The notes under the pieces: generated by a model | Database searches by the model: none | What the model was told of the DNA's origin: nothing | Seen by the model: only the letters and a program-made list of their open reading frames with translations | Origin: Candidatus Altarchaeum sp. | GTDB taxonomy: Archaea; Altiarchaeota; Altiarchaeia; Altiarchaeales; Altiarchaeaceae | Assembly: GCA_018260615.1 (NCBI GenBank) | Contig: JAGWDQ010000053.1 | Location: 1,286 to 65,285, forward strand | Length of the DNA: 64,000 nt | Direction of reading: 5' to 3' | Part shown: one piece after another, positions 1 through 64,000 of the stretch | Layout: every line of letters begins with the position of its first letter | Numbering within the stretch: the stretch's first letter is position 1 | Made by a program: the position numbers and the translations under genes

Positions 1-50
1 GTATTCTCTAAATTTTTGATAATATTTCTGCAACTTGTCAAAACAAAATT

Positions 51-74
51 ATTTATTTATTTATTTATTTATTT
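51..74. repeat. (ATTT)6 microsatellite
   Basis: six consecutive ATTT units read directly. Confidence 0.9.
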
Positions 75-255
75 AATATCCAAAATTTAATTATCAATAA
101 AGTTAAAAATAAAATTTCTTCAAAATGAATATATGCGCAATAACTGCGGATATAAGTTGTTATCGAAAATTCCAAACCCTACATTTTAATATTTATTTTA
201 ACTAATATTTTATAGTAAAAGTAAGATTAGATTATATTTACAATAAATAAAGAAA

Positions 256-483
256 ATGGAAAAAAGAAAATATGTCATAGTTATTGAAAAAGACGAGGAT
301 GGAGTATATATAGGTAGTGTGCCATCTCTCCCCGGATGCCATTCTTATGGGGAAACACTGGATGAACTAATGGAAAATATGAAAGAGGCAATTGAATTGT
401 GTGTAGAAGTTTTAGAATCAGAAAAACAGGATATACCTTTGGAAATATTTGTAGGCACGCAAGAAGTAGAGATTTTAGCTTGA
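256..483 (+). CDS. hicB: HicB-like antitoxin (UPF0150 fold)
   Basis: 75 aa; YVIVIEKDEDGVYIGSVPSLPGCHSYGETLDELMENMKEAIEL is the typical HicB N-domain pattern; sits directly upstream of a HicA-like ORF. Confidence 0.75.
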   Translation: MEKRKYVIVIEKDEDGVYIGSVPSLPGCHSYGETLDELMENMKEAIELCVEVLESEKQDIPLEIFVGTQEVEILA

Positions 484-491
484 AGTTAAAA

Positions 492-722
492 ATGAAACTG
501 CCGAGAATAACGGGACAGAGAATGTGTAAAATTGCCGTAAAAACTGGTTTTTATCAAAAACGCCAGAAGGGAAGTCATAGTTTCTGGGCACATCCTGATG
601 GCAGGACAACAGTCATACCCATACATCCTGGTAAAGAACTTCCAATAGGGATGATAAGCAAAATATTGAAAGATATGGATATGTCCGTGTCAGAATACCT
701 GGAACATTTGAAGAAATCATAA
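492..722 (+). CDS. hicA: HicA-like mRNA interferase toxin
   Basis: ATG at 492 chosen (internal Met of ORF 399..722, 9 nt after the hicB stop); KGSHSFWAHPDGRTTVIPIHPGKELPIGMISKILKD matches the HicA/YcfA KGSH..P.H motif. Confidence 0.8.
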   Translation: MKLPRITGQRMCKIAVKTGFYQKRQKGSHSFWAHPDGRTTVIPIHPGKELPIGMISKILKDMDMSVSEYLEHLKKS

Positions 723-738
723 ATTTTAAAAAAGAGAT

Positions 739-862
739 TATACCCTGAGTTTGAAAGATATTTAAAAAATGTCTAAAAACACCTTTAAAATTGTCTTTTT
801 GTTGCCATGTCAATTTTACAATTTTAAAGGTCAAAACCCCATAACTTTCAAAGACAGGTATA
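739..862. mobile_element. 124-bp MITE-like element, copy 1
   Basis: essentially identical to 39952..40075; imperfect terminal inverted repeats TATACC(C)TGAGTTTGAAAG / CTTTCAAAGACAGGTATA; internal perfect 13-bp inverted repeat cctttaaaattgt/acaattttaaagg; no coding capacity. Confidence 0.7.
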
Positions 863-1028
863 CGTTACGGCTACGCCTTGCACTTCGTGAAATTTTGCCT
901 CCTTTGGCGGCAAAACTTCATATATTTTGATTCAGTTATCCAAAATTCCCCCCGACAATTTCCCAAAATTTCAATAAATTAAAATTTCTTTATTTCTGAT
1001 AAAAATTTCTTTAAATTTTGAAAAAATT

Positions 1029-2159
1029 TTAGAACTCTACTTCCTCCAAAAATTTATTGTAATTCTTCGGTTTTCTGTTTTTCCATGCTCCTTTATGATA
1101 CACATAACTTGCAAGTAAAGGAAACGCTATTGTTGCCTCCGAATAAACCATCTGTGTCCATTTATTATCAACCTTCCCCCACGAATGTGCCTCCTTCAAT
1201 GTTGAGCCGGATAATCCGCCGTCTCTTTCATCTGCAACAGTTATCTGAATCGCATATTTGTGCATCTTTGCTTCTTTATGGACAAATTTACTTAATATCT
1301 CTGCTGCGACCGTCATATCCTGGGCAAAATTTTTCGGAACACCTCCGCCAATCATAACCAGGCCCGTTTCTTTTGCATCAAGTTTGATTTTTGTCAATTC
1401 AAGAAAGTCCTTTGCACTGTCAATAGAGACCTTTTCATTGTTTTTACGCTTAAACTGATGTTCAATTAATCCGAATCCGGCGCTGCAATCGGAAAATGCA
1501 GGTACAAATATGGGAACTCCTTTTTTATAACATTCCGATACAACCGAATTTTTGGCAGCAGGATATTGCTGTTTAAATTTATCCAAAAATTTTCCTATTT
1601 CAATTATAAATTCCCGCGAAGAATACGGCTTTGGTTTTAATTCATCAGCAATCTTTGCAATTGTCTCATCGCAAATTCTTAATTCTTCTTCATCAATATA
1701 AGTGTCATAAATTCTGTCAATGCTGTGTTTCCTCAACATTTCGTCATCACTTAAATCAGTTCCGATATAATGTTTAAAACCAAGTGCTTCAAAGAAGTCC
1801 TGATCTACAATAATTGCTCCCGTAGAGACAATAGCATCAACCATGTTAAATTTAACCAAATCATAAACCACCTTTTTTAAACCGGCACTGAAAAGCGAGC
1901 CAGCCAGACAAAGTATAATTGAACAGTCCTTATCAACAAGCATCTTTTCATAAATTTTTGCCGCCGTCGCTAAATTTCTCGCCTGAAATGCCGTATTTTC
2001 AAATTCCTCAATGAGCGGCACGGCATTAAATTTTTCTATATCAATATGCTTCAATTCATTGCTGAGTATTTCTTTTTTTTCATTTTCTGATGGGGTCTCC
2101 CCTGTTGTTTCTTCTTTTTCCTTTTTTTCTTTTCCGATAATGGTTGTATTAACTTTCAT
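1029..2159 (-). CDS. dys: deoxyhypusine synthase
   Basis: 376 aa; MIGGGVPKNF and overall DHS pattern; Lys/Glu-rich N-terminal extension. Confidence 0.85.
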   Translation of the reverse strand: MKVNTTIIGKEKKEKEETTGETPSENEKKEILSNELKHIDIEKFNAVPLIEEFENTAFQARNLATAAKIYEKMLVDKDCSIILCLAGSLFSAGLKKVVYDLVKFNMVDAIVSTGAIIVDQDFFEALGFKHYIGTDLSDDEMLRKHSIDRIYDTYIDEEELRICDETIAKIADELKPKPYSSREFIIEIGKFLDKFKQQYPAAKNSVVSECYKKGVPIFVPAFSDCSAGFGLIEHQFKRKNNEKVSIDSAKDFLELTKIKLDAKETGLVMIGGGVPKNFAQDMTVAAEILSKFVHKEAKMHKYAIQITVADERDGGLSGSTLKEAHSWGKVDNKWTQMVYSEATIAFPLLASYVYHKGAWKNRKPKNYNKFLEEVEF

Positions 2160-2230
2160 TTTCTATATTTTTACTATATTTTTAATTTTTATTGTTTTTT
2201 AGTGTGGTTCTTTAGCGTATTTTATTTATT

Positions 2231-2337
2231 GAAAATTTAAATCAAAATTTAAACTAAAATCTAACTGAAATTTAAATCAAAATTTAAACAAAAATCTAAC
2301 TGAAATTTAAATCAAAATTTAAACTAAAATTTAAACC
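2231..2337. repeat. ~35-bp tandem repeat x3 in the divergent dys/rpl30 intergenic region
   Basis: gaaa(a)tttaaatcaaaatttaaacNaaaatctaact repeated three times head to tail. Confidence 0.85.
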
Positions 2338-2514
2338 ATAAAGAATTAATTTTATATCCTAAATTTTTCAAAACGCAAAACATAAGTTATGATATTCAAA
2401 CTTTTAAATTTTGAAAAATAAATTATGAAATATTTATTTATGTATTACAAATTTATAAAACAATTCAAAAAATTTAATAATTTAAGAGATACGATAAAAA
2501 CAAATTTTGCCAAA

Positions 2515-3012
2515 ATGAAGGTTGCAGTAGTTAGAATAAGGGGTACGGTAAATGTGGACGGAAGAATAAAGACCACGCTTGATTTACTTAAAATAAAATA
2601 CAAAAACAATTGTAATGTTGTTGAACTGGATGACACCTACAAAGGAATGATAAACAAAGCCAAGGATTATGTGACTTACGGGCCAGTTGATAAAGAAACA
2701 TTTAAAGAGATGCTCTTAAAGAGGGGGGAAATTTTACAAAACAAAACAGAGGATGCAAAAAACGAAACGATAAAGATAAACGATGAAACGATAAAGTCAC
2801 TCAATCCGAATTTTAAGTCAGTTGATGAATTTGTTGATGCATTTTTTGAAAATAAGGCAAAATTAAGCGATATAAATTTAAAATTGCCGTTCCGGCTGAC
2901 GCCTCCTACAAAGGGCTTTGAGCGAAAAGGTATAAAAATTCCTTATACTCTTGGCGGTGCTCTCGGAAACAGAGAAACGGCAATCAACGGTTTGTTAAAA
3001 AGAATGATATAA
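2515..3012 (+). CDS. rpl30: 50S ribosomal protein L30
   Basis: MKVAVVRIRGTVNV start (internal Met of ORF 2425..3012); position upstream of L15 and SecY. Confidence 0.8.
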   Translation: MKVAVVRIRGTVNVDGRIKTTLDLLKIKYKNNCNVVELDDTYKGMINKAKDYVTYGPVDKETFKEMLLKRGEILQNKTEDAKNETIKINDETIKSLNPNFKSVDEFVDAFFENKAKLSDINLKLPFRLTPPTKGFERKGIKIPYTLGGALGNRETAINGLLKRMI

Positions 3013-3177
3013 ATGAAATAGTTATTTATAAGCGATTAAATTTAAAATTTATAAAATTTAAAATCTGTTAAATTTTTAAAATAAATTCACTTCGTTCATA
3101 TATTTAAAATTAATAAATTAATTTAAAATAATTTCGCTAACGCTCAAATATTTATAAAAATCTATTAAATTTTTAAA

Positions 3178-3705
3178 ATGGCAGTTAAAGACAGGAAAAC
3201 AAGAAAATTAAGGGGTTCAAATCATCACGGATGGGGAATTCAGAAACACAGAGGAAAAGGAAGTCAGGGAGGTGCAGGAAATTCCGGATGGTATAAACAA
3301 AAATGGTGCAAATATTCCAAATACTTTAAAGATATGCACGGAAGTCATGGATTTACCAGACATTCTTCTGATAAAGAAATCAACGCAATAAATATCAGGG
3401 ATATTGAAAGAAATATTGAAAAATTTGTTAATGAAGGAAAAATGACAATTAAAGAGGGCACATATTATTTGAATCTTGCATCAATAGGATATGATAAATT
3501 ATTGGGAGATGGAAAAATTTCACATAAATTTATAATACAGGCAGATTCATTTTCGGAAGGAGCAAAGAAAAAAATTGAAAGTATAGGTGGAATGATAGAA
3601 AGCGAAACAAAAGATGATGGCGGTATTATAGCAAATGATACAACCGAAAGCAGTGAAAAAACAAATAAAACAAATACGACCGAAAAAGATATTGCTGAAA
3701 AATAG
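3178..3705 (+). CDS. rpl15: 50S ribosomal protein L15
   Basis: RKLRGSNHHGWG N-terminus typical of L15; conserved L30-L15-SecY order; acidic/Thr-rich C-terminal tail. Confidence 0.8.
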   Translation: MAVKDRKTRKLRGSNHHGWGIQKHRGKGSQGGAGNSGWYKQKWCKYSKYFKDMHGSHGFTRHSSDKEINAINIRDIERNIEKFVNEGKMTIKEGTYYLNLASIGYDKLLGDGKISHKFIIQADSFSEGAKKKIESIGGMIESETKDDGGIIANDTTESSEKTNKTNTTEKDIAEK

Positions 3706-3723
3706 AAACTAAATTTCTAAAAG

Positions 3724-5112
3724 ATGAAAATTGAATTTCTCAGACCATTTTTAAAGTATATTCCCGAAGTAAAAAGACCTTCACGGGCACTACCATTAAA
3801 GGACAAGGTGTTATGGGTAGCACTAGCCTTGGGTATATTTTATGTTTTGGGAGTTATTTATCCTTTTGGAGTTACCGAGGCGGAAATAAATAAATCCGGA
3901 TTTGAACTGATGCAGATGGTTTTTGCGAGTCACATCGGCTCACTCCTGACTGTTGGTATAGGTCCGATTGTTGTGGGTTCAATTATGCTTCAGCTATTAG
4001 TCGGAACGGGAGCACTTGAACTGGACTTAACAAGAAATGAAGACAAGGCATTATTTCAGGGAGCCCAAAAGATTTTAGTAGTTATCTTTTCTCTGCTTGA
4101 AGCAGCGGCAATGAGTATGGCATTCCAGTTGGGCGGAGGTATGTACTGGCTCGTTGTATTACAAATTGCTATGGGTAGTATAATTTTAATGTTCCTGGAT
4201 GAAATCGTATCAAAATACGGGATTGGTTCGGGAATCGGATTATTTATTGCAGGAGGGGTTTCACAGTCAATAATAACTGCAAGTATAAATCCGATGCAAA
4301 TGGCAGGAACTTATGTGGGAGCAATTCCAAACTTTATAGCCCTCTTGGATAAAGGAAATTTTGATATAGTTCAGCTTTTCCCTATTGTAGCAACAATTAT
4401 TGTATTTTTGGTTGTGGTCTATGGAGAATCAATGCGGCTTGAAATACCTCTTGCTTACGGAACAATCAGAGGGATAAGTGCCCGTTATCCGATAAAATTT
4501 TTCTATGTTTCAAATATTCCGGTAATATTAGCTGCTGCACTTATACAGTCACTTCAGTTAATTCCTTCAATATTTGGCATCCATGCCGGAATGAGTTATC
4601 CTGAGATGAATATGTTACAACAAGGTGTCTATACTTTTTTTTCATATATTACCCCAGGTTATGGAGGTGCTAATAATATATATGGAGTCCTTAATCCGTC
4701 TTCAATATATAAATTAGGGGATATTCCGGTTATAGTTCATATACTCATATATGGTGCGGTTTTCCTCGGGTTGTGTGTGCTTTTCGGAAAATTTTGGGCT
4801 GCAACAACAAACATCGGACCTGAAAAGGTTGCCCAGCAAATACATCAGGGCGGAATGCAGATCCCCGGATTCAGAAGAGATATAAGAGTTATACAACATG
4901 TGCTTGAAAGATACATCCCACAGATGGTGGTGATAAGTTCCATTGCTGTCGGATTACTTGCATTATCTGCCGACTTACTCGGTGTTTTCGGAAGCGGAAC
5001 AGGAATTTTGCTAACTGTCGGAATATTATTCAGGATGTATGAACAACTTCAAAAGGAAGAAATGGGAAGTATGCCTATGTGGTTCAGAGGATTATTCGGG
5101 AAACACAGATAA
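3724..5112 (+). CDS. secY: preprotein translocase subunit SecY
   Basis: 462 aa polytopic membrane protein in the conserved position after L15. Confidence 0.9.
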   Translation: MKIEFLRPFLKYIPEVKRPSRALPLKDKVLWVALALGIFYVLGVIYPFGVTEAEINKSGFELMQMVFASHIGSLLTVGIGPIVVGSIMLQLLVGTGALELDLTRNEDKALFQGAQKILVVIFSLLEAAAMSMAFQLGGGMYWLVVLQIAMGSIILMFLDEIVSKYGIGSGIGLFIAGGVSQSIITASINPMQMAGTYVGAIPNFIALLDKGNFDIVQLFPIVATIIVFLVVVYGESMRLEIPLAYGTIRGISARYPIKFFYVSNIPVILAAALIQSLQLIPSIFGIHAGMSYPEMNMLQQGVYTFFSYITPGYGGANNIYGVLNPSSIYKLGDIPVIVHILIYGAVFLGLCVLFGKFWAATTNIGPEKVAQQIHQGGMQIPGFRRDIRVIQHVLERYIPQMVVISSIAVGLLALSADLLGVFGSGTGILLTVGILFRMYEQLQKEEMGSMPMWFRGLFGKHR

Positions 5113-5168
5113 AAGCAAAAATAAAAAATAAAATAAATTTTAAATTTTAAATAAATTTTAAATTTTCT

Positions 5169-5226
5169 GTTCTATGATGAGACCGTCCCAGCCTGAGCAG
5201 TGATGAGAAGGGTAGCTTCTGAGAAC
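5169..5226 (+). ncRNA. C/D box sRNA (2'-O-methylation guide)
   Basis: C box ATGATGA 5174-5180, 12-nt guide gaccgtcccagc, D' CTGA 5193-5196, C' TGATGA 5201-5206, 12-nt guide gaagggtagctt, D CTGA 5219-5222; terminal stem gttct/agaac. Confidence 0.75.
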
Positions 5227-5402
5227 ATGTCAATATAAAGTAAAAAATTTTGAAATTTTTTTTGAGTTCATACACAAATTGTTGCATTTTATCTGACAAA
5301 TTAACCTCGCTTATTTTTGATATAAGTGAAATTATTTCAAAATTTCATGAACTTTGAAATGTATGGCTATTTACCTGTTGTTAAAACTAATAAAATCATA
5401 AA

Positions 5403-5819
5403 ATGGATATATCTCAAAATTTAAAGGTAAATGATGTTATGTCAAGAGGAGTAATAACAATGCCATTAAATACGACTGTCAAAGATATGGCAAAAATCAT
5501 TGCGGAGTCGCATGTGCACGGCATCTGTATAACTGATGAATTCGGGGAGATTGCAGGAATGGTTTCTGAGACAGATATTATAAAGGCATTCAATAAAGAT
5601 ATTAATAAAGTAACCGCTGAAGATATTATGTCAGATAAGGTCGCAACGATTTCCGGAGAAAGTTACATTTGCGATGCCGTTGACATTATGGTAAAACAAA
5701 AAATTCACCGCCTTGTTATCGTACTTGGGGGAAAGGATAATGCAGGTTTATCACTTCCCAAAAGACCTGTCGGAATTTTATCTGCAACCGATATTATTAA
5801 TCTGATGGCAAAGGATTAA
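5403..5819 (+). CDS. CBS-domain pair protein
   Basis: 138 aa with two CBS-like units (VMSRGVITMP..., IMSDKVATIS...HRLVIV). Confidence 0.8.
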   Translation: MDISQNLKVNDVMSRGVITMPLNTTVKDMAKIIAESHVHGICITDEFGEIAGMVSETDIIKAFNKDINKVTAEDIMSDKVATISGESYICDAVDIMVKQKIHRLVIVLGGKDNAGLSLPKRPVGILSATDIINLMAKD

Positions 5820-5887
5820 ACAAATTTTTAAATTTCACAGGATTTCTTTGTTTTTCATTCGGGGTCAAAATCAGGTAAGTAAAATAT

Positions 5888-6136
5888 GTAACTATTCAGA
5901 GGGTACGAAAATTTACCGGTAGAAATTTCAAAAAATACAATTTCAAAAATGAAATTTTTGAATACTGAAAATCTCCAAGATTTTCAATCTTACAAAATGT
6001 TTTAAACATTTTGTAAATACACGAACGAAGTGAGCGTAAAAAATCAAAAATTTACCTGTAATTTAAAAACCCCGAGGTTTTTAAAGATTGAAAATCTTAT
6101 AGATTTTCAGTATTTTTTTGGTGGCTGAATAGTTAC
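5888..6136. repeat. composite palindromic repeat cluster (mosaic hairpin family)
   Basis: outer IR gtaactattcag (5888-5899) / ctgaatagttac (6125-6136); inner inverted copies of tactgaaaatctNNNagattttcaatctt; central palindrome tacaaaatgttt-t-aaacattttgta. Confidence 0.8.
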
Positions 6137-6200
6137 TAAAATATTACATTTTTAAAACCTGCTTTTTTTAAAATCGTGTTAAACAAACTAATATAAAGTT

Positions 6201-6408
6201 TATTTAAATACTTAATATATTTTATCATAATATATAATAATAAAAAATAAATTATTTAAATACTTAATATATTTTATCATAATATATAATAATAAAAAAT
6301 AAATTATTTAAATACTTAATATATTTTATCATAATATATAATAATAAAAAATAAATTATTTAAATACTTAATATATTTAATCATAATATATAATAATAAA
6401 AAATAAAA
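6201..6408. repeat. 52-bp tandem repeat x4 immediately upstream of acs
   Basis: unit starts at 6201, 6253, 6305, 6357; near-perfect copies, each with TATA-like tttaaata. Confidence 0.9.
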
Positions 6409-6425
6409 AATTTAAAAACAACAAA

Positions 6426-8504
6426 ATGGCCAACGAAATTAAAAAAACAAGGGGGGGAAACAACACTGGAAATGAAGACAAAACAGCGTTGAGTGAGGCG
6501 GAAATAGCATCACACTGGCAGGATGAGGAATATTTTGAGCCTTCTGAGAAATTTATCAGACAGGCAAATGTGCAGGATGGAGCAATATATGAAAGATTTA
6601 AAGAGGAAAATTTTCCGGAGTGTTTTAATGAATATGCAAATATGCTTACATGGGACAGATACTGGAAAACAACGCTTGATACCAGTAATCCGCCATTCTT
6701 TAAATGGTTTGTCGGTGGAAAATTAAATGTCTGCTACAATTGCGTTGATAGAAATTTGGTGAAGTATAAAAATAAAGCGGCAATAATATGGGTTCCTGAA
6801 CTGGAAGAAGAACATGACAGAGTCATAACATATCAGGAATTGTATGTAAAAGTCAATGAATTTGCATCGCTCCTTCAAGAGCTCGGTTTAAAAGCGGGAG
6901 ACAGAATAACATTCCATTTGCCAATGGTTCCGGAATTGCCAATATCCATGCTCGCATGTGCGCGGCTTGGAATAATACACTCGGAGGTCTTCGGGGGCTT
7001 CAGCGGAAAGGCGTGCGGGGAAAGAATTGCCGATTCCGAAAGTAATATTTTAGTAACAATTGATGGGTATTACCGGGGTGGAAAATTAATTGACCATAAA
7101 GTTAATGCGGATATAGCAGTTGAAACCGCAAAGGCATTGGGGCAGAAAGTAGATAAGGTGCTTATATGGAACAGACATTACGGTAAATATAGTTCGCCGA
7201 CAAAACTTGTAGAAGGAAGGGATTTTCTCGTTGATGACTTACTTAAAAACCATAAAGGAAAGATAGTTGTACCTGTTTCAATGCCTGCCGAAGCAGGACT
7301 TTTTATGATGTATACAAGTGGTTCAACGGGAAAGCCGAAGGGATGCCTGCATAGTACCGGCGGATATCTGGCTTATGTTGCCGGAACATCAAAATATATT
7401 CAGGATATTCATCCGGAAGATGTGTATTGGTGTATGGCAGACATTGGTTGGATTACAGGGCATTCATATATTGTTTATGGTCCTCTTGCTATAGCTGCAA
7501 CATCTGTTATTTATGAAGGAGTTCCAACATATCCCGATGCAAACAGGTCATGGAGAATCGCCGAACGACTGGGAATTAACATATTCCATACGGCACCGAC
7601 AACAATTCGTATGTTAAGAAAAATGGGTTCTAATCCTGAAAAATATAACTGCCACTTTAAGCACATGACAACCGTTGGCGAGCCGATAGAGCCGGATGTG
7701 TGGAGGTGGTATTATCATACTATTGGAAAGAATGAAGCAGTAATAGTTGATACATGGTGGCAAACAGAAAACGGGGGATTTTTATGCAGTACTGTGCCGG
7801 CAGTTAAACCAATGAAGCCGGGAAGTGCGGGTCCGGGGGTGCCGGGAATTTATCCAATCGTATATGATGAAAATGGGAAGGAAATTTCTGCAAGCGCCGG
7901 AAAAGCCGGAAATATATGTATAAAAAATCCCTGGCCCGGAAGAATGCTGACAATATGGAAAAATCCTGAAAGATTGGTAAAAGGATATTATGAAAAGTAC
8001 TGCAAAAACAAAGACAGCAAGGACTGGCAGGACTGGCCATATCTGGCAGGTGACAGCGCAATGCTTGCAAAGGACGGGTACTTTAGGATTTTGGGCAGAA
8101 TAGATGATATTATTAATGTTGCAGGACATCGGCTGGGGACAAAAGAATTAGAATCAGCAGCACTAACCTGTGAGGAAATAGCAGAAGCAGCAGTCGTGCC
8201 AAAAGGGGATGAACTTAAAGGACATATTCCTGACTTATATGTATCTTTAAAACCGGGATTTAAGCAAAGTGAAGAACTGGAAAACAAAGTTAAACAGGCA
8301 GTTGTAAATATAATAGGGCCAATAGCAAGACCAAAGCATGTATATATTGTTCCGGACATGCCAAAGACAAGGAGCGGAAAAATTATGCGGAGAATTCTTA
8401 CAGTCATATCAAATGGCAGAACTGATGTGGGTGATGTAACAACTTTATTGAATCCGGATGTTGTTGAAAAGATACAAAAAATAGTGGGAGGTGACGGATA
8501 TTAA
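6426..8504 (+). CDS. acs: acetyl-CoA synthetase (AMP-forming)
   Basis: YTSGSTGKPKG, TWWQTENGG, PKTRSGKIMRR motifs; 692 aa. Confidence 0.9.
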   Translation: MANEIKKTRGGNNTGNEDKTALSEAEIASHWQDEEYFEPSEKFIRQANVQDGAIYERFKEENFPECFNEYANMLTWDRYWKTTLDTSNPPFFKWFVGGKLNVCYNCVDRNLVKYKNKAAIIWVPELEEEHDRVITYQELYVKVNEFASLLQELGLKAGDRITFHLPMVPELPISMLACARLGIIHSEVFGGFSGKACGERIADSESNILVTIDGYYRGGKLIDHKVNADIAVETAKALGQKVDKVLIWNRHYGKYSSPTKLVEGRDFLVDDLLKNHKGKIVVPVSMPAEAGLFMMYTSGSTGKPKGCLHSTGGYLAYVAGTSKYIQDIHPEDVYWCMADIGWITGHSYIVYGPLAIAATSVIYEGVPTYPDANRSWRIAERLGINIFHTAPTTIRMLRKMGSNPEKYNCHFKHMTTVGEPIEPDVWRWYYHTIGKNEAVIVDTWWQTENGGFLCSTVPAVKPMKPGSAGPGVPGIYPIVYDENGKEISASAGKAGNICIKNPWPGRMLTIWKNPERLVKGYYEKYCKNKDSKDWQDWPYLAGDSAMLAKDGYFRILGRIDDIINVAGHRLGTKELESAALTCEEIAEAAVVPKGDELKGHIPDLYVSLKPGFKQSEELENKVKQAVVNIIGPIARPKHVYIVPDMPKTRSGKIMRRILTVISNGRTDVGDVTTLLNPDVVEKIQKIVGGDGY

Positions 8505-8532
8505 AATTTTTGTTTTTTAAAAATTTTTAAAA

Positions 8533-8552
8533 GAGGGTCAGTAATGACCCTC
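8533..8552 (+). terminator. perfect 8-bp stem/4-nt loop hairpin downstream of acs
   Basis: gagggtca-gtaa-tgaccctc, 29 nt after the acs stop; its role in termination is an inference. Confidence 0.3.
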
Positions 8553-8626
8553 AAATTTAATCTAAAAATAAAATTTAAATAAATTAAAAATTTAAAAATA
8601 AAATAAATAAAATTTAAAATTTTAAA

Positions 8627-9901
8627 ATGGAAGAAAATAAAAGTATGGGTAGGTGGATGATATTAATTGGAGGAATTATGCTCCAGTTATGTCTTGGAGC
8701 AGTTTATGCATGGAGCGTGTTTGCCGCAGAGCTTAAAAATAAACCATACTTGTGGAGTTTGACGGATACACAGATTGTGTTTTCCGTAGCACTTGCGACA
8801 TTTGCTATTGTGATGGTATTTGCAGGGAAAATGCAGGATAAAATGGGCCCTAAAAAAGTAGCACTTGCAGGAGCGGGACTACTTGGGGTAGGTTATATAC
8901 TTGCAAGTTTTGTGCCCGGGAACTTTTTATGGATGGTATTAACACTCGGAATTATTGCGGGAGCGGGAATAGGAACTGCATATAGTTGTCCGATTGCTGC
9001 AATAGGTAAGTGGTTCCCAGATAAGTTAGGGCTTGCCACGGGGCTTGCGGTCTTTGGATTTGGATTCGGTGCGTTTTTTATATCAGTTTTTTCCGGTGCC
9101 GGAATAGACATGCCAGGGCTTAAGGTTCCTCTTTTACAGTTACTTGCAAACAACGGGCTTGGTGGAACTCTCATGATATGGGGCATATTTTTCCTCGTTG
9201 TCGGAGGACTGGGCGCATTTCTTTTAAAGAACCCTCCCGCAGGATGGAAACCGGAAGGATGGACACCGCCGATTAAAACAGGCGCTGCACAGGTAAGAGA
9301 GGACTGGAAACGCGGGGAAATGATAAAAACACCACAGTTCTGGATGCTTTTAGGAATGTTCGTATTTGCTGCATCGGCCGGACTCATGACAATTGGTATT
9401 TTAAAGGTATACGGAATTGATTCAGGACTCACGGCTGCAGCCGCAGGGACAGCAGTCGGAATACTTGCAATATTCAACGGCGCTGGAAGAATTGTCTGGG
9501 GATGGACTTCGGACAAGATCGGAAGGACAAAGTCAATGGCAATAATGTTTTTCCTGCAGGCAGCAATGATGTTTGCATTGATATTTATGAATCTCGGTGC
9601 AACCACAACAGGACTTGCGATAGCAGCAGCATGGATTGGATTGATGTTCGGAGGAAACTTTGCATTATTCCCTACAGCAACAAGAGAATTCTTCGGGATA
9701 AAGAACTACGGAGCAAACTATGCAATGGTATTCCTTGGTTACGGTGTAGCAGGTATATTTGGTCCAATTATGGCGGGGCAAACAAAAGATCTCTTTGGAA
9801 GTTATGACATGGCGTTTATTATCTGCGGAGCATTATGTGTAATTGCTGCAATACTGGCGTTTGTTACAAAAGCACCACAACATAAGCAGAAAGAGGAGTA
9901 A
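8627..9901 (+). CDS. MFS transporter, oxalate/formate antiporter-like family
   Basis: 424 aa, ~12 predicted TM segments; N-terminal GAVYAWSVF pattern; lies adjacent to acs. Confidence 0.7.
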   Translation: MEENKSMGRWMILIGGIMLQLCLGAVYAWSVFAAELKNKPYLWSLTDTQIVFSVALATFAIVMVFAGKMQDKMGPKKVALAGAGLLGVGYILASFVPGNFLWMVLTLGIIAGAGIGTAYSCPIAAIGKWFPDKLGLATGLAVFGFGFGAFFISVFSGAGIDMPGLKVPLLQLLANNGLGGTLMIWGIFFLVVGGLGAFLLKNPPAGWKPEGWTPPIKTGAAQVREDWKRGEMIKTPQFWMLLGMFVFAASAGLMTIGILKVYGIDSGLTAAAAGTAVGILAIFNGAGRIVWGWTSDKIGRTKSMAIMFFLQAAMMFALIFMNLGATTTGLAIAAAWIGLMFGGNFALFPTATREFFGIKNYGANYAMVFLGYGVAGIFGPIMAGQTKDLFGSYDMAFIICGALCVIAAILAFVTKAPQHKQKEE

Positions 9902-10032
9902 TCTATTCACTTCTTTTTTGAATTTTACTGCATTGTAGTGAACACCATTCTTTTTTATTTTTTTTCTTTTTTATTTATTTTTTTGAACTTGTCCAAACAG
10001 CGAAATTTTTAAAATTTATCGTTGTTTCTCAT

Positions 10033-10953
10033 TTATCTATCCTTCATCCACTCATACACCTTTTTCATCCCTGTTTCTATGTCATCCGGCATGAAATTGA
10101 GCTCATTCTGTAATCGTTTTATGTCAAGATAAATTCTCTTAACCTCTCCGGGTCTTTCTTTTTCATAAATCGGAATTATTTTTTTGCTGAAAATTTTTTC
10201 CATAACACTTACAAGTTCATTTACAGATGTTTCTTTTCCTGTTCCGACATTATACTCATTATATTTTTTCAGTTTGTCAATAGCGGCAATATTTGCCTTT
10301 ACAACATCGTCTACACTAACATAATCTCTTGTTTGTGTTCCGTCACCAAAAATTACAGGAATTTTGTTTTGTGAAAGTCGTCCGAAAAATATTGCTATAA
10401 CTCCTGCCTCACCGAGCGGATCCTGCCTTCTTCCGTAAACATTGCCGTATCTCATTGCAGTATATTTCAGTCCGTAAATTTTACTGAATGTATGCAGATA
10501 ACATTCAACGGCAAATTTTGACGCACCGTAAGGCGATACCGGTTTTATATTTGTGTTTTCATCAGCCGGAAGAATTGTTGGTTCTCCATAAATAGCCCCT
10601 CCCGACGAAGAATAAATTATTTTTTTAACATTGCTGTTTATTGCCTGCTGTATTAAATTTATTGACCCCTTGATATTTATATCCATATCATAAACCGGAT
10701 TTTCAACCGACTTCCTGACATCAATTTGTGCAGCCAGATGAAATATAATTTCAACATCCTTTAAAATTTTTGTGTCAAAGTCCCTCAAATCACCTTTATA
10801 AAATTTAAATTTGCCGCTTTTTGTTGCATTGCTTAAATTTTCCATCCTTCCGGTTGTCAGATTATCCAGGACCTTTACACTATGTCCCTGCTTCAGCAAT
10901 TCATCAGCAAGATTGCTCCCTATAAAACCGGCACCGCCTGTAACGAGAATCAT
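10033..10953 (-). CDS. NAD-dependent sugar-nucleotide epimerase (GalE-like)
   Basis: VTGGAGFIGSNL Rossmann motif and SPYGASK catalytic motif. Confidence 0.85.
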   Translation of the reverse strand: MILVTGGAGFIGSNLADELLKQGHSVKVLDNLTTGRMENLSNATKSGKFKFYKGDLRDFDTKILKDVEIIFHLAAQIDVRKSVENPVYDMDINIKGSINLIQQAINSNVKKIIYSSSGGAIYGEPTILPADENTNIKPVSPYGASKFAVECYLHTFSKIYGLKYTAMRYGNVYGRRQDPLGEAGVIAIFFGRLSQNKIPVIFGDGTQTRDYVSVDDVVKANIAAIDKLKKYNEYNVGTGKETSVNELVSVMEKIFSKKIIPIYEKERPGEVKRIYLDIKRLQNELNFMPDDIETGMKKVYEWMKDR

Positions 10954-10967
10954 TTTAAAAAATTTTT

Positions 10968-11006
10968 ATCAAATTTATTTATCAAATTTATTTATCAAAT
11001 TTATAT
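10968..11006. repeat. 13-bp tandem repeat x3 (atcaaatttattt)
   Basis: read directly in the divergent epimerase/pyrI intergenic region. Confidence 0.85.
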
Positions 11007-11059
11007 ACAATTAATTTTAAAACAATTTTAATTTAATTCTAACTTTCAATAAATCAAAA

Positions 11060-11551
11060 ATGAATGCACCGGTTAACAAGGGGGAAAATAAAGTGGAACA
11101 CAAGGAGGAAAAAATAAGGAAGATTAAAAACGGCACCGTAATAGATCATATTGAAGGAGGAAAGGCGTTTTCTGTTTTAAAAATTTTAAACATTGATGAA
11201 AATTATGAGAGCATCGTTTCCGTGGTAATAAATGCAGAAAGTGAAACATACGGAAAGAAGGACATCGTAAAGATTGAAGGAAGGACATTGACAAAAGATG
11301 AAACAAATAAAATTTCCCTGCTGTCTGCCAGAGCAACGGTAAATGTCATCGCCGATTCAAAGGTTACTGAAAAATACAAAGTTGAAGTTCCTTATGAAAT
11401 AAATAACCTGCTTAAATGCCCGAATCCCGAATGCATAACAAACTCGGAATTAGAGAATATTGAAACAAAGATGTTCAGGTTCTCAAAGAAGCCGTTAAAA
11501 TTCAGGTGTCATTACTGCGAGAGGGTGTTTTCGGAGCTGGAATTTAAATGA
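11060..11551 (+). CDS. pyrI: aspartate carbamoyltransferase regulatory subunit
   Basis: IKNGTVIDHI motif and C-terminal Zn module CPNPECITN...CHYCE; no pyrB adjacent. Confidence 0.85.
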   Translation: MNAPVNKGENKVEHKEEKIRKIKNGTVIDHIEGGKAFSVLKILNIDENYESIVSVVINAESETYGKKDIVKIEGRTLTKDETNKISLLSARATVNVIADSKVTEKYKVEVPYEINNLLKCPNPECITNSELENIETKMFRFSKKPLKFRCHYCERVFSELEFK

Positions 11552-11573
11552 AATTCAGGTGGTGATAAACATG

Positions 11574-11870
11574 TAAGGTTGGATGTTAACATTTACATTT
11601 AAATTACAAGCATTTTTGAAAACCTGTAATTTTCAAAAATCTCCGAGTGTAAACGAGGTGATTTATCCCGGAATTTATTTTTAAGAACCTTACTTCTTAA
11701 TCACTACTGAAATTTAAACTATTTGAAAGGGTACAAAAATTACTGAAAATCTGCAAGATTTTCAATCTTTAAAAATCCACAGGATTTTTAAATTACCCGT
11801 GAAAATTTAAAAAACATAAAAATCAAAATTTACCTATAATTTTTTGGGTGAGTGGATAGTAGAGTTGTTG
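11574..11870. repeat. mosaic hairpin repeat cluster
   Basis: contains aaaatctccgagtgtaaacgaggtga, ttactgaaaatctgcaagattttcaatctttaaaaatc and aaaatcaaaatttacct modules shared with 5888-6136 and 15049-15532. Confidence 0.75.
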
Positions 11871-11968
11871 CAAATTAAAAATTTTAAAGTTGGAAATTAA
11901 TAAAATTTAAACGAATTCAAAGGTGGAAAAGTTATTTTGCAACATGTATGGTTAGTAATCGTATTCTA

Positions 11969-14854
11969 TTAACAGATTTCATCTAAAATAACGGGATATA
12001 TGTCCTCAATAATCTTGTTTAAGTCGTTTTCGTTAAAACCAGCGACTTTCAATATTGTTTTATCAAGTTTGAGTCTGTAGTCCTTTTTATCTCTGATTTG
12101 AACATGTATCGGATCAAACTCTAAATCCTCTAATTCATCTAAAAGTTCCATCAGTTCTTTTTTTTCACTGTCTTTTAATTTTTCACTGTCAATAATATCC
12201 ATAAGTACTAAATCCGATTGCGACACACCCATCCAGGAGCCGGTAGTTTCTTTCTTTATCTTAAGAAGTTGTATCCAATATAAGATGCTATTCATATACA
12301 AGCATAATATTTTAGCTTCTTCTTTACCAATGTATGGCAAAACCTCAAAAGAATGGGGAGCAATTATTTTTTCATCGCAACATATTGCTGTGACATATGT
12401 CTCATCAGAATTAAATCTAAATCTATTAGGTATTAATATGTGCGACTCTTTTTTATTTATTTCTTTATTAATGTTTTCCCAAGAAATATCTTTTCCTTTA
12501 TATTTGGATGAGTCAATAATCTCCTGAATGTCCTCGGGTTTTGCTCGTATCATGTAATCAATTTTATCTTTCACATATAAGTTTTTGATGCCGGTTATTG
12601 TTCTGACAGATTTTTTTAAATAAATTTTGTCAATGGAGTACTTTTCTCTTTTGTTTTTAATCTTAAAATCTACACTTTTATCTTTATCACCGTCTAACAC
12701 AAGATGTGCTCTTTTGACTCTACTTTCAGATAACGGATTATTGATAAATAAAATTTGAGAAATGCCCTTAGGTGATGCATGAAATCCCTCTAATATAATA
12801 TCTTTTTCTAATTTTTTTGTTTTATTGCTTAATTTTAACTTTTCTAATACATATTCTATCTTTTTCTTATTTGTAAGATTTTCGGTGAATATGAAAGACA
12901 TCAAATTTTCTTTGGCCATTAAAAGTTCACTCTGCATTACTTTAATTATACTGAAATCACCGGTCTCTTTTTCTTTTTCCCTAACGGTCTCAAGTTCCCT
13001 GACGATTGATTCTATATCCGGGCCGGTATATGTGTCAATTGGTTTGCGAAGTGAGACGATCTTTAACTCGTGATTTGATTCATGCCGTATTTTTTTAGCA
13101 ATTATCATGATGTCTGTAAAGTCAGAATCCTCACTAAACGATGTGTTCCTGTGGGGTTTGATTATATACTTAAAAGAATAATTTTCCAGATAATACTCTC
13201 TAATTTTTTTAGAATCTTCTCCACGCAAAAAGTTAATGGGGATTATTGCACCAATCATTCCCCCAATTTTTAAATTTTTATCAGACAATGCCATGAAATG
13301 TCCCCATACACCTACTCTTCGCCCGGATATCTTATACACCTGTGATTTAAGAAATTCCTCTCTAAGTTTTTCAGGAATATCTTGTATTCTTGTAAATGGA
13401 GGATTTATGACTATTGTGTCTACTTTATCAATTTTGAACATTTTTGCAGGATATTCTTTCTTTGTTGTTTCATCACCGGGAGATTTAAAATCAGATATTG
13501 TTTTTTGCTTTCTGTTAATATGCTCCATAACATTGGAAATATCTCCATATGCTTCTTTAACTTCTATAGGAAGATTAAATAATTCCAGCGAGTTTCTGTT
13601 AGATACTCTGACAAATTTGGTATCAGTGCTCAGGTTTTGAGCAGATAAGTTTAGTCCGGTTAAATGACAGGCAAATGGCATAATATCTGTTCCGGTTAAT
13701 TGTTCTTCTAAAAAATCTCTATGAATATCTTTTTTATCCTCCGATGTTAAAATATTTTTATTCGGGTGAACTTGCAACTTTCTGTTATAACTTTCAACAA
13801 GTAATGTTCCGGAACCACAAGCCATATCCCACACCTTTTCATCCCATGCTTTTATCGTCAGGTTTGTTAATAATTTAGCAGAAGCTGGTTTTGTATAATA
13901 CGATGCTAATACCTCGCGAGTTTCCGCCGGAAGACATTTCCCTATGAGTTTTCCGTAAATGTCCTGTTTCATTTCCTCAATTCCCAAAGGATACAAAACT
14001 GTAATTATGTTATTTATATGTTCTGTAATATCTCCGGTTATCGGAATTTTGGAAATTACATCAATATCAAAAATAGGTTCAAAATTGATTTCTTTTATCT
14101 GATTAAAATAATTATTAAGTTCAGACATCGTCCGGATTTTTTTTATTTCATCTACCTTCCCTGTTTTTTTTGAATATAAAAAATAAAATAGTATCTGGTT
14201 TACAAGAATATAAGAAATCAGATCAATTGCCTGATTTCTAAGTAATTTATCGCTTTTTGTTCTGCTTAATGACAGGAAAAGCCCCTGATCTTTGGTAAGA
14301 AAGTTTACCAGCTCTTTTATCAGTAATTCGTCCTTGTACTCTTTGTTAATTAATTTGGATAAGGACTTTATGCTGCTTTGTAAGACCCCGGATGCCGTCT
14401 CAATATTTTTTGCAGATAATAATTTCTTTTCTATTTTTCCTTTTAACTGAGTTATGGATTCTTTCACTGAAAGGTCCACAAGTTCATCCCATTCCTTTGT
14501 CAAAAATATACATTTACAGGTTCTCTCAATTGCTATTTTATTTATCTCTTCAATAGTGCCTTCTCTTTTTACATCATAAGGGTACACTATTACTATCATA
14601 TTTTTTGTCTCATATTTTAAAGAATACCCATACACCTGGACAATACCTCCTAATAAAGCAGGGCGCAGGTCTTCTTTTTGAGCAGATATTTTAACTTCAA
14701 GAATATATGAGTTGCCTTCATGTTCAAATAGTATGTCCAAATACCTATCTGTGTTTATCGGTTTTACTTCTGAAATTCCTGTAAAACCCAAATTCTCCAA
14801 TAACCTTAAAATAGGTGCATAAAATGAACGCTCTACCGGTCTTATTTTTGTCAT
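11969..14854 (-). CDS. type IIG (MmeI-like) restriction-modification enzyme: N-terminal PD-ExK nuclease + gamma-class N6-adenine MTase + C-terminal specificity region
   Basis: 961 aa; N-terminal DILFE...LEVKIS (D..ExK), motif I DMACGSGTLL, motif IV VINPPFTR. Confidence 0.7.
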   Translation of the reverse strand: MTKIRPVERSFYAPILRLLENLGFTGISEVKPINTDRYLDILFEHEGNSYILEVKISAQKEDLRPALLGGIVQVYGYSLKYETKNMIVIVYPYDVKREGTIEEINKIAIERTCKCIFLTKEWDELVDLSVKESITQLKGKIEKKLLSAKNIETASGVLQSSIKSLSKLINKEYKDELLIKELVNFLTKDQGLFLSLSRTKSDKLLRNQAIDLISYILVNQILFYFLYSKKTGKVDEIKKIRTMSELNNYFNQIKEINFEPIFDIDVISKIPITGDITEHINNIITVLYPLGIEEMKQDIYGKLIGKCLPAETREVLASYYTKPASAKLLTNLTIKAWDEKVWDMACGSGTLLVESYNRKLQVHPNKNILTSEDKKDIHRDFLEEQLTGTDIMPFACHLTGLNLSAQNLSTDTKFVRVSNRNSLELFNLPIEVKEAYGDISNVMEHINRKQKTISDFKSPGDETTKKEYPAKMFKIDKVDTIVINPPFTRIQDIPEKLREEFLKSQVYKISGRRVGVWGHFMALSDKNLKIGGMIGAIIPINFLRGEDSKKIREYYLENYSFKYIIKPHRNTSFSEDSDFTDIMIIAKKIRHESNHELKIVSLRKPIDTYTGPDIESIVRELETVREKEKETGDFSIIKVMQSELLMAKENLMSFIFTENLTNKKKIEYVLEKLKLSNKTKKLEKDIILEGFHASPKGISQILFINNPLSESRVKRAHLVLDGDKDKSVDFKIKNKREKYSIDKIYLKKSVRTITGIKNLYVKDKIDYMIRAKPEDIQEIIDSSKYKGKDISWENINKEINKKESHILIPNRFRFNSDETYVTAICCDEKIIAPHSFEVLPYIGKEEAKILCLYMNSILYWIQLLKIKKETTGSWMGVSQSDLVLMDIIDSEKLKDSEKKELMELLDELEDLEFDPIHVQIRDKKDYRLKLDKTILKVAGFNENDLNKIIEDIYPVILDEIC

Positions 14855-15048
14855 CTTTTTCTTTTTTATATGTAAATTTTTCTTTTTTAATGAGATGAAC
14901 TTGTGTTATAACTTTTTATTTAAACAATTATGAATAAGATAAAAGATTATTGTAACCTATTAGCACATACAAATAAATACATGAAACATAAAAAATAACA
15001 CACCGAAATTTTCCTTTTCAACATTTTATCCTGGTGGAATGATTTTTT

Positions 15049-15532
15049 ATCGTACAGGAAAGTTCGTTTTATTATCCTCACACCAAGACACAGTCACCTC
15101 GCTATTCACCTCGCTGTTGTTCGGAGATTTAAAAAAATCTGTTGATTTTTAAAATACTGAAAATCTGTAAGATTTTCAATCTTTAAAAATCTGTTGATTT
15201 TTAAATCACCTCATTTCATTCGGAGATTTTCAAAACTCTCACCTCGCTGTTGCTCGGAGATTTTCAAAACTTCGCGTTTTGAAAATGCGATTTGAAAATG
15301 CTCGGAGATTTTCAAATCTCTCACCTCGCTCCTGCTCGGAGATTTTCAAAACTTCGCGTTTTGAAAATGCGTTTTGAAAATAAGTTCGCTTCGCTCTCAT
15401 TTAAAAATGCTACAAGCATTTTTAAAGATTGAAAACTTATAGTTTTCAGTATATTTTCAAAATCTTTGCGATTTTGAAAAAGACACAAAGGAGTTATATT
15501 CTGTAACTTGGTGACTTTGTGGCTTTGTGTGA
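15049..15532. repeat. largest mosaic hairpin repeat cluster
   Basis: contains tcacctc-N-tcggagattttcaaaa (4 copies), attttcaaaac-ttcgc-gttttgaaaat hairpins, tactgaaaatctgtaagattttcaatcttt and its inverted copy, an ~84-bp internal duplication, and cacaaag modules that overlap the 3' end of CDS 15494..16384. Confidence 0.85.
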
Positions 15533-16384
15533 ATATTCTTCTGATTTTTTTAAAATTTTTTCAATAATCTTTTCCGACCTTGAACCATACTGCATCGCCT
15601 TCTTTTTTCTCTTAACAATAAATTCGGGAACGCCTATATTTTCGGCCAACTTCCTCAATATAAATTTTCTGATAAATTTCTTCCCTTCAACAATATCAAT
15701 TGTTTCGGCAAATTCATCAATATATTCATCACCTTCATCACCTTTCACCTCATAAATTTTAAATTCCATCGGAATGTTCATTGCATAGTCCGAAAAATTT
15801 TTCTCCATATAAGGAAATTTCAGACAAATTTTGTTAAATGCACACATTGCTATGTCCCTGTTCAGATTCTCTTTATAAGCGATGTTTATGTCATTTTTCA
15901 TCGCAATAAGCCGTTCATCTTCATTCATTCTTAAATATCTCGCATAGCCGCCAAAAATTTCATCTGCTCCCTGACCGGATAGCATAACTTTTATGCCGTC
16001 TTCGCCTGCCTTTTTTGAAGCAAAGTAAATCGGAACTGCCGTTGATAAATTTAATCTGGTTATTTCAATATTGTTGTCCTTTAAAATTTTGACTATGTTT
16101 TCAATTTCATTTTTGACATCGTTCTCTGTAATAAGGACAATTTTCGTATTCGTCAAATTTAGGGTCTTAAATTTCCGGGCAAAAATGACATCTTCGGATT
16201 CATAAGTTCCGACGGTATAAGCAGAGACACTGGAAAATTTATTCGCTAACATTGCAATGATCGTTGAATCAATTCCGGCGGAAAATACAACTCCTGTTTT
16301 CTTTTCATCGCCGCTCGCCTGCTTAACTGCATCGTCTAATAAATTTTTTAAATTTAAATGTCTTGGAGCATAATCGTTTTTCAT
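15494..16384 (-). CDS. asparagine synthase-like PP-loop ATPase (synthetase domain only)
   Basis: start moved to MKNDYAPR (ATG 16384) to avoid overlapping the divergent gene; PP-loop VVFSAGIDST; the last ~12 codons (SHKATKSPSYRI*) lie inside a dispersed repeat module. Confidence 0.6.
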   Translation of the reverse strand: MKNDYAPRHLNLKNLLDDAVKQASGDEKKTGVVFSAGIDSTIIAMLANKFSSVSAYTVGTYESEDVIFARKFKTLNLTNTKIVLITENDVKNEIENIVKILKDNNIEITRLNLSTAVPIYFASKKAGEDGIKVMLSGQGADEIFGGYARYLRMNEDERLIAMKNDINIAYKENLNRDIAMCAFNKICLKFPYMEKNFSDYAMNIPMEFKIYEVKGDEGDEYIDEFAETIDIVEGKKFIRKFILRKLAENIGVPEFIVKRKKKAMQYGSRSEKIIEKILKKSEEYSHKATKSPSYRI

Positions 16385-16445
16385 TTTAAATTTTTTGGCA
16401 TATAACAAATTTATTAACAAATTAATTAATTTATACTCTGCTAAA

Positions 16446-16865
16446 ATGTTTAAGAAAGTAGTTGCAGGAGGAACATTCAACAAAATCCACAAAGGACACG
16501 AAGATCTGATTAAGACAACTTTTAATATCGGCGAATATGTGTCCATCGGCTTAACTTCCGACAAATTTGCAAATTTATTCAGGGCTGAAAAGGTTCTGGA
16601 ATATAAAAAAAGAGAAAAAAACCTCAAAGAAAAAATTTCCGCTTTAAATTTACACGACAATTATGAAATTTTAAAGATTGATGATATGTATGGAATTGCG
16701 ACACTTAAAGAAGACCTGAATGCGATTGTCGTAAGTGAGGAAACACTTCCGAGAGCACAGGAAATAAATGCAATAAGATTTAAAAAAGGGCTGAAACGAT
16801 TAATAATGGTTGTGGTTCCGTTTGCATTTAAGAATAACAGGCCGCTTTCGGCAAGTCATTTATAA
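16446..16865 (+). CDS. archaeal-type phosphopantetheine adenylyltransferase-like cytidylyltransferase
   Basis: MFKKVVAGGTFNKIHKGHEDL (GxFxxxHxGH nucleotidyltransferase motif); ~140 aa; ATG at 16446 preferred over the upstream alternative start. Confidence 0.65.
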   Translation: MFKKVVAGGTFNKIHKGHEDLIKTTFNIGEYVSIGLTSDKFANLFRAEKVLEYKKREKNLKEKISALNLHDNYEILKIDDMYGIATLKEDLNAIVVSEETLPRAQEINAIRFKKGLKRLIMVVVPFAFKNNRPLSASHL

Positions 16866-16910
16866 AATATCAAAAATTTTTGTTGCCTGTATTTTGCCTG
16901 ATTTTGAAAT

Positions 16911-17837
16911 TTAGTTTTCTTGTTCAGTTATAATTTCGGGTTCCGGATAATCAAAGTCCGGTTTTTCCTCAAATAGTTTCTTTTGTTTGATTACCTCGTT
17001 GATTCTTGTCAGTGCAGTTTCGCAATATTTCTTAGATATGTCTATACCTATAAATCTTCTTTTCAATTTGAAGGCGACTAATGTTGTGGTTCCGGCGCCA
17101 TTAAACGGATCTAAAACTATATCTCCTTTGTAAGAAAATAATTTCAAAGCTCTTTTTGGTAGTTCTTCCGGAAACATTGCCGGATGCCCAAAGTCCTTCA
17201 TTTTCGTCTCAGGAGTAAATTTCCACTTTGCATAAACACATTCTTTAAATTCTTCACCGGTTATATCAATATGTTCTTTTTTACCTGTTTTTTTATGGGT
17301 TTCTTTATCAAAAATTTCTATAAACTCCCAGGTGTATTTTAAATAAGGCATTGACGGTGATTTCCAGCTTCCCCACGCCGTGTATTTTGCATTATAATTA
17401 TTTTTTTCCCATAATACTTCAGCTTTCCATAAAAAGCCCAAATCAAGTAATTGCTTTGAAATTATATGGTGTGTCGGTACATAATCAGAAAATAACGGCT
17501 GGACATTTACTATTATTCTTCCGCCGGGTTTTATTATCCTGTAACATTCTTTCCAGACAACAAATAATTTTTTAAAATATTCGTTCCATTCTTTTGTATC
17601 CTGTGTTGTATCGTTTGCATAACTATGACCAAAGTTATAGGGTGGTGAAGTTAATACTATATCTATAGAATTAGATGGAATCTTAGATAGTACCTTTTCA
17701 GCATCGCCTACTATGATTTTATTGTTCAACTTTTTAATATCCGGATTTTCAACTGAAAAAATATCTTTCTTTTCTTCTTTTGTACCTTTTCTTATCTTCT
17801 CTTTTATTCCTTTATCTTTTATTTTTTCGGGGCTCAT
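16911..17837 (-). CDS. beta-class N4-cytosine/N6-adenine DNA methyltransferase
   Basis: motif IV DIVLTSPPYNF precedes motif I LDPFNGAGTT (beta-class order); 4-nt overlap with the upstream REase fragment. Confidence 0.85.
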   Translation of the reverse strand: MSPEKIKDKGIKEKIRKGTKEEKKDIFSVENPDIKKLNNKIIVGDAEKVLSKIPSNSIDIVLTSPPYNFGHSYANDTTQDTKEWNEYFKKLFVVWKECYRIIKPGGRIIVNVQPLFSDYVPTHHIISKQLLDLGFLWKAEVLWEKNNYNAKYTAWGSWKSPSMPYLKYTWEFIEIFDKETHKKTGKKEHIDITGEEFKECVYAKWKFTPETKMKDFGHPAMFPEELPKRALKLFSYKGDIVLDPFNGAGTTTLVAFKLKRRFIGIDISKKYCETALTRINEVIKQKKLFEEKPDFDYPEPEIITEQEN

Positions 17838-18657
17838 AATATTTTACCTTCTTTAATAAGTTTTTGTTCTATATTTGACCAGTCCCTTTCTAAGTGATTT
17901 CTAACAAATTTGAAAAGATCTTTTACTACTTCAAAATCTATGGGTTTACTATTCTTACTCTTTCTTTTTTCTTTTCTCAAAACATAAATTTGGTTAATTC
18001 TTGAATAAGCAGGATCAACATCCAAACTCACATCATAACATTCTGTAATCACGAGAAATAAACAATAAGGATTGCCATTTTTTATTTTTTCGGCAGTAGC
18101 AATTGAACCCTCAAGCATTGTTTTATCAATGTATGTTTTGCATTCAATAGAAACAACAGGAACATTAATCAATTTTTGTTCTCCATCCGCTTTTATCAAA
18201 ATTGTCCGGTAAATGGCAAAGTCCTGGTCCTTTTCATTAATCTTCATATTCGGCGTTTTGATGAAGTCCACCAAATTCTCCGGTGCAAAATATAAATTAC
18301 TGTACGCCCTTGTGTCACCTAATTGTATTTTTTTAATCTCCTCGCTAAATAATATAAGAATTCTTCCGGGACAGTTGAATGAAATTTAGATTGTGCGGAA
18401 AAATCTACATTTTTAATCTCGTTTTTATAATCATTCAACCACTTGACTCTTTGATTTATCGCATCATCCGAATATTCGGTTAGGATTTCATTATTATTAT
18501 TCCATTCTTTATATTTTTCAATAACTTTTTGCAGTTGCTTTTTTTGAGTAGTAAACAAAATAGATGATATCTGCAATTTTGCAAGTATGTTTCTTCCATG
18601 AATATGAGATTTGTTTAAATTTTCTTTAAACCAAGCAATTTCTTTTTCCATAGTCAT
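17834..18657 (-). pseudogene. type II restriction endonuclease split into two ORFs (18319..18657 and 17834..18274) at an A7/T7 homopolymer
   Basis: upstream ORF ends ...FHSTVPEEFLYYLARRLKKYN*; the frame of the downstream ORF is open back through the T7 run at 18328-18334; adding one A would fuse them; downstream part has an ExK-like SIECK motif. Confidence 0.55.
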
Positions 18658-18675
18658 TTTACCCTTTTTAAATTT

Positions 18676-19584
18676 TTATATCATATTGATTTCCTTTAAG
18701 ACCTCCTTAATTTTTCCTTTTGACGCATCTGACACCTCAACCAACGGCAACCTTAAATTTCCCGCATTCATTCCGGATTTCCCGTTTTCCTTTAAGACAT
18801 TCATCGCATATTTTACCGGAGCAGGATTTGTTTCAATAAACATTGTTTTTGTTAAATTTAATAATTTATAATGTATTTCTCTTGCACATTCAAAATTTCC
18901 TGATAAACAACAATCCGTTAATGTTTTTACCTCCTTTGGCATTATGTTTGAAACAACTGAAATAACTCCTTTTCCACCCAATGCAATTATTGGCAAAGTC
19001 CATCCGTCATCTCCTGAAAGAAGGATAAAATTTTGAGCATTCCTTAATTTCAGTTTGTTTATTATTCCTGATATTTGATCCAAATCGTCCGATGCCTCTT
19101 TAACACCTATGATGCCGTTAATCCGGCTTAATCTTATGGTTGTATCTGGTTCTATATTAATTCCTGTTCTTGATTTAATATTATACGGAATTAAAGGAAT
19201 GTCAATTGTTTCGGCTATCTTTTTGTAATGCTGATAAATTCCTTCCTGTGTCGGCTTATTGTAATACGGAGTAATTAACAAACAGGCATCCGCTCCCGCA
19301 TCCTTTGCATGTTTTGTTAATTCAATTGCTTCTGCTGTATTATTTGAGCCGGTTCCAGCAATTATCTTAATTTTTCCATTTGATTCATCAACTACCGTAT
19401 CAATAACCTTTTCATGTTCCTCCATAGAAAGTGTTGCCGCCTCTCCTGTTGTACCGCATGGAACAACGCCGTCAATGCCATTATCAATCTGAAATTTTAT
19501 ATTTTCTCTTAATCCGTCATAATCAACCTCTAAATTTTTTTTGAATGGCGTTACAATTGCCGTATAGCATCCCGTAATATTCAT
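18676..19584 (-). CDS. dapA: 4-hydroxy-tetrahydrodipicolinate synthase
   Basis: PCGTTGEAATLS, YNIKSRTG and GVKEAS motifs. Confidence 0.9.
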   Translation of the reverse strand: MNITGCYTAIVTPFKKNLEVDYDGLRENIKFQIDNGIDGVVPCGTTGEAATLSMEEHEKVIDTVVDESNGKIKIIAGTGSNNTAEAIELTKHAKDAGADACLLITPYYNKPTQEGIYQHYKKIAETIDIPLIPYNIKSRTGINIEPDTTIRLSRINGIIGVKEASDDLDQISGIINKLKLRNAQNFILLSGDDGWTLPIIALGGKGVISVVSNIMPKEVKTLTDCCLSGNFECAREIHYKLLNLTKTMFIETNPAPVKYAMNVLKENGKSGMNAGNLRLPLVEVSDASKGKIKEVLKEINMI

Positions 19585-19744
19585 TTTAAATATTTTAAAA
19601 TTTAAATTTTAATTTTGTTAAAAATTATGATTTTTGTATAAAATTTAATTATTCTTGTAATGGGGTTGAGAATTATCTTGAATATTTTTATAAACAAAAT
19701 CTTAATTCCAATAACATAAAATTAAGAAAGATATTTATAAAATC

Positions 19745-19930
19745 ATGGACACAAAAATTAAGAGCCGTCCAAAGGAGGATTTACTGCTTTTGAAGAAAAT
19801 CGAAAGTTCAATGCTTCAGGATGATATTGCCACTTTGGAAGAAGTGAAAAAAGCGTGGAACGAAATCGAAAGGGGAAAATGTATGTCATCTTCTAAGAAG
19901 GAATTTCTTGCTGATCTTAAAAAATGGTAG
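19745..19930 (+). CDS. small hypothetical protein (61 aa)
   Basis: ORF only; its C-terminal half is duplicated in the next ORF. Confidence 0.35.
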   Translation: MDTKIKSRPKEDLLLLKKIESSMLQDDIATLEEVKKAWNEIERGKCMSSSKKEFLADLKKW

Positions 19931-19970
19931 AAATTTTTGACATTTCAAATTTATCAAAGAATTTAAAAAA

Positions 19971-20153
19971 ATGGAAAACACAACTAATTTGGATGAACAG
20001 ATAATTGAATCATGGGACAATTCAAAAATATTTGAAAGCAATAAAATAACAAATTCTCTTAAAGAGTTAAAAAAAGCATGGAAAGAAATAGAATCAGGAA
20101 AATGTCAGTTAGATTCCAAGCAGAAATTTCCTGCCGAACTTGAAAAATGGTAA
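19971..20153 (+). pseudogene. chimeric ORF: diverged copy of leuS codons 1-25 fused to a copy of the C-terminal half of ORF 19745..19930
   Basis: MENTTNLDEQIIESWDNSKIFESN vs leuS MENTTKFLDEQIIESWSNSKIFESN; LKELKKAWKEIESGKCQLDSKQKFPAELEKW vs LEEVKKAWNEIERGKCMSSSKKEFLADLKKW. Confidence 0.6.
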
Positions 20154-20198
20154 AAGTAAAATTTTTATAAGAAAGTCATAAAAAACAAGCAAACCAAA

Positions 20199-22994
20199 AT
20201 GGAAAATACAACTAAATTTTTAGATGAACAAATAATTGAATCATGGTCTAATTCAAAAATATTTGAAAGCAATGCAGATAAGAACAAACCAAAATATTTT
20301 ATTACGGTTCCGTATCCCTATACATCAGGAGCGTTGCATATCGGACATGCCCGAAGTTATACTTTGGGAGATGTGACGGCAAGATATTACCGGCTGAAGG
20401 GTTTCAATGTTCTGTTTCCAATGGCATTTCATATAACGGGAACTCCTATACTCGCGATAGCAAAAAGAATAGAAAAAAATGACGAAGGAATGCTCAAGAT
20501 GCACAAGGAATATGTTTCTATTTATGAAAAAGACGAAAGCAAAATCAATGAAATAGTTGAATCATTTAAAAATCCGGAAAATCTTGCAAATTATTATGCA
20601 GGTGTAATAATTGCCGATTTTAAAAGAATGGGTTATTGCATTGACTGGCGGAGGAAATTTAACACAGGTGAGAAATTTTACAATAAATTTGTTGAATGGC
20701 AATTCAAAAAACTCGCAGTTCAAAATTTAATAATCAAGGGAAAGCACGCTGTGTATTTTTGCCCTTCCTGTAACAATCCCGTAACAACCGATGATATAAA
20801 AGGCGGCGATGAATTAGACATTGAAATGAGTGAATACTATTTGCTCAAAGAAAAACTTGCCGGTGAGGACTGCTATTTGGTTGCCGCAACCTTACGTCCC
20901 GAAACAATCTTCGGTATTACAAATTTATGGGTTAATCCCGAAAAAATTTATGTCAAAGCAAAGGTAAATGACGAGACATGGCTCATTTCAAAAAAAGCAG
21001 GCGAAAAATTAAAAAAACAGGGATTTGAAGTCACCGTTATTGAAGAATTTAAAGGAGAAAATTTGAGCGGCAAAAAAGTAATAATTCCCTTAACAAACAA
21101 AGAGGTTGAAATTTTAAGAGCAAATTTTGTTGATGACGACACGGCAACAGGGGTTGTAAATTCTGTTCCCGGGCACGCACCTTACGATTATATTGCCTTA
21201 AGGGACTTAAAAATAAATTTTGAAATTTTAAAAATAATTGACTCAAAGATTAAGATTGAAGAAATTGTTAAAGATATAAAAGACCAAAAGGATGAAGGAC
21301 TTGAAGAAGCAACACAGGAATTATATAAGGATGAATTTTACAACGGAATTATGAATGAAAACTGCGGGGAATTCAGGGGAATGAAAGTGGCGGTTGCCAG
21401 AGAAAAGGTTGCCGAAAAACTTAAATCGCTAAATTTATTAGGCAAAATTTATGAAAATAATATTAAAGACAAGGACGGGAAAATAGTCAAAGCCACATGC
21501 CGATGCGGAACGGAATCTGAAATCAGGGTGCTTGAAGACCAGTGGTTTTTAAATTATGCCGATGAGGGATGGAAAATTTTAGCCCGAAAAATTTTGAAAA
21601 ACACAGCAATTGAGCCGGAAATTTATCGGACTGCATTCATTAACTCAATTGAATGGCTTCACGAATGGTCGTGCACAAGAAACAGGGGACTTGGAACGAA
21701 ATTTCCTTACGACAACAAATGGATGATTGAAAGTTTAAGCGACAGCACAATTTACATGGCATTTTACACAATTGCACATTTATTGCGGAATTTGAGCGCT
21801 GATGAGTTGGATGAGAAATTTTTTGACTATGTGTTTTTAGGTAAGGAGTTTGACGGATGCGAGAAGTATAAGGAAATAAGGGAAACATTTATTTATTACT
21901 ATCCGATGGATGAGCGAAGGACAGGAATAGCCCATATTTCAAATCATCTGACATTCAGTTTGTTCCATCACGCAGCAATATTTCCCGAAAATTTGTGGCC
22001 AAAAAAATTTTCCCTGAACGAAATGCTCGTTGCAGAAGGAAAAAAGATGTCAAAATCACTCGGAAATGTGATTCCCATCAAAAACGCATGTGAGAAATTT
22101 GGTGCCGATACTGTCCGATTACATTTGTGTTATGCGGCAGACTCTTCCTCAACCCTTGACTGGAAAGAAAAAGAGGTAATTGCCACTAAAGCAAAGATAG
22201 AGGAATTCATAAATTTTATAAATTTATTTCAGAATACAAATTCCGCTTGCGAAACAGAAGAAGGTAAAATCAGTGATGTGGACAGATGGCTCATTTCAAA
22301 ATTTAACAGACATTTGGAGGAATTTTTAAATTTAATGGACAAATCCGAAATACGAGAGGCAGTTCAGAAAATTTTCTATGAATTTTTTAATGATATAAAG
22401 TGGTATTTGAGGAGAACAGAACCAAACAAAAAGGTCTTGAAGGAAATTTCCGAACAGTGGGTTAAAGTTATGAGCATATTTATTCCATTTACCTGTGAAG
22501 GACTATGGAAAAAGAGCGGAAAAAGCAATTTTGTCAGTGCAGAGGATTCTTTAAAGGCAGATAAAAATGCAATTAACGAGAATGCTGAAAGTATGGAATT
22601 TATGGTAACCGAATTGATTGATAATATCCGAAATTTTGCCGAATTAATAGGAAAATACAAAAAGCCGACTAATGTTTTCATTTACTTTGCAGAGGACTGG
22701 AAAAGGGAATTGTTTGCAAAAATTATGGGAGGAAAAAACATAAAAGATGTAATGGCTGATGAAAAATTTAAGAAACATTCAAAGGATGTTGTGGCAATAA
22801 TGCAAAAGACCCATAAAGGCGATATTAAATTTATTCCGACTATTGAAGAAGAAGTTAGAATGACTGGGGAAGCAAAGGAGTTTTTAGAGAAAGAATTAAA
22901 TTTAAAGATAGAGATTGATGTTAATGCAGACTACGATCCGAAAGGCACGAGAAAGTTTGCGATGCCATTAAAGCCGGCAATTTATATTGAATAA
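20199..22994 (+). CDS. leuS: leucyl-tRNA synthetase (archaeal type)
   Basis: HIGH motif (ALHIGHARSY) and KMSKS motif; 931 aa. Confidence 0.95.
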   Translation: MENTTKFLDEQIIESWSNSKIFESNADKNKPKYFITVPYPYTSGALHIGHARSYTLGDVTARYYRLKGFNVLFPMAFHITGTPILAIAKRIEKNDEGMLKMHKEYVSIYEKDESKINEIVESFKNPENLANYYAGVIIADFKRMGYCIDWRRKFNTGEKFYNKFVEWQFKKLAVQNLIIKGKHAVYFCPSCNNPVTTDDIKGGDELDIEMSEYYLLKEKLAGEDCYLVAATLRPETIFGITNLWVNPEKIYVKAKVNDETWLISKKAGEKLKKQGFEVTVIEEFKGENLSGKKVIIPLTNKEVEILRANFVDDDTATGVVNSVPGHAPYDYIALRDLKINFEILKIIDSKIKIEEIVKDIKDQKDEGLEEATQELYKDEFYNGIMNENCGEFRGMKVAVAREKVAEKLKSLNLLGKIYENNIKDKDGKIVKATCRCGTESEIRVLEDQWFLNYADEGWKILARKILKNTAIEPEIYRTAFINSIEWLHEWSCTRNRGLGTKFPYDNKWMIESLSDSTIYMAFYTIAHLLRNLSADELDEKFFDYVFLGKEFDGCEKYKEIRETFIYYYPMDERRTGIAHISNHLTFSLFHHAAIFPENLWPKKFSLNEMLVAEGKKMSKSLGNVIPIKNACEKFGADTVRLHLCYAADSSSTLDWKEKEVIATKAKIEEFINFINLFQNTNSACETEEGKISDVDRWLISKFNRHLEEFLNLMDKSEIREAVQKIFYEFFNDIKWYLRRTEPNKKVLKEISEQWVKVMSIFIPFTCEGLWKKSGKSNFVSAEDSLKADKNAINENAESMEFMVTELIDNIRNFAELIGKYKKPTNVFIYFAEDWKRELFAKIMGGKNIKDVMADEKFKKHSKDVVAIMQKTHKGDIKFIPTIEEEVRMTGEAKEFLEKELNLKIEIDVNADYDPKGTRKFAMPLKPAIYIE

Positions 22995-22998
22995 ACGA

Positions 22999-23063
22999 GC
23001 TCACACAAAGACACAGGGACACAAAGATAAGTCATCTGTGACTTTGTGGCTCTGTGTGAGAGC
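22999..23063. repeat. cacaaag-type hairpin repeat
   Basis: ctcacacaaagacacagggacacaaag...ctgtgactttgtggctctgtgtgag; arms ctcacaca/tgtgtgag and cacaaag/ctttgtg; starts 5 nt after the leuS stop. Confidence 0.8.
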
Positions 23064-23129
23064 AATATGACATAGTGTAAATAAATTCATAAATTTATTG
23101 TAATTATTCACTTCAAACTAATATTTAAG

Positions 23130-26100
23130 ATGGAGTTACTATTTCCATTTCCGGAAATCCGAAACGGACAAAAAGAACTAATAGATGATATCAAAACCGT
23201 GCTTGAAACAGGAGGCACACTGCTCGCTCACGCTCCAACGGGAATCGGTAAAACAGCAGCCGCCCTGACCCCCTCCCTTGAATATGCCTTAAACAACGAC
23301 AAAATTGTCTTTTTTCTTACATCAAAACAATCCCAGCATAAGATTGTAATTGACACGCTGCGGCTTATAAAAGAAAAAAATAAAGATAATGTCAGCTTTT
23401 CGGTTGTTGACATAATATCCAAGCAGGCAATGTGTCCGAGGGATATTGCACGGGAACATTATGCATTGTTTGATGATCTTTGTCTCCATGACCAGAAAAC
23501 GAAGAAGTGCAGATATTTCAGGAGTGATAAGAACATTACAAACCACATACTGAAGAATATCATGCATGTTGAGGAGCTGAAGGATTTTTGCGCCAGGAAT
23601 GTAATCTGCCCGCACAAAACAGCAAGTGATGCGATATCCGATGCCAACATCGTTATATGTGACTACAACTACATGTTCACGGATATTCTTGAAACCGTTC
23701 TTGAGAAAACCCATAAATCAATCGGTGACCTGATTTTAATCATTGACGAAGCTCATAATCTCCCTGACCGAATAAGAGACCAGCTTTCCGGTGAGCTCAC
23801 AATAAATCTCATTGAAGAAGCAGCGAAGGAAATAAAGTCCGTTGATGAAAAACTTTACAGGTACCTGAAAGGCATTGGCAGGTTTTTTGACGATTTCATC
23901 CGACGTATGCCCGGAAACGCAGAGAAAAACATTAACCGGGAAGATATCACGACAGGAGTTGAGCAGGTACTTCAGGAATCTATTGGCGACAGTATGAGTT
24001 ACCTTGAGTTTGTTGATGCCTTAAAAGCGGCAGGAGTTGAGCTTGCTGAAAAAAAGCAGTACGAGGAAAAAAAGAAATCTTCTATAACTTCAGTAATGGA
24101 ATTTCTTGAGACCTGGAACACCCTGCTTCCGTGCTCGCGGGTTTATAAAAACAAGAACACGCCAACGCTTTCGTTTCGGCTTCTTGATCCGTCAGTACTG
24201 AGCGAGAGCATAATCTCAAACGCTTATGCAACAGTCCTGATGAGCGGAACACTATATCCTGTGGAAATGTACGCTGACATATTGGGGGCAAAGCATTCAC
24301 TACTTAAGCAATACGAATCACCGTTTCCTTCCGAAAACAAAATTGTTTTGGTGACAAAAAAACTCACCACGCTTTACACCGAGAGGGGTGATTCAATGTA
24401 TGGCAATATTGCAGAAAAAATATCAAAAGTCCATGACACAGTTAAAGGGAACATTGCCGTGTTCTTTCCTTCATATTCTCTAATGGATGAAATATACAAA
24501 AAATTTGAAAGCAGCCCCGACTTTGAAATTCGGGACAAAACAGGCGACATCCTCCTTGAGGGGAGGTGCATGAGTAAAGCCGCTAAAGATGAATTATACC
24601 GGAAATTAAAAATAAATTCAAATAAAATTCTGATGGGCGTGCAGGCAGGTTCTCTTTCAGAAGGCGTTGATTACAGGAACAACATTATTCGCGCGGTATT
24701 GATAGTCGGACTGCCATTGAGTCCGCCAACTCTTGAAGTAAAAAATTTGCAGGATTATTACATTAAGAAATTCGGTAAAGAAAAAGGAACGCTCTACGGA
24801 TACATATATCCTGCAATAAGCAAGGTGATACAGGCGGCAGGACGCGGTATCAGGAGCGAAAACGATATCGGAGCGATAATTCTTATGGACTATCGGTTTA
24901 ATTATCCTATGTACAGGAAATGCCTGCCGCCGGATTATAAAATACAGTTTACTGACGAAGCTGAAAAACTGTGCGGGGAATTCTTTGGTAAAGACCTTGT
25001 GTTAAAAGCACTGGAAGATACAAAAAAGAGAGTCATTGAAGAGGAAGACATAAAATTGATGAAAGAAGAAAAACACATCCTTGCAGAATCAAAATCAGAA
25101 ACAGAATCAAAATCAGAAACAGAAAAACAAGAGGTTCAGGATTCAATTCCGGAAATATCAGAAGAAAAAACCGAAAATAACGACAACCCCGGATTAAATG
25201 TATTGCGTTTGATAGAAACCATAGATTTTCCTGCTGGCAGGTCATTCTTAGCAGGTATACTAACCGGTTCCAAATCAAAGGAATTGATAAATCAGAATAT
25301 TGATAAATCAGAATATTATGGAATGCTGAAAGGATACACTCGCGATGAAGCTATTGATATTATAGACCAGATCACAGGTAAAGGTTATTTGGCAGTTAAG
25401 CAGAGTGAAACAGCAAATTTTCCGAGACCTGTTTTATATCTGACAGAGTTAGGTAAAAACGCATTGTGTAATAATGAGAAAATTGGAGTGAAATTGCCAA
25501 TAAAAATAAACCTTAAAAATAGGGTTGAAACATCCAAGAATCCTGAATTATTAAATGAATTAAAATTTTGGCGTAGAAAAGTTGCCGAAGAAGAAAACAT
25601 CCCGGCATATTGCATTTTCCATGATACAACACTAATTGAAATTTCAAATAGCACGCCTTTCACAAAAGAAAATTTAATGAATATTCGTGGATTTGGTGAA
25701 AAAAGAATTGAAAAATACGGGGATGCTGTGCTGGAAATTGTGAAAAAGTATGTATCAAATGTTGTTTCTGAGAGCAATGTAAAAGAAAATCAGGAAAAAG
25801 AGCAGAAAGAAGCAGAAGGACCACCAGTAAATTCCAAAATGGAATCATCTGAAAAATTAATACATGATAACAATTTAACAATGGATAGAATCAACGCAGA
25901 ACATAAACTAAAAGAAATATTTGGACACGGGCATTTTTACGACACACAATGGGAAACCATTAAAAAAATTTTAAATGGTGAAAGGGTTTTATTAATAGAA
26001 AAAACCGGCTTTGGAAAATCATTGTGTTATCAGTTTCCTGCAACTCAGTTTGAAGGAACCACCGTTATTTTTTCTCCGTTAATTGCATTAATGCGCGATC

Positions 26101-27896
26101 AGGTTAAAAAACTCAGTGAATTAGGAATCAAAGCCAAATGTATAAACAGTGAACAGACACCCGAAGAAAATTCTGAAATAATTGAAGAAGCCAAACAGAA
26201 TAAGATAAAAATCCTCTACATCGCCCCTGAAAGACAGGAAAATACCGAATGGATTGATGCCGCAAGACAAATGAATTTGTCAATGGTGGTTATTGATGAA
26301 GCACACTGCATTTCGGTCTGGGGGCATGACTTCAGACCGTCCTTCAAAAGAATAATCAATCTCGTAAACCTTTTGCCCGAAAATTTTCCAGTTCTGGCAA
26401 CAACCGCAACCGCTACAAAAAGAGTTGAAGAGGATATACTTGAACAGATTGGCGGCAGGATAATTTCTCTAAGAGGAAATCTTTTAAGAGAAAATTTTTA
26501 TTTAAGAGTAATCAGGGTTGAATCGGATGATGAAAAGTTAGTATGGGTGGGTGAAAATATAAATTTAATTCAGGGCAGCGGTATTATTTATACTGGCACC
26601 AGAACAAATACCGAAATTTATTCAAGGTGGCTGCAGTCATTGGGCGTTTCATCTGTTGCATATAATGCAGGTCTGGATGCCGAATCAAGAAAACATATAG
26701 AGCAGGGTTTAATGAACAATACATGGAAATGTGTTGTTTCTACTAACGCTCTGGGAATGGGAATTGATAAACCGGACATTCGTTTTATTATTCATACGCA
26801 AATTCCTGCTTCGCCAATACACTATTACCAGGAAATCGGGAGAGCCGGAAGAGACGGAAAACCAACAGAGATAATTCTTCTTTATAGTCCCAAAGATACA
26901 GACCTGCCAAAATCGTTTATTGAAAATAGCAGGCCTTCAACAGATAAATATCAGCGATTCATTGATGCATTAAAATCAGAACCGTTAGGTGAACAGGATA
27001 TTATGCGGAAGACAAATCTAAATCAAACACAGGTCAGGGTTATTAAAGCTGACTTAATTGATCAGAAAATCATCAATGATGTCTATTATAATAAAAGTAA
27101 AAAATGCGAACTCAAAGTAAATGCACCGGAATTAAATTTTCATTCCTTTGAAGAACTTATAAAGACAAAATTTGCCGAATTATATCAGATGGTAGCATAC
27201 TCAGAAACCACCGGGTGCAGAATGAAATTTCTTTGTGATTATTTGGGTGATATCCTAGAAAAAGATTGTGGGAAATGCGATAATGACCGGACAGAACATA
27301 TCTGTGTAAAGTTAACTGATTACTGGAATAATAAAACTGAAGAATTCAATAATAATTATTTTCCTGAATTGTCTGTAGAATCCAAAGGAACTAATATGGT
27401 TGACGGGGTCGCGGCTTCATATTATGGATTTTCAAATGTCGGCTCGGTGATCCACAGATGTAAATATGAAAACGGGGGTGATTTTCCGGATTTCCTGTTA
27501 AAACAAACACTGAAAGCATTTAGAAAAAAAATTAGTAAAGATAAATTTGATTTGCTTGTTTATGTTCCTCCTACGGAGTCAGGTGATTTGGTTAAAAATT
27601 TTGCTGAAAAGATTTCTTACGCCTTAAAGATTCCTGTTTCCCACAAACTCAAAAAAATAAGGGCTATAAAACCACAAAAGATTTTTCAAAACAGTATTTT
27701 AAAAAGAGATAATGTAAAAGATGCATTTGAGTATGAACATCCGGGGGATATTGAAGGAAAGTCAATTCTGATAGTGGACGATATATTTGACAGCGGACAC
27801 ACCATAAAAGAAATTGGCAGATATTTTACTAAATTTGGGGCGGTAAAAATAGCTCCTTTAACAATAGCTAAAACAATCGGAGGTGATTTATCATGA
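23130..27896 (+). CDS. 1588-aa fusion: XPD/Rad3-type FeS helicase + RQC-like WH + HRDC + RecQ helicase + ComF-type phosphoribosyltransferase domain
   Basis: AHAPTGIGKT, IIDEAHNL, Cys cluster, QAAGRGIRS (XPD part); WRRKVAEEENIPAYCIFHDTTL (HRDC); TGFGKSLCYQ, VIDEAHCISVWGHDFRP, CRMKFLCDYLG..CGKCDN (RecQ); VPPTES...GKSILIVDDIFDSGHT (ComF/PRT). Confidence 0.8.
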   Translation: MELLFPFPEIRNGQKELIDDIKTVLETGGTLLAHAPTGIGKTAAALTPSLEYALNNDKIVFFLTSKQSQHKIVIDTLRLIKEKNKDNVSFSVVDIISKQAMCPRDIAREHYALFDDLCLHDQKTKKCRYFRSDKNITNHILKNIMHVEELKDFCARNVICPHKTASDAISDANIVICDYNYMFTDILETVLEKTHKSIGDLILIIDEAHNLPDRIRDQLSGELTINLIEEAAKEIKSVDEKLYRYLKGIGRFFDDFIRRMPGNAEKNINREDITTGVEQVLQESIGDSMSYLEFVDALKAAGVELAEKKQYEEKKKSSITSVMEFLETWNTLLPCSRVYKNKNTPTLSFRLLDPSVLSESIISNAYATVLMSGTLYPVEMYADILGAKHSLLKQYESPFPSENKIVLVTKKLTTLYTERGDSMYGNIAEKISKVHDTVKGNIAVFFPSYSLMDEIYKKFESSPDFEIRDKTGDILLEGRCMSKAAKDELYRKLKINSNKILMGVQAGSLSEGVDYRNNIIRAVLIVGLPLSPPTLEVKNLQDYYIKKFGKEKGTLYGYIYPAISKVIQAAGRGIRSENDIGAIILMDYRFNYPMYRKCLPPDYKIQFTDEAEKLCGEFFGKDLVLKALEDTKKRVIEEEDIKLMKEEKHILAESKSETESKSETEKQEVQDSIPEISEEKTENNDNPGLNVLRLIETIDFPAGRSFLAGILTGSKSKELINQNIDKSEYYGMLKGYTRDEAIDIIDQITGKGYLAVKQSETANFPRPVLYLTELGKNALCNNEKIGVKLPIKINLKNRVETSKNPELLNELKFWRRKVAEEENIPAYCIFHDTTLIEISNSTPFTKENLMNIRGFGEKRIEKYGDAVLEIVKKYVSNVVSESNVKENQEKEQKEAEGPPVNSKMESSEKLIHDNNLTMDRINAEHKLKEIFGHGHFYDTQWETIKKILNGERVLLIEKTGFGKSLCYQFPATQFEGTTVIFSPLIALMRDQVKKLSELGIKAKCINSEQTPEENSEIIEEAKQNKIKILYIAPERQENTEWIDAARQMNLSMVVIDEAHCISVWGHDFRPSFKRIINLVNLLPENFPVLATTATATKRVEEDILEQIGGRIISLRGNLLRENFYLRVIRVESDDEKLVWVGENINLIQGSGIIYTGTRTNTEIYSRWLQSLGVSSVAYNAGLDAESRKHIEQGLMNNTWKCVVSTNALGMGIDKPDIRFIIHTQIPASPIHYYQEIGRAGRDGKPTEIILLYSPKDTDLPKSFIENSRPSTDKYQRFIDALKSEPLGEQDIMRKTNLNQTQVRVIKADLIDQKIINDVYYNKSKKCELKVNAPELNFHSFEELIKTKFAELYQMVAYSETTGCRMKFLCDYLGDILEKDCGKCDNDRTEHICVKLTDYWNNKTEEFNNNYFPELSVESKGTNMVDGVAASYYGFSNVGSVIHRCKYENGGDFPDFLLKQTLKAFRKKISKDKFDLLVYVPPTESGDLVKNFAEKISYALKIPVSHKLKKIRAIKPQKIFQNSILKRDNVKDAFEYEHPGDIEGKSILIVDDIFDSGHTIKEIGRYFTKFGAVKIAPLTIAKTIGGDLS
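27879..27887 (+). promoter_or_regulatory. Shine-Dalgarno GGAGGTGAT for dprA inside the end of the helicase ORF
   Basis: 5 nt upstream of the ATG at 27893, which overlaps the upstream TGA (ATGA). Confidence 0.6.
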
Positions 27897-28846
27897 TTAA
27901 CAGACCGGAAATACCCTGCCTGATGGCATTAACCCACACCCAGGGATGGAAATATGAACAAATTAATAACATCATCGCAAAAATTAAAGGTAATTCAAAA
28001 TGCAGCATTGCAGAATTCTTTGGTTTATCTCCTGATAACTGGATGGATAATTTCGGATTAAGCAAAAAAGAAACACTCCATTTGGAAAATGTTAAAAAAG
28101 AAATACCCAAATACTCTTTTCTGGCAGAAGATTTATTTGCGCAGGGATATGAAATAATACCTGTAAATTCTCCTGAATATCCTGAAACATTAAAACAAAA
28201 TTTAGGATTCAGGTCACCACCCATTCTTTATGTGAAAGGAAATAAAAATTTATTAAAAGAAAAATCTGTCGCAATTGTTGGCTCAAGGGACGCATCGGAA
28301 ATTGCATTGAAATTTACTGACAACATCGCAATGCTAGCGTCAGGAGAACACAAAGTCGTAGTAAGCGGATTTGCCAGAGGTGTAGATAGGCAGGCACTGG
28401 ACTCCGCACTTAAATATAAAGGTAAAGGTCTTATTGTATTGCCGCAGGGAATAATGACTTTTTATTCTGGATTTAAGGCATATTACAGACAAATTGTTGA
28501 AGGAAATGTTCTGGTCTTAAGCACATTTTTTCCAAAAGCACCGTGGAGTGTGGAACTAGCAATGGCAAGGAATTCTGTAATATATGGTCTGGCAGGAGAA
28601 ATTTATGTGGCGGAATCGAATGAAACAGGCGGAACATGGTCGGGAGTCATGGATGGCATGAGAAAGGGAAGAAAGATATATATCAGAAAACCCGAACCGT
28701 ATGAAAATAATGCAAATAATAAATTAATGGACATAGGAGTTATTCCTGTCAGCTTTGAGGGACAGCCAGTTTTAGGATATAAATCATTGTCCCCTGAAAT
28801 TTACCTGGTTAAAGAAAAACATGAAAAAATAAGTAAGCTGATGTGA
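27893..28846 (+). CDS. dprA: DprA/Smf DNA-processing protein A family
   Basis: YPETLK...PPILYVKGN, VAIVGSRDAS, VVSGFARGVDRQALDSAL, ARNSVIYGLA...VAES..GGTWSG follow the DprA Rossmann-domain pattern. Confidence 0.8.
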   Translation: MINRPEIPCLMALTHTQGWKYEQINNIIAKIKGNSKCSIAEFFGLSPDNWMDNFGLSKKETLHLENVKKEIPKYSFLAEDLFAQGYEIIPVNSPEYPETLKQNLGFRSPPILYVKGNKNLLKEKSVAIVGSRDASEIALKFTDNIAMLASGEHKVVVSGFARGVDRQALDSALKYKGKGLIVLPQGIMTFYSGFKAYYRQIVEGNVLVLSTFFPKAPWSVELAMARNSVIYGLAGEIYVAESNETGGTWSGVMDGMRKGRKIYIRKPEPYENNANNKLMDIGVIPVSFEGQPVLGYKSLSPEIYLVKEKHEKISKLM

Positions 28847-28938
28847 GACGATGATTAAGAAGAATAAATTAATTAAATCTTTTAAATATAATTATCCTGA
28901 AATTTTTAATTTATTATTTATTTAAATTTAAAAACATA

Positions 28939-28974
28939 AATTTAATACAAAATTTAATACAAAATTTAATACAA
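28939..28974. repeat. 12-bp tandem repeat x3 (aatttaatacaa) plus degenerate copies to ~28999
   Basis: read directly; lies just upstream of the FtsZ/tubulin-like gene. Confidence 0.85.
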
Positions 28975-29000
28975 ATTTAACAAATTTAACTAAATTTCAA

Positions 29001-30131
29001 ATGTACGCATTTATCGGTATCGGACAGGGCGGCTGCGGATTACTTGATTCCGCATTTTATGACAAGGACTTATTCAAGGTAGTAAAACCAATAGCAATAA
29101 ATTCCACTGCCAAGGATTTGAAAAATTTAAAGAATATAAAACCACAATACTGGCTTGGAATGAGTAAGGATAAGGGATTTATTGACGGAACGACAAAAAA
29201 TTTAGAAAGTTATTTAGTTGGCGGATACGGACAGGACAGAACAAAATCAAAAGACGACGCCGAAAGACAATATTCCGATTTACAGGAAAAAATAAGATAC
29301 TATCTTGAAACACGAACGGCAAAGGGAAAAGAAATGGCAGTCCAGTTTGCATTTTTGATGACATCCCTTGGCGGAGGAACCGGAAGCGGATTAAGTCCGG
29401 CAATTGCAAAAATTTTAAAGGATTTGGGAATATGTGTAATTGCCGTTCTGATTACTCCTGCAAAAAGCGAGGGCTCACTGACTGCAAAAAATGCCGTTGA
29501 GGCATTGAATGAAATTTATAATTATGCTGACTCAATAATCCTCGCAAGTAATGAAAAAATTTCCTATGCCCAGAATATAGAAGCACTATTTTCCCACTAT
29601 AATGATTACATAGCAAGAAGTTTGGTTGATATTTGTGAAGGAATGACACTTGAACAGATTGACCCGGCAAAATTTGAAGGAAACCCGCCTGTAATAGATA
29701 TGAAGGACTTCATTACCGCAACTTCATTTCTTGATACCCATAAGCCCGGATTTTCAGTTATAGGAAGGGCAAGCGACAATGTCAGGGATATGCTGCATTA
29801 TATTTTTCCGGTCGGGGGCTATAAAGAGATTGATGCCATTGGTTTGATTCAGCAGGCGATGCTTAAATTATCTGCCGACATTGATGATAATGCCAGGAAA
29901 AATTTATGCTTACTCCGCCTTCCGCACAGGTATTTAACATCCGAAAGCAGAATGATAAATACAGAGGTTGTGAGAAATTTCCTGCTTGAGAAAACAGAGT
30001 TGAACGAAACACATTTTGGAATATCCTTAACAAAAAGAAATTTAGCAACTGCAACATTGATTTCATGCCATTCCAAAAAGCCAAGGGATTTTGAAATGCT
30101 TGAAGAATCAGCGGAGAAATATAAGGGATAA
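29001..30131 (+). CDS. divergent FtsZ/tubulin/CetZ-superfamily GTPase
   Basis: T1-like GIGQGGCG, tubulin signature SLGGGTGSG, SNE in the DNE position, T7-like VIDMKDFITA; 376 aa. Confidence 0.7.
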   Translation: MYAFIGIGQGGCGLLDSAFYDKDLFKVVKPIAINSTAKDLKNLKNIKPQYWLGMSKDKGFIDGTTKNLESYLVGGYGQDRTKSKDDAERQYSDLQEKIRYYLETRTAKGKEMAVQFAFLMTSLGGGTGSGLSPAIAKILKDLGICVIAVLITPAKSEGSLTAKNAVEALNEIYNYADSIILASNEKISYAQNIEALFSHYNDYIARSLVDICEGMTLEQIDPAKFEGNPPVIDMKDFITATSFLDTHKPGFSVIGRASDNVRDMLHYIFPVGGYKEIDAIGLIQQAMLKLSADIDDNARKNLCLLRLPHRYLTSESRMINTEVVRNFLLEKTELNETHFGISLTKRNLATATLISCHSKKPRDFEMLEESAEKYKG

Positions 30132-30171
30132 ATAAAGTTGTAGTACTGGAAAGTTTGTTTTATTTTATGAG

Positions 30172-30229
30172 CCTCACACGGAGACACGGAGACACAAAGG
30201 GGAAATACACTCTGTGACTTTGTGTGAGC
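30172..30229. repeat. cacaaag-type hairpin repeat
   Basis: ctcacacggagacacggagacacaaag...ctgtgactttgtgtgag; same family and same orientation as 22999..23063. Confidence 0.8.
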
Positions 30230-30235
30230 ATTCTT

Positions 30236-32191
30236 TTATTTTTTAACCGCACCTGCCCAAATCCGTATAAGTCCCTTTGCCTGATTTCTCACATCGCTCT
30301 TTGTCATTCCTGTCTTCAATGCATTAAACGCGAGAATTCCGTAATTTTCTGACTTGTAATCATTGCACGCTTCGTCTATCTTTTCAGCAAGGGAAATTTT
30401 ATCCGGCATGACTTCTCCGTTTTGCGACGGGAAATTTTCATATTCAACCATATACCCGTTTCCTTCAACAACATTGCCATTTTCATCCCTTTTTGCCGGA
30501 TTTAGACGCTCCGGAATTACACCGTCAGCCGTTGCTATTGTAGGTGCTCCGTTTTGCTGTGCTTTTGCATAGCCCGTAGGTCCGGCTTCTTTTCCTTTCC
30601 ATGATAACATTCCGCTAAAATCAGTTCCCTGATTAAGTATGCTGGAATTAAATATATCGTAATTTTTAATAAATACAATGTGTTCTTTCATTCCGGAATC
30701 CCTGCTTATAATTTCTTTAACCCTCTCTTCCTGTCTATTTCCATAATCGTCAAATTTTCTCCCGCCGATAAATATTACAGCATTGTTTTTAATTATTTTC
30801 TCGTTAAATTTTGCATCGCTAATAACATCTAAAACTATATCTACACATTTATAACTAACCAATCTTCTGACAAATGTGAAAAATGGCATACCTAAAAGGT
30901 CAATATTGTTAGTCCTTAATTCATCGCCGGTAAAATTTATTTTTCCGTAAGTTCCTTTGAGCAGTTCGGCAATAAAATTTTCCTTTTGTTGTCTTTTTGC
31001 ATTCATCAGTTCGGCAATAAAATTTTTTTTAAATGAAGGATTATCCTCTAAACTGTTAAATAGCGATTCGTAATTTTTTGAGTCCGTTTTATTCATATAA
31101 CTTTCAATAAGCCCTTTAATTTCTTCTCCCTGCCATCTGTCAATATACGCACCTTCGCTGTTTCCAAATATGTCATCGTAAGCAACCTTTTCTTTAAATT
31201 TTTTAAATATATCATCTTTGAGAACATTTGTATGCATGACGGAACATCCGGTAATCACATCGCTAACCCTTCCGGTAATTTCTGTCAAATCCACAATTTT
31301 GTCATGGACAGTATCACTAAACTCTTCGGATATATTCAATCCGGAAAACATATTAGCATGATAATGAGGAATTCCGGCAGGAACTATTGTGTGGTTGTAG
31401 TGATGAACAATTATATTTTTGAATACCGGATCAGATTTGTATTCATCCTCAACAACAGACGGAATTGCCAGTGTTGTATTTACCTCGCTTGTAGAAAACA
31501 GCAAAACATTATTGTTCGCGTTTTTGTTGTCATCTGATCTTTTTATATGTCCCTCTTTTATTTGTTCTTCAATAAACCTTAAAATAACCTTTCTGTAAAG
31601 CAAACTTTGAACCGCCCTGAAATCATCATCCGAAGTTCCGCAGTATGCCTCGTGAAAAATTTCCGGACAGTAAAGCCAGTACTCTTTTAATTCCGAAAAC
31701 GGATTCATATAAATTTCTACATTTACTTTTTTAATTCCTTTTAAATTTATTTCTACATCTTTATAGACCTTTACTTTATCAAGGGATTCCTTTACTATCT
31801 CAACAATGTCTTTTTTAATTCCTTTTGAAACGATATTACCTTCGCCTTTTATGTATTTTGCATAAAGCACACCGAATACATGCAAATGTCTTCTGGCTTC
31901 AATACTTCCCCAGTATGTGCTCATCACATCATACCAACCTCTGACCAGATCCGGCTTAAAACTACCCAAACCCCCTGCCATAAGAAGTTTTGAAAATTCC
32001 CCGGTGTTGTATCTCGCATCCTCATCGGAACATGTCTTAAATTTAATAAGTTTGTTGTAAAGTTCATTTAAAAATTTCATTGAAAGTTCATATTCCATTT
32101 GAAGTACAAATATGTTTATAGCTCTTATTTTTTCCAGGGCATCAGTTAATGATTTTTCTTTTTCCGCACTGCATGCATCAGCATCATACAT
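30236..32191 (-). CDS. divergent alpha-glucan phosphorylase-like protein (GT35-like)
   Basis: AGGLGS, HHYNHTIVPAG, ITGCSVMH, GKEAGPTGYAKAQQNGAPTIATADG resemble the GGLG, HT.v.AG, NGVS..H and EASGT..MK..NG...DG blocks of GT35. Confidence 0.55.
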   Translation of the reverse strand: MYDADACSAEKEKSLTDALEKIRAINIFVLQMEYELSMKFLNELYNKLIKFKTCSDEDARYNTGEFSKLLMAGGLGSFKPDLVRGWYDVMSTYWGSIEARRHLHVFGVLYAKYIKGEGNIVSKGIKKDIVEIVKESLDKVKVYKDVEINLKGIKKVNVEIYMNPFSELKEYWLYCPEIFHEAYCGTSDDDFRAVQSLLYRKVILRFIEEQIKEGHIKRSDDNKNANNNVLLFSTSEVNTTLAIPSVVEDEYKSDPVFKNIIVHHYNHTIVPAGIPHYHANMFSGLNISEEFSDTVHDKIVDLTEITGRVSDVITGCSVMHTNVLKDDIFKKFKEKVAYDDIFGNSEGAYIDRWQGEEIKGLIESYMNKTDSKNYESLFNSLEDNPSFKKNFIAELMNAKRQQKENFIAELLKGTYGKINFTGDELRTNNIDLLGMPFFTFVRRLVSYKCVDIVLDVISDAKFNEKIIKNNAVIFIGGRKFDDYGNRQEERVKEIISRDSGMKEHIVFIKNYDIFNSSILNQGTDFSGMLSWKGKEAGPTGYAKAQQNGAPTIATADGVIPERLNPAKRDENGNVVEGNGYMVEYENFPSQNGEVMPDKISLAEKIDEACNDYKSENYGILAFNALKTGMTKSDVRNQAKGLIRIWAGAVKK

Positions 32192-32289
32192 TTTGTTAAA
32201 TTTCGGCTTTATTTTTTTGTTAAATTTTGCTTAATGAATTAAAATTTCATGGTTTATTTTGGATATTATTCCTGAATCTGTAACTACAG

Positions 32290-32650
32290 CAAGATTTTGA
32301 AATTTTTGAAATATCCGAACGATTTTAAAATCCTCAAAGGATTTTTAAATACACGATTTTCAAAACTGCGGTTTTCAAATCGCATTTTCAAAACGCAGAG
32401 TTTTGAAAATCTCCGAGCAAGAGCGAGGTGAGAGTTTTGAAAATCTCCGAACGATTTTCAAAATCGCAGAGTTTTGAAAATACACGAACGAAGTGAGCGT
32501 AAGTGAGGTGAAGTTTTGAAAAGACACGAACAAAGTGAGCGGAACGAAGTGAGCGTAAGTGAGGTTATTTTTAAAATTGCAGAAATTTTAAAAATGCACG
32601 ATTTACAAACGAAGTGAGTGGAATGGCAGTGAGCGTAAGTGAAGTGACAT
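32290..32650. repeat. mosaic hairpin repeat cluster abutting the IS left end
   Basis: ttttgaaaatctccgagcaagagcgaggtga; repeated cgaacgaagtgagcgtaagtgaggtga units; ttttcaaaacgcagagttttgaaaat hairpins. Confidence 0.85.
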
Positions 32651-32652
32651 TA

Positions 32653-34857
32653 AACATGGATTTATACTTTCTTAAATAACATAACAAAAAATACATTGTA
32701 ATGTAATAATTATAGCTTCTGATTAGATTTTTAATTTTGTTCAAATAAAGTGTGTATAAGTTATTTCTTTTATAAAATATTATATTTGGTAGAATATCCT
32801 CCTCAATAATTAGTTATTCATCAAAGAATGTATTATTTGAATTCTATAAATTTTATTATTAATAGTTGATTCCTTTTTTCTTGAAAATAGTATTTAATTA
32901 CATCTTTTTTTTAGAAATTACAAAAAATCTATAAAACTTTTTATTTTTAAGTATGTAAATGTAATATAATAATACAAAAATAAATTCTTAAATAAATAAC
33001 AAAAATAAAATGAATTCCGAAACGAAAAAATAGATAAAGAATTGTTAAATGCTGTGGACTTGAATGAGATTGCCGAAGGGAATGAGGAGCACACAACCTT
33101 ATTAGATATAGCAATGAGAAGAATATCCCTCAAAGAAGGGGCAAAACAATTAAATATTAGATATGGTGCTATCAGAGGAAGGATTTACAGAATTAAACAT
33201 CGTAGCGACAAATCAAAACCTTACAGTAAAAAACCAGGACCAAAATCAAGATATAAGATATCAGAACACAAAGATCTGATAAGAGAATATAGGAAAAAAG
33301 GCTTAACTTCAGAAGAGATAAGTAATGTGTTGAGGGAAACTATCAATGTAGATATATCTTCAATCACTATCGGCAGATTTTTAAGTGAAGAAGGATTCCT
33401 TAGACAGTACAATAGAACCTCACGACAAAAAGAAGATACACTAATGGACATTAAAGATATCATCATAAGTTACAAAACAAAATATCATCATAAGTTACAA
33501 AACAAAAAATAGAAAAGACATTAATCAACTGATTAGGGACAAATTCGAGTCATTGTATGCAGGACTCGGTATATTCATGGCATTAATTGAAGAGTTGAAT
33601 ATCTTAAAAATAATAAGAGATTCATACTTATCTAATGCAAGACTGATAGAAAGTTATGTTCTAACCATTCTCGGTTTAAAGCTTATCCAGAAGAAAAGAC
33701 GTTCAGATATAGAATACTTAAGTGAGGAAGAAATGATTGCTTTATTCAGTGGCAGAGATAAAGTTTTGAGTTGCACGGCTTTGCACAGATTCGATTATGA
33801 TATGAGAAAAGACATGATGGAGAAAATGAAAATAATCTACATTCAAGTGTTAAGGAAATACCTAGATATGAGTGTGCTTAACATAGATTTCCATATAATC
33901 CCACATTTTGGAGAATCTGATGTGCTTGAAATTAATCACGTCTCTTCCAGAGGAAAGAATATGAAAGGGGCATTGGTTTTTCTTGTGCAAGATAGGGAAA
34001 GTAAAATATTCTCATACAGTCATGCAAATATAAAAAGAAGCGAAGCAAGTGATGAAACCATAAAGTTTTTAGAAAAAATTGAAAAGATAAAAATAAAACC
34101 AGAATGGCTGGTTATCGATTCAAAAGTGACCAAATACAAAAATATAGCAAAGATAAAGGCACGGGGAGTTGATGTAGTCACTATACGGCGTAGGGGTGAG
34201 AAGATGATCGAAGAGGTCGAGAATGCAAAAAAGGATCCAAACGTCTGGACAACAGTAAGAATTAAACGCACAAAAGGAGGATGGGAAAAAATAAAGGTTT
34301 GGACAAAAACGATAACTGTTGGTTATCGCGACGATGACAAAAAGTGAAAAAAAATAAAAATGCGGCAATTAGCAGTTATCAATAGTCACGAAAAGCCGAT
34401 GTTCATAATAACCACGGATTTCAAACATTCTATAAAAGATATTGTTGAAATGTATCCTCCTCGCTGGTTAATAGAACTTGGAATAAAAACACAGACAAAA
34501 TTTTTTGATCTTAATCAATTAGCATCCGACCTTGATGTAAAAATGGATTTCGATACTTTTTTAACACAAATCGCACATATGCTTTATCAGATACTGGCAA
34601 AAAATTTATATTGTCATGAAAATTCGGAGCCTGAAAAAATATATCAAAAATTTATTGAAGGCGCTGGAAAAATAAATGTATATGATGATAAAGTGGTTGT
34701 ACGGTTAAAGAAGAAAAGATCAACGGGTTATTTGATTAATGCACCTATTTTAGAGGGGTGGGTTGATGGAGGAAAAAATATCTCGTGGTTAGGAAAGAAA
34801 CTAGAGATTATCTGGGAATAAAATGTTATGGAAATTATGAAAGTATAAATCCATGTT
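32653..34857 (+). mobile_element. IS element (~2.2 kb) with 19-bp perfect terminal inverted repeats and a decayed DDE transposase
   Basis: aacatggatttatactttc (32653-32671) and its exact reverse complement gaaagtataaatccatgtt (34839-34857); three consecutive transposase ORF fragments inside. Confidence 0.8.
33042..34821 (+). pseudogene. DDE transposase (IS4/IS1634-like) broken into three ORFs
   Basis: 25-bp tandem duplication (33467-33491 / 33492-33516) shifts the frame between ORF 33042..33512 and 33553..34347; in-frame TGA at 34345-34347 separates 33553..34347 from 34360..34821; C-terminal YPPRWLIELGIK resembles the Y..RW.IE motif. Confidence 0.7.
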
Positions 34858-35369
34858 CAATATATGATGATGTTTTGTTTAGTGTGAATGAGAAAGGAAT
34901 TTCTGTAAATGTGGTATTTTGAGCTCCTGAAAAATGTTATTTTTAAGATTTTGTGAAAAATCTTGTGAAGAAAAATGGCTGATCATAAATTTTTGAGATT
35001 TTTTATCAAATATTTCTAAACGTAAAACAAATAATTAACCATATTTTTGCGAAATGGGAAACTTTTGTAAAAAGTTAATTTATAAAGCACTAATTATTAA
35101 AGTTATTGTAATTAAATTTAATATAATTAATTACTCGAAAAAACCATTTAGTTTTGAGTATATAAATATTAGAATTGCTATAGTAACATTTATAGAGTGA
35201 TGAAAATGTCCCAAATTAAGCAAATTTCAAATTTTTGTGTCGCCCGATTATATTGATTTTGAAAATGCGATTTTCCAAAAAAAAAATAGGGTTTTTCAAC
35301 ACTCTTAACAAATCAGAAAATTAAATGATTTTTTAAAATAATTAGTTTTGTATAGTGAAAAATATCAAA

Positions 35370-35990
35370 ATGAAACCGTACATAATATTAAATACCGCAA
35401 TGAGTTTGGATGGAAGAATTGCGAGGAAAGGGGAAAGAGTTGTGTTTTCCAATGAGTTGGATAAAGCGAGAAGAGATGAAATAAGGAAGAGTGTTGACGG
35501 AATAATGGTGGGAATAAATACGGTCTTAATAGACAATCCCAAATTAACCGTTAGCGAAAAAAGAGAAGAAAATCCGGCGAGAATAATAATAGATAGTCAT
35601 GGAAAAGTTCCGGACGATGCTAATGTCCTGAATGACAAAGCAAAAAACATAGTAGTTGTATCAATGGATGCGGAGCCATACAGAATAGAAGAATTAGCAG
35701 GAAAGGCGTCTGTAATTGTATGCGGAGATGACGAGGTTGATGTTGTCAAACTGATGGATGAACTTTATAAAAGAGGAATAAAAAGAATTTTGTTAGAAGG
35801 AGGGGGACATCTGAATAAAAGTATGCTGGAAGCAAATTTAATTGATGAAATTTATGTTTCGGTTGCTCCGGTTGTTATCGGTGACGGAGTAAATTTAGTT
35901 GAAGGAGTAATGGACGAAAGAAAATTAACCCTTGCAGGCATAAGACAGATTGGAGATATGGTTGTATTGAAGTATTTTCCAAAAAAGTAG
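35370..35990 (+). CDS. RibD C-terminal-domain reductase (riboflavin pathway pyrimidine reductase)
   Basis: MKPYIILNTAMSLDGRIA N-terminus and LLEGGGHLN motif; ATG at 35370 preferred over GTG at 35355. Confidence 0.8.
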   Translation: MKPYIILNTAMSLDGRIARKGERVVFSNELDKARRDEIRKSVDGIMVGINTVLIDNPKLTVSEKREENPARIIIDSHGKVPDDANVLNDKAKNIVVVSMDAEPYRIEELAGKASVIVCGDDEVDVVKLMDELYKRGIKRILLEGGGHLNKSMLEANLIDEIYVSVAPVVIGDGVNLVEGVMDERKLTLAGIRQIGDMVVLKYFPKK

Positions 35991-36042
35991 GCAAACATAA
36001 CTTTTGTTGTTAAATTTACAAATTTTGCATTTCATTAAATTT

Positions 36043-37050
36043 TTATTCGCCTTTATTTTTTAAATTTTTTATTGCCTCTGCCGCTTCATTCCTGACAATT
36101 TGTACCTGATCATTTAAGGCATCATTAACTGCATGCAATGCACTTTTATCACCTATTTGTCCAAGAGATCTTATTGCCCTCCATCTGACTTGCACATCTT
36201 CGTCTTTTAGTGTTTTAATTATATGAGGTACGGCATCGGGGTTTTGCATATCTCCGAGAATTTCACACGCTCTCCATCTTATTGTACTATCTTCATCCGA
36301 AAGTAATTTTATTAATCTGCTCATACATTTCTCCGCTCCTGTTCTTATTAATGCATCGGCAGCACCTCTCCACACATACCAATTCGTATCTTTTAGCATA
36401 TCAATCAGGGGTTTTATGGCTCTATCATCTCCTATTTTTCCCAATGCCAATGCCGCTTCTCTTATAACATATTCTTTACCATCATGTAATGTTCTAATGA
36501 GCGGCTCAACTGCTTTTACACATCCGATATTTCCCAATGCCAGTGCCGCTTCTCTTCTAACATACCACTCGGAATTTTTTAATTCGGCGATAAGAGCATC
36601 AACTGACTTTTCGTCCTGAATTTTTCCAAGTGCTTCTATTATGTCCCTTTTAAGATACACATCTCTTTCTTCTTTTAATAATTTTACAAGTGCTTCCGTT
36701 GCCTTTTTGCTACCTATCTTTCCTAATACATGGATTGCCTCTTTTTTTACACACCAATCACTATCACATAGTTTTTCAATTAATGACTTTATAGATATTA
36801 TCTCACTTGTTCCATCTTTTATTTTTCCAATTGCAATTACCGCATCTTTCCTTACACTCCATTCGTGGTCATTTAGTGCTTCTATTAAATATTTCAGATA
36901 TTTGACCTGCATTCTTTCTCCGATAGAAGATATAGCTGCGCGTCTTATATCACAATCCCTGTGCTTAAGAATAGTAATTGTCTTTTGTTCGTCTTCCATT
37001 ATTCCGTCTATTGCCAAATTATTTAAATTTTCCTTTGGTAAATTTCCCAT
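36043..37050 (-). CDS. HEAT-repeat (PBS-lyase type) protein
   Basis: about 10 tandem ~31-aa units of the form W.VR..AA.ALG.IGD..A...LI..L.D. Confidence 0.8.
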   Translation of the reverse strand: MGNLPKENLNNLAIDGIMEDEQKTITILKHRDCDIRRAAISSIGERMQVKYLKYLIEALNDHEWSVRKDAVIAIGKIKDGTSEIISIKSLIEKLCDSDWCVKKEAIHVLGKIGSKKATEALVKLLKEERDVYLKRDIIEALGKIQDEKSVDALIAELKNSEWYVRREAALALGNIGCVKAVEPLIRTLHDGKEYVIREAALALGKIGDDRAIKPLIDMLKDTNWYVWRGAADALIRTGAEKCMSRLIKLLSDEDSTIRWRACEILGDMQNPDAVPHIIKTLKDEDVQVRWRAIRSLGQIGDKSALHAVNDALNDQVQIVRNEAAEAIKNLKNKGE

Positions 37051-37405
37051 TTGTTAATTAATAATAAAATATATATATATATATTTCAACCAGATATATT
37101 ATAACAACTTGATGTAAATAATTACATTTCAAAAATATATTTAAATTGATACTAAAAAATACATTGTGAAATATTACGGATGATTACTACAATTAAATAA
37201 ATAGTAATGAACAGCATATATTTTACACATTGAACTCGTGTTCAAAATTTTCAGGTTCATACATAATCCACCTGTGAACTCAACAGGTTGTAAGAAAAAA
37301 TATAAATTTTAAAATTTAAGGTAACTCTTTAGTCGCCCTGAAAAAAATACACAAACGACATTGCGTTAGCGAGGTTAAATTTTCTATCCTCCAAATGGTT
37401 ACAAT

Positions 37406-38797
37406 TTAATTGCTTCCTATCATTACATTTCTTATCCTCACAGGCGGATTTATCCCGTCAACAGGAACATCCTGCCCTCCTTTTCCACACATACCCGGCG
37501 ATAAAGCAGCATACTTTTTCTTCCCGACTGCTTCTATATTCTTCAGGACATCAAATATATTTCCCATGAGCGAGACGCCTTTCAGGATTTCGCCAACCTC
37601 TCCGTTCTTAATTTTATAGCACTCCTTTGCATAGAACTGAAATGTTCCTTTTGTTATATCTACCTCGCCACCCCGGCTTCCTTTTAAGTAAAATCCGTCT
37701 TTAATTTCTGAAATCATATCATCTAACTCATAATCCTGTGGCTCAATAAAGGTATTTGACATCCTGACCAATGGCATTGAATTTCCCTGAGCCCGTGCAT
37801 TTCCGGGTTTGGATTCACTCTTATTTCCAAGTGTTGCCGATGTTTCCCGCGAATGTAAAAAATTTTCCAAAATGCCGTTTTTTATTATGTACTTCTTTTT
37901 TGCTTTTATTCCTTCATCATCGTAAAAGAAACTTCCGAACAGCCCTTCAATTGTAGGGTCATCAACAACATTTATTGATGTGGAAATTTTCTTTTTAATT
38001 AAATTTTCCAGACAGGACTCTCCATGAATTATAGCATCTCCTTCTGCCGCATGCCCGAGTGCTTCGTGAATTATTACGCCTGTCAGGTCTCCGTCAGCAA
38101 CAACAGGAAAATTTCCGCCATGAACATTTTTTCCGGTAAGCATTTTAATAACATCATGTGCGGCTTTATCAACCTCTTCTTCAAAATGAGCGGTTGTTTC
38201 AAATCCGGCTGTTTTTGCATATTTTGAAAAATTTGTTTCTCTTCTGTTGTTTTCTTCCGCCATCATTTCCGTGCCGACAATAACTTTGACCTCTTTCTGT
38301 TCTATTTCACTTCCTTCGGAGTTCATAAATTTCTTTTCCGCTTCAACATCGGAATATGAAAAAAATTTGCTCTTTATTCTTCTGTCATCTATCTTTTTAT
38401 CATAATCAAAAAGTAAATTTATTTTTTGCTCAAGCGGAATATCGGATGGCAAAATTTTGACATTTGTTTGCACGGAGTCCTTTACTGCCCTTCCCGTCCA
38501 AATTTTAATATCTCTTTTTGAAAACAGATGCGAAATTTTTGCATTTTTTAAAGCCGTCTTTGCTGTGTTCTCAATATTCTCAATTGTCTTGCCGGCAGGT
38601 TGTAAGGAACTGCTTGCGAATCCCCATCCGTTTTTATACAACACTCTTATTGAAAACGAAGATGTTGCCGAATTGGCAATTTTGTGAATTTTTCCGTTCC
38701 ACACCGAAATACCGTTTGTTTCTCCGCTTATCGTTTTAAATTCCCAATATCTTACATTATGATTTAAAATTTTTTCAATCACATTTATTGTTTCCAT
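37406..38797 (-). CDS. tldD: TldD/PmbA-family metalloprotease
   Basis: HEALGH motif and C-terminal GMCGKGGQ..PV pattern; 463 aa; no partner PmbA gene adjacent. Confidence 0.85.
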   Translation of the reverse strand: METINVIEKILNHNVRYWEFKTISGETNGISVWNGKIHKIANSATSSFSIRVLYKNGWGFASSSLQPAGKTIENIENTAKTALKNAKISHLFSKRDIKIWTGRAVKDSVQTNVKILPSDIPLEQKINLLFDYDKKIDDRRIKSKFFSYSDVEAEKKFMNSEGSEIEQKEVKVIVGTEMMAEENNRRETNFSKYAKTAGFETTAHFEEEVDKAAHDVIKMLTGKNVHGGNFPVVADGDLTGVIIHEALGHAAEGDAIIHGESCLENLIKKKISTSINVVDDPTIEGLFGSFFYDDEGIKAKKKYIIKNGILENFLHSRETSATLGNKSESKPGNARAQGNSMPLVRMSNTFIEPQDYELDDMISEIKDGFYLKGSRGGEVDITKGTFQFYAKECYKIKNGEVGEILKGVSLMGNIFDVLKNIEAVGKKKYAALSPGMCGKGGQDVPVDGINPPVRIRNVMIGSN

Positions 38798-38834
38798 AAT
38801 TATAAATTAAAATTTCATTTGAAATATTAGGAAA

Positions 38835-39428
38835 GTGTTAAATCCGACAATTTTTGCGGTAATGCCAATGGGAAAAAGTAAAAGAATAGAAAATAAGCCG
38901 TTTGTTAAATTTAACAGCAAATTTCTTTTTATGCACGGCTATGAAATTTTGAGCAAAATTTTTCCGACATTCCTCGTTTGCCACCCTGATGTTGAAGGAA
39001 AAGTAAAGGAAATTTTGAAGGATAGAAATATTATAAGTGATACTCTAAACATCGGACCTCTCGGAGCATTATATCTTGCGGCAAAAGGCATGACCTGCGA
39101 TTATATATTTTTTGTCGGATGCGATATGCCTTTTCTGAATAGAGAAGTTATTAAATTTATGTGCGGACAGATTGATAACAATATTGGCGGTGTCGTTTTA
39201 AAAAGAGAAAAATTTGAGCCGCTGCACGCGATATACGGAAGAAAATTTGTTCTTGAGACAGCCGGGAAAATGATTAAAAACAATGAAAGAAAAATTTCAG
39301 GCATGATAGAAAAAAACACAGACAGATTTAACATTATTGACATTGATAATTCCGAACTGAAAAAATTTGACCCGGAAATTAAATTTTTAAATGATATAGA
39401 TACTGCCGATGACCTGAAAAAATTTTAA
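38835..39428 (+). CDS. MobA-like nucleotidyltransferase domain protein (divergent)
   Basis: overall MobA-like pattern (FVGCDMPFL, EPLHAIY), but the N-terminal LAGG.S.RMG loop is degenerate (VMPMGKSKRIE); GTG start. Confidence 0.5.
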   Translation: MLNPTIFAVMPMGKSKRIENKPFVKFNSKFLFMHGYEILSKIFPTFLVCHPDVEGKVKEILKDRNIISDTLNIGPLGALYLAAKGMTCDYIFFVGCDMPFLNREVIKFMCGQIDNNIGGVVLKREKFEPLHAIYGRKFVLETAGKMIKNNERKISGMIEKNTDRFNIIDIDNSELKKFDPEIKFLNDIDTADDLKKF

Positions 39429-39448
39429 TTTTTTACTATTCTATAATG

Positions 39449-39675
39449 TCTGTGTTTTTCATTGGTCACTCACACGAGACACAGTCACCTCACTTACACT
39501 CATTTTTCAAACGATTTCGTTTGAAAAATCCACGAACAAAAGTGAGCGGACTTCGTTCATGTATTTTAAATTTTCTACAAATTTAAAATCGTTCGGAGAT
39601 TTTCAAAATACTCTGTGGCTTTGTGTGATTTCAAAATCTTGCAGATTTTGAAATCTCCGAACGAAGTGAGGTGAA
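39449..39675. repeat. mosaic hairpin repeat cluster
   Basis: tcactcacacgagacacagtcacctcac, ttttcaaacgatttcgtttgaaaaa hairpin, gttcggagattttcaaaa, ctctgtggctttgtgtga, ttttgaaatctccgaacgaagtgaggtga. Confidence 0.85.
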
Positions 39676-39740
39676 TATTTTATTATTTTTTATCACAATA
39701 TTAATTTTTAATGTTAGTTTTTAATAGTTATCTTATTTGT

Positions 39741-39824
39741 GCCGAGGTGGCAGAGTGGTTTAATGCGCCAGCCTTGAGAGCTGGTTCCTGCGAAGGTGCC
39801 TGAGTTCGAATCTCAGCCTCGGCG
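39741..39824 (+). tRNA. tRNA-Ser (anticodon UGA)
   Basis: acceptor gccgagg/cctcggc+g, anticodon stem ccagc/gctgg with loop cuUGAga, long variable arm, T arm ctgag-ttcgaat-ctcag; CCA not encoded. Confidence 0.9.
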
Positions 39825-39951
39825 AATTTATGTATTTAAATTTATTCTCATCGGATAAAAATTTGGTTCTTATTTTTGATAGCGAAGTGCTATTTTAAAT
39901 TTTACAAGTTTAAATCACACCTTGCAATATGAAAATCAATATAATTTAATT

Positions 39952-40075
39952 TATACCTGAGTTTGAAAGATATTTAAAAAATGTCTAAAAACACCTTTAA
40001 AATTGTCTTTTTGTTGCCATGTCAATTTTACAATTTTAAAGGTCAAAACCCCATAACTTTCAAAGACAGGTTATA
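39952..40075. mobile_element. 124-bp MITE-like element, copy 2
   Basis: internal sequence identical by eye to 739..862; flanked by ttatac on both sides; 128 bp downstream of tRNA-Ser. Confidence 0.7.
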
Positions 40076-40166
40076 CTTAAAATTAATATGGTGTATTTAT
40101 TTACCTTTATTGGTTAATTAATATTTAATTAAAAAAATAAAAAAGTTTAAATCACACTATGTAAAG

Positions 40167-40841
40167 ATGGAAACAGGATTTAACAACACGGAAAATTTGG
40201 AGATGGGAAAAGATAATAACAGTGAAATTGAAAAGATAATAGAGAATGCGTGGAAAATGTTTTGTGAATATTATGATGGTAAGGTATCCGAATATGCAAA
40301 ACAATTGAAGGATGACAAAAAAAGGGCTAATTCACATTGGATATGCTGGAACGAATCTGATTTAATGCTTCAATTCGGGCGATTCTTTTACAAAGAATTA
40401 GATAAGATTGATTCTAAAATTGAAATACACTTTGATAAAAATTTAAATAAGAATAATTTTAAGCCTGGTGACTATACCTTTGCTAATAAATTACCAGAAT
40501 TAAAAAACAATCTCGGCAGATGCCCCAAAGTAGATTTAATAATTACGCCGGAAGATGATTACGTTCAGTTTTTAATATGCGGAGAAGCAAAATATTTTCA
40601 TTGTTCAGAAGAATCTATATCTCGGGGTGGACGAACTGCGGAAGAATCTATAGAAAAGGACTTTAAAACCTTGTCAGCAATAAAAAAATTAGGTATTGCA
40701 AAGAATGTTGTATTTATTATCTTTGATGATTATTATTACTATAAAGAGCCTGAAAAATCTAAAAATATTGAAAATTTATTAGAGAAATACAATAAAGAAA
40801 TAAAAATATTGTACCACGATTCCCATGCAAAAACGAAGTAA
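40167..40841 (+). CDS. hypothetical protein with possible PD-(D/E)xK nuclease core
   Basis: 224 aa; CPKVDLIITPEDD...FLICGEAKYF fits a D...ExK arrangement; no other recognisable motif. Confidence 0.4.
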   Translation: METGFNNTENLEMGKDNNSEIEKIIENAWKMFCEYYDGKVSEYAKQLKDDKKRANSHWICWNESDLMLQFGRFFYKELDKIDSKIEIHFDKNLNKNNFKPGDYTFANKLPELKNNLGRCPKVDLIITPEDDYVQFLICGEAKYFHCSEESISRGGRTAEESIEKDFKTLSAIKKLGIAKNVVFIIFDDYYYYKEPEKSKNIENLLEKYNKEIKILYHDSHAKTK

Positions 40842-40969
40842 ATGTTTAAAGGATGGTTTTTAAACAGCAGATTTTGACATAGTGTTATATATTTTGCTGT
40901 CACGAAAAATTGCGGCGGTGAAATTGGTTTAAATTGCAATATGTAGTATGGGAATGCAATAACGCTTTT

Positions 40970-41632
40970 CTATATATGAGCGATTTCTTTTTCCATAAAA
41001 TTAAAAATTTCTCCTGCAATTGCTATTTTACTACCTTTTACATGTCTAATTTCATCCTTACTTATCAAAAACACCTCTGCTTTATCACTTCCGAATTTAC
41101 TCTTTGCCACATCATTAGCAACAACCATATCTAAATTTTCAGCCCTTAATTTTTCAATCGCAGAATTTTTTAGGGCATCATCACTTACATCATATTCTGC
41201 TTTAAACGCAACAACGAATACATCGGGAAATTTTTGTTTAGCTAATTTAACAAGCTTTTCTGTTGGCTTTAATTTTAGCAAAATTTCGCTGTTTGACTTT
41301 ATCTTAAAATTTTTCCTTTCAACTGTCCAGTCGGAAATTGCAGCGGGACAAATAAAAATTTCGCAGTCGGAAATTTCGCTTAAAACCGCCTCTCTGAAAT
41401 GAGCATAAGTAATTGCATTAATAACTTTTTCAACTCCGTCTGTGTCTGAAATTTTTTTTATTGTTCTTTTTGTTAATGCACTTCCGGAACCATAAATAAA
41501 TTTAACCGTATGTTTTCTCTTTATCGCTTCTTTAAGCAAAGCAATTCCCATCTTTCCCGAACTGTCATTTGAAATAAATCTTATTGCGTCAATATATTCC
41601 TTTGTTGCCCCTGCGGCGATTAAAATTTTCAT
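40970..41632 (-). CDS. coaB: phosphopantothenate-cysteine ligase-like (CoaB/DFP domain only)
   Basis: MKILIAAGATKEYIDAIRFISNDSSGKMG matches the CoaB G.T.E.iD.VR.i.N.SSGkmG pattern; internal Met start chosen. Confidence 0.7.
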   Translation of the reverse strand: MKILIAAGATKEYIDAIRFISNDSSGKMGIALLKEAIKRKHTVKFIYGSGSALTKRTIKKISDTDGVEKVINAITYAHFREAVLSEISDCEIFICPAAISDWTVERKNFKIKSNSEILLKLKPTEKLVKLAKQKFPDVFVVAFKAEYDVSDDALKNSAIEKLRAENLDMVVANDVAKSKFGSDKAEVFLISKDEIRHVKGSKIAIAGEIFNFMEKEIAHI

Positions 41633-41765
41633 ATTAAATTTCGTAAAATAAATTTCCTTCAAAATTTTAAAAATAAATAGGAAATTTCAGCATGTGCAAT
41701 TGCCTGTTTACTTATAACTTCTTTACTTCAAGAGTATGAGAGGTTATGTTGCTCTTGGAATACAT

Positions 41766-43337
41766 TTAAATGCGGGTAAGGATAGATACCACTTTGTTTG
41801 GTTTAAGATTATTTTTTATGATGCGTCCTTTTACCGGGTGGGAAGATGCGTCTACTATCACGCTACCTGCTAAATTTTCTATGTCGCCTCTTTGCTCCCC
41901 GTAAAATTCTATATACCAAACATAGTGAGGAAGAAAAACAGAATTAATATCAACACCCGCTTCATAAAGCTTTTCTTTCATATATCGCGAGTCAACCAAT
42001 AAAATACGATGATACTTTAAATTTTTGTATATGTTTATCTCGTCGTTCTCTTTTTTAACAATATATTTATTAGTTTTGCCACTGCTCGTTTTTAAGATTA
42101 CTTCATATTCTTTCTCATCAAGCTTTAGTTCAAGTGAGTTTTCATCTTTTATAACAGTTATAGTTTTACCATCATTGCTTTTTTTAATTTCCGCATTCCC
42201 CACCCAATCTATTTTCAAATTCTTTATGAGATAATCTATGAATCGCTTACTATTGTTTCCCGGTATATCTGCCCAGTTAAACAAATACAAATTATCAGAT
42301 ACCATTTTATTTATTGACTCCCCTGGAAAATACACCCTCTCAAATTCTATTGAAAAAAGAAATACTGATTTATCTTCTTCCCTTAATTTCTTCCCTAATT
42401 TTTCCTTTTCTATTTTGACACTATATTTTTCTCCTTTTCCAAATGTCTCTTTAATATGATATCCCGAATCATCAAATATTATGTAGTTATCAACAACACC
42501 ATTTTTCAAAGTATGTCCACAAACAACTATCACATGATTTTTAAATGCTATGATACAGGGAATCCCGCTTTCAATGTAGGTATCAATATATTTTAGAACA
42601 TTTTTAATGTCACCATTTCCTATAACCCTGACAAAATATCCATTCTCTAATAATGAGATGGCCATATCTTGAATGGTAAGTTCCTTAACCGAAGGTATTT
42701 TTCTACCATACATAGATGGTGGCGCTCTTGAAATTATTTTTTCTATTGTAGGAGGATTCATATTGTGCTTTATGTGCATTAATTCCGATATCATGTAAAG
42801 GTCTGCATGAGCACATCGGGTAACGGCACCGTCTTGAGAAAAGAAAGGAAATGTTTCTATTTTTAAGTGTTTGTTTCCAATGTGTATGTTGTATTCTCCT
42901 GTTACCATGTATAACTCTTCACCTTCTTTAATCTCATAGAAATCTTTATTTGGTTTTAGAACTATTTTTGAGATTACACATTGTGAAGGAAGAAGCAGCG
43001 GACGTAATGTGAAATACCCCTGGTAAGAACCAGAGTCAATTTCATTTATGTTATTTATATCTTCGGATATCAGATGGATTCTAAAAGCAAAAGGAGTGCT
43101 AAAATATACTGTTTTGCTATAATGTAACGCGTACAATTCCCTCCACTCTTTTTCAACATAAGGATACTCTAGTATATATGTCTTTGTTATTTCAGTAAAT
43201 TTTCCCAATCGCCCTTTTATTCTTTCTACTAATTCATTTCCATCGTGAGAATTTTTCTCCAAATCAGAGATATGCTTATTATATGATAGTATTACATCCT
43301 TTAAATTTTTCCCTATTTCATAGTTTATAACATCCAA
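41766..43337 (-). CDS. hypothetical protein with a central C39-like (papain-fold) cysteine peptidase domain
   Basis: 523 aa; SQDGAVTRCAHADLYMIS (Gln..Cys) and NHVIVVCGHT...DNYIIFDDSG (His..Asp) fit the Q-C-H-D order of C39-like peptidases; flanking domains unrecognised. Confidence 0.45.
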   Translation of the reverse strand: MDVINYEIGKNLKDVILSYNKHISDLEKNSHDGNELVERIKGRLGKFTEITKTYILEYPYVEKEWRELYALHYSKTVYFSTPFAFRIHLISEDINNINEIDSGSYQGYFTLRPLLLPSQCVISKIVLKPNKDFYEIKEGEELYMVTGEYNIHIGNKHLKIETFPFFSQDGAVTRCAHADLYMISELMHIKHNMNPPTIEKIISRAPPSMYGRKIPSVKELTIQDMAISLLENGYFVRVIGNGDIKNVLKYIDTYIESGIPCIIAFKNHVIVVCGHTLKNGVVDNYIIFDDSGYHIKETFGKGEKYSVKIEKEKLGKKLREEDKSVFLFSIEFERVYFPGESINKMVSDNLYLFNWADIPGNNSKRFIDYLIKNLKIDWVGNAEIKKSNDGKTITVIKDENSLELKLDEKEYEVILKTSSGKTNKYIVKKENDEINIYKNLKYHRILLVDSRYMKEKLYEAGVDINSVFLPHYVWYIEFYGEQRGDIENLAGSVIVDASSHPVKGRIIKNNLKPNKVVSILTRI

Positions 43338-43455
43338 TTTAATATCTCTTTAAAAATAGATTTGATATTTAAAAATAAAATCAACAAAACGAAATATCCT
43401 TTCCATAAAGAATTCGGGACCTCTAAAAAGCCATAAGATGGGTCTTTTTAAACAA

Positions 43456-43614
43456 TTAAAACACATAATAAGTGGCTGCCCGGGTCCAACACTCAGCCTC
43501 TTTTCTCTCTCTTTCCCAACCCTCTTCTTGCGTTTCTTCCCAATTCGAATCCATTATTAAATCCTCGCATAATAAGTCCTTAACGGCATTCGTTTTTTTG
43601 TTTTTTATCTTCAT
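43456..43614 (-). CDS. possible 52-aa Trp/Glu-rich peptide
   Basis: hand translation MKIKNKKTNAVKDLLCEDLIMDSNWEETQEEGWERERKEAECWTRAATYYVF; locally GC-richer than the surrounding spacer; same strand and 118 bp upstream of the C39-like gene; below the ORF-track length cutoff. Confidence 0.25.
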   Translation of the reverse strand: MKIKNKKTNAVKDLLCEDLIMDSNWEETQEEGWERERKEAECWTRAATYYVF

Positions 43615-43704
43615 TTTATTTTAGTAAATTTAAGTAAAAAGTTGATAAATTTACTATGATAGTAATTAGTTTTATAACTAATTAATTAGTGTTCATCCGC
43701 AAAG

Positions 43705-43850
43705 TATAAAATTTTGAAAAAATTTTAACTTTTAAACGGTAATTTAAAAATCGCAAAGATTTTTAAAGATTAAAAACTTATAGTTTTTTAGTAATTATTA
43801 TGTTTTTAACCTCGCTTATGCTCGGATATTTACTCATTTCATTCGTAAAT
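43705..43850. repeat. mosaic hairpin repeat cluster (degenerate)
   Basis: tttttaaagattaaaaacttatagttttttagta (degenerate inverted tactgaaaa module) and aacctcgcttatgctcggatattt. Confidence 0.6.
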
Positions 43851-43890
43851 GGCAAAAATTGTTCGTTTATGGATAGACACTAATTAAATT

Positions 43891-43970
43891 GGCTCTTATT
43901 TTTTAATTCGTGATTTAGATAGTGAAATGACTTCGGATATATCGCTCCGGCAAAGATAAAAATAAGAGCC
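43891..43970. repeat. long hairpin: 13-bp perfect arms ggctcttattttt / aaaaataagagcc around 54 nt
   Basis: arms at 43891-43903 and 43958-43970; related ggYtcttattttt-Ratagcg motif also at 39865 and 53293. Confidence 0.7.
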
Positions 43971-44041
43971 ATTATTTTTAATGTGATATTAATTTATAAT
44001 ATTAATAATGTGAGCTTAATTTAAATTTTAACCAAATTTTT

Positions 44042-44449
44042 ATGGACGAATATGATTCAATGTTGGAAAGAGCAATGAATAAACTCCCCCGGATGGCATT
44101 AAGACACCAGAGATTTGAAATTCCGAAAATATCCTCGTTTATAGAGGGGTCAAGAACTATAATAAAAAATTTAGGGGATGTGGCAAGCGTTTTGCATCGC
44201 CCTCAGGAGGAAATTTTTACATTTTTGCTTAAAGAACTGGCATCAAGAGGAGATATAGAAAAAGGAAGGGCAATAATTGAAAGGCCTATGAAGGATGAGA
44301 TGATAAACGATAAAATAAAAAAATACACGAATGAATTTGTATTGTGTAAGGAATGCGGAAAGCCGGACACGAAAATAGATGTAATTGAAGGACATACTGC
44401 TTTGAGATGTATGGCATGCGGCGCGTGGAGATTTGTCAGAAAGATATAA
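44042..44449 (+). CDS. eif2b: translation initiation factor aIF-2 beta subunit
   Basis: 135 aa; C-terminal Zn ribbon CKECGKPDT...CMACG. Confidence 0.9.
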   Translation: MDEYDSMLERAMNKLPRMALRHQRFEIPKISSFIEGSRTIIKNLGDVASVLHRPQEEIFTFLLKELASRGDIEKGRAIIERPMKDEMINDKIKKYTNEFVLCKECGKPDTKIDVIEGHTALRCMACGAWRFVRKI

Positions 44450-44454
44450 AAAAA

Positions 44455-45639
44455 ATGGAAAATAATGCTAATGTTAATGGAGGAGTTAACTGGGGAAATA
44501 TAAGCATTTCCGGAAGCGACATTTCCCGGATTTTGCAGGAGAATATTCTTTTACGGCTAGAAAACAAGAAATTAATAGAGGAAACAAACATTCTGGCTGC
44601 GGAGATTAAAAAATTTAAAGATAATCCACAAAAATATCCTTTTCCCGTTGCTACTGTCAGAGATGTGCTTGAAGACGGAAGGATTATCGTTACGATAAAT
44701 TTCGGGAGTGAAATTGTTGTAACAAACGGAGCTGACAAAAAAGCAGAAATAACTGATAAAGTTGTGCTGGCAAATGATTTCGGAGCGATTACGGAAATTT
44801 TACCGAAGTCGCATCAAATTTCACTTATGAATATGGATGAAAAGCCGAATGTAACTTATACGGATATAGGCGGGTTGCAGGAACAAAAAAGAGCGATAAA
44901 AGAGGTTGTTGAACTGCCGCTGAAAAATCCGGAAATTTTCAGAAAAGTAGGGATAAGTCCTCCGAAAGGAATTTTGCTTTATGGTCCTCCCGGAACGGGA
45001 AAGACCATGCTTGCCAAAGCAGTAGCAAATGCCACGGATGCAAAATTTATAGAAGTTGTTGCTTCCGAACTGGCACAAAAATATCTCGGAGAAGGAGGCA
45101 AGTTAGTCAGGGAAATTTTCAGATATGCAAAAGAAAATGCTCCGGCCATAATATTCATCGACGAAATTGACGGAATTGCACATTCGCGCTCGGGCGAGGT
45201 GCAGGGTGCGGACAGAGAGGTTCAGAGAACACTTACACAATTACTTGCGGAAATGGACGGATTTACGCCCCTGGACAGGGTCAAGGTTATAGGAGCAACA
45301 AACCGGCTGGATATAGTTGATGCCGCATTACTTCGTCCGGGAAGGTTTGACCGGCTTATTGAGATTCCTCTGTGTGATTACGAAGGAAGAAGGGAAATTT
45401 TTAAAATATACATGAATAAGATGAATAGTCCTGATATAAACACCGATGAACTATCAAGGACGGAAAATTTAAGCGGTGCACAAATCAAAGGAATATGCAC
45501 GGAAGCCGGACTGAACGCAATAAGACAGGGAAGGGACTTTGTTGTCCGGGATGATTTCGTAATTGCAATAGAAAAGGCAGAAAGCAGCAAAAAGACAAAT
45601 GGGTTTGTCATTCCGGTTGTGCAGGAGTTGTATGTGTGA
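44455..45639 (+). CDS. pan: proteasome-activating nucleotidase (AAA+ ATPase)
   Basis: N-terminal coiled coil, Walker A GPPGTGKT, Walker B IIFIDEID, C-terminal Hb-Y-X (LYV); ATG at 44455 chosen. Confidence 0.9.
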   Translation: MENNANVNGGVNWGNISISGSDISRILQENILLRLENKKLIEETNILAAEIKKFKDNPQKYPFPVATVRDVLEDGRIIVTINFGSEIVVTNGADKKAEITDKVVLANDFGAITEILPKSHQISLMNMDEKPNVTYTDIGGLQEQKRAIKEVVELPLKNPEIFRKVGISPPKGILLYGPPGTGKTMLAKAVANATDAKFIEVVASELAQKYLGEGGKLVREIFRYAKENAPAIIFIDEIDGIAHSRSGEVQGADREVQRTLTQLLAEMDGFTPLDRVKVIGATNRLDIVDAALLRPGRFDRLIEIPLCDYEGRREIFKIYMNKMNSPDINTDELSRTENLSGAQIKGICTEAGLNAIRQGRDFVVRDDFVIAIEKAESSKKTNGFVIPVVQELYV

Positions 45640-45683
45640 AATTTTTCCGTAAATTTAAATAAATTTTAAAATTTAATTCAGAG

Positions 45684-46085
45684 ATGGACGACGAAAGAAA
45701 AAACAGGTACGGGGACAAGATAAATTTTATAATAGAAAGGACTGAAGGCATCCCCAGGACAAATTTTGATGACGATATTATCCGGGATGCGGCATTTTAT
45801 AAAATTCAAACCGCAATTGAATGTGTTACAGATATTGTCGCGATGCTCGTCAGAGATATGGGCAAAGATGTAGGTGATGATTATCATAATCTGGAGATAC
45901 TGAAAGATAAGGACATAATAGATGAAGAAATGTATGAGAAATTAAAAAAGTTAAACGGAATGAGAAATATAATTGTTCACAGATACAATAAGATAGAAGA
46001 AGATCTTATATTTAACAACATTGACGAAATAAGGAAAAATATTCTAAATTTTATTGAAATTGCTGAAAATGTTATCAACAGATAA
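45684..46085 (+). CDS. hepT: HepT-like (DUF86) RNase toxin
   Basis: RNIIVHRY = Rx4-6H motif; 133 aa. Confidence 0.8.
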   Translation: MDDERKNRYGDKINFIIERTEGIPRTNFDDDIIRDAAFYKIQTAIECVTDIVAMLVRDMGKDVGDDYHNLEILKDKDIIDEEMYEKLKKLNGMRNIIVHRYNKIEEDLIFNNIDEIRKNILNFIEIAENVINR

Positions 46086-46497
46086 ATTGCCTGATGAAAT
46101 AAAAAATGACTTAAAGGACTTAAGAACTTATGAGGTTATAATATATGGCAGTTATGTTAAAGAAAAGAGCATAAGAGATATTGATATTGCAGTAATAACA
46201 AAAATCAAAAATAAAGATGAAAATTTAAAAATATGGTATGACCTTATAGGCAGGTTTCCTCCGCTCTACGACATAAAAATTTTTGAACTCTTACCTTTGA
46301 CTATAAAAGCCACAATAATCAACAATTACAAAGTAATATTTGGAAATTCGCCTGATATTTCAGAATATTTTTATTTTTACCGGAAATTGTGGGATGACCA
46401 GAAGCACAGAATAGAGGAAAACAGGTTCAAAAGTTATAAAGACAAAATTTGTGCAATGGAAAGATGGAAAAAGTTGAGGACTGAAAGGTTTAAGTAA
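46069..46497 (+). CDS. mntA: MNT-type nucleotidyltransferase antitoxin
   Basis: IYGSYVKEKSIRDIDIAV = GS-x-DxD motif; overlaps the hepT 3' end. Confidence 0.75.
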   Translation: MLSTDKLPDEIKNDLKDLRTYEVIIYGSYVKEKSIRDIDIAVITKIKNKDENLKIWYDLIGRFPPLYDIKIFELLPLTIKATIINNYKVIFGNSPDISEYFYFYRKLWDDQKHRIEENRFKSYKDKICAMERWKKLRTERFK

Positions 46498-46531
46498 ATT
46501 TAAATAAGTTAAAATAAAAATTTTAAGCAAA

Positions 46532-46924
46532 ATGAGGAGTATGAGTTTTTTTGGGCCGCCTGTATCACAAGGCAGATTAGTCAAAATGATGGTAGAAAAA
46601 CTTTTAAATCTTCCGAAAGGAACTTCAGACATTAAAGGCAGTGCCATTGCGAATCTCGGAATAATTGGTGATGCGTGCACAACCCGTTATCTTACAGAAG
46701 CGTGGAATAAAGCAAAAAAGATTGCTGCGCGGGATTATCCTGACAGATTTATATTGGATAACAGAAGCACATTGCAATGGAAAGAAGAGGATGTAAAAAT
46801 TTTAGACAAAAATATTTCGCAGGCAAACTATAAAAAACTGAACGAACTGGCTGATAACGAAAATTTAAATGTTGATGAAATGGTTTCATTGTTAATCGGG
46901 AACTACAAAAAAGGCAGGAAATAA
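46532..46924 (+). CDS. hypothetical protein (130 aa)
   Basis: ORF only; no motif recognised. Confidence 0.3.
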   Translation: MRSMSFFGPPVSQGRLVKMMVEKLLNLPKGTSDIKGSAIANLGIIGDACTTRYLTEAWNKAKKIAARDYPDRFILDNRSTLQWKEEDVKILDKNISQANYKKLNELADNENLNVDEMVSLLIGNYKKGRK

Positions 46925-46988
46925 ATGAATTTAAATTTCAAAATTTAATTATTTCTATAAGTTAAGAAAATCAAACAGAAAAATTTAA

Positions 46989-48392
46989 ATGGACAGAAAA
47001 ATCATCGTGTTAAAATTCGGGGGATTTGCCGTTTCAACGGGAGAAAATATAAAGAAAATTTGCGAAATAGTCAAAAAAGAAAGAGAAAAACATAAGGTCG
47101 TTGTTACCGTATCGGCACTATACGGAGTTACGGATAAACTCGTGGAAATTTCGGAAAAAATTTCAGACACTCCTGCAATAGCGGTTGAAGTTGCGGCAAA
47201 AAATTTTTATGACGAAATACTCGCGCTGCACTATAAAACGGCGAAAGAGTGTATCGTAAATGAGAAAATTTTAACCGGAGTTATGGAAAAAATAAAGGCA
47301 TTGCTTGAAAAATTAAGAATTACTCTGATTGGTGTCGGATATTTAGAAGAAATTAATCCCAAATTTATGGATTATGTCATATCCTTCGGAGAAAAGATGT
47401 CGGTTTATGTCGTAAGCGGAGCATTGAATGATACAAATATTAAAGCGGTTCCATTGACGGGCTATGAGGCGGGAATTATTACCGACTCAAATTTTTCACA
47501 CGCAAAACCGCTGCCAGTAATTAATGAAACAATAAGGAAAAATTTAATGCCCATAATAGAAGAAGATAGTGTTCCGGTCGTTGCGGGTTTTATTGCCGCG
47601 GATATAAAAGGAACTGCAACAACCTTGGGAAGAGGCGGCTCCGATTATACTGCTGCATTACTTGCAAAGCATCTGAATGCCGTTGAGGTACAGATAATAA
47701 AAGATGTTGAAGGTGTATTATCAGCGGATCCGAAGATTACAAAAAATGCAAAACTTATAAGGCAGTTATCTTATGCCGAAGCAATGGATTTGGCATTATT
47801 CGGGGCAAAGGTTATGTATTCAAAGATGATAGAGCCGGCAATGGACGCAAAAATTCCCGTAAGGGTTAAAAGCATATTCATGCCGGATGACGAGGGAACG
47901 GTAATTGTTAAAAATGAAGAAATTATAGACAGGATAGTCAAAGCAGTTACGATGATGAAGGATGTTGCGGTGGTAAATATTAAAGGTGTCGGGATGGCAG
48001 AAACACCGGGAATTATTGGAAAAATTTTTTCCGAACTGGGAAATAAAGGAATAAATATTATAATGGTATCCGGCTCTTCCGAATCAAATTTGTCAATAGT
48101 TGTAAAGAAAAGCAACGTTGAAAATACCCTGGAAATAATAAATCAGCTCTCAAACTCAGGGATAAGAAAGATTGAAGTAATGGAAGATGTCAGAATTATT
48201 GCTGTAATCGGTGCAGGTATGGCCGGGAGCAAAGGGGTTGCGGCAAAGCTCTTTAAAATAGTTGCGGACAATGATGCGAGCATAATTATGATTGCACAGG
48301 GCTCATCGGAAGTTAATATATCATTTGTTGTTGAAGAAAAATTTAGCGAGGATATTGTTAAGGCGATACATAGAGAATTTATTGAAAAATAA
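46989..48392 (+). CDS. lysC: aspartate kinase
   Basis: VLKFGG N-terminal motif, GRGGSDYTA, tandem ACT-like C-terminal region. Confidence 0.9.
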   Translation: MDRKIIVLKFGGFAVSTGENIKKICEIVKKEREKHKVVVTVSALYGVTDKLVEISEKISDTPAIAVEVAAKNFYDEILALHYKTAKECIVNEKILTGVMEKIKALLEKLRITLIGVGYLEEINPKFMDYVISFGEKMSVYVVSGALNDTNIKAVPLTGYEAGIITDSNFSHAKPLPVINETIRKNLMPIIEEDSVPVVAGFIAADIKGTATTLGRGGSDYTAALLAKHLNAVEVQIIKDVEGVLSADPKITKNAKLIRQLSYAEAMDLALFGAKVMYSKMIEPAMDAKIPVRVKSIFMPDDEGTVIVKNEEIIDRIVKAVTMMKDVAVVNIKGVGMAETPGIIGKIFSELGNKGINIIMVSGSSESNLSIVVKKSNVENTLEIINQLSNSGIRKIEVMEDVRIIAVIGAGMAGSKGVAAKLFKIVADNDASIIMIAQGSSEVNISFVVEEKFSEDIVKAIHREFIEK

Positions 48393-48395
48393 AAA

Positions 48396-48729
48396 AATCA
48401 GAAGAATACTCACACAAAGTCACAAAGCCACCAGGTTACAAAATATAACTCCTCTGTGTCTCTGCGTCCTGGTGTGAGAGGACAATAAAATTAGAATACT
48501 ACTCACACAAAGCCACAAAGCCACAGAGTATTTTAAAATCAAGAGATTTTAAAAGATTGAAAATCTCACAGATTTTCAGTATTTAAAAAATCTCACAGAT
48601 TTTTTAAAGATTGAAATCTCAAAGTTTTCAGTATAACATCTTTTGTGTCTCTGTGTCTTGGTGTGAGGAACTAATAAAAAACTTATACTTTATAGAATAG
48701 TAAAAAATAATAAAATATTCACACAAAGA
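48396..48729. repeat. mosaic hairpin repeat cluster
   Basis: atcagaagaatactcacacaaagtcacaaagccaccaggttacaaaatataactcc..., two inverted tactgaaaa modules, cttttgtgtctctgtgtcttggtgtgagg; ends with tcacacaaag directly before the next ATG. Confidence 0.85.
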
Positions 48730-49116
48730 ATGATGAATGAAAATGAAATTGGAAAAATTATAGTTAATGCAGCAGTTGAAATACATAAAGAATTTGGACC
48801 CGGACTACTTGAAACGGTTTATGAGGTCATGCTCGCGTATAAACTTGAAAAACAAGGATTATCAGTCAAGCGACAAGTATCCGTTCCGATAGAATATGAA
48901 GGAATGAAATTTGACGAAGCTTTCAGAGTGGATATTTTTGTTGAGAATAAGGTGCTCATTGAGTTAAAGTCAGTTGAAGTAGTCAATAAAGCACATAAGA
49001 AACAAGTTTTGACTTATTTACGGTTGACAGGATGTAAGCTCGGATATCTGCTTAATTTTGGTGAGTTCTTGATGAAAGATGGAATATCAAGAATAATCAA
49101 TGGAGAAATAAATTAA
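48730..49116 (+). CDS. GxxExxY-family protein (PD-(D/E)xK superfamily)
   Basis: GPGLLETVYE (GxxExxY), VDIFVENKVLIELK, LTYLRLTGCKLGYLLNF. Confidence 0.85.
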   Translation: MMNENEIGKIIVNAAVEIHKEFGPGLLETVYEVMLAYKLEKQGLSVKRQVSVPIEYEGMKFDEAFRVDIFVENKVLIELKSVEVVNKAHKKQVLTYLRLTGCKLGYLLNFGEFLMKDGISRIINGEIN

Positions 49117-49122
49117 ATATTT

Positions 49123-49170
49123 TTCACATCTTTGTGCCTTTGTGTCTCTGTGTGAGAATGTAATAAAACA
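49123..49170. repeat. cacaaag-type repeat fragment
   Basis: ttcacatctttgtgcctttgtgtctctgtgtgag directly after the GxxExxY stop. Confidence 0.7.
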
Positions 49171-49207
49171 AGAATCATAAAGTTTATAAAAAAATAAAAA
49201 ACAAATT

Positions 49208-50251
49208 ATGGAAAATAATTCAAGAAAAAAGGAACACATAAGACATGCTTTACACGAAAATGTAGAACATGGAAGTGCCGGATTTGAAAAAATTTTGTTA
49301 AAGCATAAAGCACTTCCCGAAATTGACTTTGACGAAATAAATTTGGAAACAAATTTTCTTGGAAAACAACTAAAATTTCCAATAATAATTGAAGCAATTA
49401 CAGGCGGATTTGACGAAGGGGGAAAAATCAATGAAATCCTTTCTGAAACTGCATCCGAATTCGGAATCGGATTTATGGTTGGAAGTCAAAGACCTATGCT
49501 TGAAAATTTCGCATTAGCAGAGACATATAAAATTTTAAAACATCCTCCGCTCATTATCGGAAATATCGGTGCGGTTCAGCTAAATTACGGAATAACTTAT
49601 GAAGATTGTATGAAAGCAATAAATTACATTAAGGCAGATGCTCTCGCTTTTCATCTGAATCCTTTGCAGGAATGTTTTCAGCCCGCAGGAAACAGAAATT
49701 TTAAAAATTTAAAGAAACAAATAAATGAAATTTCATCAAAGCTAAGAATTGCAGGGATAAAGGTTATCGTAAAAGAAGTAGGAGGGGGATTAAATTATGA
49801 TGATGTCGCAAATTTGGAGGTGGATTGTCTTGATGTTGCCGGTTTTGGCGGAACAAACTGGGCGATAATTGAAGGAAAAAGAGCTCCGAATAAGCCAGCA
49901 GGGACTTTTTACAACTGGGGAATTCCGACCATTGAATCCGTCAAAAGCATTAGAGCTTTGAAAGACAAAAGAAATTTAGAGCTCGTTGCAAGCGGCGGGA
50001 TACGGAATGGTACTGATGCGGCAAAGTGCTTTGCATTAGGTGCTGATGTGAGCGGAATGGCTCTGCCGTTTTTAAGGGAAATTTATAAAGATGACGAAGG
50101 AAAAATTTCGGACAGCATAAACAAAGAAATAGCAAAACAAAATTTAAGGAAATTTTTAAATAAATTTATTGAAGAGTTGAAGATTGCGTTATTTCTGACG
50201 GGAAGTAAGAATATTAAGGAGATAAAGGGAAAATATTCTGTAAAGGAATGA
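49208..50251 (+). CDS. fni: isopentenyl-diphosphate delta-isomerase, type 2 (FMN-dependent)
   Basis: SRKKEHI N-terminus, VKEVGGG, GFGGTNWA, ASGGIRNG motifs. Confidence 0.9.
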   Translation: MENNSRKKEHIRHALHENVEHGSAGFEKILLKHKALPEIDFDEINLETNFLGKQLKFPIIIEAITGGFDEGGKINEILSETASEFGIGFMVGSQRPMLENFALAETYKILKHPPLIIGNIGAVQLNYGITYEDCMKAINYIKADALAFHLNPLQECFQPAGNRNFKNLKKQINEISSKLRIAGIKVIVKEVGGGLNYDDVANLEVDCLDVAGFGGTNWAIIEGKRAPNKPAGTFYNWGIPTIESVKSIRALKDKRNLELVASGGIRNGTDAAKCFALGADVSGMALPFLREIYKDDEGKISDSINKEIAKQNLRKFLNKFIEELKIALFLTGSKNIKEIKGKYSVKE

Positions 50252-50282
50252 AACGGCTAAATTTAGCTAAATTTAAATAAAT

Positions 50283-50436
50283 CAGAAGAATACTCACACA
50301 TACTGAAACCTTCGGTTTCAATCTTTAAAAAACTACAAGTTTTTTAAAAAGCCACAAAGCCACAGAGCAACATTGCCCTTTGTGTCTCCTTGTCTTGGTG
50401 TGAGAGAACAATAAAACGAACTTTCCTGTACGATAA
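50283..50436. repeat. mosaic hairpin repeat cluster
   Basis: cagaagaatactcacacatactgaaaccttcggtttcaatctttaaaaa, gccacaaagccacagag, cctttgtgtctccttgtcttggtgtgagagaacaataaaacgaactttcctgtacgat (reverse complement of 15049-15090). Confidence 0.85.
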
Positions 50437-50448
50437 ATAAATTTTTGT

Positions 50449-50484
50449 CCGGGTCATTTGGCAATCAGCCCGGTAAAATCCGGG
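50449..50484. terminator. two overlapping GC hairpins sharing a CCCGG arm, T-run on + and A-run on -
   Basis: CCGGG(50449)-N15-CCCGG(50469)-taaaat-CCGGG(50480)-tttt; 3 nt from the stop of the minus-strand ORF 50487..50717. Confidence 0.4.
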
Positions 50485-50486
50485 TT

Positions 50487-50717
50487 TTATATGTATCCTT
50501 TTATGTTCTTATGAGGAGGGAGTATTCCTGTAATGTTATTGCCTTCGGGTTCCGGTGATGAGGCATCGTCGCCTTCATAATCATCCTCTTCAATATCTTC
50601 ATACATAGAATTCATCGCACTTTCTATATTGTCTAATTTTTCCTCAATATTCTTCAATTTTTTTCCAATTTCTTCAAATTTATTCAGAACCTTTTTTTGA
50701 AATTCTTCTTCTTTCAT
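50487..50717 (-). CDS. small acidic coiled-coil protein (76 aa), hypothetical
   Basis: ORF only; last gene of a minus-strand run with pdaD. Confidence 0.35.
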   Translation of the reverse strand: MKEEEFQKKVLNKFEEIGKKLKNIEEKLDNIESAMNSMYEDIEEDDYEGDDASSPEPEGNNITGILPPHKNIKGYI

Positions 50718-50774
50718 TTTTTTATAGTTTATTTGTAGTTTAAATTAAATTTAATAAAAATTCAGATATAAATT

Positions 50775-51317
50775 TTATGGAACAAATACCGCAGTAGCAA
50801 TCACCGTTGTCCACAGTCCGTTTTTATCAACTTTTGCCGATTGTGTAATGTTCGTTGTTTTCACAATTTTTCCGCTCATCTTCCAGATTTCCTTCTTCTC
50901 GTCGTAATTTTTATTTACATCAAATTCAATTCCGAGCGTTGAAGCGAGCATTGAGGCAGCTAAATCCTCGGCATATTCTCCGGCTGATTCGTCTGTCTGT
51001 CCGTAAGAATGATGCTCACTTAAATAACCATAAGTTGTGCGGTCGGCCGGAACAGCGCATCCGACAGAAGCGGCAATCATCCTGTTCGGTTCATTGGAAG
51101 AATTCCTGGACATTACTACAAAAACAATTTGTCCGGGCATTAACTCCTTTAAGCCATCTTCACTTGAAACAATTTTGCATTTCGGGGGCAGAATACTTGA
51201 CACAGTTACAAGATTAAATTTTTCTATTCCCGCATCCCGCAACGCCGCTTCAAAAGACGCAAGCTGCTCTTTAGCCCTTCCAACCCCCTTTGTAAAAAAT
51301 ACTTTTCTCGGTACCAA
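50775..51317 (-). CDS. pdaD: pyruvoyl-dependent arginine decarboxylase
   Basis: [14 protein letters not shown]-terminus and the VSSILP self-cleavage region. Confidence 0.9.
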
Positions 51318-51333
51318 TTTAAAAATTTAACAT

Positions 51334-51810
51334 TTAATGCAAATTTACATTTACCGAAGATGTGTTTGATAAGGTAAAATTTATCGCTTTATCTTCGTAT
51401 TTTATTTCTGCATATAGAGGATAATCGCCGGCATAATATGCTCTTCCGCAGCCATGTGTGCATTGAGGTGCAGTTACGTTGTAATTGAACGTTGTTGTGC
51501 CTTCTGTCAAATTCAAAATTTTTACATTGTCTATTAAATTACTTCCCTGTCTTGATGCAATTCCATACACACGAAGAGAAACATTATCTACATTCATATT
51601 TGACTTAACCGTAACATTAAAATTTATCAGTTCATTTGCCGTGTAACTCGGCTTTTCCAGAGAAATGTTTTCAACAGTTAAATTTAAATTTTTCATATTG
51701 CTTGTACTCATATTGCCTGTTTGTTCAACGCATCCGCTCAATAAGAACATTGCTATAATTGCCGCACTGATGCCTATACCCACACCTAATGATATAATTC
51801 CTTTTTTCAT
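51334..51810 (-). CDS. putative lipoprotein / secreted protein
   Basis: N-terminal hydrophobic segment followed by the lipobox-like LLSGC. Confidence 0.5.
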   Translation of the reverse strand: MKKGIISLGVGIGISAAIIAMFLLSGCVEQTGNMSTSNMKNLNLTVENISLEKPSYTANELINFNVTVKSNMNVDNVSLRVYGIASRQGSNLIDNVKILNLTEGTTTFNYNVTAPQCTHGCGRAYYAGDYPLYAEIKYEDKAINFTLSNTSSVNVNLH

Positions 51811-51850
51811 TTTGTTTGTCTTGTTTTTGATGTTATTTATTAAAATTTTG

Positions 51851-51896
51851 TTTTTAAATTAAGATTTTTAAATTAAGATGTTTTTAAATTAAGATG
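51851..51896. repeat. 15-16-bp tandem repeat x3 (tttttaaattaagat)
   Basis: read directly in the divergent intergenic region. Confidence 0.8.
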
Positions 51897-51979
51897 CTCA
51901 AACTTAAACTTTAATAATTATCAATTATCCGAAATATTTTTTAATAATTTAAATTTATAAGAATTAACTTTAACATAAG

Positions 51980-52582
51980 GTGGCATTCAAAAAGGACTAC
52001 ATCTACGAAGTAATCATAGAAATTGATACGGGAGGTGAAAAAAATTTTGCTCCGATGGGAATGAAATATCTCGGAACAAAAGACGGAACGAAAAAATTTG
52101 AAATTTCTGTATTTAAAGGCACAAACACGGCACGCCTTTTGACTGAAAATTTAAATAAAAATCCGACCGATAAAAGAAATTTCACATTTGCATGTATTTG
52201 GACATCTGATATGGATTGCTTTTATGAGTGCATCACAAAAAAATTTTCCGGTGAATTTATCCGCAAAACTGAAAAATTTCCGAAAGTTGTGTTTAAAGCG
52301 GAAAAGATTGATGATTCGGGGGAGAAATTAAGGATAACCTGTGCAACTGCTATGGAAAAAAGGACCGAAAGAAAAATTGAAAAAAATCTGCTCAACAGGG
52401 CAAAATACCTTACATTGGAAGCATTAATTTGTTACACAAAGCCAATAAGTTATGATGCGAAAAAAAACAAAATTTCCGAAATGTTGAGAGTAATAAAGAA
52501 GGTTGCTCCGGATTCGGAATATGAAAGAAATGTCTCTGATTTGCTGATGAATATTGATGATAAGATAAATATAAACAAATAA
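51980..52582 (+). CDS. DUF447-like protein
   Basis: YIYEVIIEIDTGGEKNFAPMGMKY resembles the DUF447 N-terminal pattern; GTG start. Confidence 0.5.
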   Translation: MAFKKDYIYEVIIEIDTGGEKNFAPMGMKYLGTKDGTKKFEISVFKGTNTARLLTENLNKNPTDKRNFTFACIWTSDMDCFYECITKKFSGEFIRKTEKFPKVVFKAEKIDDSGEKLRITCATAMEKRTERKIEKNLLNRAKYLTLEALICYTKPISYDAKKNKISEMLRVIKKVAPDSEYERNVSDLLMNIDDKININK

Positions 52583-52644
52583 AGGGCTAAATTTATAATT
52601 CATAATGAAATTTTATATGTTAAATTTTAGGTTAATAAAATAAC

Positions 52645-53292
52645 ATGGATAATAATGTTAATGCACATAAGGACAAGGCAGATGTAAGACAAATGGAATA
52701 TATCTTCTCAATTAAGCCCGAAACATTACGGGCTCTGATTATAAAGAAACATGAGAAATTTTTGGAGAATTACAGAAAGGACCTGGGAGGTGTGAAAGAA
52801 AAAAGGGGGCAGGAAGTTTTATTAAAAAAAATGGTTGAAATTTTGCCCGACAAAACAGACCTGCTGGATTACTGGAGCAAAGATCTTGAAGAAAATTTAA
52901 ATAAAGTAAGCGATGACGCACTTGCACAGGAGATAAGAGAAAAAATTACAAAATTTAAAAAGGAAAAACAGGATTCCGAAATAGAGTTTCAGATGAAACT
53001 GAGCGAACTGGAGGAAATAGAAAAAGAAATAGACAAAAACGATATGCAAAACAGGGAAGAATGGCTGGCAGGAAAGGTTGAATCACACGAAAAATCACTG
53101 AACTTCTGGAAAATTTATAAGACAGATGAAGAGAAAAAGGCAGATGATGAAATAAAAAAGAAAGAAGAGTTAGCAAAAAAGGCAGAGGAAGAAAGAAAAA
53201 GAAAGGAGTCGGAGAAAAAGGCAGAGGAAGAAAGAAAAAGAAAGGAGTCGGAGAAAAAAGTAACAAAAAGAAAATTGAAGGTAAAAAAATAA
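52645..53292 (+). CDS. Lys/Glu-rich coiled-coil protein with an internal 39-bp x2 repeat
   Basis: AEEERKRKESEKK duplicated (53182-53259). Confidence 0.4.
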   Translation: MDNNVNAHKDKADVRQMEYIFSIKPETLRALIIKKHEKFLENYRKDLGGVKEKRGQEVLLKKMVEILPDKTDLLDYWSKDLEENLNKVSDDALAQEIREKITKFKKEKQDSEIEFQMKLSELEEIEKEIDKNDMQNREEWLAGKVESHEKSLNFWKIYKTDEEKKADDEIKKKEELAKKAEEERKRKESEKKAEEERKRKESEKKVTKRKLKVKK

Positions 53293-53407
53293 GGCTCTTA
53301 TTTTTAATAGCGTGAGGTTGCTGTAAAATTTCAAAATATTTGCCCATTATCACGGATTTGTAAATATGAGCCGAGCCAAAAAATTTAAATAAAATTGGGT
53401 TTAAGGT

Positions 53408-54289
53408 GTGAAAATGGAAGAAAATCAATTAGTGTTAAGCACAGAGAGTATCAAAAGTAAAATTTATACGATAAGGGACATACAAGTGATGCTTGATAAA
53501 GATTTAGCTGAACTTTATAGTGTAGAAACAAGAACTTTAAATCAGGCTGTTAGGAGAAACATTGAACGGTTTCCCGAAGATTTTATGTTTTCACTAACAA
53601 GAGAGGAGATAAGGAACTTATCACAATTTGTGATAGGTTCAAAAATAAAGCATGCTCCCAACGTATTTGTTTTTACAGAGCAGGGAGTAGCTATGCTGTC
53701 GGGTGTCTTGAAAAGTGATACTGCTACAAGAATTAATATTCAGATAATGAGGGCGTTTGTCTCCATGAGAAAATTTATCTCCTCAAACACATGGATAGTT
53801 CACCGATTAGAAAGTGTAGAAGAAAAACAAATTGAATACGATAAAAAGTTTGAACTGGTATTTGATGCAATACAAAGCAAATACATCAAGCCGGAAAAAG
53901 GCATATTTTTTGACGGCCAGATATTTGACGCATACAAATTCGTTTCGGATATAATCAGAACCGCTGATAAATCATTGGTCCTCATTGACAATTACATTGA
54001 TGATTCGGTTTTGACGCTGTTTAGCAAGAGAAATAAAAATGTGCGGGTTACGATATTCACCAAAGATGTCTCCAAACAATTATCACTTGATTTGGCTAAA
54101 TACAATTCGCAATATCCGTCTGTTGAAGTAAAAGAATTTAAGCAGTCCCACGACCGATTTCTCATAATAGACGATAAAGAGGTGTATCATTTTGGAGCAT
54201 CATTAAAGGATCTGGGTAAAAAATGGTTTGCATTTTCAAAATTTGACAAAGAAGCGTTTAATCTGCTTGATAAACTGGGGCTGAAATGA
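53408..54289 (+). CDS. ORF6N-domain protein with a C-terminal PLD-like (HxR variant) region
   Basis: IYTIRDIQVMLDKDLAELYSVETRTLNQAVRRNIERFPEDFMF (ORF6N); C-terminal SHDRFLIIDDKEVYHFGASLKD resembles HxK-x4-D-x6-GSxN. Confidence 0.7.
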   Translation: MKMEENQLVLSTESIKSKIYTIRDIQVMLDKDLAELYSVETRTLNQAVRRNIERFPEDFMFSLTREEIRNLSQFVIGSKIKHAPNVFVFTEQGVAMLSGVLKSDTATRINIQIMRAFVSMRKFISSNTWIVHRLESVEEKQIEYDKKFELVFDAIQSKYIKPEKGIFFDGQIFDAYKFVSDIIRTADKSLVLIDNYIDDSVLTLFSKRNKNVRVTIFTKDVSKQLSLDLAKYNSQYPSVEVKEFKQSHDRFLIIDDKEVYHFGASLKDLGKKWFAFSKFDKEAFNLLDKLGLK

Positions 54290-54375
54290 AATCAAAAATT
54301 AAAACAAAACAAAATTCAAAAATACATAAAATTTTAATAATAAGTTAAATTTCATATATTATAATACAATTAAAA

Positions 54376-55296
54376 ATGAATGAACCCGAGTTAAAGGAAA
54401 AATTAAATTTGCTGCGCGATGAAATCGGAATGAAAAGTAAGGAAATTAAGGATAATTATGACGATATAAATTTTTGTCGCGATGGAATAGCAAAGGCAAA
54501 AGATGCAAGGAATCAGCTTCAGGAAGAAATCAGGAAAAAGCTTGAAGGAATGGATGACTTCAAAAAAAAGAAGGATGCAAGTAAAACAATACTGGATGAC
54601 TTAAAAAATCAGAGGGGGCATTTAATAAACGAATCAAAGGAATTAGCAAAGATAGTAAAAGAAAAAAAGATAGAAAGGGACTCGCTTAACAAACTCTCAA
54701 GAGCACCGTATGGTATCCTTGAAGAACATCTGGAGAAAACCTATGAAAAATTATTGACTTATGATATATCCGTTGATTATGAAAAGGACTTATTTGACAG
54801 GATATTTCAGCTGAGGGAAAGAGTAATAAAAGCGAAAAATGCCAACGACGCACATATTACAGTTACGGAAATTTATAACTCGTTAAAACAGATAGACGGC
54901 AAAATTATTGATGTTCAGACAAAATTAACGGATGAATGGACAAATTTAAAGAAAATGTATGACAGCGTGAAGGACGCTTATGAAAGTATAAAAAAAATGA
55001 GGGAAAGTGCTGATGTGCAGCACGAAATTGTTCTTCAGAATTACGCAAAATTAATTCAGCATAAAGATATAGTTGCCAAATTAAGAAACGAAATACAGCA
55101 GATTGACGGGCAGATGACTCTGCTTGAAGAGGACCTGGAAAAAATAAAGGCAGACAAAGAAAAAGCAAAAATGAAGGAAAAATACGAAGAGGTTAAGACA
55201 AAACTCTCAGGTAAGAAACACAGATTTACACTTGATGAAATGCGGATTTTGATGGGAGCGGGAGGAGAAGTCGGAATAAGTGAGAAAACAGTATAA
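54376..55296 (+). CDS. archaeal coiled-coil protein (306 aa)
   Basis: heptad-rich sequence throughout; directly upstream of pheS. Confidence 0.45.
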   Translation: MNEPELKEKLNLLRDEIGMKSKEIKDNYDDINFCRDGIAKAKDARNQLQEEIRKKLEGMDDFKKKKDASKTILDDLKNQRGHLINESKELAKIVKEKKIERDSLNKLSRAPYGILEEHLEKTYEKLLTYDISVDYEKDLFDRIFQLRERVIKAKNANDAHITVTEIYNSLKQIDGKIIDVQTKLTDEWTNLKKMYDSVKDAYESIKKMRESADVQHEIVLQNYAKLIQHKDIVAKLRNEIQQIDGQMTLLEEDLEKIKADKEKAKMKEKYEEVKTKLSGKKHRFTLDEMRILMGAGGEVGISEKTV

Positions 55297-55310
55297 CATA
55301 AAATTTGAAA

Positions 55311-56789
55311 ATGGATTTCAATTTTCATCCGAACGAGCTCAAAATTTTAAAAATTTTGGAAGGAAAGCAGAATATTAAGGAAATTTCGGAAAGGGCAAAT
55401 TTAAACATAGATGCAGTAGCGAGAACGATCGACTGGCTTAAAACAAAAAATTTAGTTAATGTTGAGGAAAAAATTCAGGCATTTGTTTTTCTGAATGACG
55501 AAGGAAAGGAATACTTAAATGCGGGACTTCCGGAAAGACAAATATTAAATTTAATGAAAGCAAAAAATATTTCTGAAATAAATATTGATGACTTAAACAA
55601 AATCATAAATGAAAACAACCTCAAAGTTAATGTAAATCTGACAATCGGATGGCTTCGGAAAAAGAAACACATTACCTTTAAAGATAAGGTTATGGCAATT
55701 TCCGATTTCGCTGTGCAGGATGATGAAATTTTATTGAAATGTCTTGACGGAAATGACTTAAGTATGCTCACAAGTGCGAAAAGAAAAAGTTATGAAATTT
55801 TAAACAGCAGGAAAATACTTAACCTGAAGGAAACAAAAGAAATTTTTGCCTCGCTGACAGATGAAGGAAGAAAGGTTAAGGAAAATATTGCCGACTTAAA
55901 GGAGCAAATTTCCCAACTGACTCCCGAAATGCTCGCAAAAAAATCATGGAAGGGTGCGGAATTCAGAAAATACGATGTCAATGTCTTCGTTGAGCCGCAA
56001 TATCCTGCAAAATTTCACCCCCTGACAAATTTAATAAACCAGATAAGGGAAATTTTTGTCGGAATGGGATTCAAAGAGATGCAGGGAGATTTAACTGAGC
56101 CGACATTCTGGGATTTTGATGCGTTATTTCAGCCGCAGGACCATCCCGCAAGAGATATGCAGGATACATTTTATCTGAAAAATTTTAAGGGTGAAATTTA
56201 CGGGTTTGAGAAATTTAAGAATGCAGTAAAGGATGCACACGAAAAGGGATGGAAATATAAATGGAATGAAGAAGAGGCAAAAAAATTTATTCTTCGCACA
56301 CACACAACTGCTGTTTCCGCACATTATTTAACTACGCTCAAAAAACAGGACTTGCCCGCTAAAATTTTTACCATCGGAAAGGTATTCAGGAATGAGACAA
56401 TTGACTTTAAACACCTTCCGGAATTTTATCAGGTTGAGGGAATTATCGTCGGCGAAGATGTCAGTTTCAGGAATCTGCTTGGAATATTAAAAAATTTTTA
56501 CAATTCGCTTGGATTTGAAAAAATCAGATTCAGGCCGGGATACTTTCCTTATACGGAGATGAGCGTTGAGCCGGAAATTTATCTTGAAAGCAAAGGGCAG
56601 TGGATGGAACTGGGAGGGGCTGGAATTTTCAGGCCCGAGGTTGTTAAGCCATTGCTCGGATTTGAATGTCCCGTATTGGCGTGGGGACTGGGATTAGACA
56701 GGATTGCTGCGTTACGGCTAAATTTAAGCGATATCAGGGATTTATATATTAGCGATATTGAGTGGCTGAGGAAGAATAACAAAGGATAA
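55311..56789 (+). CDS. pheS: phenylalanyl-tRNA synthetase alpha subunit (archaeal type)
   Basis: HPARDMQDTFY, LRTHTT, FRPGYFPYTEMSVE, LAWGLGLDR motifs. Confidence 0.9.
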   Translation: MDFNFHPNELKILKILEGKQNIKEISERANLNIDAVARTIDWLKTKNLVNVEEKIQAFVFLNDEGKEYLNAGLPERQILNLMKAKNISEINIDDLNKIINENNLKVNVNLTIGWLRKKKHITFKDKVMAISDFAVQDDEILLKCLDGNDLSMLTSAKRKSYEILNSRKILNLKETKEIFASLTDEGRKVKENIADLKEQISQLTPEMLAKKSWKGAEFRKYDVNVFVEPQYPAKFHPLTNLINQIREIFVGMGFKEMQGDLTEPTFWDFDALFQPQDHPARDMQDTFYLKNFKGEIYGFEKFKNAVKDAHEKGWKYKWNEEEAKKFILRTHTTAVSAHYLTTLKKQDLPAKIFTIGKVFRNETIDFKHLPEFYQVEGIIVGEDVSFRNLLGILKNFYNSLGFEKIRFRPGYFPYTEMSVEPEIYLESKGQWMELGGAGIFRPEVVKPLLGFECPVLAWGLGLDRIAALRLNLSDIRDLYISDIEWLRKNNKG

Positions 56790-56804
56790 AATTAAAAATT
56801 TAAT

Positions 56805-59516
56805 ATGACTGAAATATACGGGAGGTATGATTATCCTGCTGTTTTGGCCTTAATTTTTGCAGTAATATTTGGCTGTCTGAGTGCATCATCTGCGACAACA
56901 GAAAACGGACAACAAGAGCCATCATTCTATACATCGGACATTAAAAATATTCCGGATTTTGTTTTATCCCCGGAATATCCTGACTATGGCAGCGATGGCT
57001 GGCAAAGAAACACAACCGGAAACCAGAAAATTCTAGTAATTCCCGTAATGTTTTCAGATGTCAAAAATTCAACAACATTGAGCGATTTAAACAATACACT
57101 TAAAAATTTAACTGATTATTATTACAATGTTTCTTACGGGAAATTAAATTTAAGTTATGAGATAGTTGACCGGATTACATTGTCAAAGCCAATGGCTTTT
57201 TATGGTGCTGACGGCGGATTTGAAAATACAACATATAAGCGAATTGATAAACTGAATGTTATGTACAATCAATTTGCAAATGATACTATAAGAGCGGTTG
57301 ATTCAAAAATTAATTTCTCAAAATATGATCATGTAATCATACTTCATGCAGGCAATGATCAGGCAAATGATCCGGAATGCGGAGATTGTATCTGGTCAAT
57401 GCGACTTCCTTATGTGGGGGTTGAAACAAATGATAGTTGTATAACTTATTCAAACGGGGTTTTTTGTGACAATGTGGATTATGCAATAGTGGTTTCAGAA
57501 ACAGATACTTTTGGTGTTTATGCACATGAATTTGGCCATGAACTGGGACTTCCTGATTTGTATGATACAAATAACGGGAGCAGCGTTGTCGGTGCTTACG
57601 AACTGATGGATTCAGGAGCATGGTTTAACGCACATCCGGGAGCATTTAGTAAATCAAAATTAAATTTTGTTGATGAAATTGTGATTTATAATGAAACGAT
57701 AAATTTAACAGTTTTTCCCGCTGAAAATAAGGACACAATTGTTAAAATTTTAAGGGGAAGCCATGATTCATGGCAGTATTATCTTATTGAAATGCGAAAA
57801 AAGATCGGATATGATGCAAATCTTCCGATATCTTATCCTGATAATGCATTACTTGTATGGAAGATTGATGAAAGCTGGCCCGATAATAAAGTAAGCAGGC
57901 ATAAACCAATGGTTGAACTCCTTTTATTTAATGAAAGCGGAAATTTTCAAGATGAAGAAGGTGGAATTTTCATAAATTTCACCTTAAATTTAAATAATGT
58001 TACCTTATCGGTTTCCCAAATTCCGACAAATTTAAACATAACAAACAGGATTTTGGATAACGATATTGTAAAACCAGAGACATGCAAATCACTTGATATT
58101 TATGCTGGCTGGCCCGAAAATAATCCGCAAACATTTATATTTGCAGAGAATGAGACAGATTATTTCACATTGAACGATAAAAAAGTTATAGTGTGGGCAA
58201 AAATAATGGGAAATGTTAATGATACCTTTACTTTTGAATTTATAAACACTTCAAACGGGATCAATAAGTTTTATAAAAATATATCTGTAACCATAACAAA
58301 AAATATATCCCGCAACATTTATAACTACTGGAACTGGTTTATTGATACCTCTAATATAAGCTTTAAAATAAATTCTTCTGTAACTGAAAACTGGAGTGTA
58401 AAAATTTTAGTTGATGGTGTTTATACTAATCATTCGCTAAACCTGACAATTTCCGATAAGATGGATACAAAACCCCCGAAAGTAAATTTACTTCCGCCGC
58501 AAAATATAACCGAAAATACAGCACTGATTTTGTGGAATGCTTCTGACACAGGAATTAATGCATCCGGACTCAAAAAATACAAAATTTATTACTACGATGC
58601 AGATACTGTTTTTGGAATTTATAATTTGACACATACAATTGATAAAAAAGAAGAGGTAAATGAATTTATGAACAGGACATTTTACGGAACTCCGGGACAT
58701 ACTTATTGTTTTTGGGTTGAGGCGTATGACAGAGCGGGAAATTATGGCGTTTCAAATACGGAATGTGTAATATTGCTAACCGTATGTAATTGTTCAACCT
58801 GTGACGAATGTAATACTCAACTGAACAATGCAACATGCAACATAGTATATTTAAAGACAAACATAATAAATTATTCCGAAACCTGTATTAATTCGTTAAA
58901 TTTCAGCAATAAAATTTTTGACTGCCGGGAACACACAATAGACGGCGATGACAGCGGAGGGGACTATGGAATTTATCTAAATAACAATCAAAATAACACA
59001 ATAAGAAATTGTATAATCAGCGACTTTCATCGCGGAATTTATTTGGTGGATTCAAATAACAATAACCTAATTAACAACACACTAATTTCAAATACATGGA
59101 GCGGCAGTTGCCTGTGGAATTCAGATAATAATACATTTATAAGCAATCTCATAACTTCAAATGCGTGGGGAATTCGTTTTAGGTTGGATTCAAATTCAAA
59201 CAACCTGATACAAAATAGAATCTGTGGCAATCCAAGTAATGATGTGAATGATTTGGGTTCAAATCCTGCAGGTAGTAATAATACTTGTAATAACACGAAC
59301 GGATGGGGCGATAACAATATAACTCCGGGAACAACAGGATGTATGAACAAATGTGTAGTGGAAAAAGCAACTGATATCTTTGATGCGGTTGAAATGCTTG
59401 AATATTTAAGCGGAGAGAAAAATTTGAGCCGTGGAACAGATTATTACAATTTAAATAATGACAAAATAGTAAATTTACCTGATGTCCTTGCTTTAATTGC
59501 TCAAATTGTTACTTAA
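56805..59516 (+). CDS. secreted M6-like (immune inhibitor A-type) metalloprotease with beta-helix repeats and a dockerin-like tail
   Basis: N-terminal hydrophobic signal/anchor, HEFGHELGLPDLYD, parallel beta-helix repeats (IRNCIISDFHRGIYLVDSNNNNLINNTL...), C-terminal NLNNDKIVNLPDVLALI. Confidence 0.65.
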   Translation: MTEIYGRYDYPAVLALIFAVIFGCLSASSATTENGQQEPSFYTSDIKNIPDFVLSPEYPDYGSDGWQRNTTGNQKILVIPVMFSDVKNSTTLSDLNNTLKNLTDYYYNVSYGKLNLSYEIVDRITLSKPMAFYGADGGFENTTYKRIDKLNVMYNQFANDTIRAVDSKINFSKYDHVIILHAGNDQANDPECGDCIWSMRLPYVGVETNDSCITYSNGVFCDNVDYAIVVSETDTFGVYAHEFGHELGLPDLYDTNNGSSVVGAYELMDSGAWFNAHPGAFSKSKLNFVDEIVIYNETINLTVFPAENKDTIVKILRGSHDSWQYYLIEMRKKIGYDANLPISYPDNALLVWKIDESWPDNKVSRHKPMVELLLFNESGNFQDEEGGIFINFTLNLNNVTLSVSQIPTNLNITNRILDNDIVKPETCKSLDIYAGWPENNPQTFIFAENETDYFTLNDKKVIVWAKIMGNVNDTFTFEFINTSNGINKFYKNISVTITKNISRNIYNYWNWFIDTSNISFKINSSVTENWSVKILVDGVYTNHSLNLTISDKMDTKPPKVNLLPPQNITENTALILWNASDTGINASGLKKYKIYYYDADTVFGIYNLTHTIDKKEEVNEFMNRTFYGTPGHTYCFWVEAYDRAGNYGVSNTECVILLTVCNCSTCDECNTQLNNATCNIVYLKTNIINYSETCINSLNFSNKIFDCREHTIDGDDSGGDYGIYLNNNQNNTIRNCIISDFHRGIYLVDSNNNNLINNTLISNTWSGSCLWNSDNNTFISNLITSNAWGIRFRLDSNSNNLIQNRICGNPSNDVNDLGSNPAGSNNTCNNTNGWGDNNITPGTTGCMNKCVVEKATDIFDAVEMLEYLSGEKNLSRGTDYYNLNNDKIVNLPDVLALIAQIVT

Positions 59517-59581
59517 AAAACAGAAACTAAATTTTTGAGAAAATTTTAATTGATAATAAATTTTGATTAAAATTTAAAAGA

Positions 59582-59692
59582 ATGACTAACGATGCCTTAA
59601 ATGACGCAGTAGATGCCTTACAAAAAGGAAATTTTATAATAATTCACGATGCAGACAGCAGAGAAAACGAATGCTATCCGCCTTTTCTTTGA
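59582..59692 (+). pseudogene. orphan diverged copy of ribB codons 1-31 ending in repeat-derived sequence
   Basis: MTNDALNDAVDALQKGNFIIIHDADSRENEC|YPPFL* vs ribB MLNKAIKSLREGNFIIIHDADSRENEC; homology ends at 59674. Confidence 0.65.
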
Positions 59693-59750
59693 AAGAAAAT
59701 CACCTCACTTCGTTCGGAGATTTTCAAAATTTCATTTTGAAAATGCGGGC
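59675..59750. repeat. mosaic repeat module between the ribB 5' fragment and ribB
   Basis: atcacctcacttcgttcggagattttcaaaatttcattttgaaaatgcgg. Confidence 0.8.
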
Positions 59751-59786
59751 GAAAAGAATAAATTTAACCAATGAATAAATTTAAAA

Positions 59787-60458
59787 ATGCTCAATAAAGC
59801 CATAAAATCATTAAGGGAAGGAAATTTCATAATCATCCACGATGCCGACAGCAGAGAAAACGAATGCGATTTTGTAATTGCAGCGGAATTTATAAAGCCG
59901 GAACATGTAGCGAGAATGAGAACCGAAGGGGGAGGAATGATTTGCCTTGCTGTGTCAGGAGAAATTGCCGAAATGACAGGAATGCCTTTCTTTTCAGAGA
60001 TTCGTGATTTTGCATCTGAAAAATTTAAAGTGCTTGAAAAAATGACAGATAATGATTTGAAATATGATAAAAAGTCGGCGTTTTCAATAAATATAAATTT
60101 CAGGGGTGTATTTACAGGAATCAGTGACTTTGACAGGGCATTGACGATTAAAAAATTTGCGGATTTCGCAAGAAATTTAAAAGAGGAGAAAAACCAGAAT
60201 ATGAATGAATTTGCGAAAAATTTCAGAACTCCTGGGCATGTTCATTTACTGATTTCAAGGGGGATTGAAAACAGAGCGGGACATACGGAATTAGCAACGG
60301 AAATCTTGAAAATTGCCGGATTAACTCCTGTTGCGGCTATTTGTGAAATTTTAGACGGTGAGATATTTAAGGCAAAAAGCAAAGAGAAGGTGTTTGAGTA
60401 TGCGAATAGACATAACATTCCGGTTGTTGAAGGGAGGGAAATTTTGAAAAATTTATAA
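59787..60458 (+). CDS. ribB: 3,4-dihydroxy-2-butanone-4-phosphate synthase
   Basis: DSRENECDFVIAAE and RAGHTE motifs. Confidence 0.9.
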   Translation: MLNKAIKSLREGNFIIIHDADSRENECDFVIAAEFIKPEHVARMRTEGGGMICLAVSGEIAEMTGMPFFSEIRDFASEKFKVLEKMTDNDLKYDKKSAFSININFRGVFTGISDFDRALTIKKFADFARNLKEEKNQNMNEFAKNFRTPGHVHLLISRGIENRAGHTELATEILKIAGLTPVAAICEILDGEIFKAKSKEKVFEYANRHNIPVVEGREILKNL

Positions 60459-60484
60459 TTAATGAGGGGAAATTTATACTTAAA

Positions 60485-60838
60485 ATGAAAAAGAAAATTT
60501 TTTTGGTAATTTCATATACAAAAAAACAAAAGGTTGAGAATGCGATAAGAAAATTTTTTGGGGAAAAAGGATTTGAAGTTATAATAGGAAGAAATTGCCA
60601 ATCCGGACAACCTATTGATACGGAAATTGAAAGATTGATTAAAGAATCTTATTTCAGCGTGGTTGTTTATAATGAATTAAGGCACAATATTTCTTATGAA
60701 TGGGGCCTTATGGACGGATTGAGAAAAAAGTGTTTTCTACTAAAGGACGATAACATCCATCTTGATTTAGACAAAGAACTTTCTGATAAAAAACACAGGG
60801 TATTTACACCTTTTTGCGGCGAGGATAATGAAGAATAA
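60485..60838 (+). CDS. small TIR-like (DUF1863/MTH538-like) domain protein
   Basis: KIFLVISYTKK...G..V...G..ID.EI..LIKESYFSVVVYNE....SYEWG fits the TIR-like flavodoxin-fold pattern; 117 aa. Confidence 0.45.
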   Translation: MKKKIFLVISYTKKQKVENAIRKFFGEKGFEVIIGRNCQSGQPIDTEIERLIKESYFSVVVYNELRHNISYEWGLMDGLRKKCFLLKDDNIHLDLDKELSDKKHRVFTPFCGEDNEE

Positions 60839-60895
60839 ATTATAAATAGTTTGAAAAAAGATGAAGGATTAAATTCTGCAATAGAGAATAGACCA

Positions 60896-61111
60896 GTTGC
60901 GAAATAATTTTCAATCTATTGTTATTTTAAATTTATTTAAAATCTCCGAACAGAGTGAGGTGACAATATATTTACAACAATTATGAATTTTTTCCCTCAT
61001 TTTAAATTTATTTAAAATCTCCGAGCAACAGCGAGGTGATAAAAAAATAAATTTTAAGAGGGTTAATCTATTGTCATAGTATAAAATAGCTCATATAAAC
61101 TATTTCGCAAC
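60896..61111. mobile_element. 216-bp insertion bounded by an 11-bp inverted repeat, carrying two mosaic repeat modules
   Basis: gttgcgaaata (60896-60906) / tatttcgcaac (61101-61111); inside are two copies of ttttaaatttatttaaaatctccgaNc...gaggtga; contains both stop codons that interrupt the surrounding frame. Confidence 0.5.
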
Positions 61112-62056
61112 AACTCTAATGCAATATCCAACCAAATAAGTGAGACGCCATATGAAGATGTAACAAAAAATGCAGCAAATATATTAACAAAAACAGATAT
61201 TCCCATTGCAACTTTTGAAAAAGATATAAAAGTAGAAGATAAAGAAGTAAATAAAATAATAGATGTATTAAACGAGATTAAAAATTTAAGGGCTGAAGGT
61301 CATTTCTATAAAGCAAATGCTTATGTTTATGCTAAAAAATTTGACGACGCAGAGAAAGAATACAGAGAAGCAATAAAGATAAATCCGAATCTTGCTGATG
61401 CACATAATAATTTAGGAAATTTATTAAGTGATTTAAACCGCTACGAAGAAGCAGAGAAAGAATACAGAGAAGCAATACGGATAAATCCAAATTATGCTGA
61501 AGCACATTATAATTTAGGTGGCTCATTGCAAAATTTAAAACGCTATGTGGAAGCAGAGAAAGAACTTAGGGAAGCAATACGACTAAATCCAAATCTTGCG
61601 GAAGCACATAATAATTTAGGGTTTTTATTGTATAATTTAAACCACTACAAAGAAGCAGAGAAAGAATACAGAGAAGCAATAAAGCTCAATCCGAATCTTG
61701 CTGATGCACATAATAATTTAGGAATTTTATTAGTAAATTTAAAAAACTATGAAGAAGCAGAGAAAGAGTATAGGGAAGCAATACGCATAAATCCAAATTA
61801 TGCTTATGCACATAGTAATTTAGGAGCTTTATTGAAAAATTTAAAACGCTATGAAGAAGCAGAGAAAGAATATAGAGAAGCAATACGACTAAATCCAAAT
61901 TATGCAGAAGTCATTTATAATTTGGGAATGTTGTATATAATCACAGAAAGATTAAACGATGCCAAGAGAGAAATTTTAAAAGCAAAGGAATTATTTGAAA
62001 AACAAGGACGAAGTAATGAGGTTAAATATTGTAATGAAATTTTGAAGAATTTATAG
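61085..62056 (+). pseudogene. TPR-repeat protein lacking a start codon (5' interrupted); the ORF track reports only 61526..62056
   Basis: frame open from 61085 with no ATG/GTG/TTG before 61526; six 34-aa TPR units (AEKEYREAI.(I/L)NPN.A.AH.NLG). Confidence 0.6.
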
Positions 62057-62088
62057 ATAATTAATGTATAAAATTTAATTTATACAAA

Positions 62089-62706
62089 CTACAAAAATTT
62101 CAAAATTTCCCTTAAATCCTTGTTGCGAATTACCGCATCTGCATTTTCCACAACGCTGTCATGTTTCGGATTAAATGCAATACTGAATCCCGCCTTTTTA
62201 AACATAGGAATATCATTGATAAAGTCGCCTACTGCAATACATTCACTTAAATCAATATTTTCCGATTTTGCTATTTTCTCTAAAATTTCTCCTTTATTTT
62301 CAAAATTTACCTTCATATTGACATCAAAAATTTTTTCATCCTTAACTATTATTTCATTTGCATAACAGTGGCTGAAGGTGTATTTTTCAAAAATTTTATT
62401 TGCCATCTGTTTTATGCCGCCGCTTATAATTGCCAGCTTATAATTTTTACTTAAATTTTTAATTACTTCTATCCCTTTCATTACTTCAACTTTTTTACCT
62501 GCTTCAAAAATTTTGTTTGCATCAATTCCCTTCCATAATCCGATATCCCGCCTTACCCATTCATCAAAGGATATATTGCCAGAATAGTATTGCCTTCCGT
62601 TCTCTTCGGAAAATTTTTCCGTGCCTATAAATTTGTGCAGTTCCATCCAGCTTCCTTTTCCGTCAAGGAGGACGCCGTCAAGGTCAAATGCGATTAAATT
62701 TGCCAA
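62089..62706 (-). CDS. HAD-IB family hydrolase (phosphoserine phosphatase-like)
   Basis: motif I FDLDGVL, motif III GDFINDIPMFKKAGFSIAFNPK; TTG start. Confidence 0.75.
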   Translation of the reverse strand: MANLIAFDLDGVLLDGKGSWMELHKFIGTEKFSEENGRQYYSGNISFDEWVRRDIGLWKGIDANKIFEAGKKVEVMKGIEVIKNLSKNYKLAIISGGIKQMANKIFEKYTFSHCYANEIIVKDEKIFDVNMKVNFENKGEILEKIAKSENIDLSECIAVGDFINDIPMFKKAGFSIAFNPKHDSVVENADAVIRNKDLREILKFL

Positions 62707-62997
62707 TTTTAGAAAAATTTTAAGTTAAAAAATTTTAAGTTAGAAATTAAAAGCAATTTAAAATCTTTTTAATGTTTGCTTTTTTCTTTTTTCGGCGTAT
62801 TTTTTCTTTTTCTAAAAGAAAAAAGTGCGTCACAATGCGATTAAATTTGCCAATTTTAGAAAAATTTTAAGTTAAAAAATTTTAAGTTAGAAATTAAAAG
62901 CAATTTAAAATCTTTTTAATGTTTGCTTTTTTCTTTTTTCGGCGTATTTTTTCTTTTTCTAAAAGAAAAAAGTGCGTCACAATGCGATTAAATTTTT
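62688..62997. repeat. 147-bp perfect tandem repeat x2 plus a partial third copy, including the first 6 codons of the HAD gene
   Basis: unit starts at 62688, 62835 and 62982; units 1 and 2 identical by eye. Confidence 0.9.
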
Positions 62998-63069
62998 CAT
63001 TTCAAATTTAAAAGAATTAATTTAAAAGAATTAATTTTTAACATCTAATTTATTACATGAATTTATTAT

Positions 63070-63336
63070 GTGAGCTAGATTGGGTGGTCAGGCGTCACCT
63101 GTAACTCCAAACCGTCTAAAGGAGAATCGAAGTGCAGAAAAATAGATCTTTTGTTATCTGTGATCCGTAATTCAGACAATGAATTTTCGTCCTGCGAGGC
63201 AGTTTGTATGAGAATCTGGTCAGACCTTGATCGGAGCAGCCATAATCATGTGAATTGTGCTTGCAGGGTAGCGGGGAGGAGGAAGGTTGCGGGTAGTCAC
63301 TCTTAGCAAAAGGTTTAGATTCCTGCACGCGCTCAT
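63070..63336 (+). ncRNA. signal recognition particle RNA (7S RNA)
   Basis: Alu-domain-like GGGUGGUCAGGCGUCACCUGUAACUCCAAAC (compare 7SL GGUGGCGCGUGCCUGUAGUCCCAGC); S-domain-like GGUCAGACCUUGAUCGGAGCAGCC; termini tgagc/gctca pair; GC-richer than flanks; next to SRP54; ends approximate. Confidence 0.8.
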
Positions 63337-63362
63337 TTAAAATTACAGAAATTTAATTATGT

Positions 63363-63446
63363 GCGGGAGTTCCCAAGCGGTCAACGGGGGTAGGCTCAAG
63401 ACCTACCGTGTGAAAACCTTCGTGGGTTCGAATCCCCCCTCCCGCA
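63363..63446 (+). tRNA. tRNA-Leu (anticodon CAA)
   Basis: acceptor gcgggag/ctcccgc+a, anticodon stem gtagg/cctac with loop cuCAAga, long variable arm, T loop ttcgaat (one U-C mismatch in the T stem). Confidence 0.85.
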
Positions 63447-63516
63447 TCAAAATTTTAACAGCAGGACATTATTTTAAATTTTTCAGTCATAAATATTTTT
63501 CAGTCATAAATTTAAG

Positions 63517-64000
63517 GTGTTTGATAAACTAAGCGACGGATTAAGGAATGCAATTACATCATTAAGAAAGGCAGTTGTTGTAGATAAGAAAGTTATAAAG
63601 GAATTTATAAAAGAAGTTCAAAAAGCTCTGATTTCATCAGATGTGAATGTAAATTTAGTGCTTGAAATTTCAAAGAGAATAGAAGACAGAGGACTACTTG
63701 AAAAACCGCCCGGACTTTTAGACAGAAAAGAGCATATAATTAAAATAACTTATGATGAATTAACATCCCTGCTTGGAAAAGGAGAAAAAATAAATTTAAA
63801 GAAAGGTGATAAAATTTTGCTTGTCGGAATTCAGGGAAGCGGAAAGACCACAACAGCAGCAAAGCTGGCAAGATATTATAACAAAAAGGGATTTAAGGTT
63901 GGACTTATATGTGCAGATACATTCAGGGCGGGAGCTTACACACAATTGATGCAATTAGCAGAAGAAATAAAGGCACCTTTCTACGGGGACCGGAATGAAA
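63517..64000 (+). CDS. srp54: signal recognition particle protein SRP54 (5' partial, runs off the window)
   Basis: GTG start; (M)[13 protein letters not shown]-domain and [16 protein letters not shown]-loop. Confidence 0.9.

Follow-up and report, generated by a model that had tools for sequence, protein, structure and literature searches.

The repeat clusters scattered through the 64,000-nt stretch of Candidatus Altiarchaeum DNA analysed here (the window) are small, transposase-less mobile DNA elements, which insert into intergenic spacers and into one another in the genome of an uncultivated subsurface archaeon. They represent a further example of already known selfish DNA and not a new type of system; the closest known systems are the MITE/PATE/SMR repertoire of Haloquadratum, the bacterial REP/BIME sequences and the BOX elements. 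We consider it probable that the clusters arose from non-autonomous mobile elements inserted in layers into the Altiarchaeum chromosome, with MITEs as a first layer and hairpin cassettes as a second. This reading draws on the structures of the elements, their target duplications, filled and empty sites, strain polymorphism and genus-wide spread, all of which are observed here.

Candidatus Altiarchaeum, an abundant carbon fixer of the deep subsurface, is an uncultivated archaeon whose genomes are known solely as fragmented MAGs, and repeats of this kind have rarely been described in archaea. Ca. Altiarchaeum hamiconexum ranks first among archaea for the density of conserved MITEs, with 146 per Mb (PMC11602168), and the Altiarchaeota have the highest median IS content of archaeal phyla (PMC13343696). 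The main text of the automated census of prokaryotic MITEs describes no individual families and draws no distinction between MITEs and duplication-free cassettes (PMC11602168). With defined sequences, ends, target sites and empty sites, this census statistic, the top archaeal MITE density, is turned into families, and the question of what enzyme mobilises hairpin cassettes without target duplication in archaea gains a clean test case.

A sequence-only reading of the window had proposed a dispersed mosaic family of hairpin-forming repeats, made up of six recurring modules (A–F) in 13 clusters. All six modules are found at or adjoining these clusters, far above chance, with 100 dinucleotide-preserving shuffles of the window as the baseline: the module A hairpin has 5 exact matches (0.00 expected), the B arm 14 matches in the 64 kb (0.06 expected) and the C core TCGGAGATTTTCAAAA 13 matches (0.29 expected). 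As these counts far exceed those in the shuffles, the objection that the similarity reflects low-complexity AT-rich sequence fails. A BLAST-coverage map of the window against itself and other Altiarchaeum DNA independently recovered 12 of the 13 clusters; the remaining one, at 22999–23063, is supported by pattern matches and not by this map. The clusters comprise 2,688 nt (4.2% of the window), occupy 13 of the 32 spacers of at least 90 nt and overlap genes by 51 nt only. The proposed placement, in both orientations, mostly between genes and next to stop codons, is correct. Fold prediction likewise confirmed the strong hairpin potential, with z = −8.9 (DNA) and −7.7 (RNA) for the focal cluster relative to shuffles.

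Nor is the family a local duplication. Among 185,579 GTDB species genomes, the pattern of module A, the commonest module, matched at least 59 stretches, all but one of them in three Ca. Altiarchaeum MAGs, so that the modules extend beyond the window and across the genus. Within the window, the density per Mb is about 110 for B elements and about 140 for A hairpins. The G+C content of the host is about 32%. The A and B patterns had no match among viral contigs in IMG/VR and thus give no sign of a virus-borne origin. With Rfam 15 at the curated gathering score, the window yielded the SRP RNA and two tRNAs only and no match for the repeats, and seven array-bearing loci yielded a single tRNA.

The sequence-only reading had treated the six modules alike. 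All of them exist, but they are not units of one kind. Three of them make up one element, B forming its arms, E its tail and F its loop; with its terminal inverted repeats and a target duplication of 7–9 bp, this element is a MITE and not a REP. A and C/D belong to separate cassettes. The B element is about 95–151 nt long when uninvaded and 494 nt when carrying a nested block, and has no coding capacity for a transposase. Its imperfect inverted arms of 25–30 nt are built from CACA(A/G)AG heptamers, and the element has the tail CAGAAGAATA on the left and AATAAAACGAACTTTCCTGTACGA on the right. The 14 occurrences of the arm sequence CTCACACAAAGNCACARAG form inverted pairs, which are imperfect and subterminal, the outermost 10–25 nt being unlike between the two ends. 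Both the B element and a further element at 5888–6136 stay below the approximately 500 bp that delimit MITEs and have terminal or subterminal inverted repeats, and for the B element a target-site duplication was seen at two sites by comparing filled with empty loci.

The first of these sites holds the focal element, a composite B-type MITE of 494 nt on the minus strand (15050–15543), whose outer ends read CAGAAGAATATTCACACAAAG... and ...GGTGTGAGGATAATAAAACGAACTTTCCTGTACGA in minus-strand direction and whose outer arms pair in the predicted fold, enclosing the inner hairpins. It is flanked by the target-site duplication TAAAAAAT at 15042–15049 and TAAAAAAAT at 15544–15552 (both given for the minus strand). 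Its site is empty in the orthologous loci of three related genomes (L063, L064 and L065): the window has two copies of TAAAAAA(A)T, and the empty sites have a single T(G)AAAAAT. According to the translation, an asparagine-synthase-like ORF has its final 17 codons (KSEEYSHKATKSPSYRI*, 15494–15545, minus strand) in the inserted element, and the homology of this ORF to all its orthologues ends at about 15546. The focal insertion thus replaces the native last codons of the gene.

The second site is that of a 151-nt B-type MITE with both full ends (50283–50433, plus strand), which is flanked by a perfect duplication of TAAATAAAT at 50274–50282 and 50434–50442. A sister-population contig (L130), whose flanks are 88–94% identical, has a single TAAATAAAT and lacks the element. 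Here the suggested comparison of strains did reveal insertion polymorphism, and a composite at 48399–48700 (plus strand) provides the equivalent for copy number. It combines a minimal B element (about 48399–48490) with a second B element carrying two A units, and its flanks are TAAAAAAAT, which includes the TAA stop codon of an aspartate kinase gene, and TAAAAAAT; across the window, L131 and L130, this locus has 1, 3 or 4 copies of the B unit (with an 85-nt period) and 2 or 3 of the A unit. One apparent difference proved to be no polymorphism: the 222 nt that separate the window from the JGI contig Ga0246099_100195 reflect a scaffold gap of Ns within a 52-nt tandem repeat.

Further B copies are shorter or older. 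A minimal B-like element, consisting of arms only, lies immediately 3' of the LeuRS stop codon (22996–23066, plus strand; fold z = −4.1), and an older B element fills the spacer between convergent ftsZ-like and phosphorylase genes (30138–30232, minus strand); the orthologous spacer in species GA_1_1 (L020) is occupied by a repeat cluster unlike it and longer than 600 nt. A GxxExxY (PDDEXK_3) gene is bordered directly upstream by a truncated B left end, AATATTCACACAAAG (48712–48726), and downstream by a B right end (49123–49175, plus strand), as judged from alignments and Pfam. We did not adopt this nuclease as the B element's own gene; it has a single copy in the Altiarchaeum DNA examined. Its homologues, spread over many bacterial phyla, are 80–85% identical, a pattern suggestive of a gene acquired by separate transfer, which either landed in a B element or was captured by one.

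At least three further MITE families with inverted ends are present in the window, and target duplications were seen for two of them. The nested palindrome noted in the sequence-only reading at 5888–6136 proved exact: it is a 249-nt MITE (plus strand), whose terminal inverted repeats, GTAACTATTCAG, match perfectly over 12 nt and which is flanked on either side by an 8-bp direct duplication, TAAAATAT. It holds two inverted A units (5963–6016 and 6086–6136), and copies of the context without each of these units occur in L029 and L059. A 115-nt MITE has two copies, 100% identical, with different 5-bp duplications. Likewise, a 206-nt MITE (43682–43887, plus strand) with the terminal inverted repeats TTAATTAGTGT(T/C)CATCC carries one A unit; it has more than eight copies in other Altiarchaeum loci, of which the copy in L052 is precisely free of the A unit.

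Modules A, C and D are hairpin cassettes of about 45–54 nt without terminal inverted repeats. The A unit is a twin hairpin, with H1 (TACTG-stem-CAATC) at its 5' end and H2 (TTTAAAA-stem-TTTTAAA) at its 3' end; TACTG at one end and TTTAAA at the other do not form an inverted pair. D hairpins are joined to a C box or to a GAACGAAGTGAGCG box. A 388-nt block of such cassettes (15094–15481, minus strand) is nested in the right arm of the focal B element, as is evident from the uninterrupted arms at 48450–48478 and 48640–48667; it comprises D hairpins, C boxes (TCACCTC-N-TCGGAGA) and A units, shows no duplication at its junctions and contains an 82-nt tandem duplication (15220–15299 and 15302–15381). 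One of its A units lies at 15155–15205 on the plus strand (H1 TACTGAAAATCTGTAAGATTTTCAATC, H2 TTTAAAAATCTGTTGATTTTTAAA; DNA fold z = −6.3), another at 15401–15451 on the minus strand (H1 15427–15451, H2 15401–15426), with the junction GAAAATA|TGAGAGCG. Paralogues of this junction are without an A unit in L006 and L010 and have four units in L011.

Related cassettes occur in several other clusters on the plus strand. An array of D hairpins, C boxes and GAACGAAGTGAGCG boxes makes up 32290–32650, which is 91–95% complementary to 15216–15380, and B-arm fragments, D hairpins and C boxes make up 39449–39675, upstream of tRNA-Ser. A solo cassette of a C box and a D hairpin (59700–59750) adjoins a truncated copy of the 5' end of ribB, and two C boxes of the form AAAATCTCCGA-N-GAGGTGA lie at 60925–61040. 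We rejected the C box GAGGTGA as a Shine-Dalgarno site, given that no start codon follows at the right spacing.

For the A unit, ten filled/empty comparisons in eight unrelated sequence contexts gave exact boundaries and no target duplication, and the left flanks (TTT, AAA, ATA, GAA, ACA) are A/T-rich without a conserved tetranucleotide; in each of these pairs, we infer the direction of the event, insertion as opposed to precise loss. For instance, an A unit at 50301–50349 (plus strand) sits within the left arm of the 50283–50433 B element (CTCACACA|...|AGCCACAAAG); the uninterrupted form of this arm lies at 48409–48427, and the same A-in-B composite is also found in species A3 (L029). A generic screen for indels between paralogous repeats recovered C/D-type cassettes of 45–46 nt, single as well as in tandem. 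For arrays of A units, states with 0, 1 and 4 units could be compared directly at one junction, and longer arrays exist at other loci.

The cassettes could alternatively be immobile, minisatellite-like sequences, which spread only by slippage, unequal recombination and gene conversion and travel as passive cargo of MITEs, in the manner of MIRU-VNTRs. The strain-variable copy number of the arrays fits this idea, as does the A unit's position as a fixed internal part of several MITE families. H1 and H2 hairpins lying side by side frequently have the same apex, and L130 carries an H2/H1 hybrid unit, from which it is clear that part of the array variation is recombination and not transposition. 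However, solo units with identical, exact ends occur in the eight unrelated contexts, there are no flanking direct repeats that could mediate slippage or precise deletion, and one A unit lies in a single B copy among many uninterrupted ones. We therefore regard this explanation as unlikely. The BOX elements of Streptococcus pneumoniae and the MIRU-VNTRs of Mycobacterium tuberculosis are similarly modular intergenic repeats with an inner unit of about 45–50 nt and a strain-variable copy number, BOX elements in addition having strong hairpin potential and defined A and C end modules. Yet MIRUs are not hairpin pairs, and the sequences of both are unrelated to the Altiarchaeum repeats. Neither has a known parent transposon, and no nesting within MITEs is known for either.

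Under the preferred reading of layered insertions, the B element would integrate by a staggered cut that duplicates 7–9 bp of a TAAAWAAAT-like target. Such targets frequently include a TAA stop codon or lie after one, which accounts for copies directly after genes. In the second layer, hairpin cassettes would follow, with the A unit inserting precisely into A/T-rich sites, very often within other repeats; the cassettes nest in MITEs and would then grow and shrink as head-to-tail arrays. The B element would presumably be moved in trans by the DDE transposase of some IS with matching ends. An HUH/Y1 (IS200/IS605-type) enzyme would presumably move the cassettes in single-stranded hairpin form, as for PATEs and REPs, while local recombination would alter the length of the arrays.

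No transposase of any kind is encoded in the window, and no IS with B-type ends was found there or in the Altiarchaeum loci examined. An IS adjoining a GxxExxY gene in L129 (DDE_5-like, with 51-nt inverted repeats of its own) was considered as the parent of B and rejected as unrelated to it. Likewise, no Y1/RAYT-like gene was detected in about 0.48 Mb of Altiarchaeum DNA, a partial sample of fragmented MAGs searched with approximate queries: tblastn with approximate IS608 TnpA and E. coli RAYT sequences gave chance-level matches only, the best of them a thymidylate kinase. When 150 ORFs were scanned with Pfam, the 25 families listed with the most matches included no transposase, and the ORFs that recur in several loci are either ordinary genes or spurious frames running through repeats. 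None of the four ORFs bracketed by A units is transposase-like; they encode a TPR-rich protein, two membrane proteins predicted by reading their sequence, and an RNA-ligase-like protein (Pfam).

Among known systems, Haloquadratum walsbyi offers a close parallel, as several transposase-less families occur side by side in one archaeal genome (PMC3119063). Its MITEs resemble those described here in having terminal inverted repeats and target duplications, and its PATEs/SMRs insert without target duplication and are prone to insert into other mobile elements (PMC3119063), a counterpart to the nesting of mobile elements in mobile elements seen here. Head-to-tail arrays of up to six or more units, and units of 45–54 nt as building blocks of several MITE families, lie outside that description (PMC3119063). 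PATEs and the A unit have in common that they lack terminal inverted repeats, have palindromes near both ends, leave no target duplication and lack the length needed to encode a transposase. The Haloquadratum PATEs are, however, much longer than the 48–54 nt of the A unit and are tied to identifiable IS605-type parents, whereas no such parent of the A unit was found in the Altiarchaeum DNA examined. Altiarchaeum also belongs to a different phylum, with a G+C content of about 32%. IS608 has a fixed target, TTAC, 5' of its left end; the A unit, by contrast, has no fixed short target at this position.

The label BIME/REP-like, which the sequence-only reading had attached to the repeats, is a fair analogy for the cassettes, since they resemble REPs and PATEs in their precise insertion, the absence of target duplications and their preference for other repeats, but it does not extend to membership. 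If the clusters were a true REP/BIME system, as known from enterobacteria and pseudomonads, they would consist of repetitive extragenic palindromes that a REP-associated tyrosine transposase (RAYT) disperses and that serve the host. The cassettes share with the REP/BIME/REPIN sequences of enterobacteria and Pseudomonas (PMC2817692, PMC3116915, PMC3733652) that they are short, extragenic, high-copy hairpins with complementary stems, which insert without target duplication, form mosaic clusters and are biased towards the 3' ends of genes. Yet the GTAG/CGTC head is absent, the cassette heads being TACTG, TTTAAAA and TTTTCAAAA (with the ends TACTG...CAATC and TTTAAAA...TTTTAAA), and the stems are A/T-rich where those of REPs are G+C-rich. 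The arrays run head to tail as H1-H2 with a period of about 50 nt, and not as alternating inverted pairs, and no RAYT/Y1 gene, nor such a gene bracketed by inverted units, was found in the Altiarchaeum DNA examined. Moreover, three of the modules (B, E and F) are portions of a MITE, which has inverted ends and a target duplication, and the host is an archaeon; archaea go unmentioned in the main text of the paper in which the GTAG/CGTC REP super-families were defined. A genuine REP/BIME system is thus very improbable. It is possible, although we put this forward tentatively, that the A unit and its D/C-box relatives are an archaeal counterpart of REP elements, namely self-contained, minimal single-strand hairpin cassettes moved by a putative enzyme without a fixed target; the end of the unit would itself be a preferred target and would thereby give rise to head-to-tail arrays, and the host may have co-opted the cassettes as orientation-independent 3'-end signals.

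We attach practically no probability to an origin from degenerate CRISPR arrays or CRISPR-derived repeats, although short palindromic repeats are arrayed with a period of about 50 nt and GATTGAAA in H1 is similar to the 3' handle found in many CRISPR repeats of archaea. This period corresponds to two hairpins, unique spacers are absent, and the published Altiarchaeum repeats, GTTTAAATCGCACTATGTAGTATGGAAAC and GTTTGAATAGAACCAGTGTGGTATTGAAAT, match any module at 6–8 bases at most. There are no cas genes in the window and no CRISPR arrays in the Altiarchaeum loci examined. The modules are hence unrelated to either published repeat, and the earlier observation that no repeat-spacer periodicity is present holds.

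Only 4 of 186 H1 copies lie in ORFs, though 74% of the DNA is coding, and occupied spacers are enriched among convergent genes (13 of 41) relative to divergent ones (2 of 42; p = 0.0016), with tandem spacers at 21 of 130. This distribution would be expected if the repeats were host-selected elements that spread by selection and not by mobility, the hairpins and T-runs acting as bidirectional terminators or stabilisers of mRNA 3' ends, or the TTTAAAAA palindromes as TATA-like protein-binding sites. Every hairpin has T4–T6 runs on both strands, and the stems vary yet stay complementary across variants (ATCT/AGAT, CC/GG, ACT/AGT, ATTCT/AGAAT), with 90% of the cells paired in the A hairpin alignment and DNA folds of z = −4.7 to −6.3 for the A units. 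Formal covariation, assessed in one length class, was weak: since the stems consist of A/T runs, a control in which the pairing partners are shifted by one column does equally well. Accordingly, we do not count it as evidence of selection. The depletion of the repeats from promoter regions, moreover, is equally expected from purifying selection against insertions. Presence and absence differ among near-identical strains, orthologous spacers of different species have different repeats, units insert within one another and within the arms of MITEs, and one copy destroys the native end of a gene. There is also no orientation bias (21 versus 28), and two window clusters sit in divergent spacers. 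Spread through selection by the host is, in our view, quite unlikely. Effects on the host are probably secondary, the candidates being altered protein C-termini, possible termination signals and gene-order breaks.

The repeats change protein C-termini and mark break points in gene order, and they also bear on how Altiarchaeum genomes are assembled and compared. The window is 98–99% identical to contigs of the HGW/Horonobe Altiarchaeum MAGs, and the repeats vary between sister populations, which makes them usable for marking strains and for tracing recent transposition. Matches of module A in Altiarchaeum MAGs are often located at contig ends and, as many contigs end within the repeats, we regard these as a main cause of the fragmentation of Altiarchaeum MAGs. 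The cluster at 11559–11870 (plus strand) is a case in point: it is composed of a solo IS1-like terminal repeat, GGTGGTGATAAACATGTAAGG, which flanks an IS1-like remnant in L064, followed by a D hairpin with a C box (11615–11661) and an A unit (11741–11793), and the contig L133 ends within it.

In the intergenic repeats of the window, new MITE families and PATE/REP-like hairpin cassettes are combined into a nested mosaic, which is real, well delimited and recently active, and which resides in an ecologically important, uncultivated archaeon. The positions that the sequence-only reading had given for six short modules (A to F) were confirmed for all six: the A hairpin has 5 matches in the window (chance expectation 0.00), the B arm 14 (0.06) and the C core 13 (0.29). 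A BLAST coverage map recovered 12 of the 13 clusters and missed the one at 22999-23063, which is supported by pattern matches only. Together, the clusters comprise 2,688 nt (4.2% of the window). Of the 32 spacers in the window gene calls that reach 90 nt or more, they occupy 13; just 51 nt of cluster sequence fall within genes. The fold prediction proposed earlier yielded z = -8.9 (DNA) and z = -7.7 (RNA) for the focal cluster (15049-15532). A 64-aa ORF of the public gene call (15129-15323, minus strand) lies wholly within this cluster and is almost certainly a false gene.

The window encodes an archaeal SRP RNA, has a G+C content of ~33%, shares its proteins with the JGI metagenome contig Ga0246099_100195, and is 98-99% identical at the DNA level to contigs of the Horonobe groundwater MAGs PHAJ01 (‘Euryarchaeota archaeon HGW-Euryarchaeota-1’) and PHDY01. 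We scanned one genome per species (185,579 species) for the module A pattern TACTGAAA-N7-13-TTTCAATCTTTAAA and obtained at least 59 matching stretches, many of them at contig ends and some in arrays with a period of ~50 nt. The listed matches come, with one exception, from three MAGs assigned to Candidatus Altiarchaeum (CG2_30_32_3053, A3 and GA_1_1). Hence the host of the window is an Altiarchaeum, and the family is genus-wide and lineage-specific; confinement to the window, which would have refuted the earlier claim of a repeat family, is not observed. According to the main text of a prokaryote-wide census, Ca. Altiarchaeum hamiconexum ranks first among archaea in MITE density; no individual family is described there (PMC11602168).

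The architecture of the largest component became apparent when the focal site was compared with orthologues of the adjoining asparagine-synthase-like gene. In three related loci (L063, L064 and L065), this gene has the terminus ...GAAAAAATTTTGAAAAATCATTCC..., beyond which the loci continue like the window at ~15040. Relative to these loci, the window has 494 additional bases (15050-15543), flanked by TAAAAAAAT and TAAAAAAT, where the relatives carry a single T(G)AAAAAT. The insert starts with CAGAAGAATATTCACACAAAGCCACAAAG and ends with GGTGTGAGGATAATAAAACGAACTTTCCTGTACGA. Given these boundaries and ends, modules B, F and E together form a single element with inverted ends and a target duplication, B supplying its arms, F its loop and E its tail; we refer to it as the B element; the modules had been described as separate recurring units, and while all six are present, these three are parts of a single whole. 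Through the insertion, the native last 8-9 codons of the asparagine-synthase-like gene were replaced by 17 foreign codons read from the insert. A second B copy (50283-50433) has a perfect TAAATAAAT on each side, and the suggested comparison of strains revealed an insertion polymorphism: the copy is missing, with a single TAAATAAAT in its place, from a contig of sister sample 3300029891 (L130). The third copy (48399-48700) is again flanked by TAAAAAAAT and TAAAAAAT, the former taking in the TAA that terminates the aspartate kinase gene. The preferred B target is TAAAWAAAT, which explains why B copies lie directly after stop codons. Minimal copies of ~95 nt have imperfect inverted arms built of CACA(A/G)AG heptamers; alone, they fold no better than shuffles, and their unit number (1, 3 or 4) differs between the window and the sister strain.

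The window has further MITEs. The one at 5888-6136 has ends that are perfect over 12 nt and is flanked by a duplication of 8 bp (TAAAATAT); the one at 43682-43887 has ends TTAATTAGTGT(T/C)CATCC. A 115-nt MITE with ends CCTGAGTTTGAAAG ... CTTTCAAAGACAGG is present at 744-858 and 39956-40070; its two copies are 100% identical and have differing 5-bp target duplications (TATAC and TTATA), and thus transposed very recently. Separately, a repeat ending near ...GGTGGCTACATCTATATAAA... is 97-98% identical across three related loci (L032 1341-1534, L006 7378-7571 and L063 11358-11551, in the last of which it comes after the empty asparagine-synthase site); it probably represents the terminus of an IS or MITE from the Crystal Geyser-type species.

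The hairpin cassettes are of a different kind, having neither inverted ends nor target duplications. The A unit is a twin hairpin of 48-54 nt, composed of H1 (TACTG-stem-CAATC) and H2 (TTTAAAA-stem-TTTTAAA). The examined Altiarchaeum DNA contains 186-192 H1 copies, with several stem classes (ATCT/AGAT, CC/GG, ACT/AGT, ATTCT/AGAAT) that all retain complementarity. To find empty sites, the sequences on either side of every unit or array were joined, and uninterrupted matches to the joined sequence were sought. Ten filled/empty comparisons resulted, from eight sequence contexts that are unrelated to one another; in all of them the boundaries are exact and zero bases are duplicated. Among these contexts are the B arm, another hairpin's arm, three MITE families and the GAAAATA|TGAGAGCG junction, for which 0, 1 and 4 units could be compared. 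Likewise, a generic indel screen between paralogous repeats detected C/D-type cassettes of 45-46 nt, consisting of the D hairpin and either the C box or a GAACGAAGTGAGCG box, both singly and in tandem. Within the right arm of the focal B element, a 388-nt cassette block (15094-15481) is inserted, and its junctions show no duplication. The window and the sister strain differ in their number of A units (2 or 3), and one unit is an H2/H1 recombinant; the arrays therefore change by recombination, too. A conserved, G+C-richer non-coding element of ~230-250 nt is shared by four loci from the Crystal Geyser species (L032 943-1170, L012, L056 and L061), where it lies immediately upstream of A-unit arrays. 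Rfam gives no match to it at gathering score, and the window lacks it.

Only 4 of 186 H1 copies lie within ORFs, compared with 74% of the DNA being coding. Occupied are 13 of 41 convergent, 21 of 130 tandem and 2 of 42 divergent spacers (convergent versus divergent, p = 0.0016), and orientation relative to transcription is unbiased (21 versus 28). This pattern fits insertions being tolerated at gene 3' ends, and would also fit a putative terminator-like role. Orthologous spacers of different species carry different repeats, which argues against a conserved function at a given site.

The closest published picture of such a mix of MITEs and cassettes is Haloquadratum walsbyi, which has MITEs, PATEs and small mobile repeats, and whose mobile elements preferentially insert into other mobile elements; its PATEs have palindromes near their ends, lack terminal inverted repeats and target duplications, and are too short for a transposase (PMC3119063). 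The A unit shares these four PATE features, but it has no demonstrated IS605-type parent and no fixed target, and is unusually small and array-forming. Membership in the REP/BIME class, to which the repeats had initially been likened, fails on the head motif and the array architecture; in addition, ~0.48 Mb of Altiarchaeum DNA yielded no Y1/RAYT-like gene, a weak negative. A CRISPR identity of the modules was excluded by comparison with published Altiarchaeum CRISPR repeats. Independently of the modules, a solitary sequence in a convergent spacer (40927-40955; GTTTAAATTGCAATATGTAGTATGGGAAT) agrees with one of these repeats, DR1, in 25 of 29 positions; with neither an array nor cas genes nearby, it is an orphan repeat.

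There is no transposase in the window, and no IS with B ends in the ~0.48 Mb, again a weak negative. We infer that the B element is mobilized in trans by a DDE transposase making 8-9 bp staggered cuts, and that the cassettes move as single-stranded hairpins via an HUH-type enzyme; a classical IS608-like mechanism is disfavoured for them because a fixed target motif is missing. The commonest archaeal IS family is IS200/IS605. Of all archaeal phyla, Altiarchaeota reportedly show the highest median IS content (PMC13343696). A GxxExxY/PDDEXK_3 nuclease gene (48730-49116) has a truncated B left end (48712-48726) on one side and a full B right end (49131-49175) on the other; in L129, another locus, this gene and the left end adjoin an unrelated DDE_5-like IS. 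Homologues of the nuclease in Nitrospinota, Armatimonadota, Planctomycetota, Pseudomonadota and Pacearchaeota are 80-85% identical, which suggests frequent horizontal transfer.

Two restriction-modification systems lie at 11969-14854 and 16910-18270: one is a type IIG enzyme of the Eco57I kind, the other pairs a Bpu10I-like endonuclease and an N4/N6 methyltransferase. The type IIG gene has repeat clusters on both sides and is missing at the orthologous place in L063-L065. Other repeats include a 52-nt A/T-rich tandem repeat of five to six copies (6137-6448), inside which the JGI contig has a scaffold gap; it ends immediately before the start codon of acetyl-CoA synthetase. Three tandem copies of a 35-nt repeat (AAATTTAAATCAAAATTTAAAC...) lie between the divergent genes for deoxyhypusine synthase and ribosomal protein L30 (2233-2337). 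A perfect 147-nt tandem duplication (62687-62980) overlaps the start of a HAD hydrolase gene (62089-62706, minus strand), and two small paralogous genes of 61 and 60 aa (19745-19930 and 19971-20153; ~76% DNA identity) lie upstream of the LeuRS gene. Finally, an 84-nt copy of the 5' end of ribB (DHBP synthase; 59594-59677), located a short way upstream of a C/D cassette, is 78% identical to the real gene start (59793-59870). In a related genome, ribB directly neighbours PheRS (L136 4510-6693); in the window, a 903-aa peptidase-M6/NosD gene separates them.

Follow-up and report, generated by a model that had tools for sequence, protein, structure and literature searches.

Results

A helicase ORF that runs in frame into a RecQ-PRTase module

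We analysed a 64,000-nucleotide stretch of DNA from Candidatus Altarchaeum sp. (the window), whose numbering is used throughout. On its plus strand, an ORF of 1588 aa, free of internal stops, occupies 23130..27896, and the next ORF, of 317 aa, lies at 27893..28846. An earlier note, made from the sequence alone, had described an uninterrupted 1588-codon ORF joining XPD, RQC/HRDC, RecQ and ComF-type PRTase parts, and ORF calling together with Pfam searches recovered that ORF with every one of these domains. The note had also placed the DNA in an archaeon, in agreement with the archaeal SRP RNA at 63068-63338 and with the LeuRS, whose closest named relatives are from Altiarchaeota (~50% identity). 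The coding features are as follows (aa positions of the upper entries refer to the 1588-aa protein):

23130..25745, plus strand: host helicase segment, aa 1-872, with an XPD/Rad3-type FeS core, an acidic linker, RQC and HRDC
23130-24932, plus strand: XPD/Rad3-type FeS helicase core, aa 1-601 (Pfam, TIGR00604), containing DEAD_2 (aa 67-224), HBB (aa 278-418) and Helicase_C_2 (aa 433-600), all from Pfam
25084..25124, plus strand: 18-bp tandem repeat SKSETESKSETE in the acidic linker (Tandem Repeats Finder, 2.3 copies, 100% matches)
25197..25499, plus strand: RQC winged-helix, aa 690-790 (Pfam PF09382, 49 bits)
25545..25742, plus strand: HRDC, aa 806-871 (Pfam PF00570, 69 bits)
25881..27896, plus strand: PsyrT/RqlH toxin module, aa 918-1588 (671 aa), with a RecQ-family core, a RecQ Zn module and a C-terminal PRTase
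25941-26429, plus strand: DEAD, aa 938-1100 (Pfam)
26568-26858, plus strand: Helicase_C, aa 1147-1243 (Pfam)
27159-27287, plus strand: RecQ_Zn_bind, aa 1344-1386 (Pfam)
27600-27851, plus strand: Pribosyltran (PRTase), aa 1491-1574 (Pfam)
27879..27887, plus strand: Shine-Dalgarno-like GGAGGTGAT, 5 nt before the psyrA ATG (read from the sequence)
27893..28846, plus strand: PsyrA/RqlI-type DprA-like antitoxin, 317 aa (PADLOC PsyrA, Pfam DNA_processg_A)

The XPD half retains GIGKT at 38, DEAH at 206, QAAGRGIR at 568 and Cys 102/118/127/160, and the RecQ half retains GFGKS at 960, DEAHC at 1056 and QEIGRAGRDG at 1234; the acidic PRPP-binding loop of the PRTase (VDDIFDSGHT, aa 1549-1558) is likewise intact. 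Membership of the XPD/Rad3 family is indicated by the DEAD_2/HBB/Helicase_C_2 set, the four-Cys FeS cluster, Walker A, DEAH and motif VI, and by a TIGR00604 (rad3) score of 264.2, above the cut-off of 246.95; the FeS Cys columns are invariant in the XPD family alignment. The 18-bp repeat of the acidic linker, which the note had listed, was found by Tandem Repeats Finder as well. As the note had also observed, the TGA of the 1588-codon ORF overlaps the ATG of the downstream gene (ATGA, 27893-27896), with the Shine-Dalgarno-like element just upstream.

The C-terminal module and the downstream gene match PsyrTA

We compared the segment beginning at Met918 with the PADLOC PsyrT profile, which it matched over positions 5-688 of 689 (887.6 bits, E 1.4e-267). 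More than 100 standalone homologues of this segment are listed, from several bacterial phyla, mostly of 670-672 aa and 65-72% identical; the length from Met918, 671 aa, falls within this commonest range. PsyrT is characteristically a standalone protein of ~670-690 aa. This form is seen in the sister alleles, one of which (L007) has a separate PsyrT gene beginning at the Met equivalent to Met918, whereas the window has no stop upstream of that codon.

The downstream protein scored 247.4 bits (E 6.7e-74) with the PADLOC PsyrA profile versus 113.8 bits with ShosA. Pfam assigns it to the DprA family (DNA_processg_A, aa 84-278, 133 bits), yet its profile scores identify it as a PsyrA better than as a DprA. 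Its closest solved structures were DprA (3uqz) and ShosA (9vzo); a search of the PDB returned no PsyrT-type structure. Since its 317 aa cover just positions 37-292 of the 398-position profile, it is a PsyrA without the C-terminal part. In E. coli, rescue was almost complete with RqlI 1-320, a form from which the last 80 residues and the HTH are missing (PMC4670107).

A DprA-like gene lies directly downstream of PsyrT in L011-L017 and L102-L104, and all seven cassette-bearing loci whose contigs reach past PsyrT pair it with an overlapping gene of this kind. By homology, aa 918-1588 and the downstream gene are the described PsyrTA/RqlHI toxin-antitoxin/anti-phage pair, for which Sberro 2013 is reportedly among the sources. 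RqlH is a RecQ-like helicase with a genotoxic PRTase, whose acidic loop (D663 in E. coli) is needed for toxicity, and the DprA-like RqlI binds and neutralises it (PMC4670107); PsyrTA defends against phage and has an antitoxin that resembles DprA (10.1101/2022.05.11.491447). The view that no such system had been described finds no support (PADLOC; PMC4670107; 10.1101/2022.05.11.491447); the defence role that the note offered as an alternative is the reading that does. Its Pribosyltran and DNA_processg_A assignments were upheld by Pfam.

The note had favoured a natural-transformation-like ssDNA module in which a ComFC-type PRTase acts with DprA, the XPD and RecQ helicases replacing ComFA. The locus does share with the ComFA/ComFC/DprA module a ComF-type PRTase fold, a DprA-fold partner and an associated helicase; the PRTase weakly matches the ComF family (TIGR00201, E 9e-10), and Russell and Mulvey drew the same ComF/DprA analogy for RqlHI (PMC4670107). 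However, a ComFA-type helicase is absent, and the scores fell far short of the cut-offs for ComF (TIGR00201, 38.8 vs 233.55) and DprA (TIGR00732, 103.2 vs 191.15; PRK10736, 80.5 vs 495), the PsyrT and PsyrA profiles fitting far better. The pair is also strain-variable (see below), RqlH is toxic through its PRTase with a partner that counteracts the toxicity (PMC4670107), and the system counts as anti-phage defence (10.1101/2022.05.11.491447). We consider a competence module extremely improbable.

The N-terminal half is a conserved host helicase

Orthologues P0001-P0004 are 84-97% identical to the helicase half but are separate proteins of 874-910 aa; they also contain low-complexity text resembling the acidic-linker repeat. 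In three cases (P0001, P0003 and P0004) the gene follows LeuRS and PsyrTA is absent, and P0002 has PsyrT as a separate gene downstream. Close relatives without the PsyrTA genes have the helicase as a separate gene of 874-899 aa, one of them ~97% identical. The gene order LeuRS-helicase-tubulin was seen in L001-L005, and the contigs L008-L010 stop short of tubulin. The cassette-less L001 is collinear with the window (96.8%) through 25745. From these comparisons, aa 1-872 are the conserved core XPD-RQC-HRDC helicase gene of an Altiarchaeota-related lineage, located between leuS and a tubulin/CetZ-like gene. The five-part architecture is not conserved: XPD-RQC-HRDC is separate in the closest relatives, the PsyrTA part occurs in some relatives but not in others, and three other lineages that carry it have a stop between the two.

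We searched for other XPD-PsyrT fusions. There was none among the 120 proteins listed in a full-length search, and an XPD module was absent from all seven extended representatives examined from an exhaustive search. A genome scan with the XPD-RQC-HRDC alignment gave at least 80 loci (33-53% identity), and none of those listed had RQC-HRDC at E 1e-8 or adjoining PsyrTA; the matches listed are more distant XPD relatives, and the result is informative for those alone. One candidate locus, L101, contains a paralogous DuOB-XPD-RQC-HRDC-HEAT gene (P0006) that is followed by an aminoacyl-tRNA synthetase, not PsyrT.

PsyrTA lies in a strain-variable cassette that begins at the HRDC end

The borders of the variable region and the features of the junction are the following:

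25746..28961, plus strand: whole strain-variable cassette, 3216 bp, in place of 69 bp of the L001 empty site
25746..25880, plus strand: variable tail/linker joining the halves, aa 873-917 (alignments, codon table, four allele types)
25852..25863, plus strand: AT-rich TATA-like element AAAAATTAATAC, ~23 nt before the ATG at 25881
28924..28980, plus strand: 12-bp tandem repeat AAATTTAATACA, 4.7 copies, at the right cassette border (Tandem Repeats Finder, boundary alignment)
29001-30131: tubulin-like gene, just downstream of the 12-bp repeat

By blastn, window 20124-25745 corresponds to L001 1-5610 and window 28962-32708 to L001 5680-9422. Because close relatives have the same site without PsyrTA, we regard 25746-28961 as a strain-variable 3.2-kb cassette. 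One MAG contains both L001, a contig with the empty site, and L013, a contig with the cassette, and the cassette pair adjoins other variable restriction-modification genes. Neither cassette end showed a target-site duplication; the right one lies in the AT-rich 12-bp repeats.

Homology to all cassette-less relatives stops at 25742-25745, at the end of HRDC. Cassette-bearing alleles end this domain with GDA(V/I)LEI..Y and empty alleles with GDD(I/V)L.IV..H. Since the last ~10 codons of the window HRDC are of the cassette type (GDAVLEIVKKY), the HRDC end is a probable recombination joint. In P0005, cassette-type and empty-type HRDC ends stand in tandem. These breakpoints and the one tandem duplication point to probable capture of the cassette via recombination in HRDC.

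The linker is open in the window and interrupted in three other lineages

The linker contains Met904 (25839) and a TCA codon (Ser906, 25845-25847). L006 and L007 have the stop TAA at the position of this TCA, followed by an in-frame 33-nt spacer; L011 and L012 have a stop and an AT-rich replacement in the linker; and in L102-L104 a TAG directly follows HRDC and the tail is decayed. Thus, three other lineages with the cassette at the same site have a stop between the genes, at a different position in each, and the window alone has none, so that a 1588-aa XPD-RQC-HRDC-RecQ-PRTase protein is predicted for its strain.

Such an ORF hinges on a short linker where relatives have stops, and in one allele the difference lies in the very codon of the stop (TAA vs TCA). 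An artefact, with a genuine stop between two genes lost through sequencing or assembly error or through a chimera of two strains, has in its favour also that the sampled populations are polymorphic here, the MAG with both empty-site and cassette contigs being prone to mis-assembly. However, the same 1588-aa protein is recorded from three long contigs. One of them, an independently assembled ENA contig of 56.5 kb, departs from the window at 4 of 10,767 bases, each of these within the LeuRS gene, and a Logan contig is identical to the window over 26549-29570. In addition, the TCA codon is common to L011, L012 and L013, from three other assemblies, and what separates the window tail from that of L006 is a 27-nt indel that keeps the frame, together with several substitutions, and not a single changed base. 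A single-base error as the cause of the fusion is largely rejected by the identical ORFs and the shared TCA, and we judge an artefact of any of these kinds to be very unlikely.

The linker frame stayed open in just 1.4% of shuffles, and the remaining two frames have four stops each; openness above chance hints that the fusion is perhaps maintained and not an accident. The linker between HRDC and HEAT in P0123 is homologous to this tail. The TATA-like element lies inside the 33-nt spacer, which is conserved in L006 (30/33) and L011 (32/33), coding or non-coding alike. This element could be a putative internal archaeal promoter for a leaderless psyrTA mRNA, and PsyrT could additionally be made alone from Met918. 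The fused state at the junction could be either ancestral or derived. Two exact-pattern metagenome scans, one with the tail and one with the spacer, gave no match and no further junction alleles.

Discussion

Our analysis makes it likely that the locus consists of a conserved host XPD-RQC-HRDC helicase joined in frame to a strain-variable PsyrTA cassette, probably by recombination in HRDC. Judging from E. coli RqlHI and ShosTA, PsyrT would be a RecQ-like helicase whose C-terminal PRTase is the toxic, DNA-damaging effector, and the DprA-like PsyrA would bind it and keep it in check. We know of no description of the route by which infection frees the PsyrTA toxin. By analogy with ShosTA, a phage that stops host protein synthesis would cause loss of the unstable antitoxin, and replication would then be poisoned. 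The cassette most likely enters, or is exchanged, by homologous recombination, and the joint would fall in the last HRDC codons because PsyrT variants with their own N-terminal RQC-HRDC share this module with the host helicase. Such a joint would leave helicase and toxin in one frame across a short, fast-evolving linker. Of the fusion-DprA pairing that the note described, the PsyrT-PsyrA part stood in every recovered locus where it could be followed.

A different possibility is that the 1588-aa protein is a functional two-motor machine, in which RQC-HRDC sits between the motors, the DprA-like protein controls delivery or gating of the PRTase on particular DNA structures, and the fusion is selected and possibly ancestral, the relatives being split. 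XPD-type and RecQ-type motors have opposite polarity by family precedent (5'-3' and 3'-5'). Both helicases and the PRTase retain all their catalytic motifs, the linker is open more often than shuffling predicts, and the identical fused protein recurs on three contigs. The three stop positions in three lineages fit three independent splits of an ancestral ORF. Continuous (RQC-)HRDC-PsyrT ORFs occur in the outgroup locus L014 and in the proteins P0189 and P0364, large N-terminal additions are tolerated in the PsyrT family, and DinG-RecQ fusions of ~1850 aa (P0031) occur elsewhere. Against this, no second XPD-PsyrT fusion stood among the proteins listed in the full-length search or the seven representatives examined, the genes are separate in 3/4 of the cassette-bearing lineages, several close relatives are without the cassette altogether, and the homologues listed are for the most part standalone, with lengths of 670-672 aa. 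We therefore find a functional machine possible but doubtful. A bolder version, which we think unlikely, is that the fused protein has been selected as a RecBCD-like two-motor sensor of foreign or damaged DNA that gates the PRTase toxin, and that PsyrTA cassettes spread onto host XPD-RQC-HRDC genes by means of an RQC-HRDC homology arm.

Under the favoured reading, a host helicase joined to a captured cassette, the same cassette is found fused, split in three ways, or absent among closely related genomes, and the locus suggests capture of a defence cassette at a housekeeping gene through shared HRDC, without dedicated mobility genes. Should the fusion prove functional, a PsyrT-type effector would for the first time be linked to another helicase, one from a different superfamily branch, and the locus would offer a natural experiment on how the still poorly understood PsyrTA reads DNA. 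For annotation pipelines, the region should be taken neither as archaeal competence machinery nor as a novel five-domain repair enzyme.

Several known systems resemble parts of this locus. The RecQ half shares a helicase core and Zn module with canonical RecQ (E. coli, PDB 1oyw; 255 bits) and scores above the cut-off of TIGR00614 (recQ_fam), but it falls below that of the RecQ equivalog TIGR01389 (486.9 vs 640.2). RQC and HRDC follow the core in canonical RecQ, whereas here they precede it and the C-terminus is a PRTase. ShosTA also combines a PRTase effector with a DprA-like antitoxin, and PsyrA matches both the ShosA profile (114 bits) and structure 9vzo. The ShosTA antitoxin is an unstable DNA-binding protein, and host shutoff is the trigger (PMC11961720, PMC12961424). 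ShosTA is the likely mechanistic model for PsyrTA by analogy. By contrast, ShosT has no helicase, the ShosT match is weaker (E 2.4e-7), and the PsyrT/PsyrA profiles fit much better.

Also similar are uncharacterised single ORFs in the databases that combine PsyrT with other modules, namely RQC-HRDC-PsyrT (P0364), HEAT-HRDC-PsyrT (P0189) and HRDC-HEAT-PsyrT (P0123). Like the window protein, they carry RQC and/or HRDC N-terminal to the RecQ-PRTase core on one chain, and in P0189 and P0123 a DprA-like gene comes next downstream; all of them, however, are without XPD/Rad3, and the window protein has ~680 extra residues that add a second, unrelated SF2 helicase. With PsyrTA/RqlHI itself, the locus shares the RecQ-family core, the RecQ Zn module, the C-terminal PRTase with an intact PRPP loop, and a DprA-like partner gene directly downstream that overlaps the toxin gene. 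It differs in that the host is an Altiarchaeota-related archaeon whereas the characterised examples are bacterial, that the antitoxin, at 317 aa, is short and has no counterpart of the C-terminal region of the 398-position profile, and that the toxin ORF extends upstream into a complete XPD-RQC-HRDC helicase. Thus, as far as domain content tells, RQC-HRDC-PsyrT proteins already occur elsewhere, and the XPD-PsyrT fusion is a new architecture of the known PsyrTA system.

Domain composition of the large ORF

The window contains a single uninterrupted ORF of 1588 codons at 23130-27896 (+), as the earlier note had proposed, followed by a second ORF (27893-28846, +) encoding a 317-aa protein. Every segment that the note had named was backed by a Pfam match.

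Pfam matches in the 1588-aa protein and the downstream protein
aa 67-600: DEAD_2 + HBB + Helicase_C_2
aa 690-790: RQC
aa 806-871: HRDC
aa 938-1243: DEAD + Helicase_C
aa 1344-1386: RecQ_Zn_bind
aa 1491-1574: Pribosyltran
317-aa downstream protein: DNA_processg_A

Both helicases have intact catalytic motifs, the phosphoribosyltransferase (PRTase) has an intact PRPP loop, and the XPD part has all four FeS cysteines. Finer points of the earlier reading also held: the 18-bp repeat is present, placed at 25084-25124; the stop and start codons of the two ORFs overlap as ATGA, the TGA/ATG coupling that had been described; and a Shine-Dalgarno sequence, GGAGGTGAT, lies 5 nt upstream of the ATG of the DprA-like gene. 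The assignment to an archaeal host was confirmed by an archaeal SRP RNA at 63068-63338. Among LeuRS homologues, a few metagenomic ones come first, and the nearest that carry a name are from Altiarchaeota (~50% identity); one LeuRS match at 80% identity carries the label "groundwater metagenome".

The back half and the next gene form a PsyrTA pair

The earlier note knew of no described system with this architecture. This did not stand, as the pair of a RecQ-PRTase and a DprA-like protein is a known system, already in the literature as RqlHI/PsyrTA. In the PADLOC analysis, residues 920-1586 covered positions 5-688 of the 689-position PsyrT profile (887.6 bits, E = 1.4e-267), and the 317-aa protein scored higher with PsyrA (247.4 bits) than with ShosA (113.8 bits). 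For the helicase core, the RecQ-family subfamily model gave a passing score and the RecQ equivalog model did not. Thousands of homologues of the PsyrT part exist in databases; those among the matches listed (>100) are mostly 670-672 aa long with 65-72% identity, and come from KSB1, Ignavibacteria, Calditrichaeota, Bacteroidetes, Cloacimonetes and Smithella. The window's PsyrT segment, counted from Met918 (nt 25881), is likewise 671 aa long. We also considered the competence proteins themselves, whose curated models both failed: TIGR00201 for ComF scored 38.8 against a cut-off of 233.6, and TIGR00732 for DprA scored 103 against 191.

In RqlH, a RecQ-like helicase carries a PRTase domain at its C-terminus, and this domain causes SOS induction and filamentation; RqlI, which has homology to DprA, binds and restrains RqlH; the analogy to ComF/DprA was already discussed by the authors of that work (PMC4670107). 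Phage-protective toxin–antitoxin systems include this pair as PsyrTA, in which the PRTase protein is the toxin and the DprA-like protein the antitoxin (10.1101/2022.05.11.491447).

The front half is a host helicase gene

The best whole-ORF matches were proteins of 874-910 aa that cover just the first 55-57% of the ORF; all four below have the XPD + RQC + HRDC architecture.

Closest database proteins to the large ORF
P0001: 877 aa, 97% identity
P0002: 910 aa, 85% identity
P0003: 899 aa, 84% identity
P0004: 874 aa, 84% identity

The contigs of P0001 and P0004 share the order LeuRS, helicase, tubulin-like gene and phosphorylase, and lack PsyrT and DprA-like genes. On the P0003 contigs (L008-L010), LeuRS and the helicase are followed by two small unknown ORFs, and no PsyrTA was found on these contigs, which stop short of the tubulin gene. 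What forms the front half of the large ORF in the window is, in the closest relatives, a conserved host gene of its own. The family with an XPD/Rad3 core, RQC and HRDC occurs at 45-97% identity in Altiarchaeota-related archaea (window 23130-25745; proteins P0001-P0014; loci L101 and L105-L108), and our literature search found no published description of this architecture. A paralogue of the host helicase with an N-terminal DuOB domain adjoins two DUF488 genes.

PsyrTA lies on a strain-variable cassette

By blastn, window 20124-25745 is collinear with L001, an empty-site contig, at 96.8% (97-100% in 150-nt windows across most of the 5′ two-thirds of the helicase gene), and collinearity restarts at 28962, such that 3216 bp of the window stand in place of 69 bp in L001. 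The metagenome-assembled genome (MAG) GCA_017973855.1 includes both L001 and a 3.3-kb cassette contig, L013, the assembly outcome expected of a presence/absence polymorphism in the population. Thus, 25746-28961 is a strain-variable cassette. In L008 (7394-7879; also in L009 and L010), the helicase has another tail and is followed by the two small ORFs (47 and 100 aa), neither with a Pfam match; this content suggests that the 3′ end of the helicase gene acts as a hotspot for variable cargo in general.

Directly 3′ of the cassette lies a tubulin/FtsZ-family gene (29001-30131), possibly CetZ-like, that scores under the FtsZ equivalog cut-off; its orthologue in L011 is broken into ORFs of 79 and 265 aa.

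Other features of the neighbourhood were as follows. A second strain-variable cassette occupies 16911-18657 (-):

16911-17837 (-): N6/N4 DNA methyltransferase
17834-18274 (-): Bpu10I-type restriction endonuclease fragment (Pfam, 64 bits, profile positions 50-161 of 218)
within 16911-18657 (-): 112-aa ORF without a match

The segment 16949-18671 is missing from L002 and L003, where its expected place is between a CTP_transf-like gene and DHDPS. A 961-aa Eco57I/N6_Mtase-type protein (type IIG-like restriction-modification; 11969-14854, -) is encoded ~8-11 kb upstream of the large ORF, giving the neighbourhood a mild defence-island character. Short dispersed intergenic repeats lie at 720-860, 19848-20273 and 39960-40085; several window segments align with one and the same set of L006 stretches (81-92%), and a 244-bp unit is found once in the window (34880-35123) and twice in L001 (9500-9743, 9821-10064).

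Split and fused alleles at the junction

At this site, the cassette is present in four lineages (L006/L007; L011/L012; L102-L104; the window). In L006/L007 (~88% nucleotide identity), the helicase shares the window's long tail, and its TAA stands at the exact position of the window's TCA (Ser906, 25845-25847); 33 in-frame nt follow before PsyrT starts at the Met918 equivalent. In L011/L012 (~95%), an AT-rich segment of ~270 nt with a stop replaces the middle of the tail, and PsyrT is called from the Met904 equivalent. In L102-L104 (helicase ~71-76%, PsyrT ~89% identity), a TAG directly follows HRDC, and the homologous tail is degenerate, containing several stops and a change of frame.

The window junction is stop-free. 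Since the TCA codon is common to L011-L013 and the identical 1588-aa protein was found on three long contigs, the fusion is not a base-calling slip. One of these three, a 56.5-kb ENA contig, has only four differences from the window, all in leuS; the sibling ENA sample carries a split, L011-type allele. Only 1.4% of composition-matched shuffles of the 45-codon tail (aa 873-917) keep the helicase frame free of stops, and each of the other two frames of the tail contains four stops, which indicates that the tail has acted as coding sequence in the window lineage. The three stops of the other lineages may be independent secondary splits.

The HRDC joint and a possible route of capture

Homology to every cassette-less allele stops at 25742-25745, in the final HRDC codons, where cassette-bearing alleles read GDA(V/I)LEI..Y and empty alleles GDD(I/V)L.IV..H. 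P0005, the helicase of L102-L104, has both end types in tandem, in the order empty-type HRDC, partial RQC and cassette-type HRDC. Related domains also precede PsyrT in single polypeptides elsewhere.

PsyrT proteins with N-terminal additions
P0364: 887 aa, RQC-HRDC-PsyrT
P0189: 893 aa, HEAT-HRDC-PsyrT, 17 contigs
P0123: 912 aa, HRDC-HEAT-PsyrT, locus L014

The linker after HRDC in P0123 is homologous to the window tail. Its locus belongs to the same MAG as L001, and a DuOB-RQC ORF upstream is severed from P0123 by a frameshifting deletion. From these joints we infer that a PsyrTA cassette with its own RQC-HRDC may have entered through HRDC homology by recombining with the HRDC of the host helicase, an exchange that would have put helicase and toxin into one frame.

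Beyond the DprA-like gene of L014 (1-11702), a second PsyrTA-like locus (DuOB-RQC, HRDC-HEAT-PsyrT, DprA-like), come genes for a 1136-aa Dna2/AAA_11/AAA_12 helicase and for a Schlafen/AlbA_2 protein; the locus resembles a defence island.

A full-length search of 5.8 billion clusters gave no other XPD-PsyrT fusion among the 120 matches listed. Seven extended PsyrT representatives checked from an exhaustive search of 1.84 billion proteins had no XPD module, their additions being RQC, HRDC, TPR, MutS_I, pentapeptide or HhH. Adjacent PsyrTA was absent from 80 more distant archaeal XPD loci among the matches listed and from the paralogous DuOB-XPD loci L101 and L105-L108.

Proposed function and comparison with known systems

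Judging from the literature on homologues, the PRTase would be the toxic effector, acting on nucleotide and DNA metabolism, and the DprA-like protein would neutralize it. The RecQ core, together with RQC-HRDC in some variants, may target the toxin to DNA or regulate it there. In the window strain, helicase and toxin would be translated as one chain. Production of PsyrT on its own from Met918 may occur as well; an AT-rich TATA-like element lies ~23 nt upstream of this start, in a spacer that matches across allele types at 30-32 of 33 positions. That the megaprotein acts as one machine seems to us rather improbable.

ShosTA, which is related to PsyrTA, offers a likely mechanistic model. Its PRTase toxin binds PRPP and upsets purine metabolism and DNA replication, its DprA-like antitoxin is DNA-binding and unstable, and its trigger is a phage host-shutoff protein (PMC11961720; PMC12961424). 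Toxin release by antitoxin loss after phage-induced shutoff has been described for ShosTA only. Three proteins of ~1850 aa (P0031, P0032 and P0035), which combine an RNase_T-type exonuclease, a DinG/XPD-family helicase and a RecQ core with Zn module, provide an independent precedent for XPD-family and RecQ helicases on one chain. The locus is valuable mainly for its naturally occurring range of alleles (absent, split, fused) and for the capture mechanism that they suggest. RQC-HRDC placed N-terminal to PsyrT is already in databases, as uncharacterized proteins, and the archaeal setting of PsyrTA is unusual; what is new is the addition of a full XPD helicase to PsyrT, so far in one strain-level lineage only.

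Follow-up and report, generated by a model that had tools for sequence, protein, structure and literature searches.

A tubulin-like GTPase gene, here called tubA, directly follows a helicase gene and a dprA-like gene in the 64,000-nucleotide stretch of Candidatus Altarchaeum DNA that we analysed (the window; the genus is called Altiarchaeum below). This arrangement raises the question of whether TubA is an ordinary CetZ-like cytoskeletal protein, a cytomotive protein working with the DNA-processing genes, both of which an earlier note on this DNA had suggested, or something else. In our judgement, tubA probably represents a distinct family with a CetZ-like fold and conserved partners (tubB and membrane proteins), likely forming an envelope-tethered filament, and its adjacency to the helicase and dprA is incidental. 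The features of the locus are collected in Table 1.

Table 1. Features in and around tubA (window positions; residue numbers refer to TubA).
Feature	Position	Strand	Description
leuS	20199..22994	+	Conserved upstream anchor
Hairpin repeat, upstream copy	22998..23063	.	Between leuS and the helicase ORF
XPD/DinG-type helicase + RQC/HRDC	23130..25829	+	Part of a 1588-aa ORF; neighbour
PsyrT	25830..27896	+	RecQ-ComF (PRTase) half of the 1588-aa ORF; neighbour, outside the tubA system
PsyrA	27893..28846	+	DprA-fold protein, Pfam DNA_processg_A; neighbour, outside the tubA system
dprA-tubA spacer	28847..29000	+	AT-rich, 154 bp; presumed own promoter of tubA
12-bp tandem repeat (microsatellite)	28924-28980		Within the spacer; unit AAATTTAATACA, 4.7 copies, 91% matches (Tandem Repeats Finder)
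tubA	29001..30131	+	376-aa tubulin/FtsZ-superfamily GTPase; CetZ-like fold, distinct family
T1 GIGQGGCG	29016-29039		Residues 6-13, read from sequence
T4 GGGTGSG	29370-29390		Residues 124-130, read from sequence
SNE	29547-29555		Residues 183-185, read from sequence
T7 VIDMKDF	29691-29711		Residues 231-237, read from sequence
Hairpin repeat, downstream copy	~30168..30230	.	MITE-like; between tubA and a convergent minus-strand 651-aa gene

That TubA is a divergent member of the tubulin/FtsZ superfamily with an intact set of signatures, as the earlier note proposed, was borne out. Pfam Tubulin (PF00091) matches residues 4-187 above its cut-off (E 5.4e-22), and the listed motifs, each of which we located in the ORF, fall on conserved columns of the family alignment (G6, G8 and G11 in T1, G124-G130 in T4, N184, and D233 and D236 in T7). 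In proteins of the tubulin/FtsZ type, the acidic residues of T7 activate hydrolysis within the polymer; TubA retains both of them, together with every GTP-binding loop. Purifying selection on the gene is strong, with dN/dS values of 0.05-0.08 (dS reaching 1.0) that are similar with or without the neighbouring cassette described below. Each of the four genomes from the genus has an intact ORF, the copies in sister genomes being 89-96% identical to that of the window.

Two sequence characters belong to the Altiarchaeum branch. At least 90% of the family have D at position 183, where this branch has S, and such a change at a near-invariant residue counts against our main reading. The Altiarchaeum proteins are also without the C-terminal tail (LKVLEEYEKDF-like) that the family alignment shows to be conserved in Hydrothermarchaeota orthologues.

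The AF2 model of TubA (pLDDT 93, pTM 0.92) has a tubulin/FtsZ fold. Foldseek returned 1124 PDB matches at E ≤ 0.001, of which the top four are CetZ chains (TMq 0.70-0.73, E 1e-23), with 3zid, 4b45 and 4b46 reaching 0.72-0.73, and the top 50 include no tubulin. FtsZ reached TMq 0.63-0.68 and TubZ 0.61-0.69, so that the predicted fold appears closest to CetZ, by a small margin over FtsZ. As in the structures from H. volcanii (CetZ1/CetZ2, 4b46/4b45) and Methanosaeta thermophila (3zid), the GTPase domain of the model leads into an activation domain and then a single C-terminal helix. TubA further resembles CetZ in its archaeal host, in the position of its gene outside any division cluster and in a membrane-associated cytoskeletal role, which is likely.

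The simplest explanation of these likenesses would be that TubA is a housekeeping CetZ paralogue, which controls cell shape alone and has no dedicated partners in Altiarchaeum. Besides the three CetZ structures at the head of the structural matches, it is consistent with this explanation that tubA stands alone in the window genome, and that "CetZ-like" sequences in Altiarchaeota are mentioned by Santana-Molina, del Saz-Navarro & Devos 2023 (PMC9871819), the only survey mentioning them that we found. However, TubA is only ~20% identical to CetZ, and the CetZ_C domain (PF21011) was detected in none of the 46 members of the tubA family, the window protein included (no match at E ≤ 1), while the positive controls matched strongly (P0054, 4e-54; L060, a CetZ of Hydrothermarchaeota, 5e-65). 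In the maximum-likelihood tree, the tubA clade (support 100/99) is separate from the CetZ clan (98/93), whose references are the CetZ proteins of Hydrothermarchaeota and one other, and Hydrothermarchaeota genomes encode canonical CetZ alongside tubA. The window protein lies within a subclade of 11 sequences (100/98). Elsewhere, moreover, tubA is strictly syntenic and co-occurs with its own partners, tubB and three membrane proteins, every one of which Altiarchaeum has kept (see below). We consider the housekeeping explanation unlikely, and the description as an ordinary CetZ-like gene needs amending: TubA resembles CetZ in its predicted three-dimensional structure but shares neither its C-terminal domain nor its clade.

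The same lines of evidence place TubA outside FtsZ, with which, in the form of archaeal FtsZ1 and FtsZ2, it shares the superfamily. The remoteness from canonical FtsZ that had been noticed from the letters is confirmed by the absence of FtsZ_C (PF12327) from all 46 family members, by a TIGR00065 score of 78.4 bits (cut-off 295.2) limited to residues 114-216, and by a position outside the FtsZ clade (100/100). The best PDB sequence matches, which are to FtsZ, cover only T4-T6 (residues 115-188, E 1e-12), and the Altiarchaeum genome has three FtsZ modules of its own on contig C60. FtsZl-1, as defined by Makarova & Koonin 2010 (PMC2875224), carries Tubulin_2 and shares its operon with genes for a VWA protein, a GTPase and members of the OmpA family. 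None of these partner genes occurs in the tubA clusters, and TubA scores 19.4 bits against Tubulin_2 (PF13809), below the cut-off of 27. Pfam detects no Tubulin_C in the window protein, which sets it apart from eukaryote-type tubulin, BtubA/B, OdinTubulin and artubulin. The phylogenetic placement called for earlier was thus obtained with respect to FtsZ and CetZ; the relation to eukaryotic tubulin, artubulin, TubZ and PhuZ was judged by Foldseek alone, and the support in the tree applies to the clades and not to their deep order. Going by its domains and its place in the tree, tubA is a family in its own right within the tubulin/FtsZ superfamily, as yet uncharacterised in function and neither canonical CetZ nor FtsZ.

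Its orthologues have company. In at least 16 complete distinct loci of Hydrothermarchaeota and related archaeal MAGs, a tubA orthologue heads a fixed five-gene cluster, which is partially present on further short contigs. Three of the genes form a set on one strand, with stop-start codon overlaps in several loci: tubA, a gene for a ~460-aa coiled-coil membrane protein whose N-terminus carries two TM helices and whose cytoplasmic part is long and helical, and tubB, which encodes a second tubulin-like protein (~445 aa) ending in a conserved EWGF tail. The other two, divergently transcribed, encode type-I membrane proteins of ~320 and ~660 aa, surface-exposed, each with a large ectodomain and a cytoplasmic tail that is short but conserved. 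On Foldseek comparison, the predicted fold of TubB is closer to OdinTubulin, gamma-tubulin and BtubB than to FtsZ, the first two being its best matches, and its clade is fully supported (100/100).

The TubA proteins of the clusters match the window ORF best among their possible counterparts in Altiarchaeum (50-53% identity), and in this genome the five genes are all present, each on a contig of its own. Its matches to the partner HMMs are tubB (2e-172) and proteins of 456 aa (3e-47), 323 aa (1.5e-56) and 666 aa (4e-130); the gene content of the cluster is therefore complete but the genes are physically dispersed. The partners are intact and highly conserved, with tubB 94-98% identical within the genus. 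Among 99 genomes, tubA-like genes and tubB occur together in 27, tubA-like genes alone in two, tubB alone in one and neither in 69 (Fisher 8e-21, with no correction for phylogeny).

Our literature search found no paper describing the tubA-tubB five-gene cluster. PMC9871819 describes haloarchaeal tubulin-like genes ("Halo.Tub") as quasi-tandem and situated among unknown coiled-coil genes, and gives for its groups neither a function nor a five-gene cluster nor a partner set in Altiarchaeota or Hydrothermarchaeota. Matching by description rather than by sequence lists, we infer that its "CetZ-like" and "Halo.Tub" groups are the tubA and tubB clades found here. Haloarchaeal proteins nest inside both clades in our tree.

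It was also considered whether TubA could be a segregation motor of the TubZ type that moves a megaplasmid or chromosome and is anchored by the membrane proteins. Like TubZ (of the TubZ/TubR/tubC system) and PhuZ, TubA is a divergent GTPase of the superfamily outside the division machinery, and its model can be superposed on TubZ structures at the TMq values given above. Some homologues do lie on large plasmids: all five tubA-like matches in the plasmid collection are on haloarchaeal megaplasmids, for example pHS2 of H. salinarum R1, where they belong to a triad of tubA-like (1e-87), 463-like (1e-27) and tubB-like (1e-78) genes. On pHS2, the tubA-like gene is OE_RS12060 and the tubB-like gene OE_RS12040. 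This collection, however, holds plasmids only and cannot reveal chromosomal copies. The Hydrothermarchaeota clusters are on chromosome-sized contigs of 0.6-1.9 Mb, and tubA of the window is chromosomal, with leuS upstream. None of the clusters contains a TubR-like DNA-binding adaptor, the partners being instead membrane proteins with large ectodomains; the phage collection holds no tubA homologue; and TubZ is structurally less similar to TubA than CetZ is. We regard a segregation motor as very unlikely.

The neighbourhood in the window suggests yet another explanation, namely that TubA acts together with the helicase and DprA as a cytomotive protein, for instance by moving DNA or partitioning it in the manner of TubZ, or that it is a third component of the system that they form. 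On profile matches, the pair described as a RecQ-ComF helicase and DprA is a PsyrT/PsyrA toxin-antitoxin or defence cassette. The PADLOC profile of PsyrT covers its half of the long ORF from profile position 5 to 688 of 689 (2.4e-268), that of PsyrA matches the DprA-like ORF (6.7e-74), and the order, PsyrT (RecQ helicase plus PRTase) and then PsyrA (DprA fold), is that of PsyrTA. The likeness to this anti-phage toxin-antitoxin pair (also RqlHI) concerns the neighbours of tubA only: tubA is no component of the pair and has no PADLOC match. The window version further differs from PsyrTA in that PsyrT continues in frame from the XPD-RQC-HRDC helicase, which is a separate gene in the L020 strain.

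As had been noted, tubA lies on the same strand as dprA, 154 bp downstream of it; one further strain (L021) shares the arrangement, and two copies of a hairpin repeat bracket the block formed by cassette and tubA. The pair nevertheless varies between strains. L020 has leuS, the XPD helicase (874 aa) and tubA in this order, with neither PsyrT nor PsyrA. All three genes are absent beside tubA in L017 and L018, tubA coming straight after leuS in the latter, and in L019 tubA has other neighbours. The tubA genes that do without PsyrT and PsyrA in L020, L017 and L018 are 96% and 89% identical to that of the window, and, as mentioned, are no less constrained. The leuS-tubA spacer is thus seen in three states within the genus: empty, with the XPD helicase only, or with XPD fused to PsyrT plus PsyrA. 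When orthologues were inspected for synteny with dprA and the RecQ-ComF gene, no family member lay near dprA or the helicase beyond two Altiarchaeum strains, neither in ~25 other loci nor in the 23 tubA-carrying Hydrothermarchaeota genomes. Comparison of these gene orders indicates that tubA adjoins the helicase and dprA because a strain-variable cassette was inserted into the leuS-tubA spacer. A role of TubA with the DNA-processing genes is hardly credible, and with the failure of the uptake or repair motor a false lead is avoided. The locus is instead a clear example of a defence or toxin-antitoxin cassette that landed, in a spacer of variable content, next to a conserved gene to which it is unrelated. 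Equally hard to credit is that tubA is a decaying, functionless orphan of the broken-up cluster: the dispersal of the cluster, the lost C-terminal tail and the change of D183 to S would fit decay, but the ORF is intact throughout the genus, its dN/dS is low, its catalytic and nucleotide-binding residues are retained and its partners, tubB among them, are well conserved.

We therefore return to the distinct family with its own partners. The conservation of tubB and three membrane proteins points to an unstudied membrane-attached cytoskeleton, and the most likely function of tubA, as far as it can be read from homology and gene context, would be in a filament driven by GTP, of which TubB is probably also a part and which is probably tethered to the envelope. 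TubA would form head-to-tail polymers that depend on GTP, either by itself or with TubB; the coiled-coil TM protein would tether the filaments to the membrane; and the two ectodomain proteins would couple them, via their cytoplasmic tails, to the cell envelope. Such tethering and coupling would imply a role in cell shape or envelope organisation, analogous to that of CetZ or MreB-RodZ, and not in DNA processing. In Altiarchaeum, the partnership of TubA and TubB may have changed, since the cluster is broken up and TubA has lost its C-terminal tail.

It is conceivable, although we would not call it probable, that the system is larger in scope. TubA and TubB would then be an obligate pair, possibly a heteropolymer, which together with the coiled-coil membrane tether and the two surface-exposed single-pass proteins would constitute, beside FtsZ and CetZ, a third and separate tubulin-type cytoskeleton of archaea, one that mechanically couples cytoplasmic filaments to the envelope. 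It would be common to Hydrothermarchaeota, Altiarchaeum and, in an expanded form, haloarchaeal megaplasmids, its genes being scattered yet all retained in the double-membraned Altiarchaeum. The five co-inherited genes, which comprise two GTPase genes, one for a membrane tether and two for ectodomain proteins, are testable candidates for the link between tubulin-like filaments and the archaeal envelope, a question that concerns CetZ as well, and related clusters exist on pHS2 of Halobacterium salinarum R1, a genetically tractable organism, so the system is open to experiment.

As for expression, an AT-rich stretch precedes the ATG of tubA in all five Altiarchaeum versions, regardless of the upstream gene, and in the window a TATA-like ATTTAA is found ~25-30 nt upstream of the ATG. 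The spacer appears to hold a promoter of its own, which would drive tubA separately, although transcripts of psyrA may also read through into tubA. The mRNA is probably leaderless, given the distance of the TATA-like element and because, on inspection of the spacer, no Shine-Dalgarno sequence precedes the ATG. Scans with bacterial models gave four sigma-70 sites (5.7 expected) and no intrinsic terminators, and are uninformative for an archaeal host. The 12-bp repeat reported for the spacer exists, with 4.7 copies rather than the three first counted. It is partly retained in one sister genome and missing from the others, and was therefore rejected as a conserved regulatory element. The hairpin repeat reported downstream of tubA is present as well, and a second copy lies after leuS; in a direct alignment, the two are 79% identical and differ by an indel. 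The downstream copy, which lies between convergent genes, folds into a stem of ~18 bp with a T-rich run behind it (-28 kcal/mol, z = -2.5) and is likely a bidirectional terminator.

We conclude that tubA belongs to an uncharacterised membrane system with two tubulins, whose genes are dispersed in this genome. Orthologues 44-53% identical to the window protein lie in a five-gene cluster at about 20 loci, in Hydrothermarchaeota and in MAGs labelled Methanobacteriota or "archaeon"; the cluster is complete in 16 of them and in one further MAG labelled Bathyarchaeia, which is possibly mis-binned. The arrangement is single and fixed: proteins of about 320 and 660 aa are encoded on the divergent strand, and tubA is followed on its own strand by the gene of a ~460-aa protein and by tubB (~445 aa), with stop and start codons overlapping at both junctions in several loci. 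None of the 320-, 460- and 660-aa proteins has a Pfam family. By hydropathy, the 320- and 660-aa proteins combine a signal peptide and a large ectodomain with a single C-terminal transmembrane helix and a cytoplasmic tail that is short and conserved; the 460-aa protein has two N-terminal transmembrane helices, and its cytoplasmic part is long and helical.

This operon partnership is conserved elsewhere, and all of the partners are retained in Altiarchaeum, where the five genes of the window's genome lie on five contigs (Table) and encode proteins with the lengths and topologies of the cluster proteins. In 38 Hydrothermarchaeota genomes, tubA and tubB occur together in 23, tubB alone in 1, tubA alone in none and neither in 14. 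The corresponding counts for 61 Altiarchaeota genomes are 4, 0, 2 and 55, the four with both being the whole genus and the two others having a divergent tubA-like gene (Fisher's exact 8e-21, uncorrected for relatedness of the genomes). The window's genome also holds a second, paralogous tubulin cluster, L014. Its tubA-like gene, whose 393-aa product shares 31% identity with the window protein, comes immediately after a 322-like gene; the other members encode a weakly tubulin-like protein of 413 aa, a Tubulin_2 (FtsZl-1-type) protein of 988 aa, a 662-like protein of 794 aa and a WD40 protein.

Coordinates of tubA, its surroundings, its partners and related loci (window positions unless a contig, plasmid or residue is named)
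Feature	Location	Strand	Evidence
tubA ORF	29001-30131 (contig C53)	+	
GIGQGGCG	tubA residues 6-13		read in sequence
GGGTGSG	tubA residues 124-130		read in sequence
SNE	tubA residues 183-185		read in sequence
VIDMKDF	tubA residues 231-237		read in sequence
12-bp spacer repeat, 4.7 copies	28924-28980		
Hairpin repeat, second copy	22998-23063		
Variable leuS-tubA interval	22995-29000		
PsyrT	25830-27896		PADLOC, whole profile, 2.4e-268
651-aa protein gene	30236-32191	-	Pfam
tubB	C114:16791-18122 (L015:6792-8123)		HMM, E 2e-172
456-aa protein gene	C64:1406-2776		HMM, E 3e-47
323-aa protein gene	C68:53126-54097		HMM, E 1.5e-56
666-aa protein gene	C79:29122-31122		HMM, E 4e-130
Paralogous tubulin cluster (L014)	C80:9500-23200		
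Double-FtsZ ORF, 832 aa, uninterrupted (outside window)	C60:8578-11073	+	
Third FtsZ gene, after double-FtsZ ORF	C60:11255-12181	+	
Extended tubA-like gene (genome G056)	C33:1629-2816		
Halobacterium salinarum R1 cluster, pHS2 (L087)	NC_010369.1 176661-191803		

The 376-aa product of tubA carries all four motifs that the earlier note had read in it (residues in the Table) and matches Pfam Tubulin (PF00091) over residues 4-187 (E 5.4e-22); the Pfam search found no C-terminal family domain. With 78 bits it stays below the NCBIfam ftsZ cut-off of 295, and FtsZ and CetZ sequences in the PDB match it over the T4-T6 region only. In the whole library, phmmer found full-length matches in only about 30 representative clusters (E<1e-28), beyond which scores fall sharply to FtsZ proteins matching residues 115-215 only. 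Across the family alignment (46 sequences), G128, P153, N184, N201 and D236 are invariant, and G6, G8, G11, G74, G75, G77, G124-G130, N164, D183 and D233 are among the near-invariant positions; the nucleotide-binding loops are complete and both T7 acidic residues are present. In Altiarchaeum TubA, S replaces D at 183 and the C-terminal tail conserved in Hydrothermarchaeota is absent; therefore, mechanistic details may differ in that lineage. Some family members, P0088, P0042, P0043 and P0089 among them, reach 535-720 aa through a C-terminal extension made of beta-rich (PEGA/CarboxypepD_reg-like) or zinc-ribbon domains. The extended tubA-like gene of G056, from another Altiarchaeota family, occurs in a genome where tubB is absent.

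The description as an FtsZ/tubulin/CetZ-like GTPase holds for the superfamily motifs and for the fold, but tubA is not a canonical CetZ. Its confident AF2 model (pLDDT 93, pTM 0.92) best matches three CetZ structures (TMq 0.72-0.73), followed by FtsZ from archaea and bacteria (0.63-0.68) and by TubZ (0.61-0.69); the top 50 structural matches include no tubulin. CetZ_C, FtsZ_C and Tubulin_C match 0 of the 46 family members, whereas genuine CetZ proteins hit CetZ_C with E-values of 4e-54 to 5e-65. A 53-row IQ-TREE analysis (LG+C20+F+G4 PMSF), covering only FtsZ, CetZ, tubA and tubB sequences, separated FtsZ (UFBoot/SH-aLRT 100/100), tubB (100/100), a CetZ clan (98/93) and tubA (100/99), in agreement with a quick tree, and does not settle the branching order among them. 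The superfamily has seven genes in Hydrothermarchaeota genomes: two for FtsZ, two for CetZ with CetZ_C, one for a short CetZ relative, and tubA and tubB.

The partner tubulin, tubB, shows high conservation across its family (mean column identity 68%) and is homologous to tubA (hhalign 98%, 20% identity). GGGTGNG and, within the T7-like TIDVADY, D255 and D258 are invariant, T1 is deviant (SGEGANR) and a C-terminal "EWGF" is conserved. Its moderately confident AF2 model (pLDDT 81) ends in two long helices and the "EWGF" tail; it lies closest to OdinTubulin (TMq 0.71), gamma-tubulin and BtubB (range 0.64-0.71), with FtsZ at 0.55-0.57, a resemblance to tubulins over FtsZ that is suggestive only. 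As for FtsZ itself, the 832-aa ORF of the window's genome comprises two complete modules (Tubulin x2, FtsZ_C x2) and is intact in 4/4 genomes of the genus (84-87% identical). The genome's three FtsZ modules all group with one archaeal FtsZ type; the other was not found in this 87%-complete genome.

It had been proposed that tubA could be a partner of the DNA-processing genes upstream. The DprA-like ORF does match PADLOC PsyrA (6.7e-74). In the helicase ORF of 1588 aa, PsyrT covers the back half, and the front half encodes a helicase of the XPD/DinG type that carries RQC and HRDC domains. A genome search found three further genomes of the genus, and the leuS-tubA interval shows three states within it: tubA directly follows leuS in L017 and L018 (tubA 89% identical), a separate 874-aa XPD-RQC-HRDC gene intervenes in L020, and in the window and L021 XPD-RQC-HRDC is fused in frame to PsyrT and followed by PsyrA. 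The closest loci, L020 and L021 (Candidatus Altarchaeum sp.), have 96% and 95% tubA protein identity; in L019 the orthologue is 73% identical and its neighbours are quite different. The same gene thus occurs without PsyrTA in L017, L018 and L020, leaving a link to DNA processing unsupported, and conserved linkage to dprA or the helicase is absent, which the earlier note had named as half of what would speak against its proposal. Purifying selection on tubA (dN/dS 0.05-0.08 at dS 0.4-1.0) is equally strong in all interval states, PADLOC has no match for tubA, and a phage collection search found no homologue. Because the interval varies while the constraint stays constant, and given these two negative searches, the adjacency of tubA to DprA and helicase is incidental. 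Differing hairpin repeats occupy the spacers of the interval.

Judged by homology and gene context, TubA would polymerise head-to-tail in a GTP-dependent manner, perhaps with TubB; the coiled-coil transmembrane 460-aa protein may tether the filament to the membrane, and the two ectodomain proteins could couple it to the envelope. The family had been noticed as "CetZ-like" in a phylogenomic survey (PMC9871819), and our literature search found no paper describing the five-gene set or any function for it.

Genes 30-33% identical to tubA are also found on megaplasmids of H. salinarum R1 (pHS2), three Halobaculum and Natrinema, in larger clusters that also hold 463-like and tubB-like genes and fit the "Halo.Tub" description (PMC9871819). 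On pHS2 and a Halobaculum magnesiiphilum plasmid (L088), the co-directional order is an unknown 630-aa protein, a 540-aa "FtsZ", an unknown protein of ~455-510 aa, tubA-like, 83 aa, 352 aa, 690 aa (463-like), tubB-like (407 aa) and >900 aa; every tubulin-like gene is annotated "cell division protein FtsZ".

Around tubA, the 154-bp upstream spacer and the closing hairpin repeat were borne out, the latter being genuine and having a second copy; the 12-bp spacer repeat exists, with a copy number higher than the three first given. A TATA-like element ~25-30 nt upstream of the ATG, with no Shine-Dalgarno sequence, suggests that tubA may be transcribed independently from the AT-rich spacer. The convergent gene downstream encodes an atypical GT-B enzyme, with only weak matches to carbohydrate phosphorylase (E 1e-15) and glycosyltransferase group 1 (E 6.5e-06).
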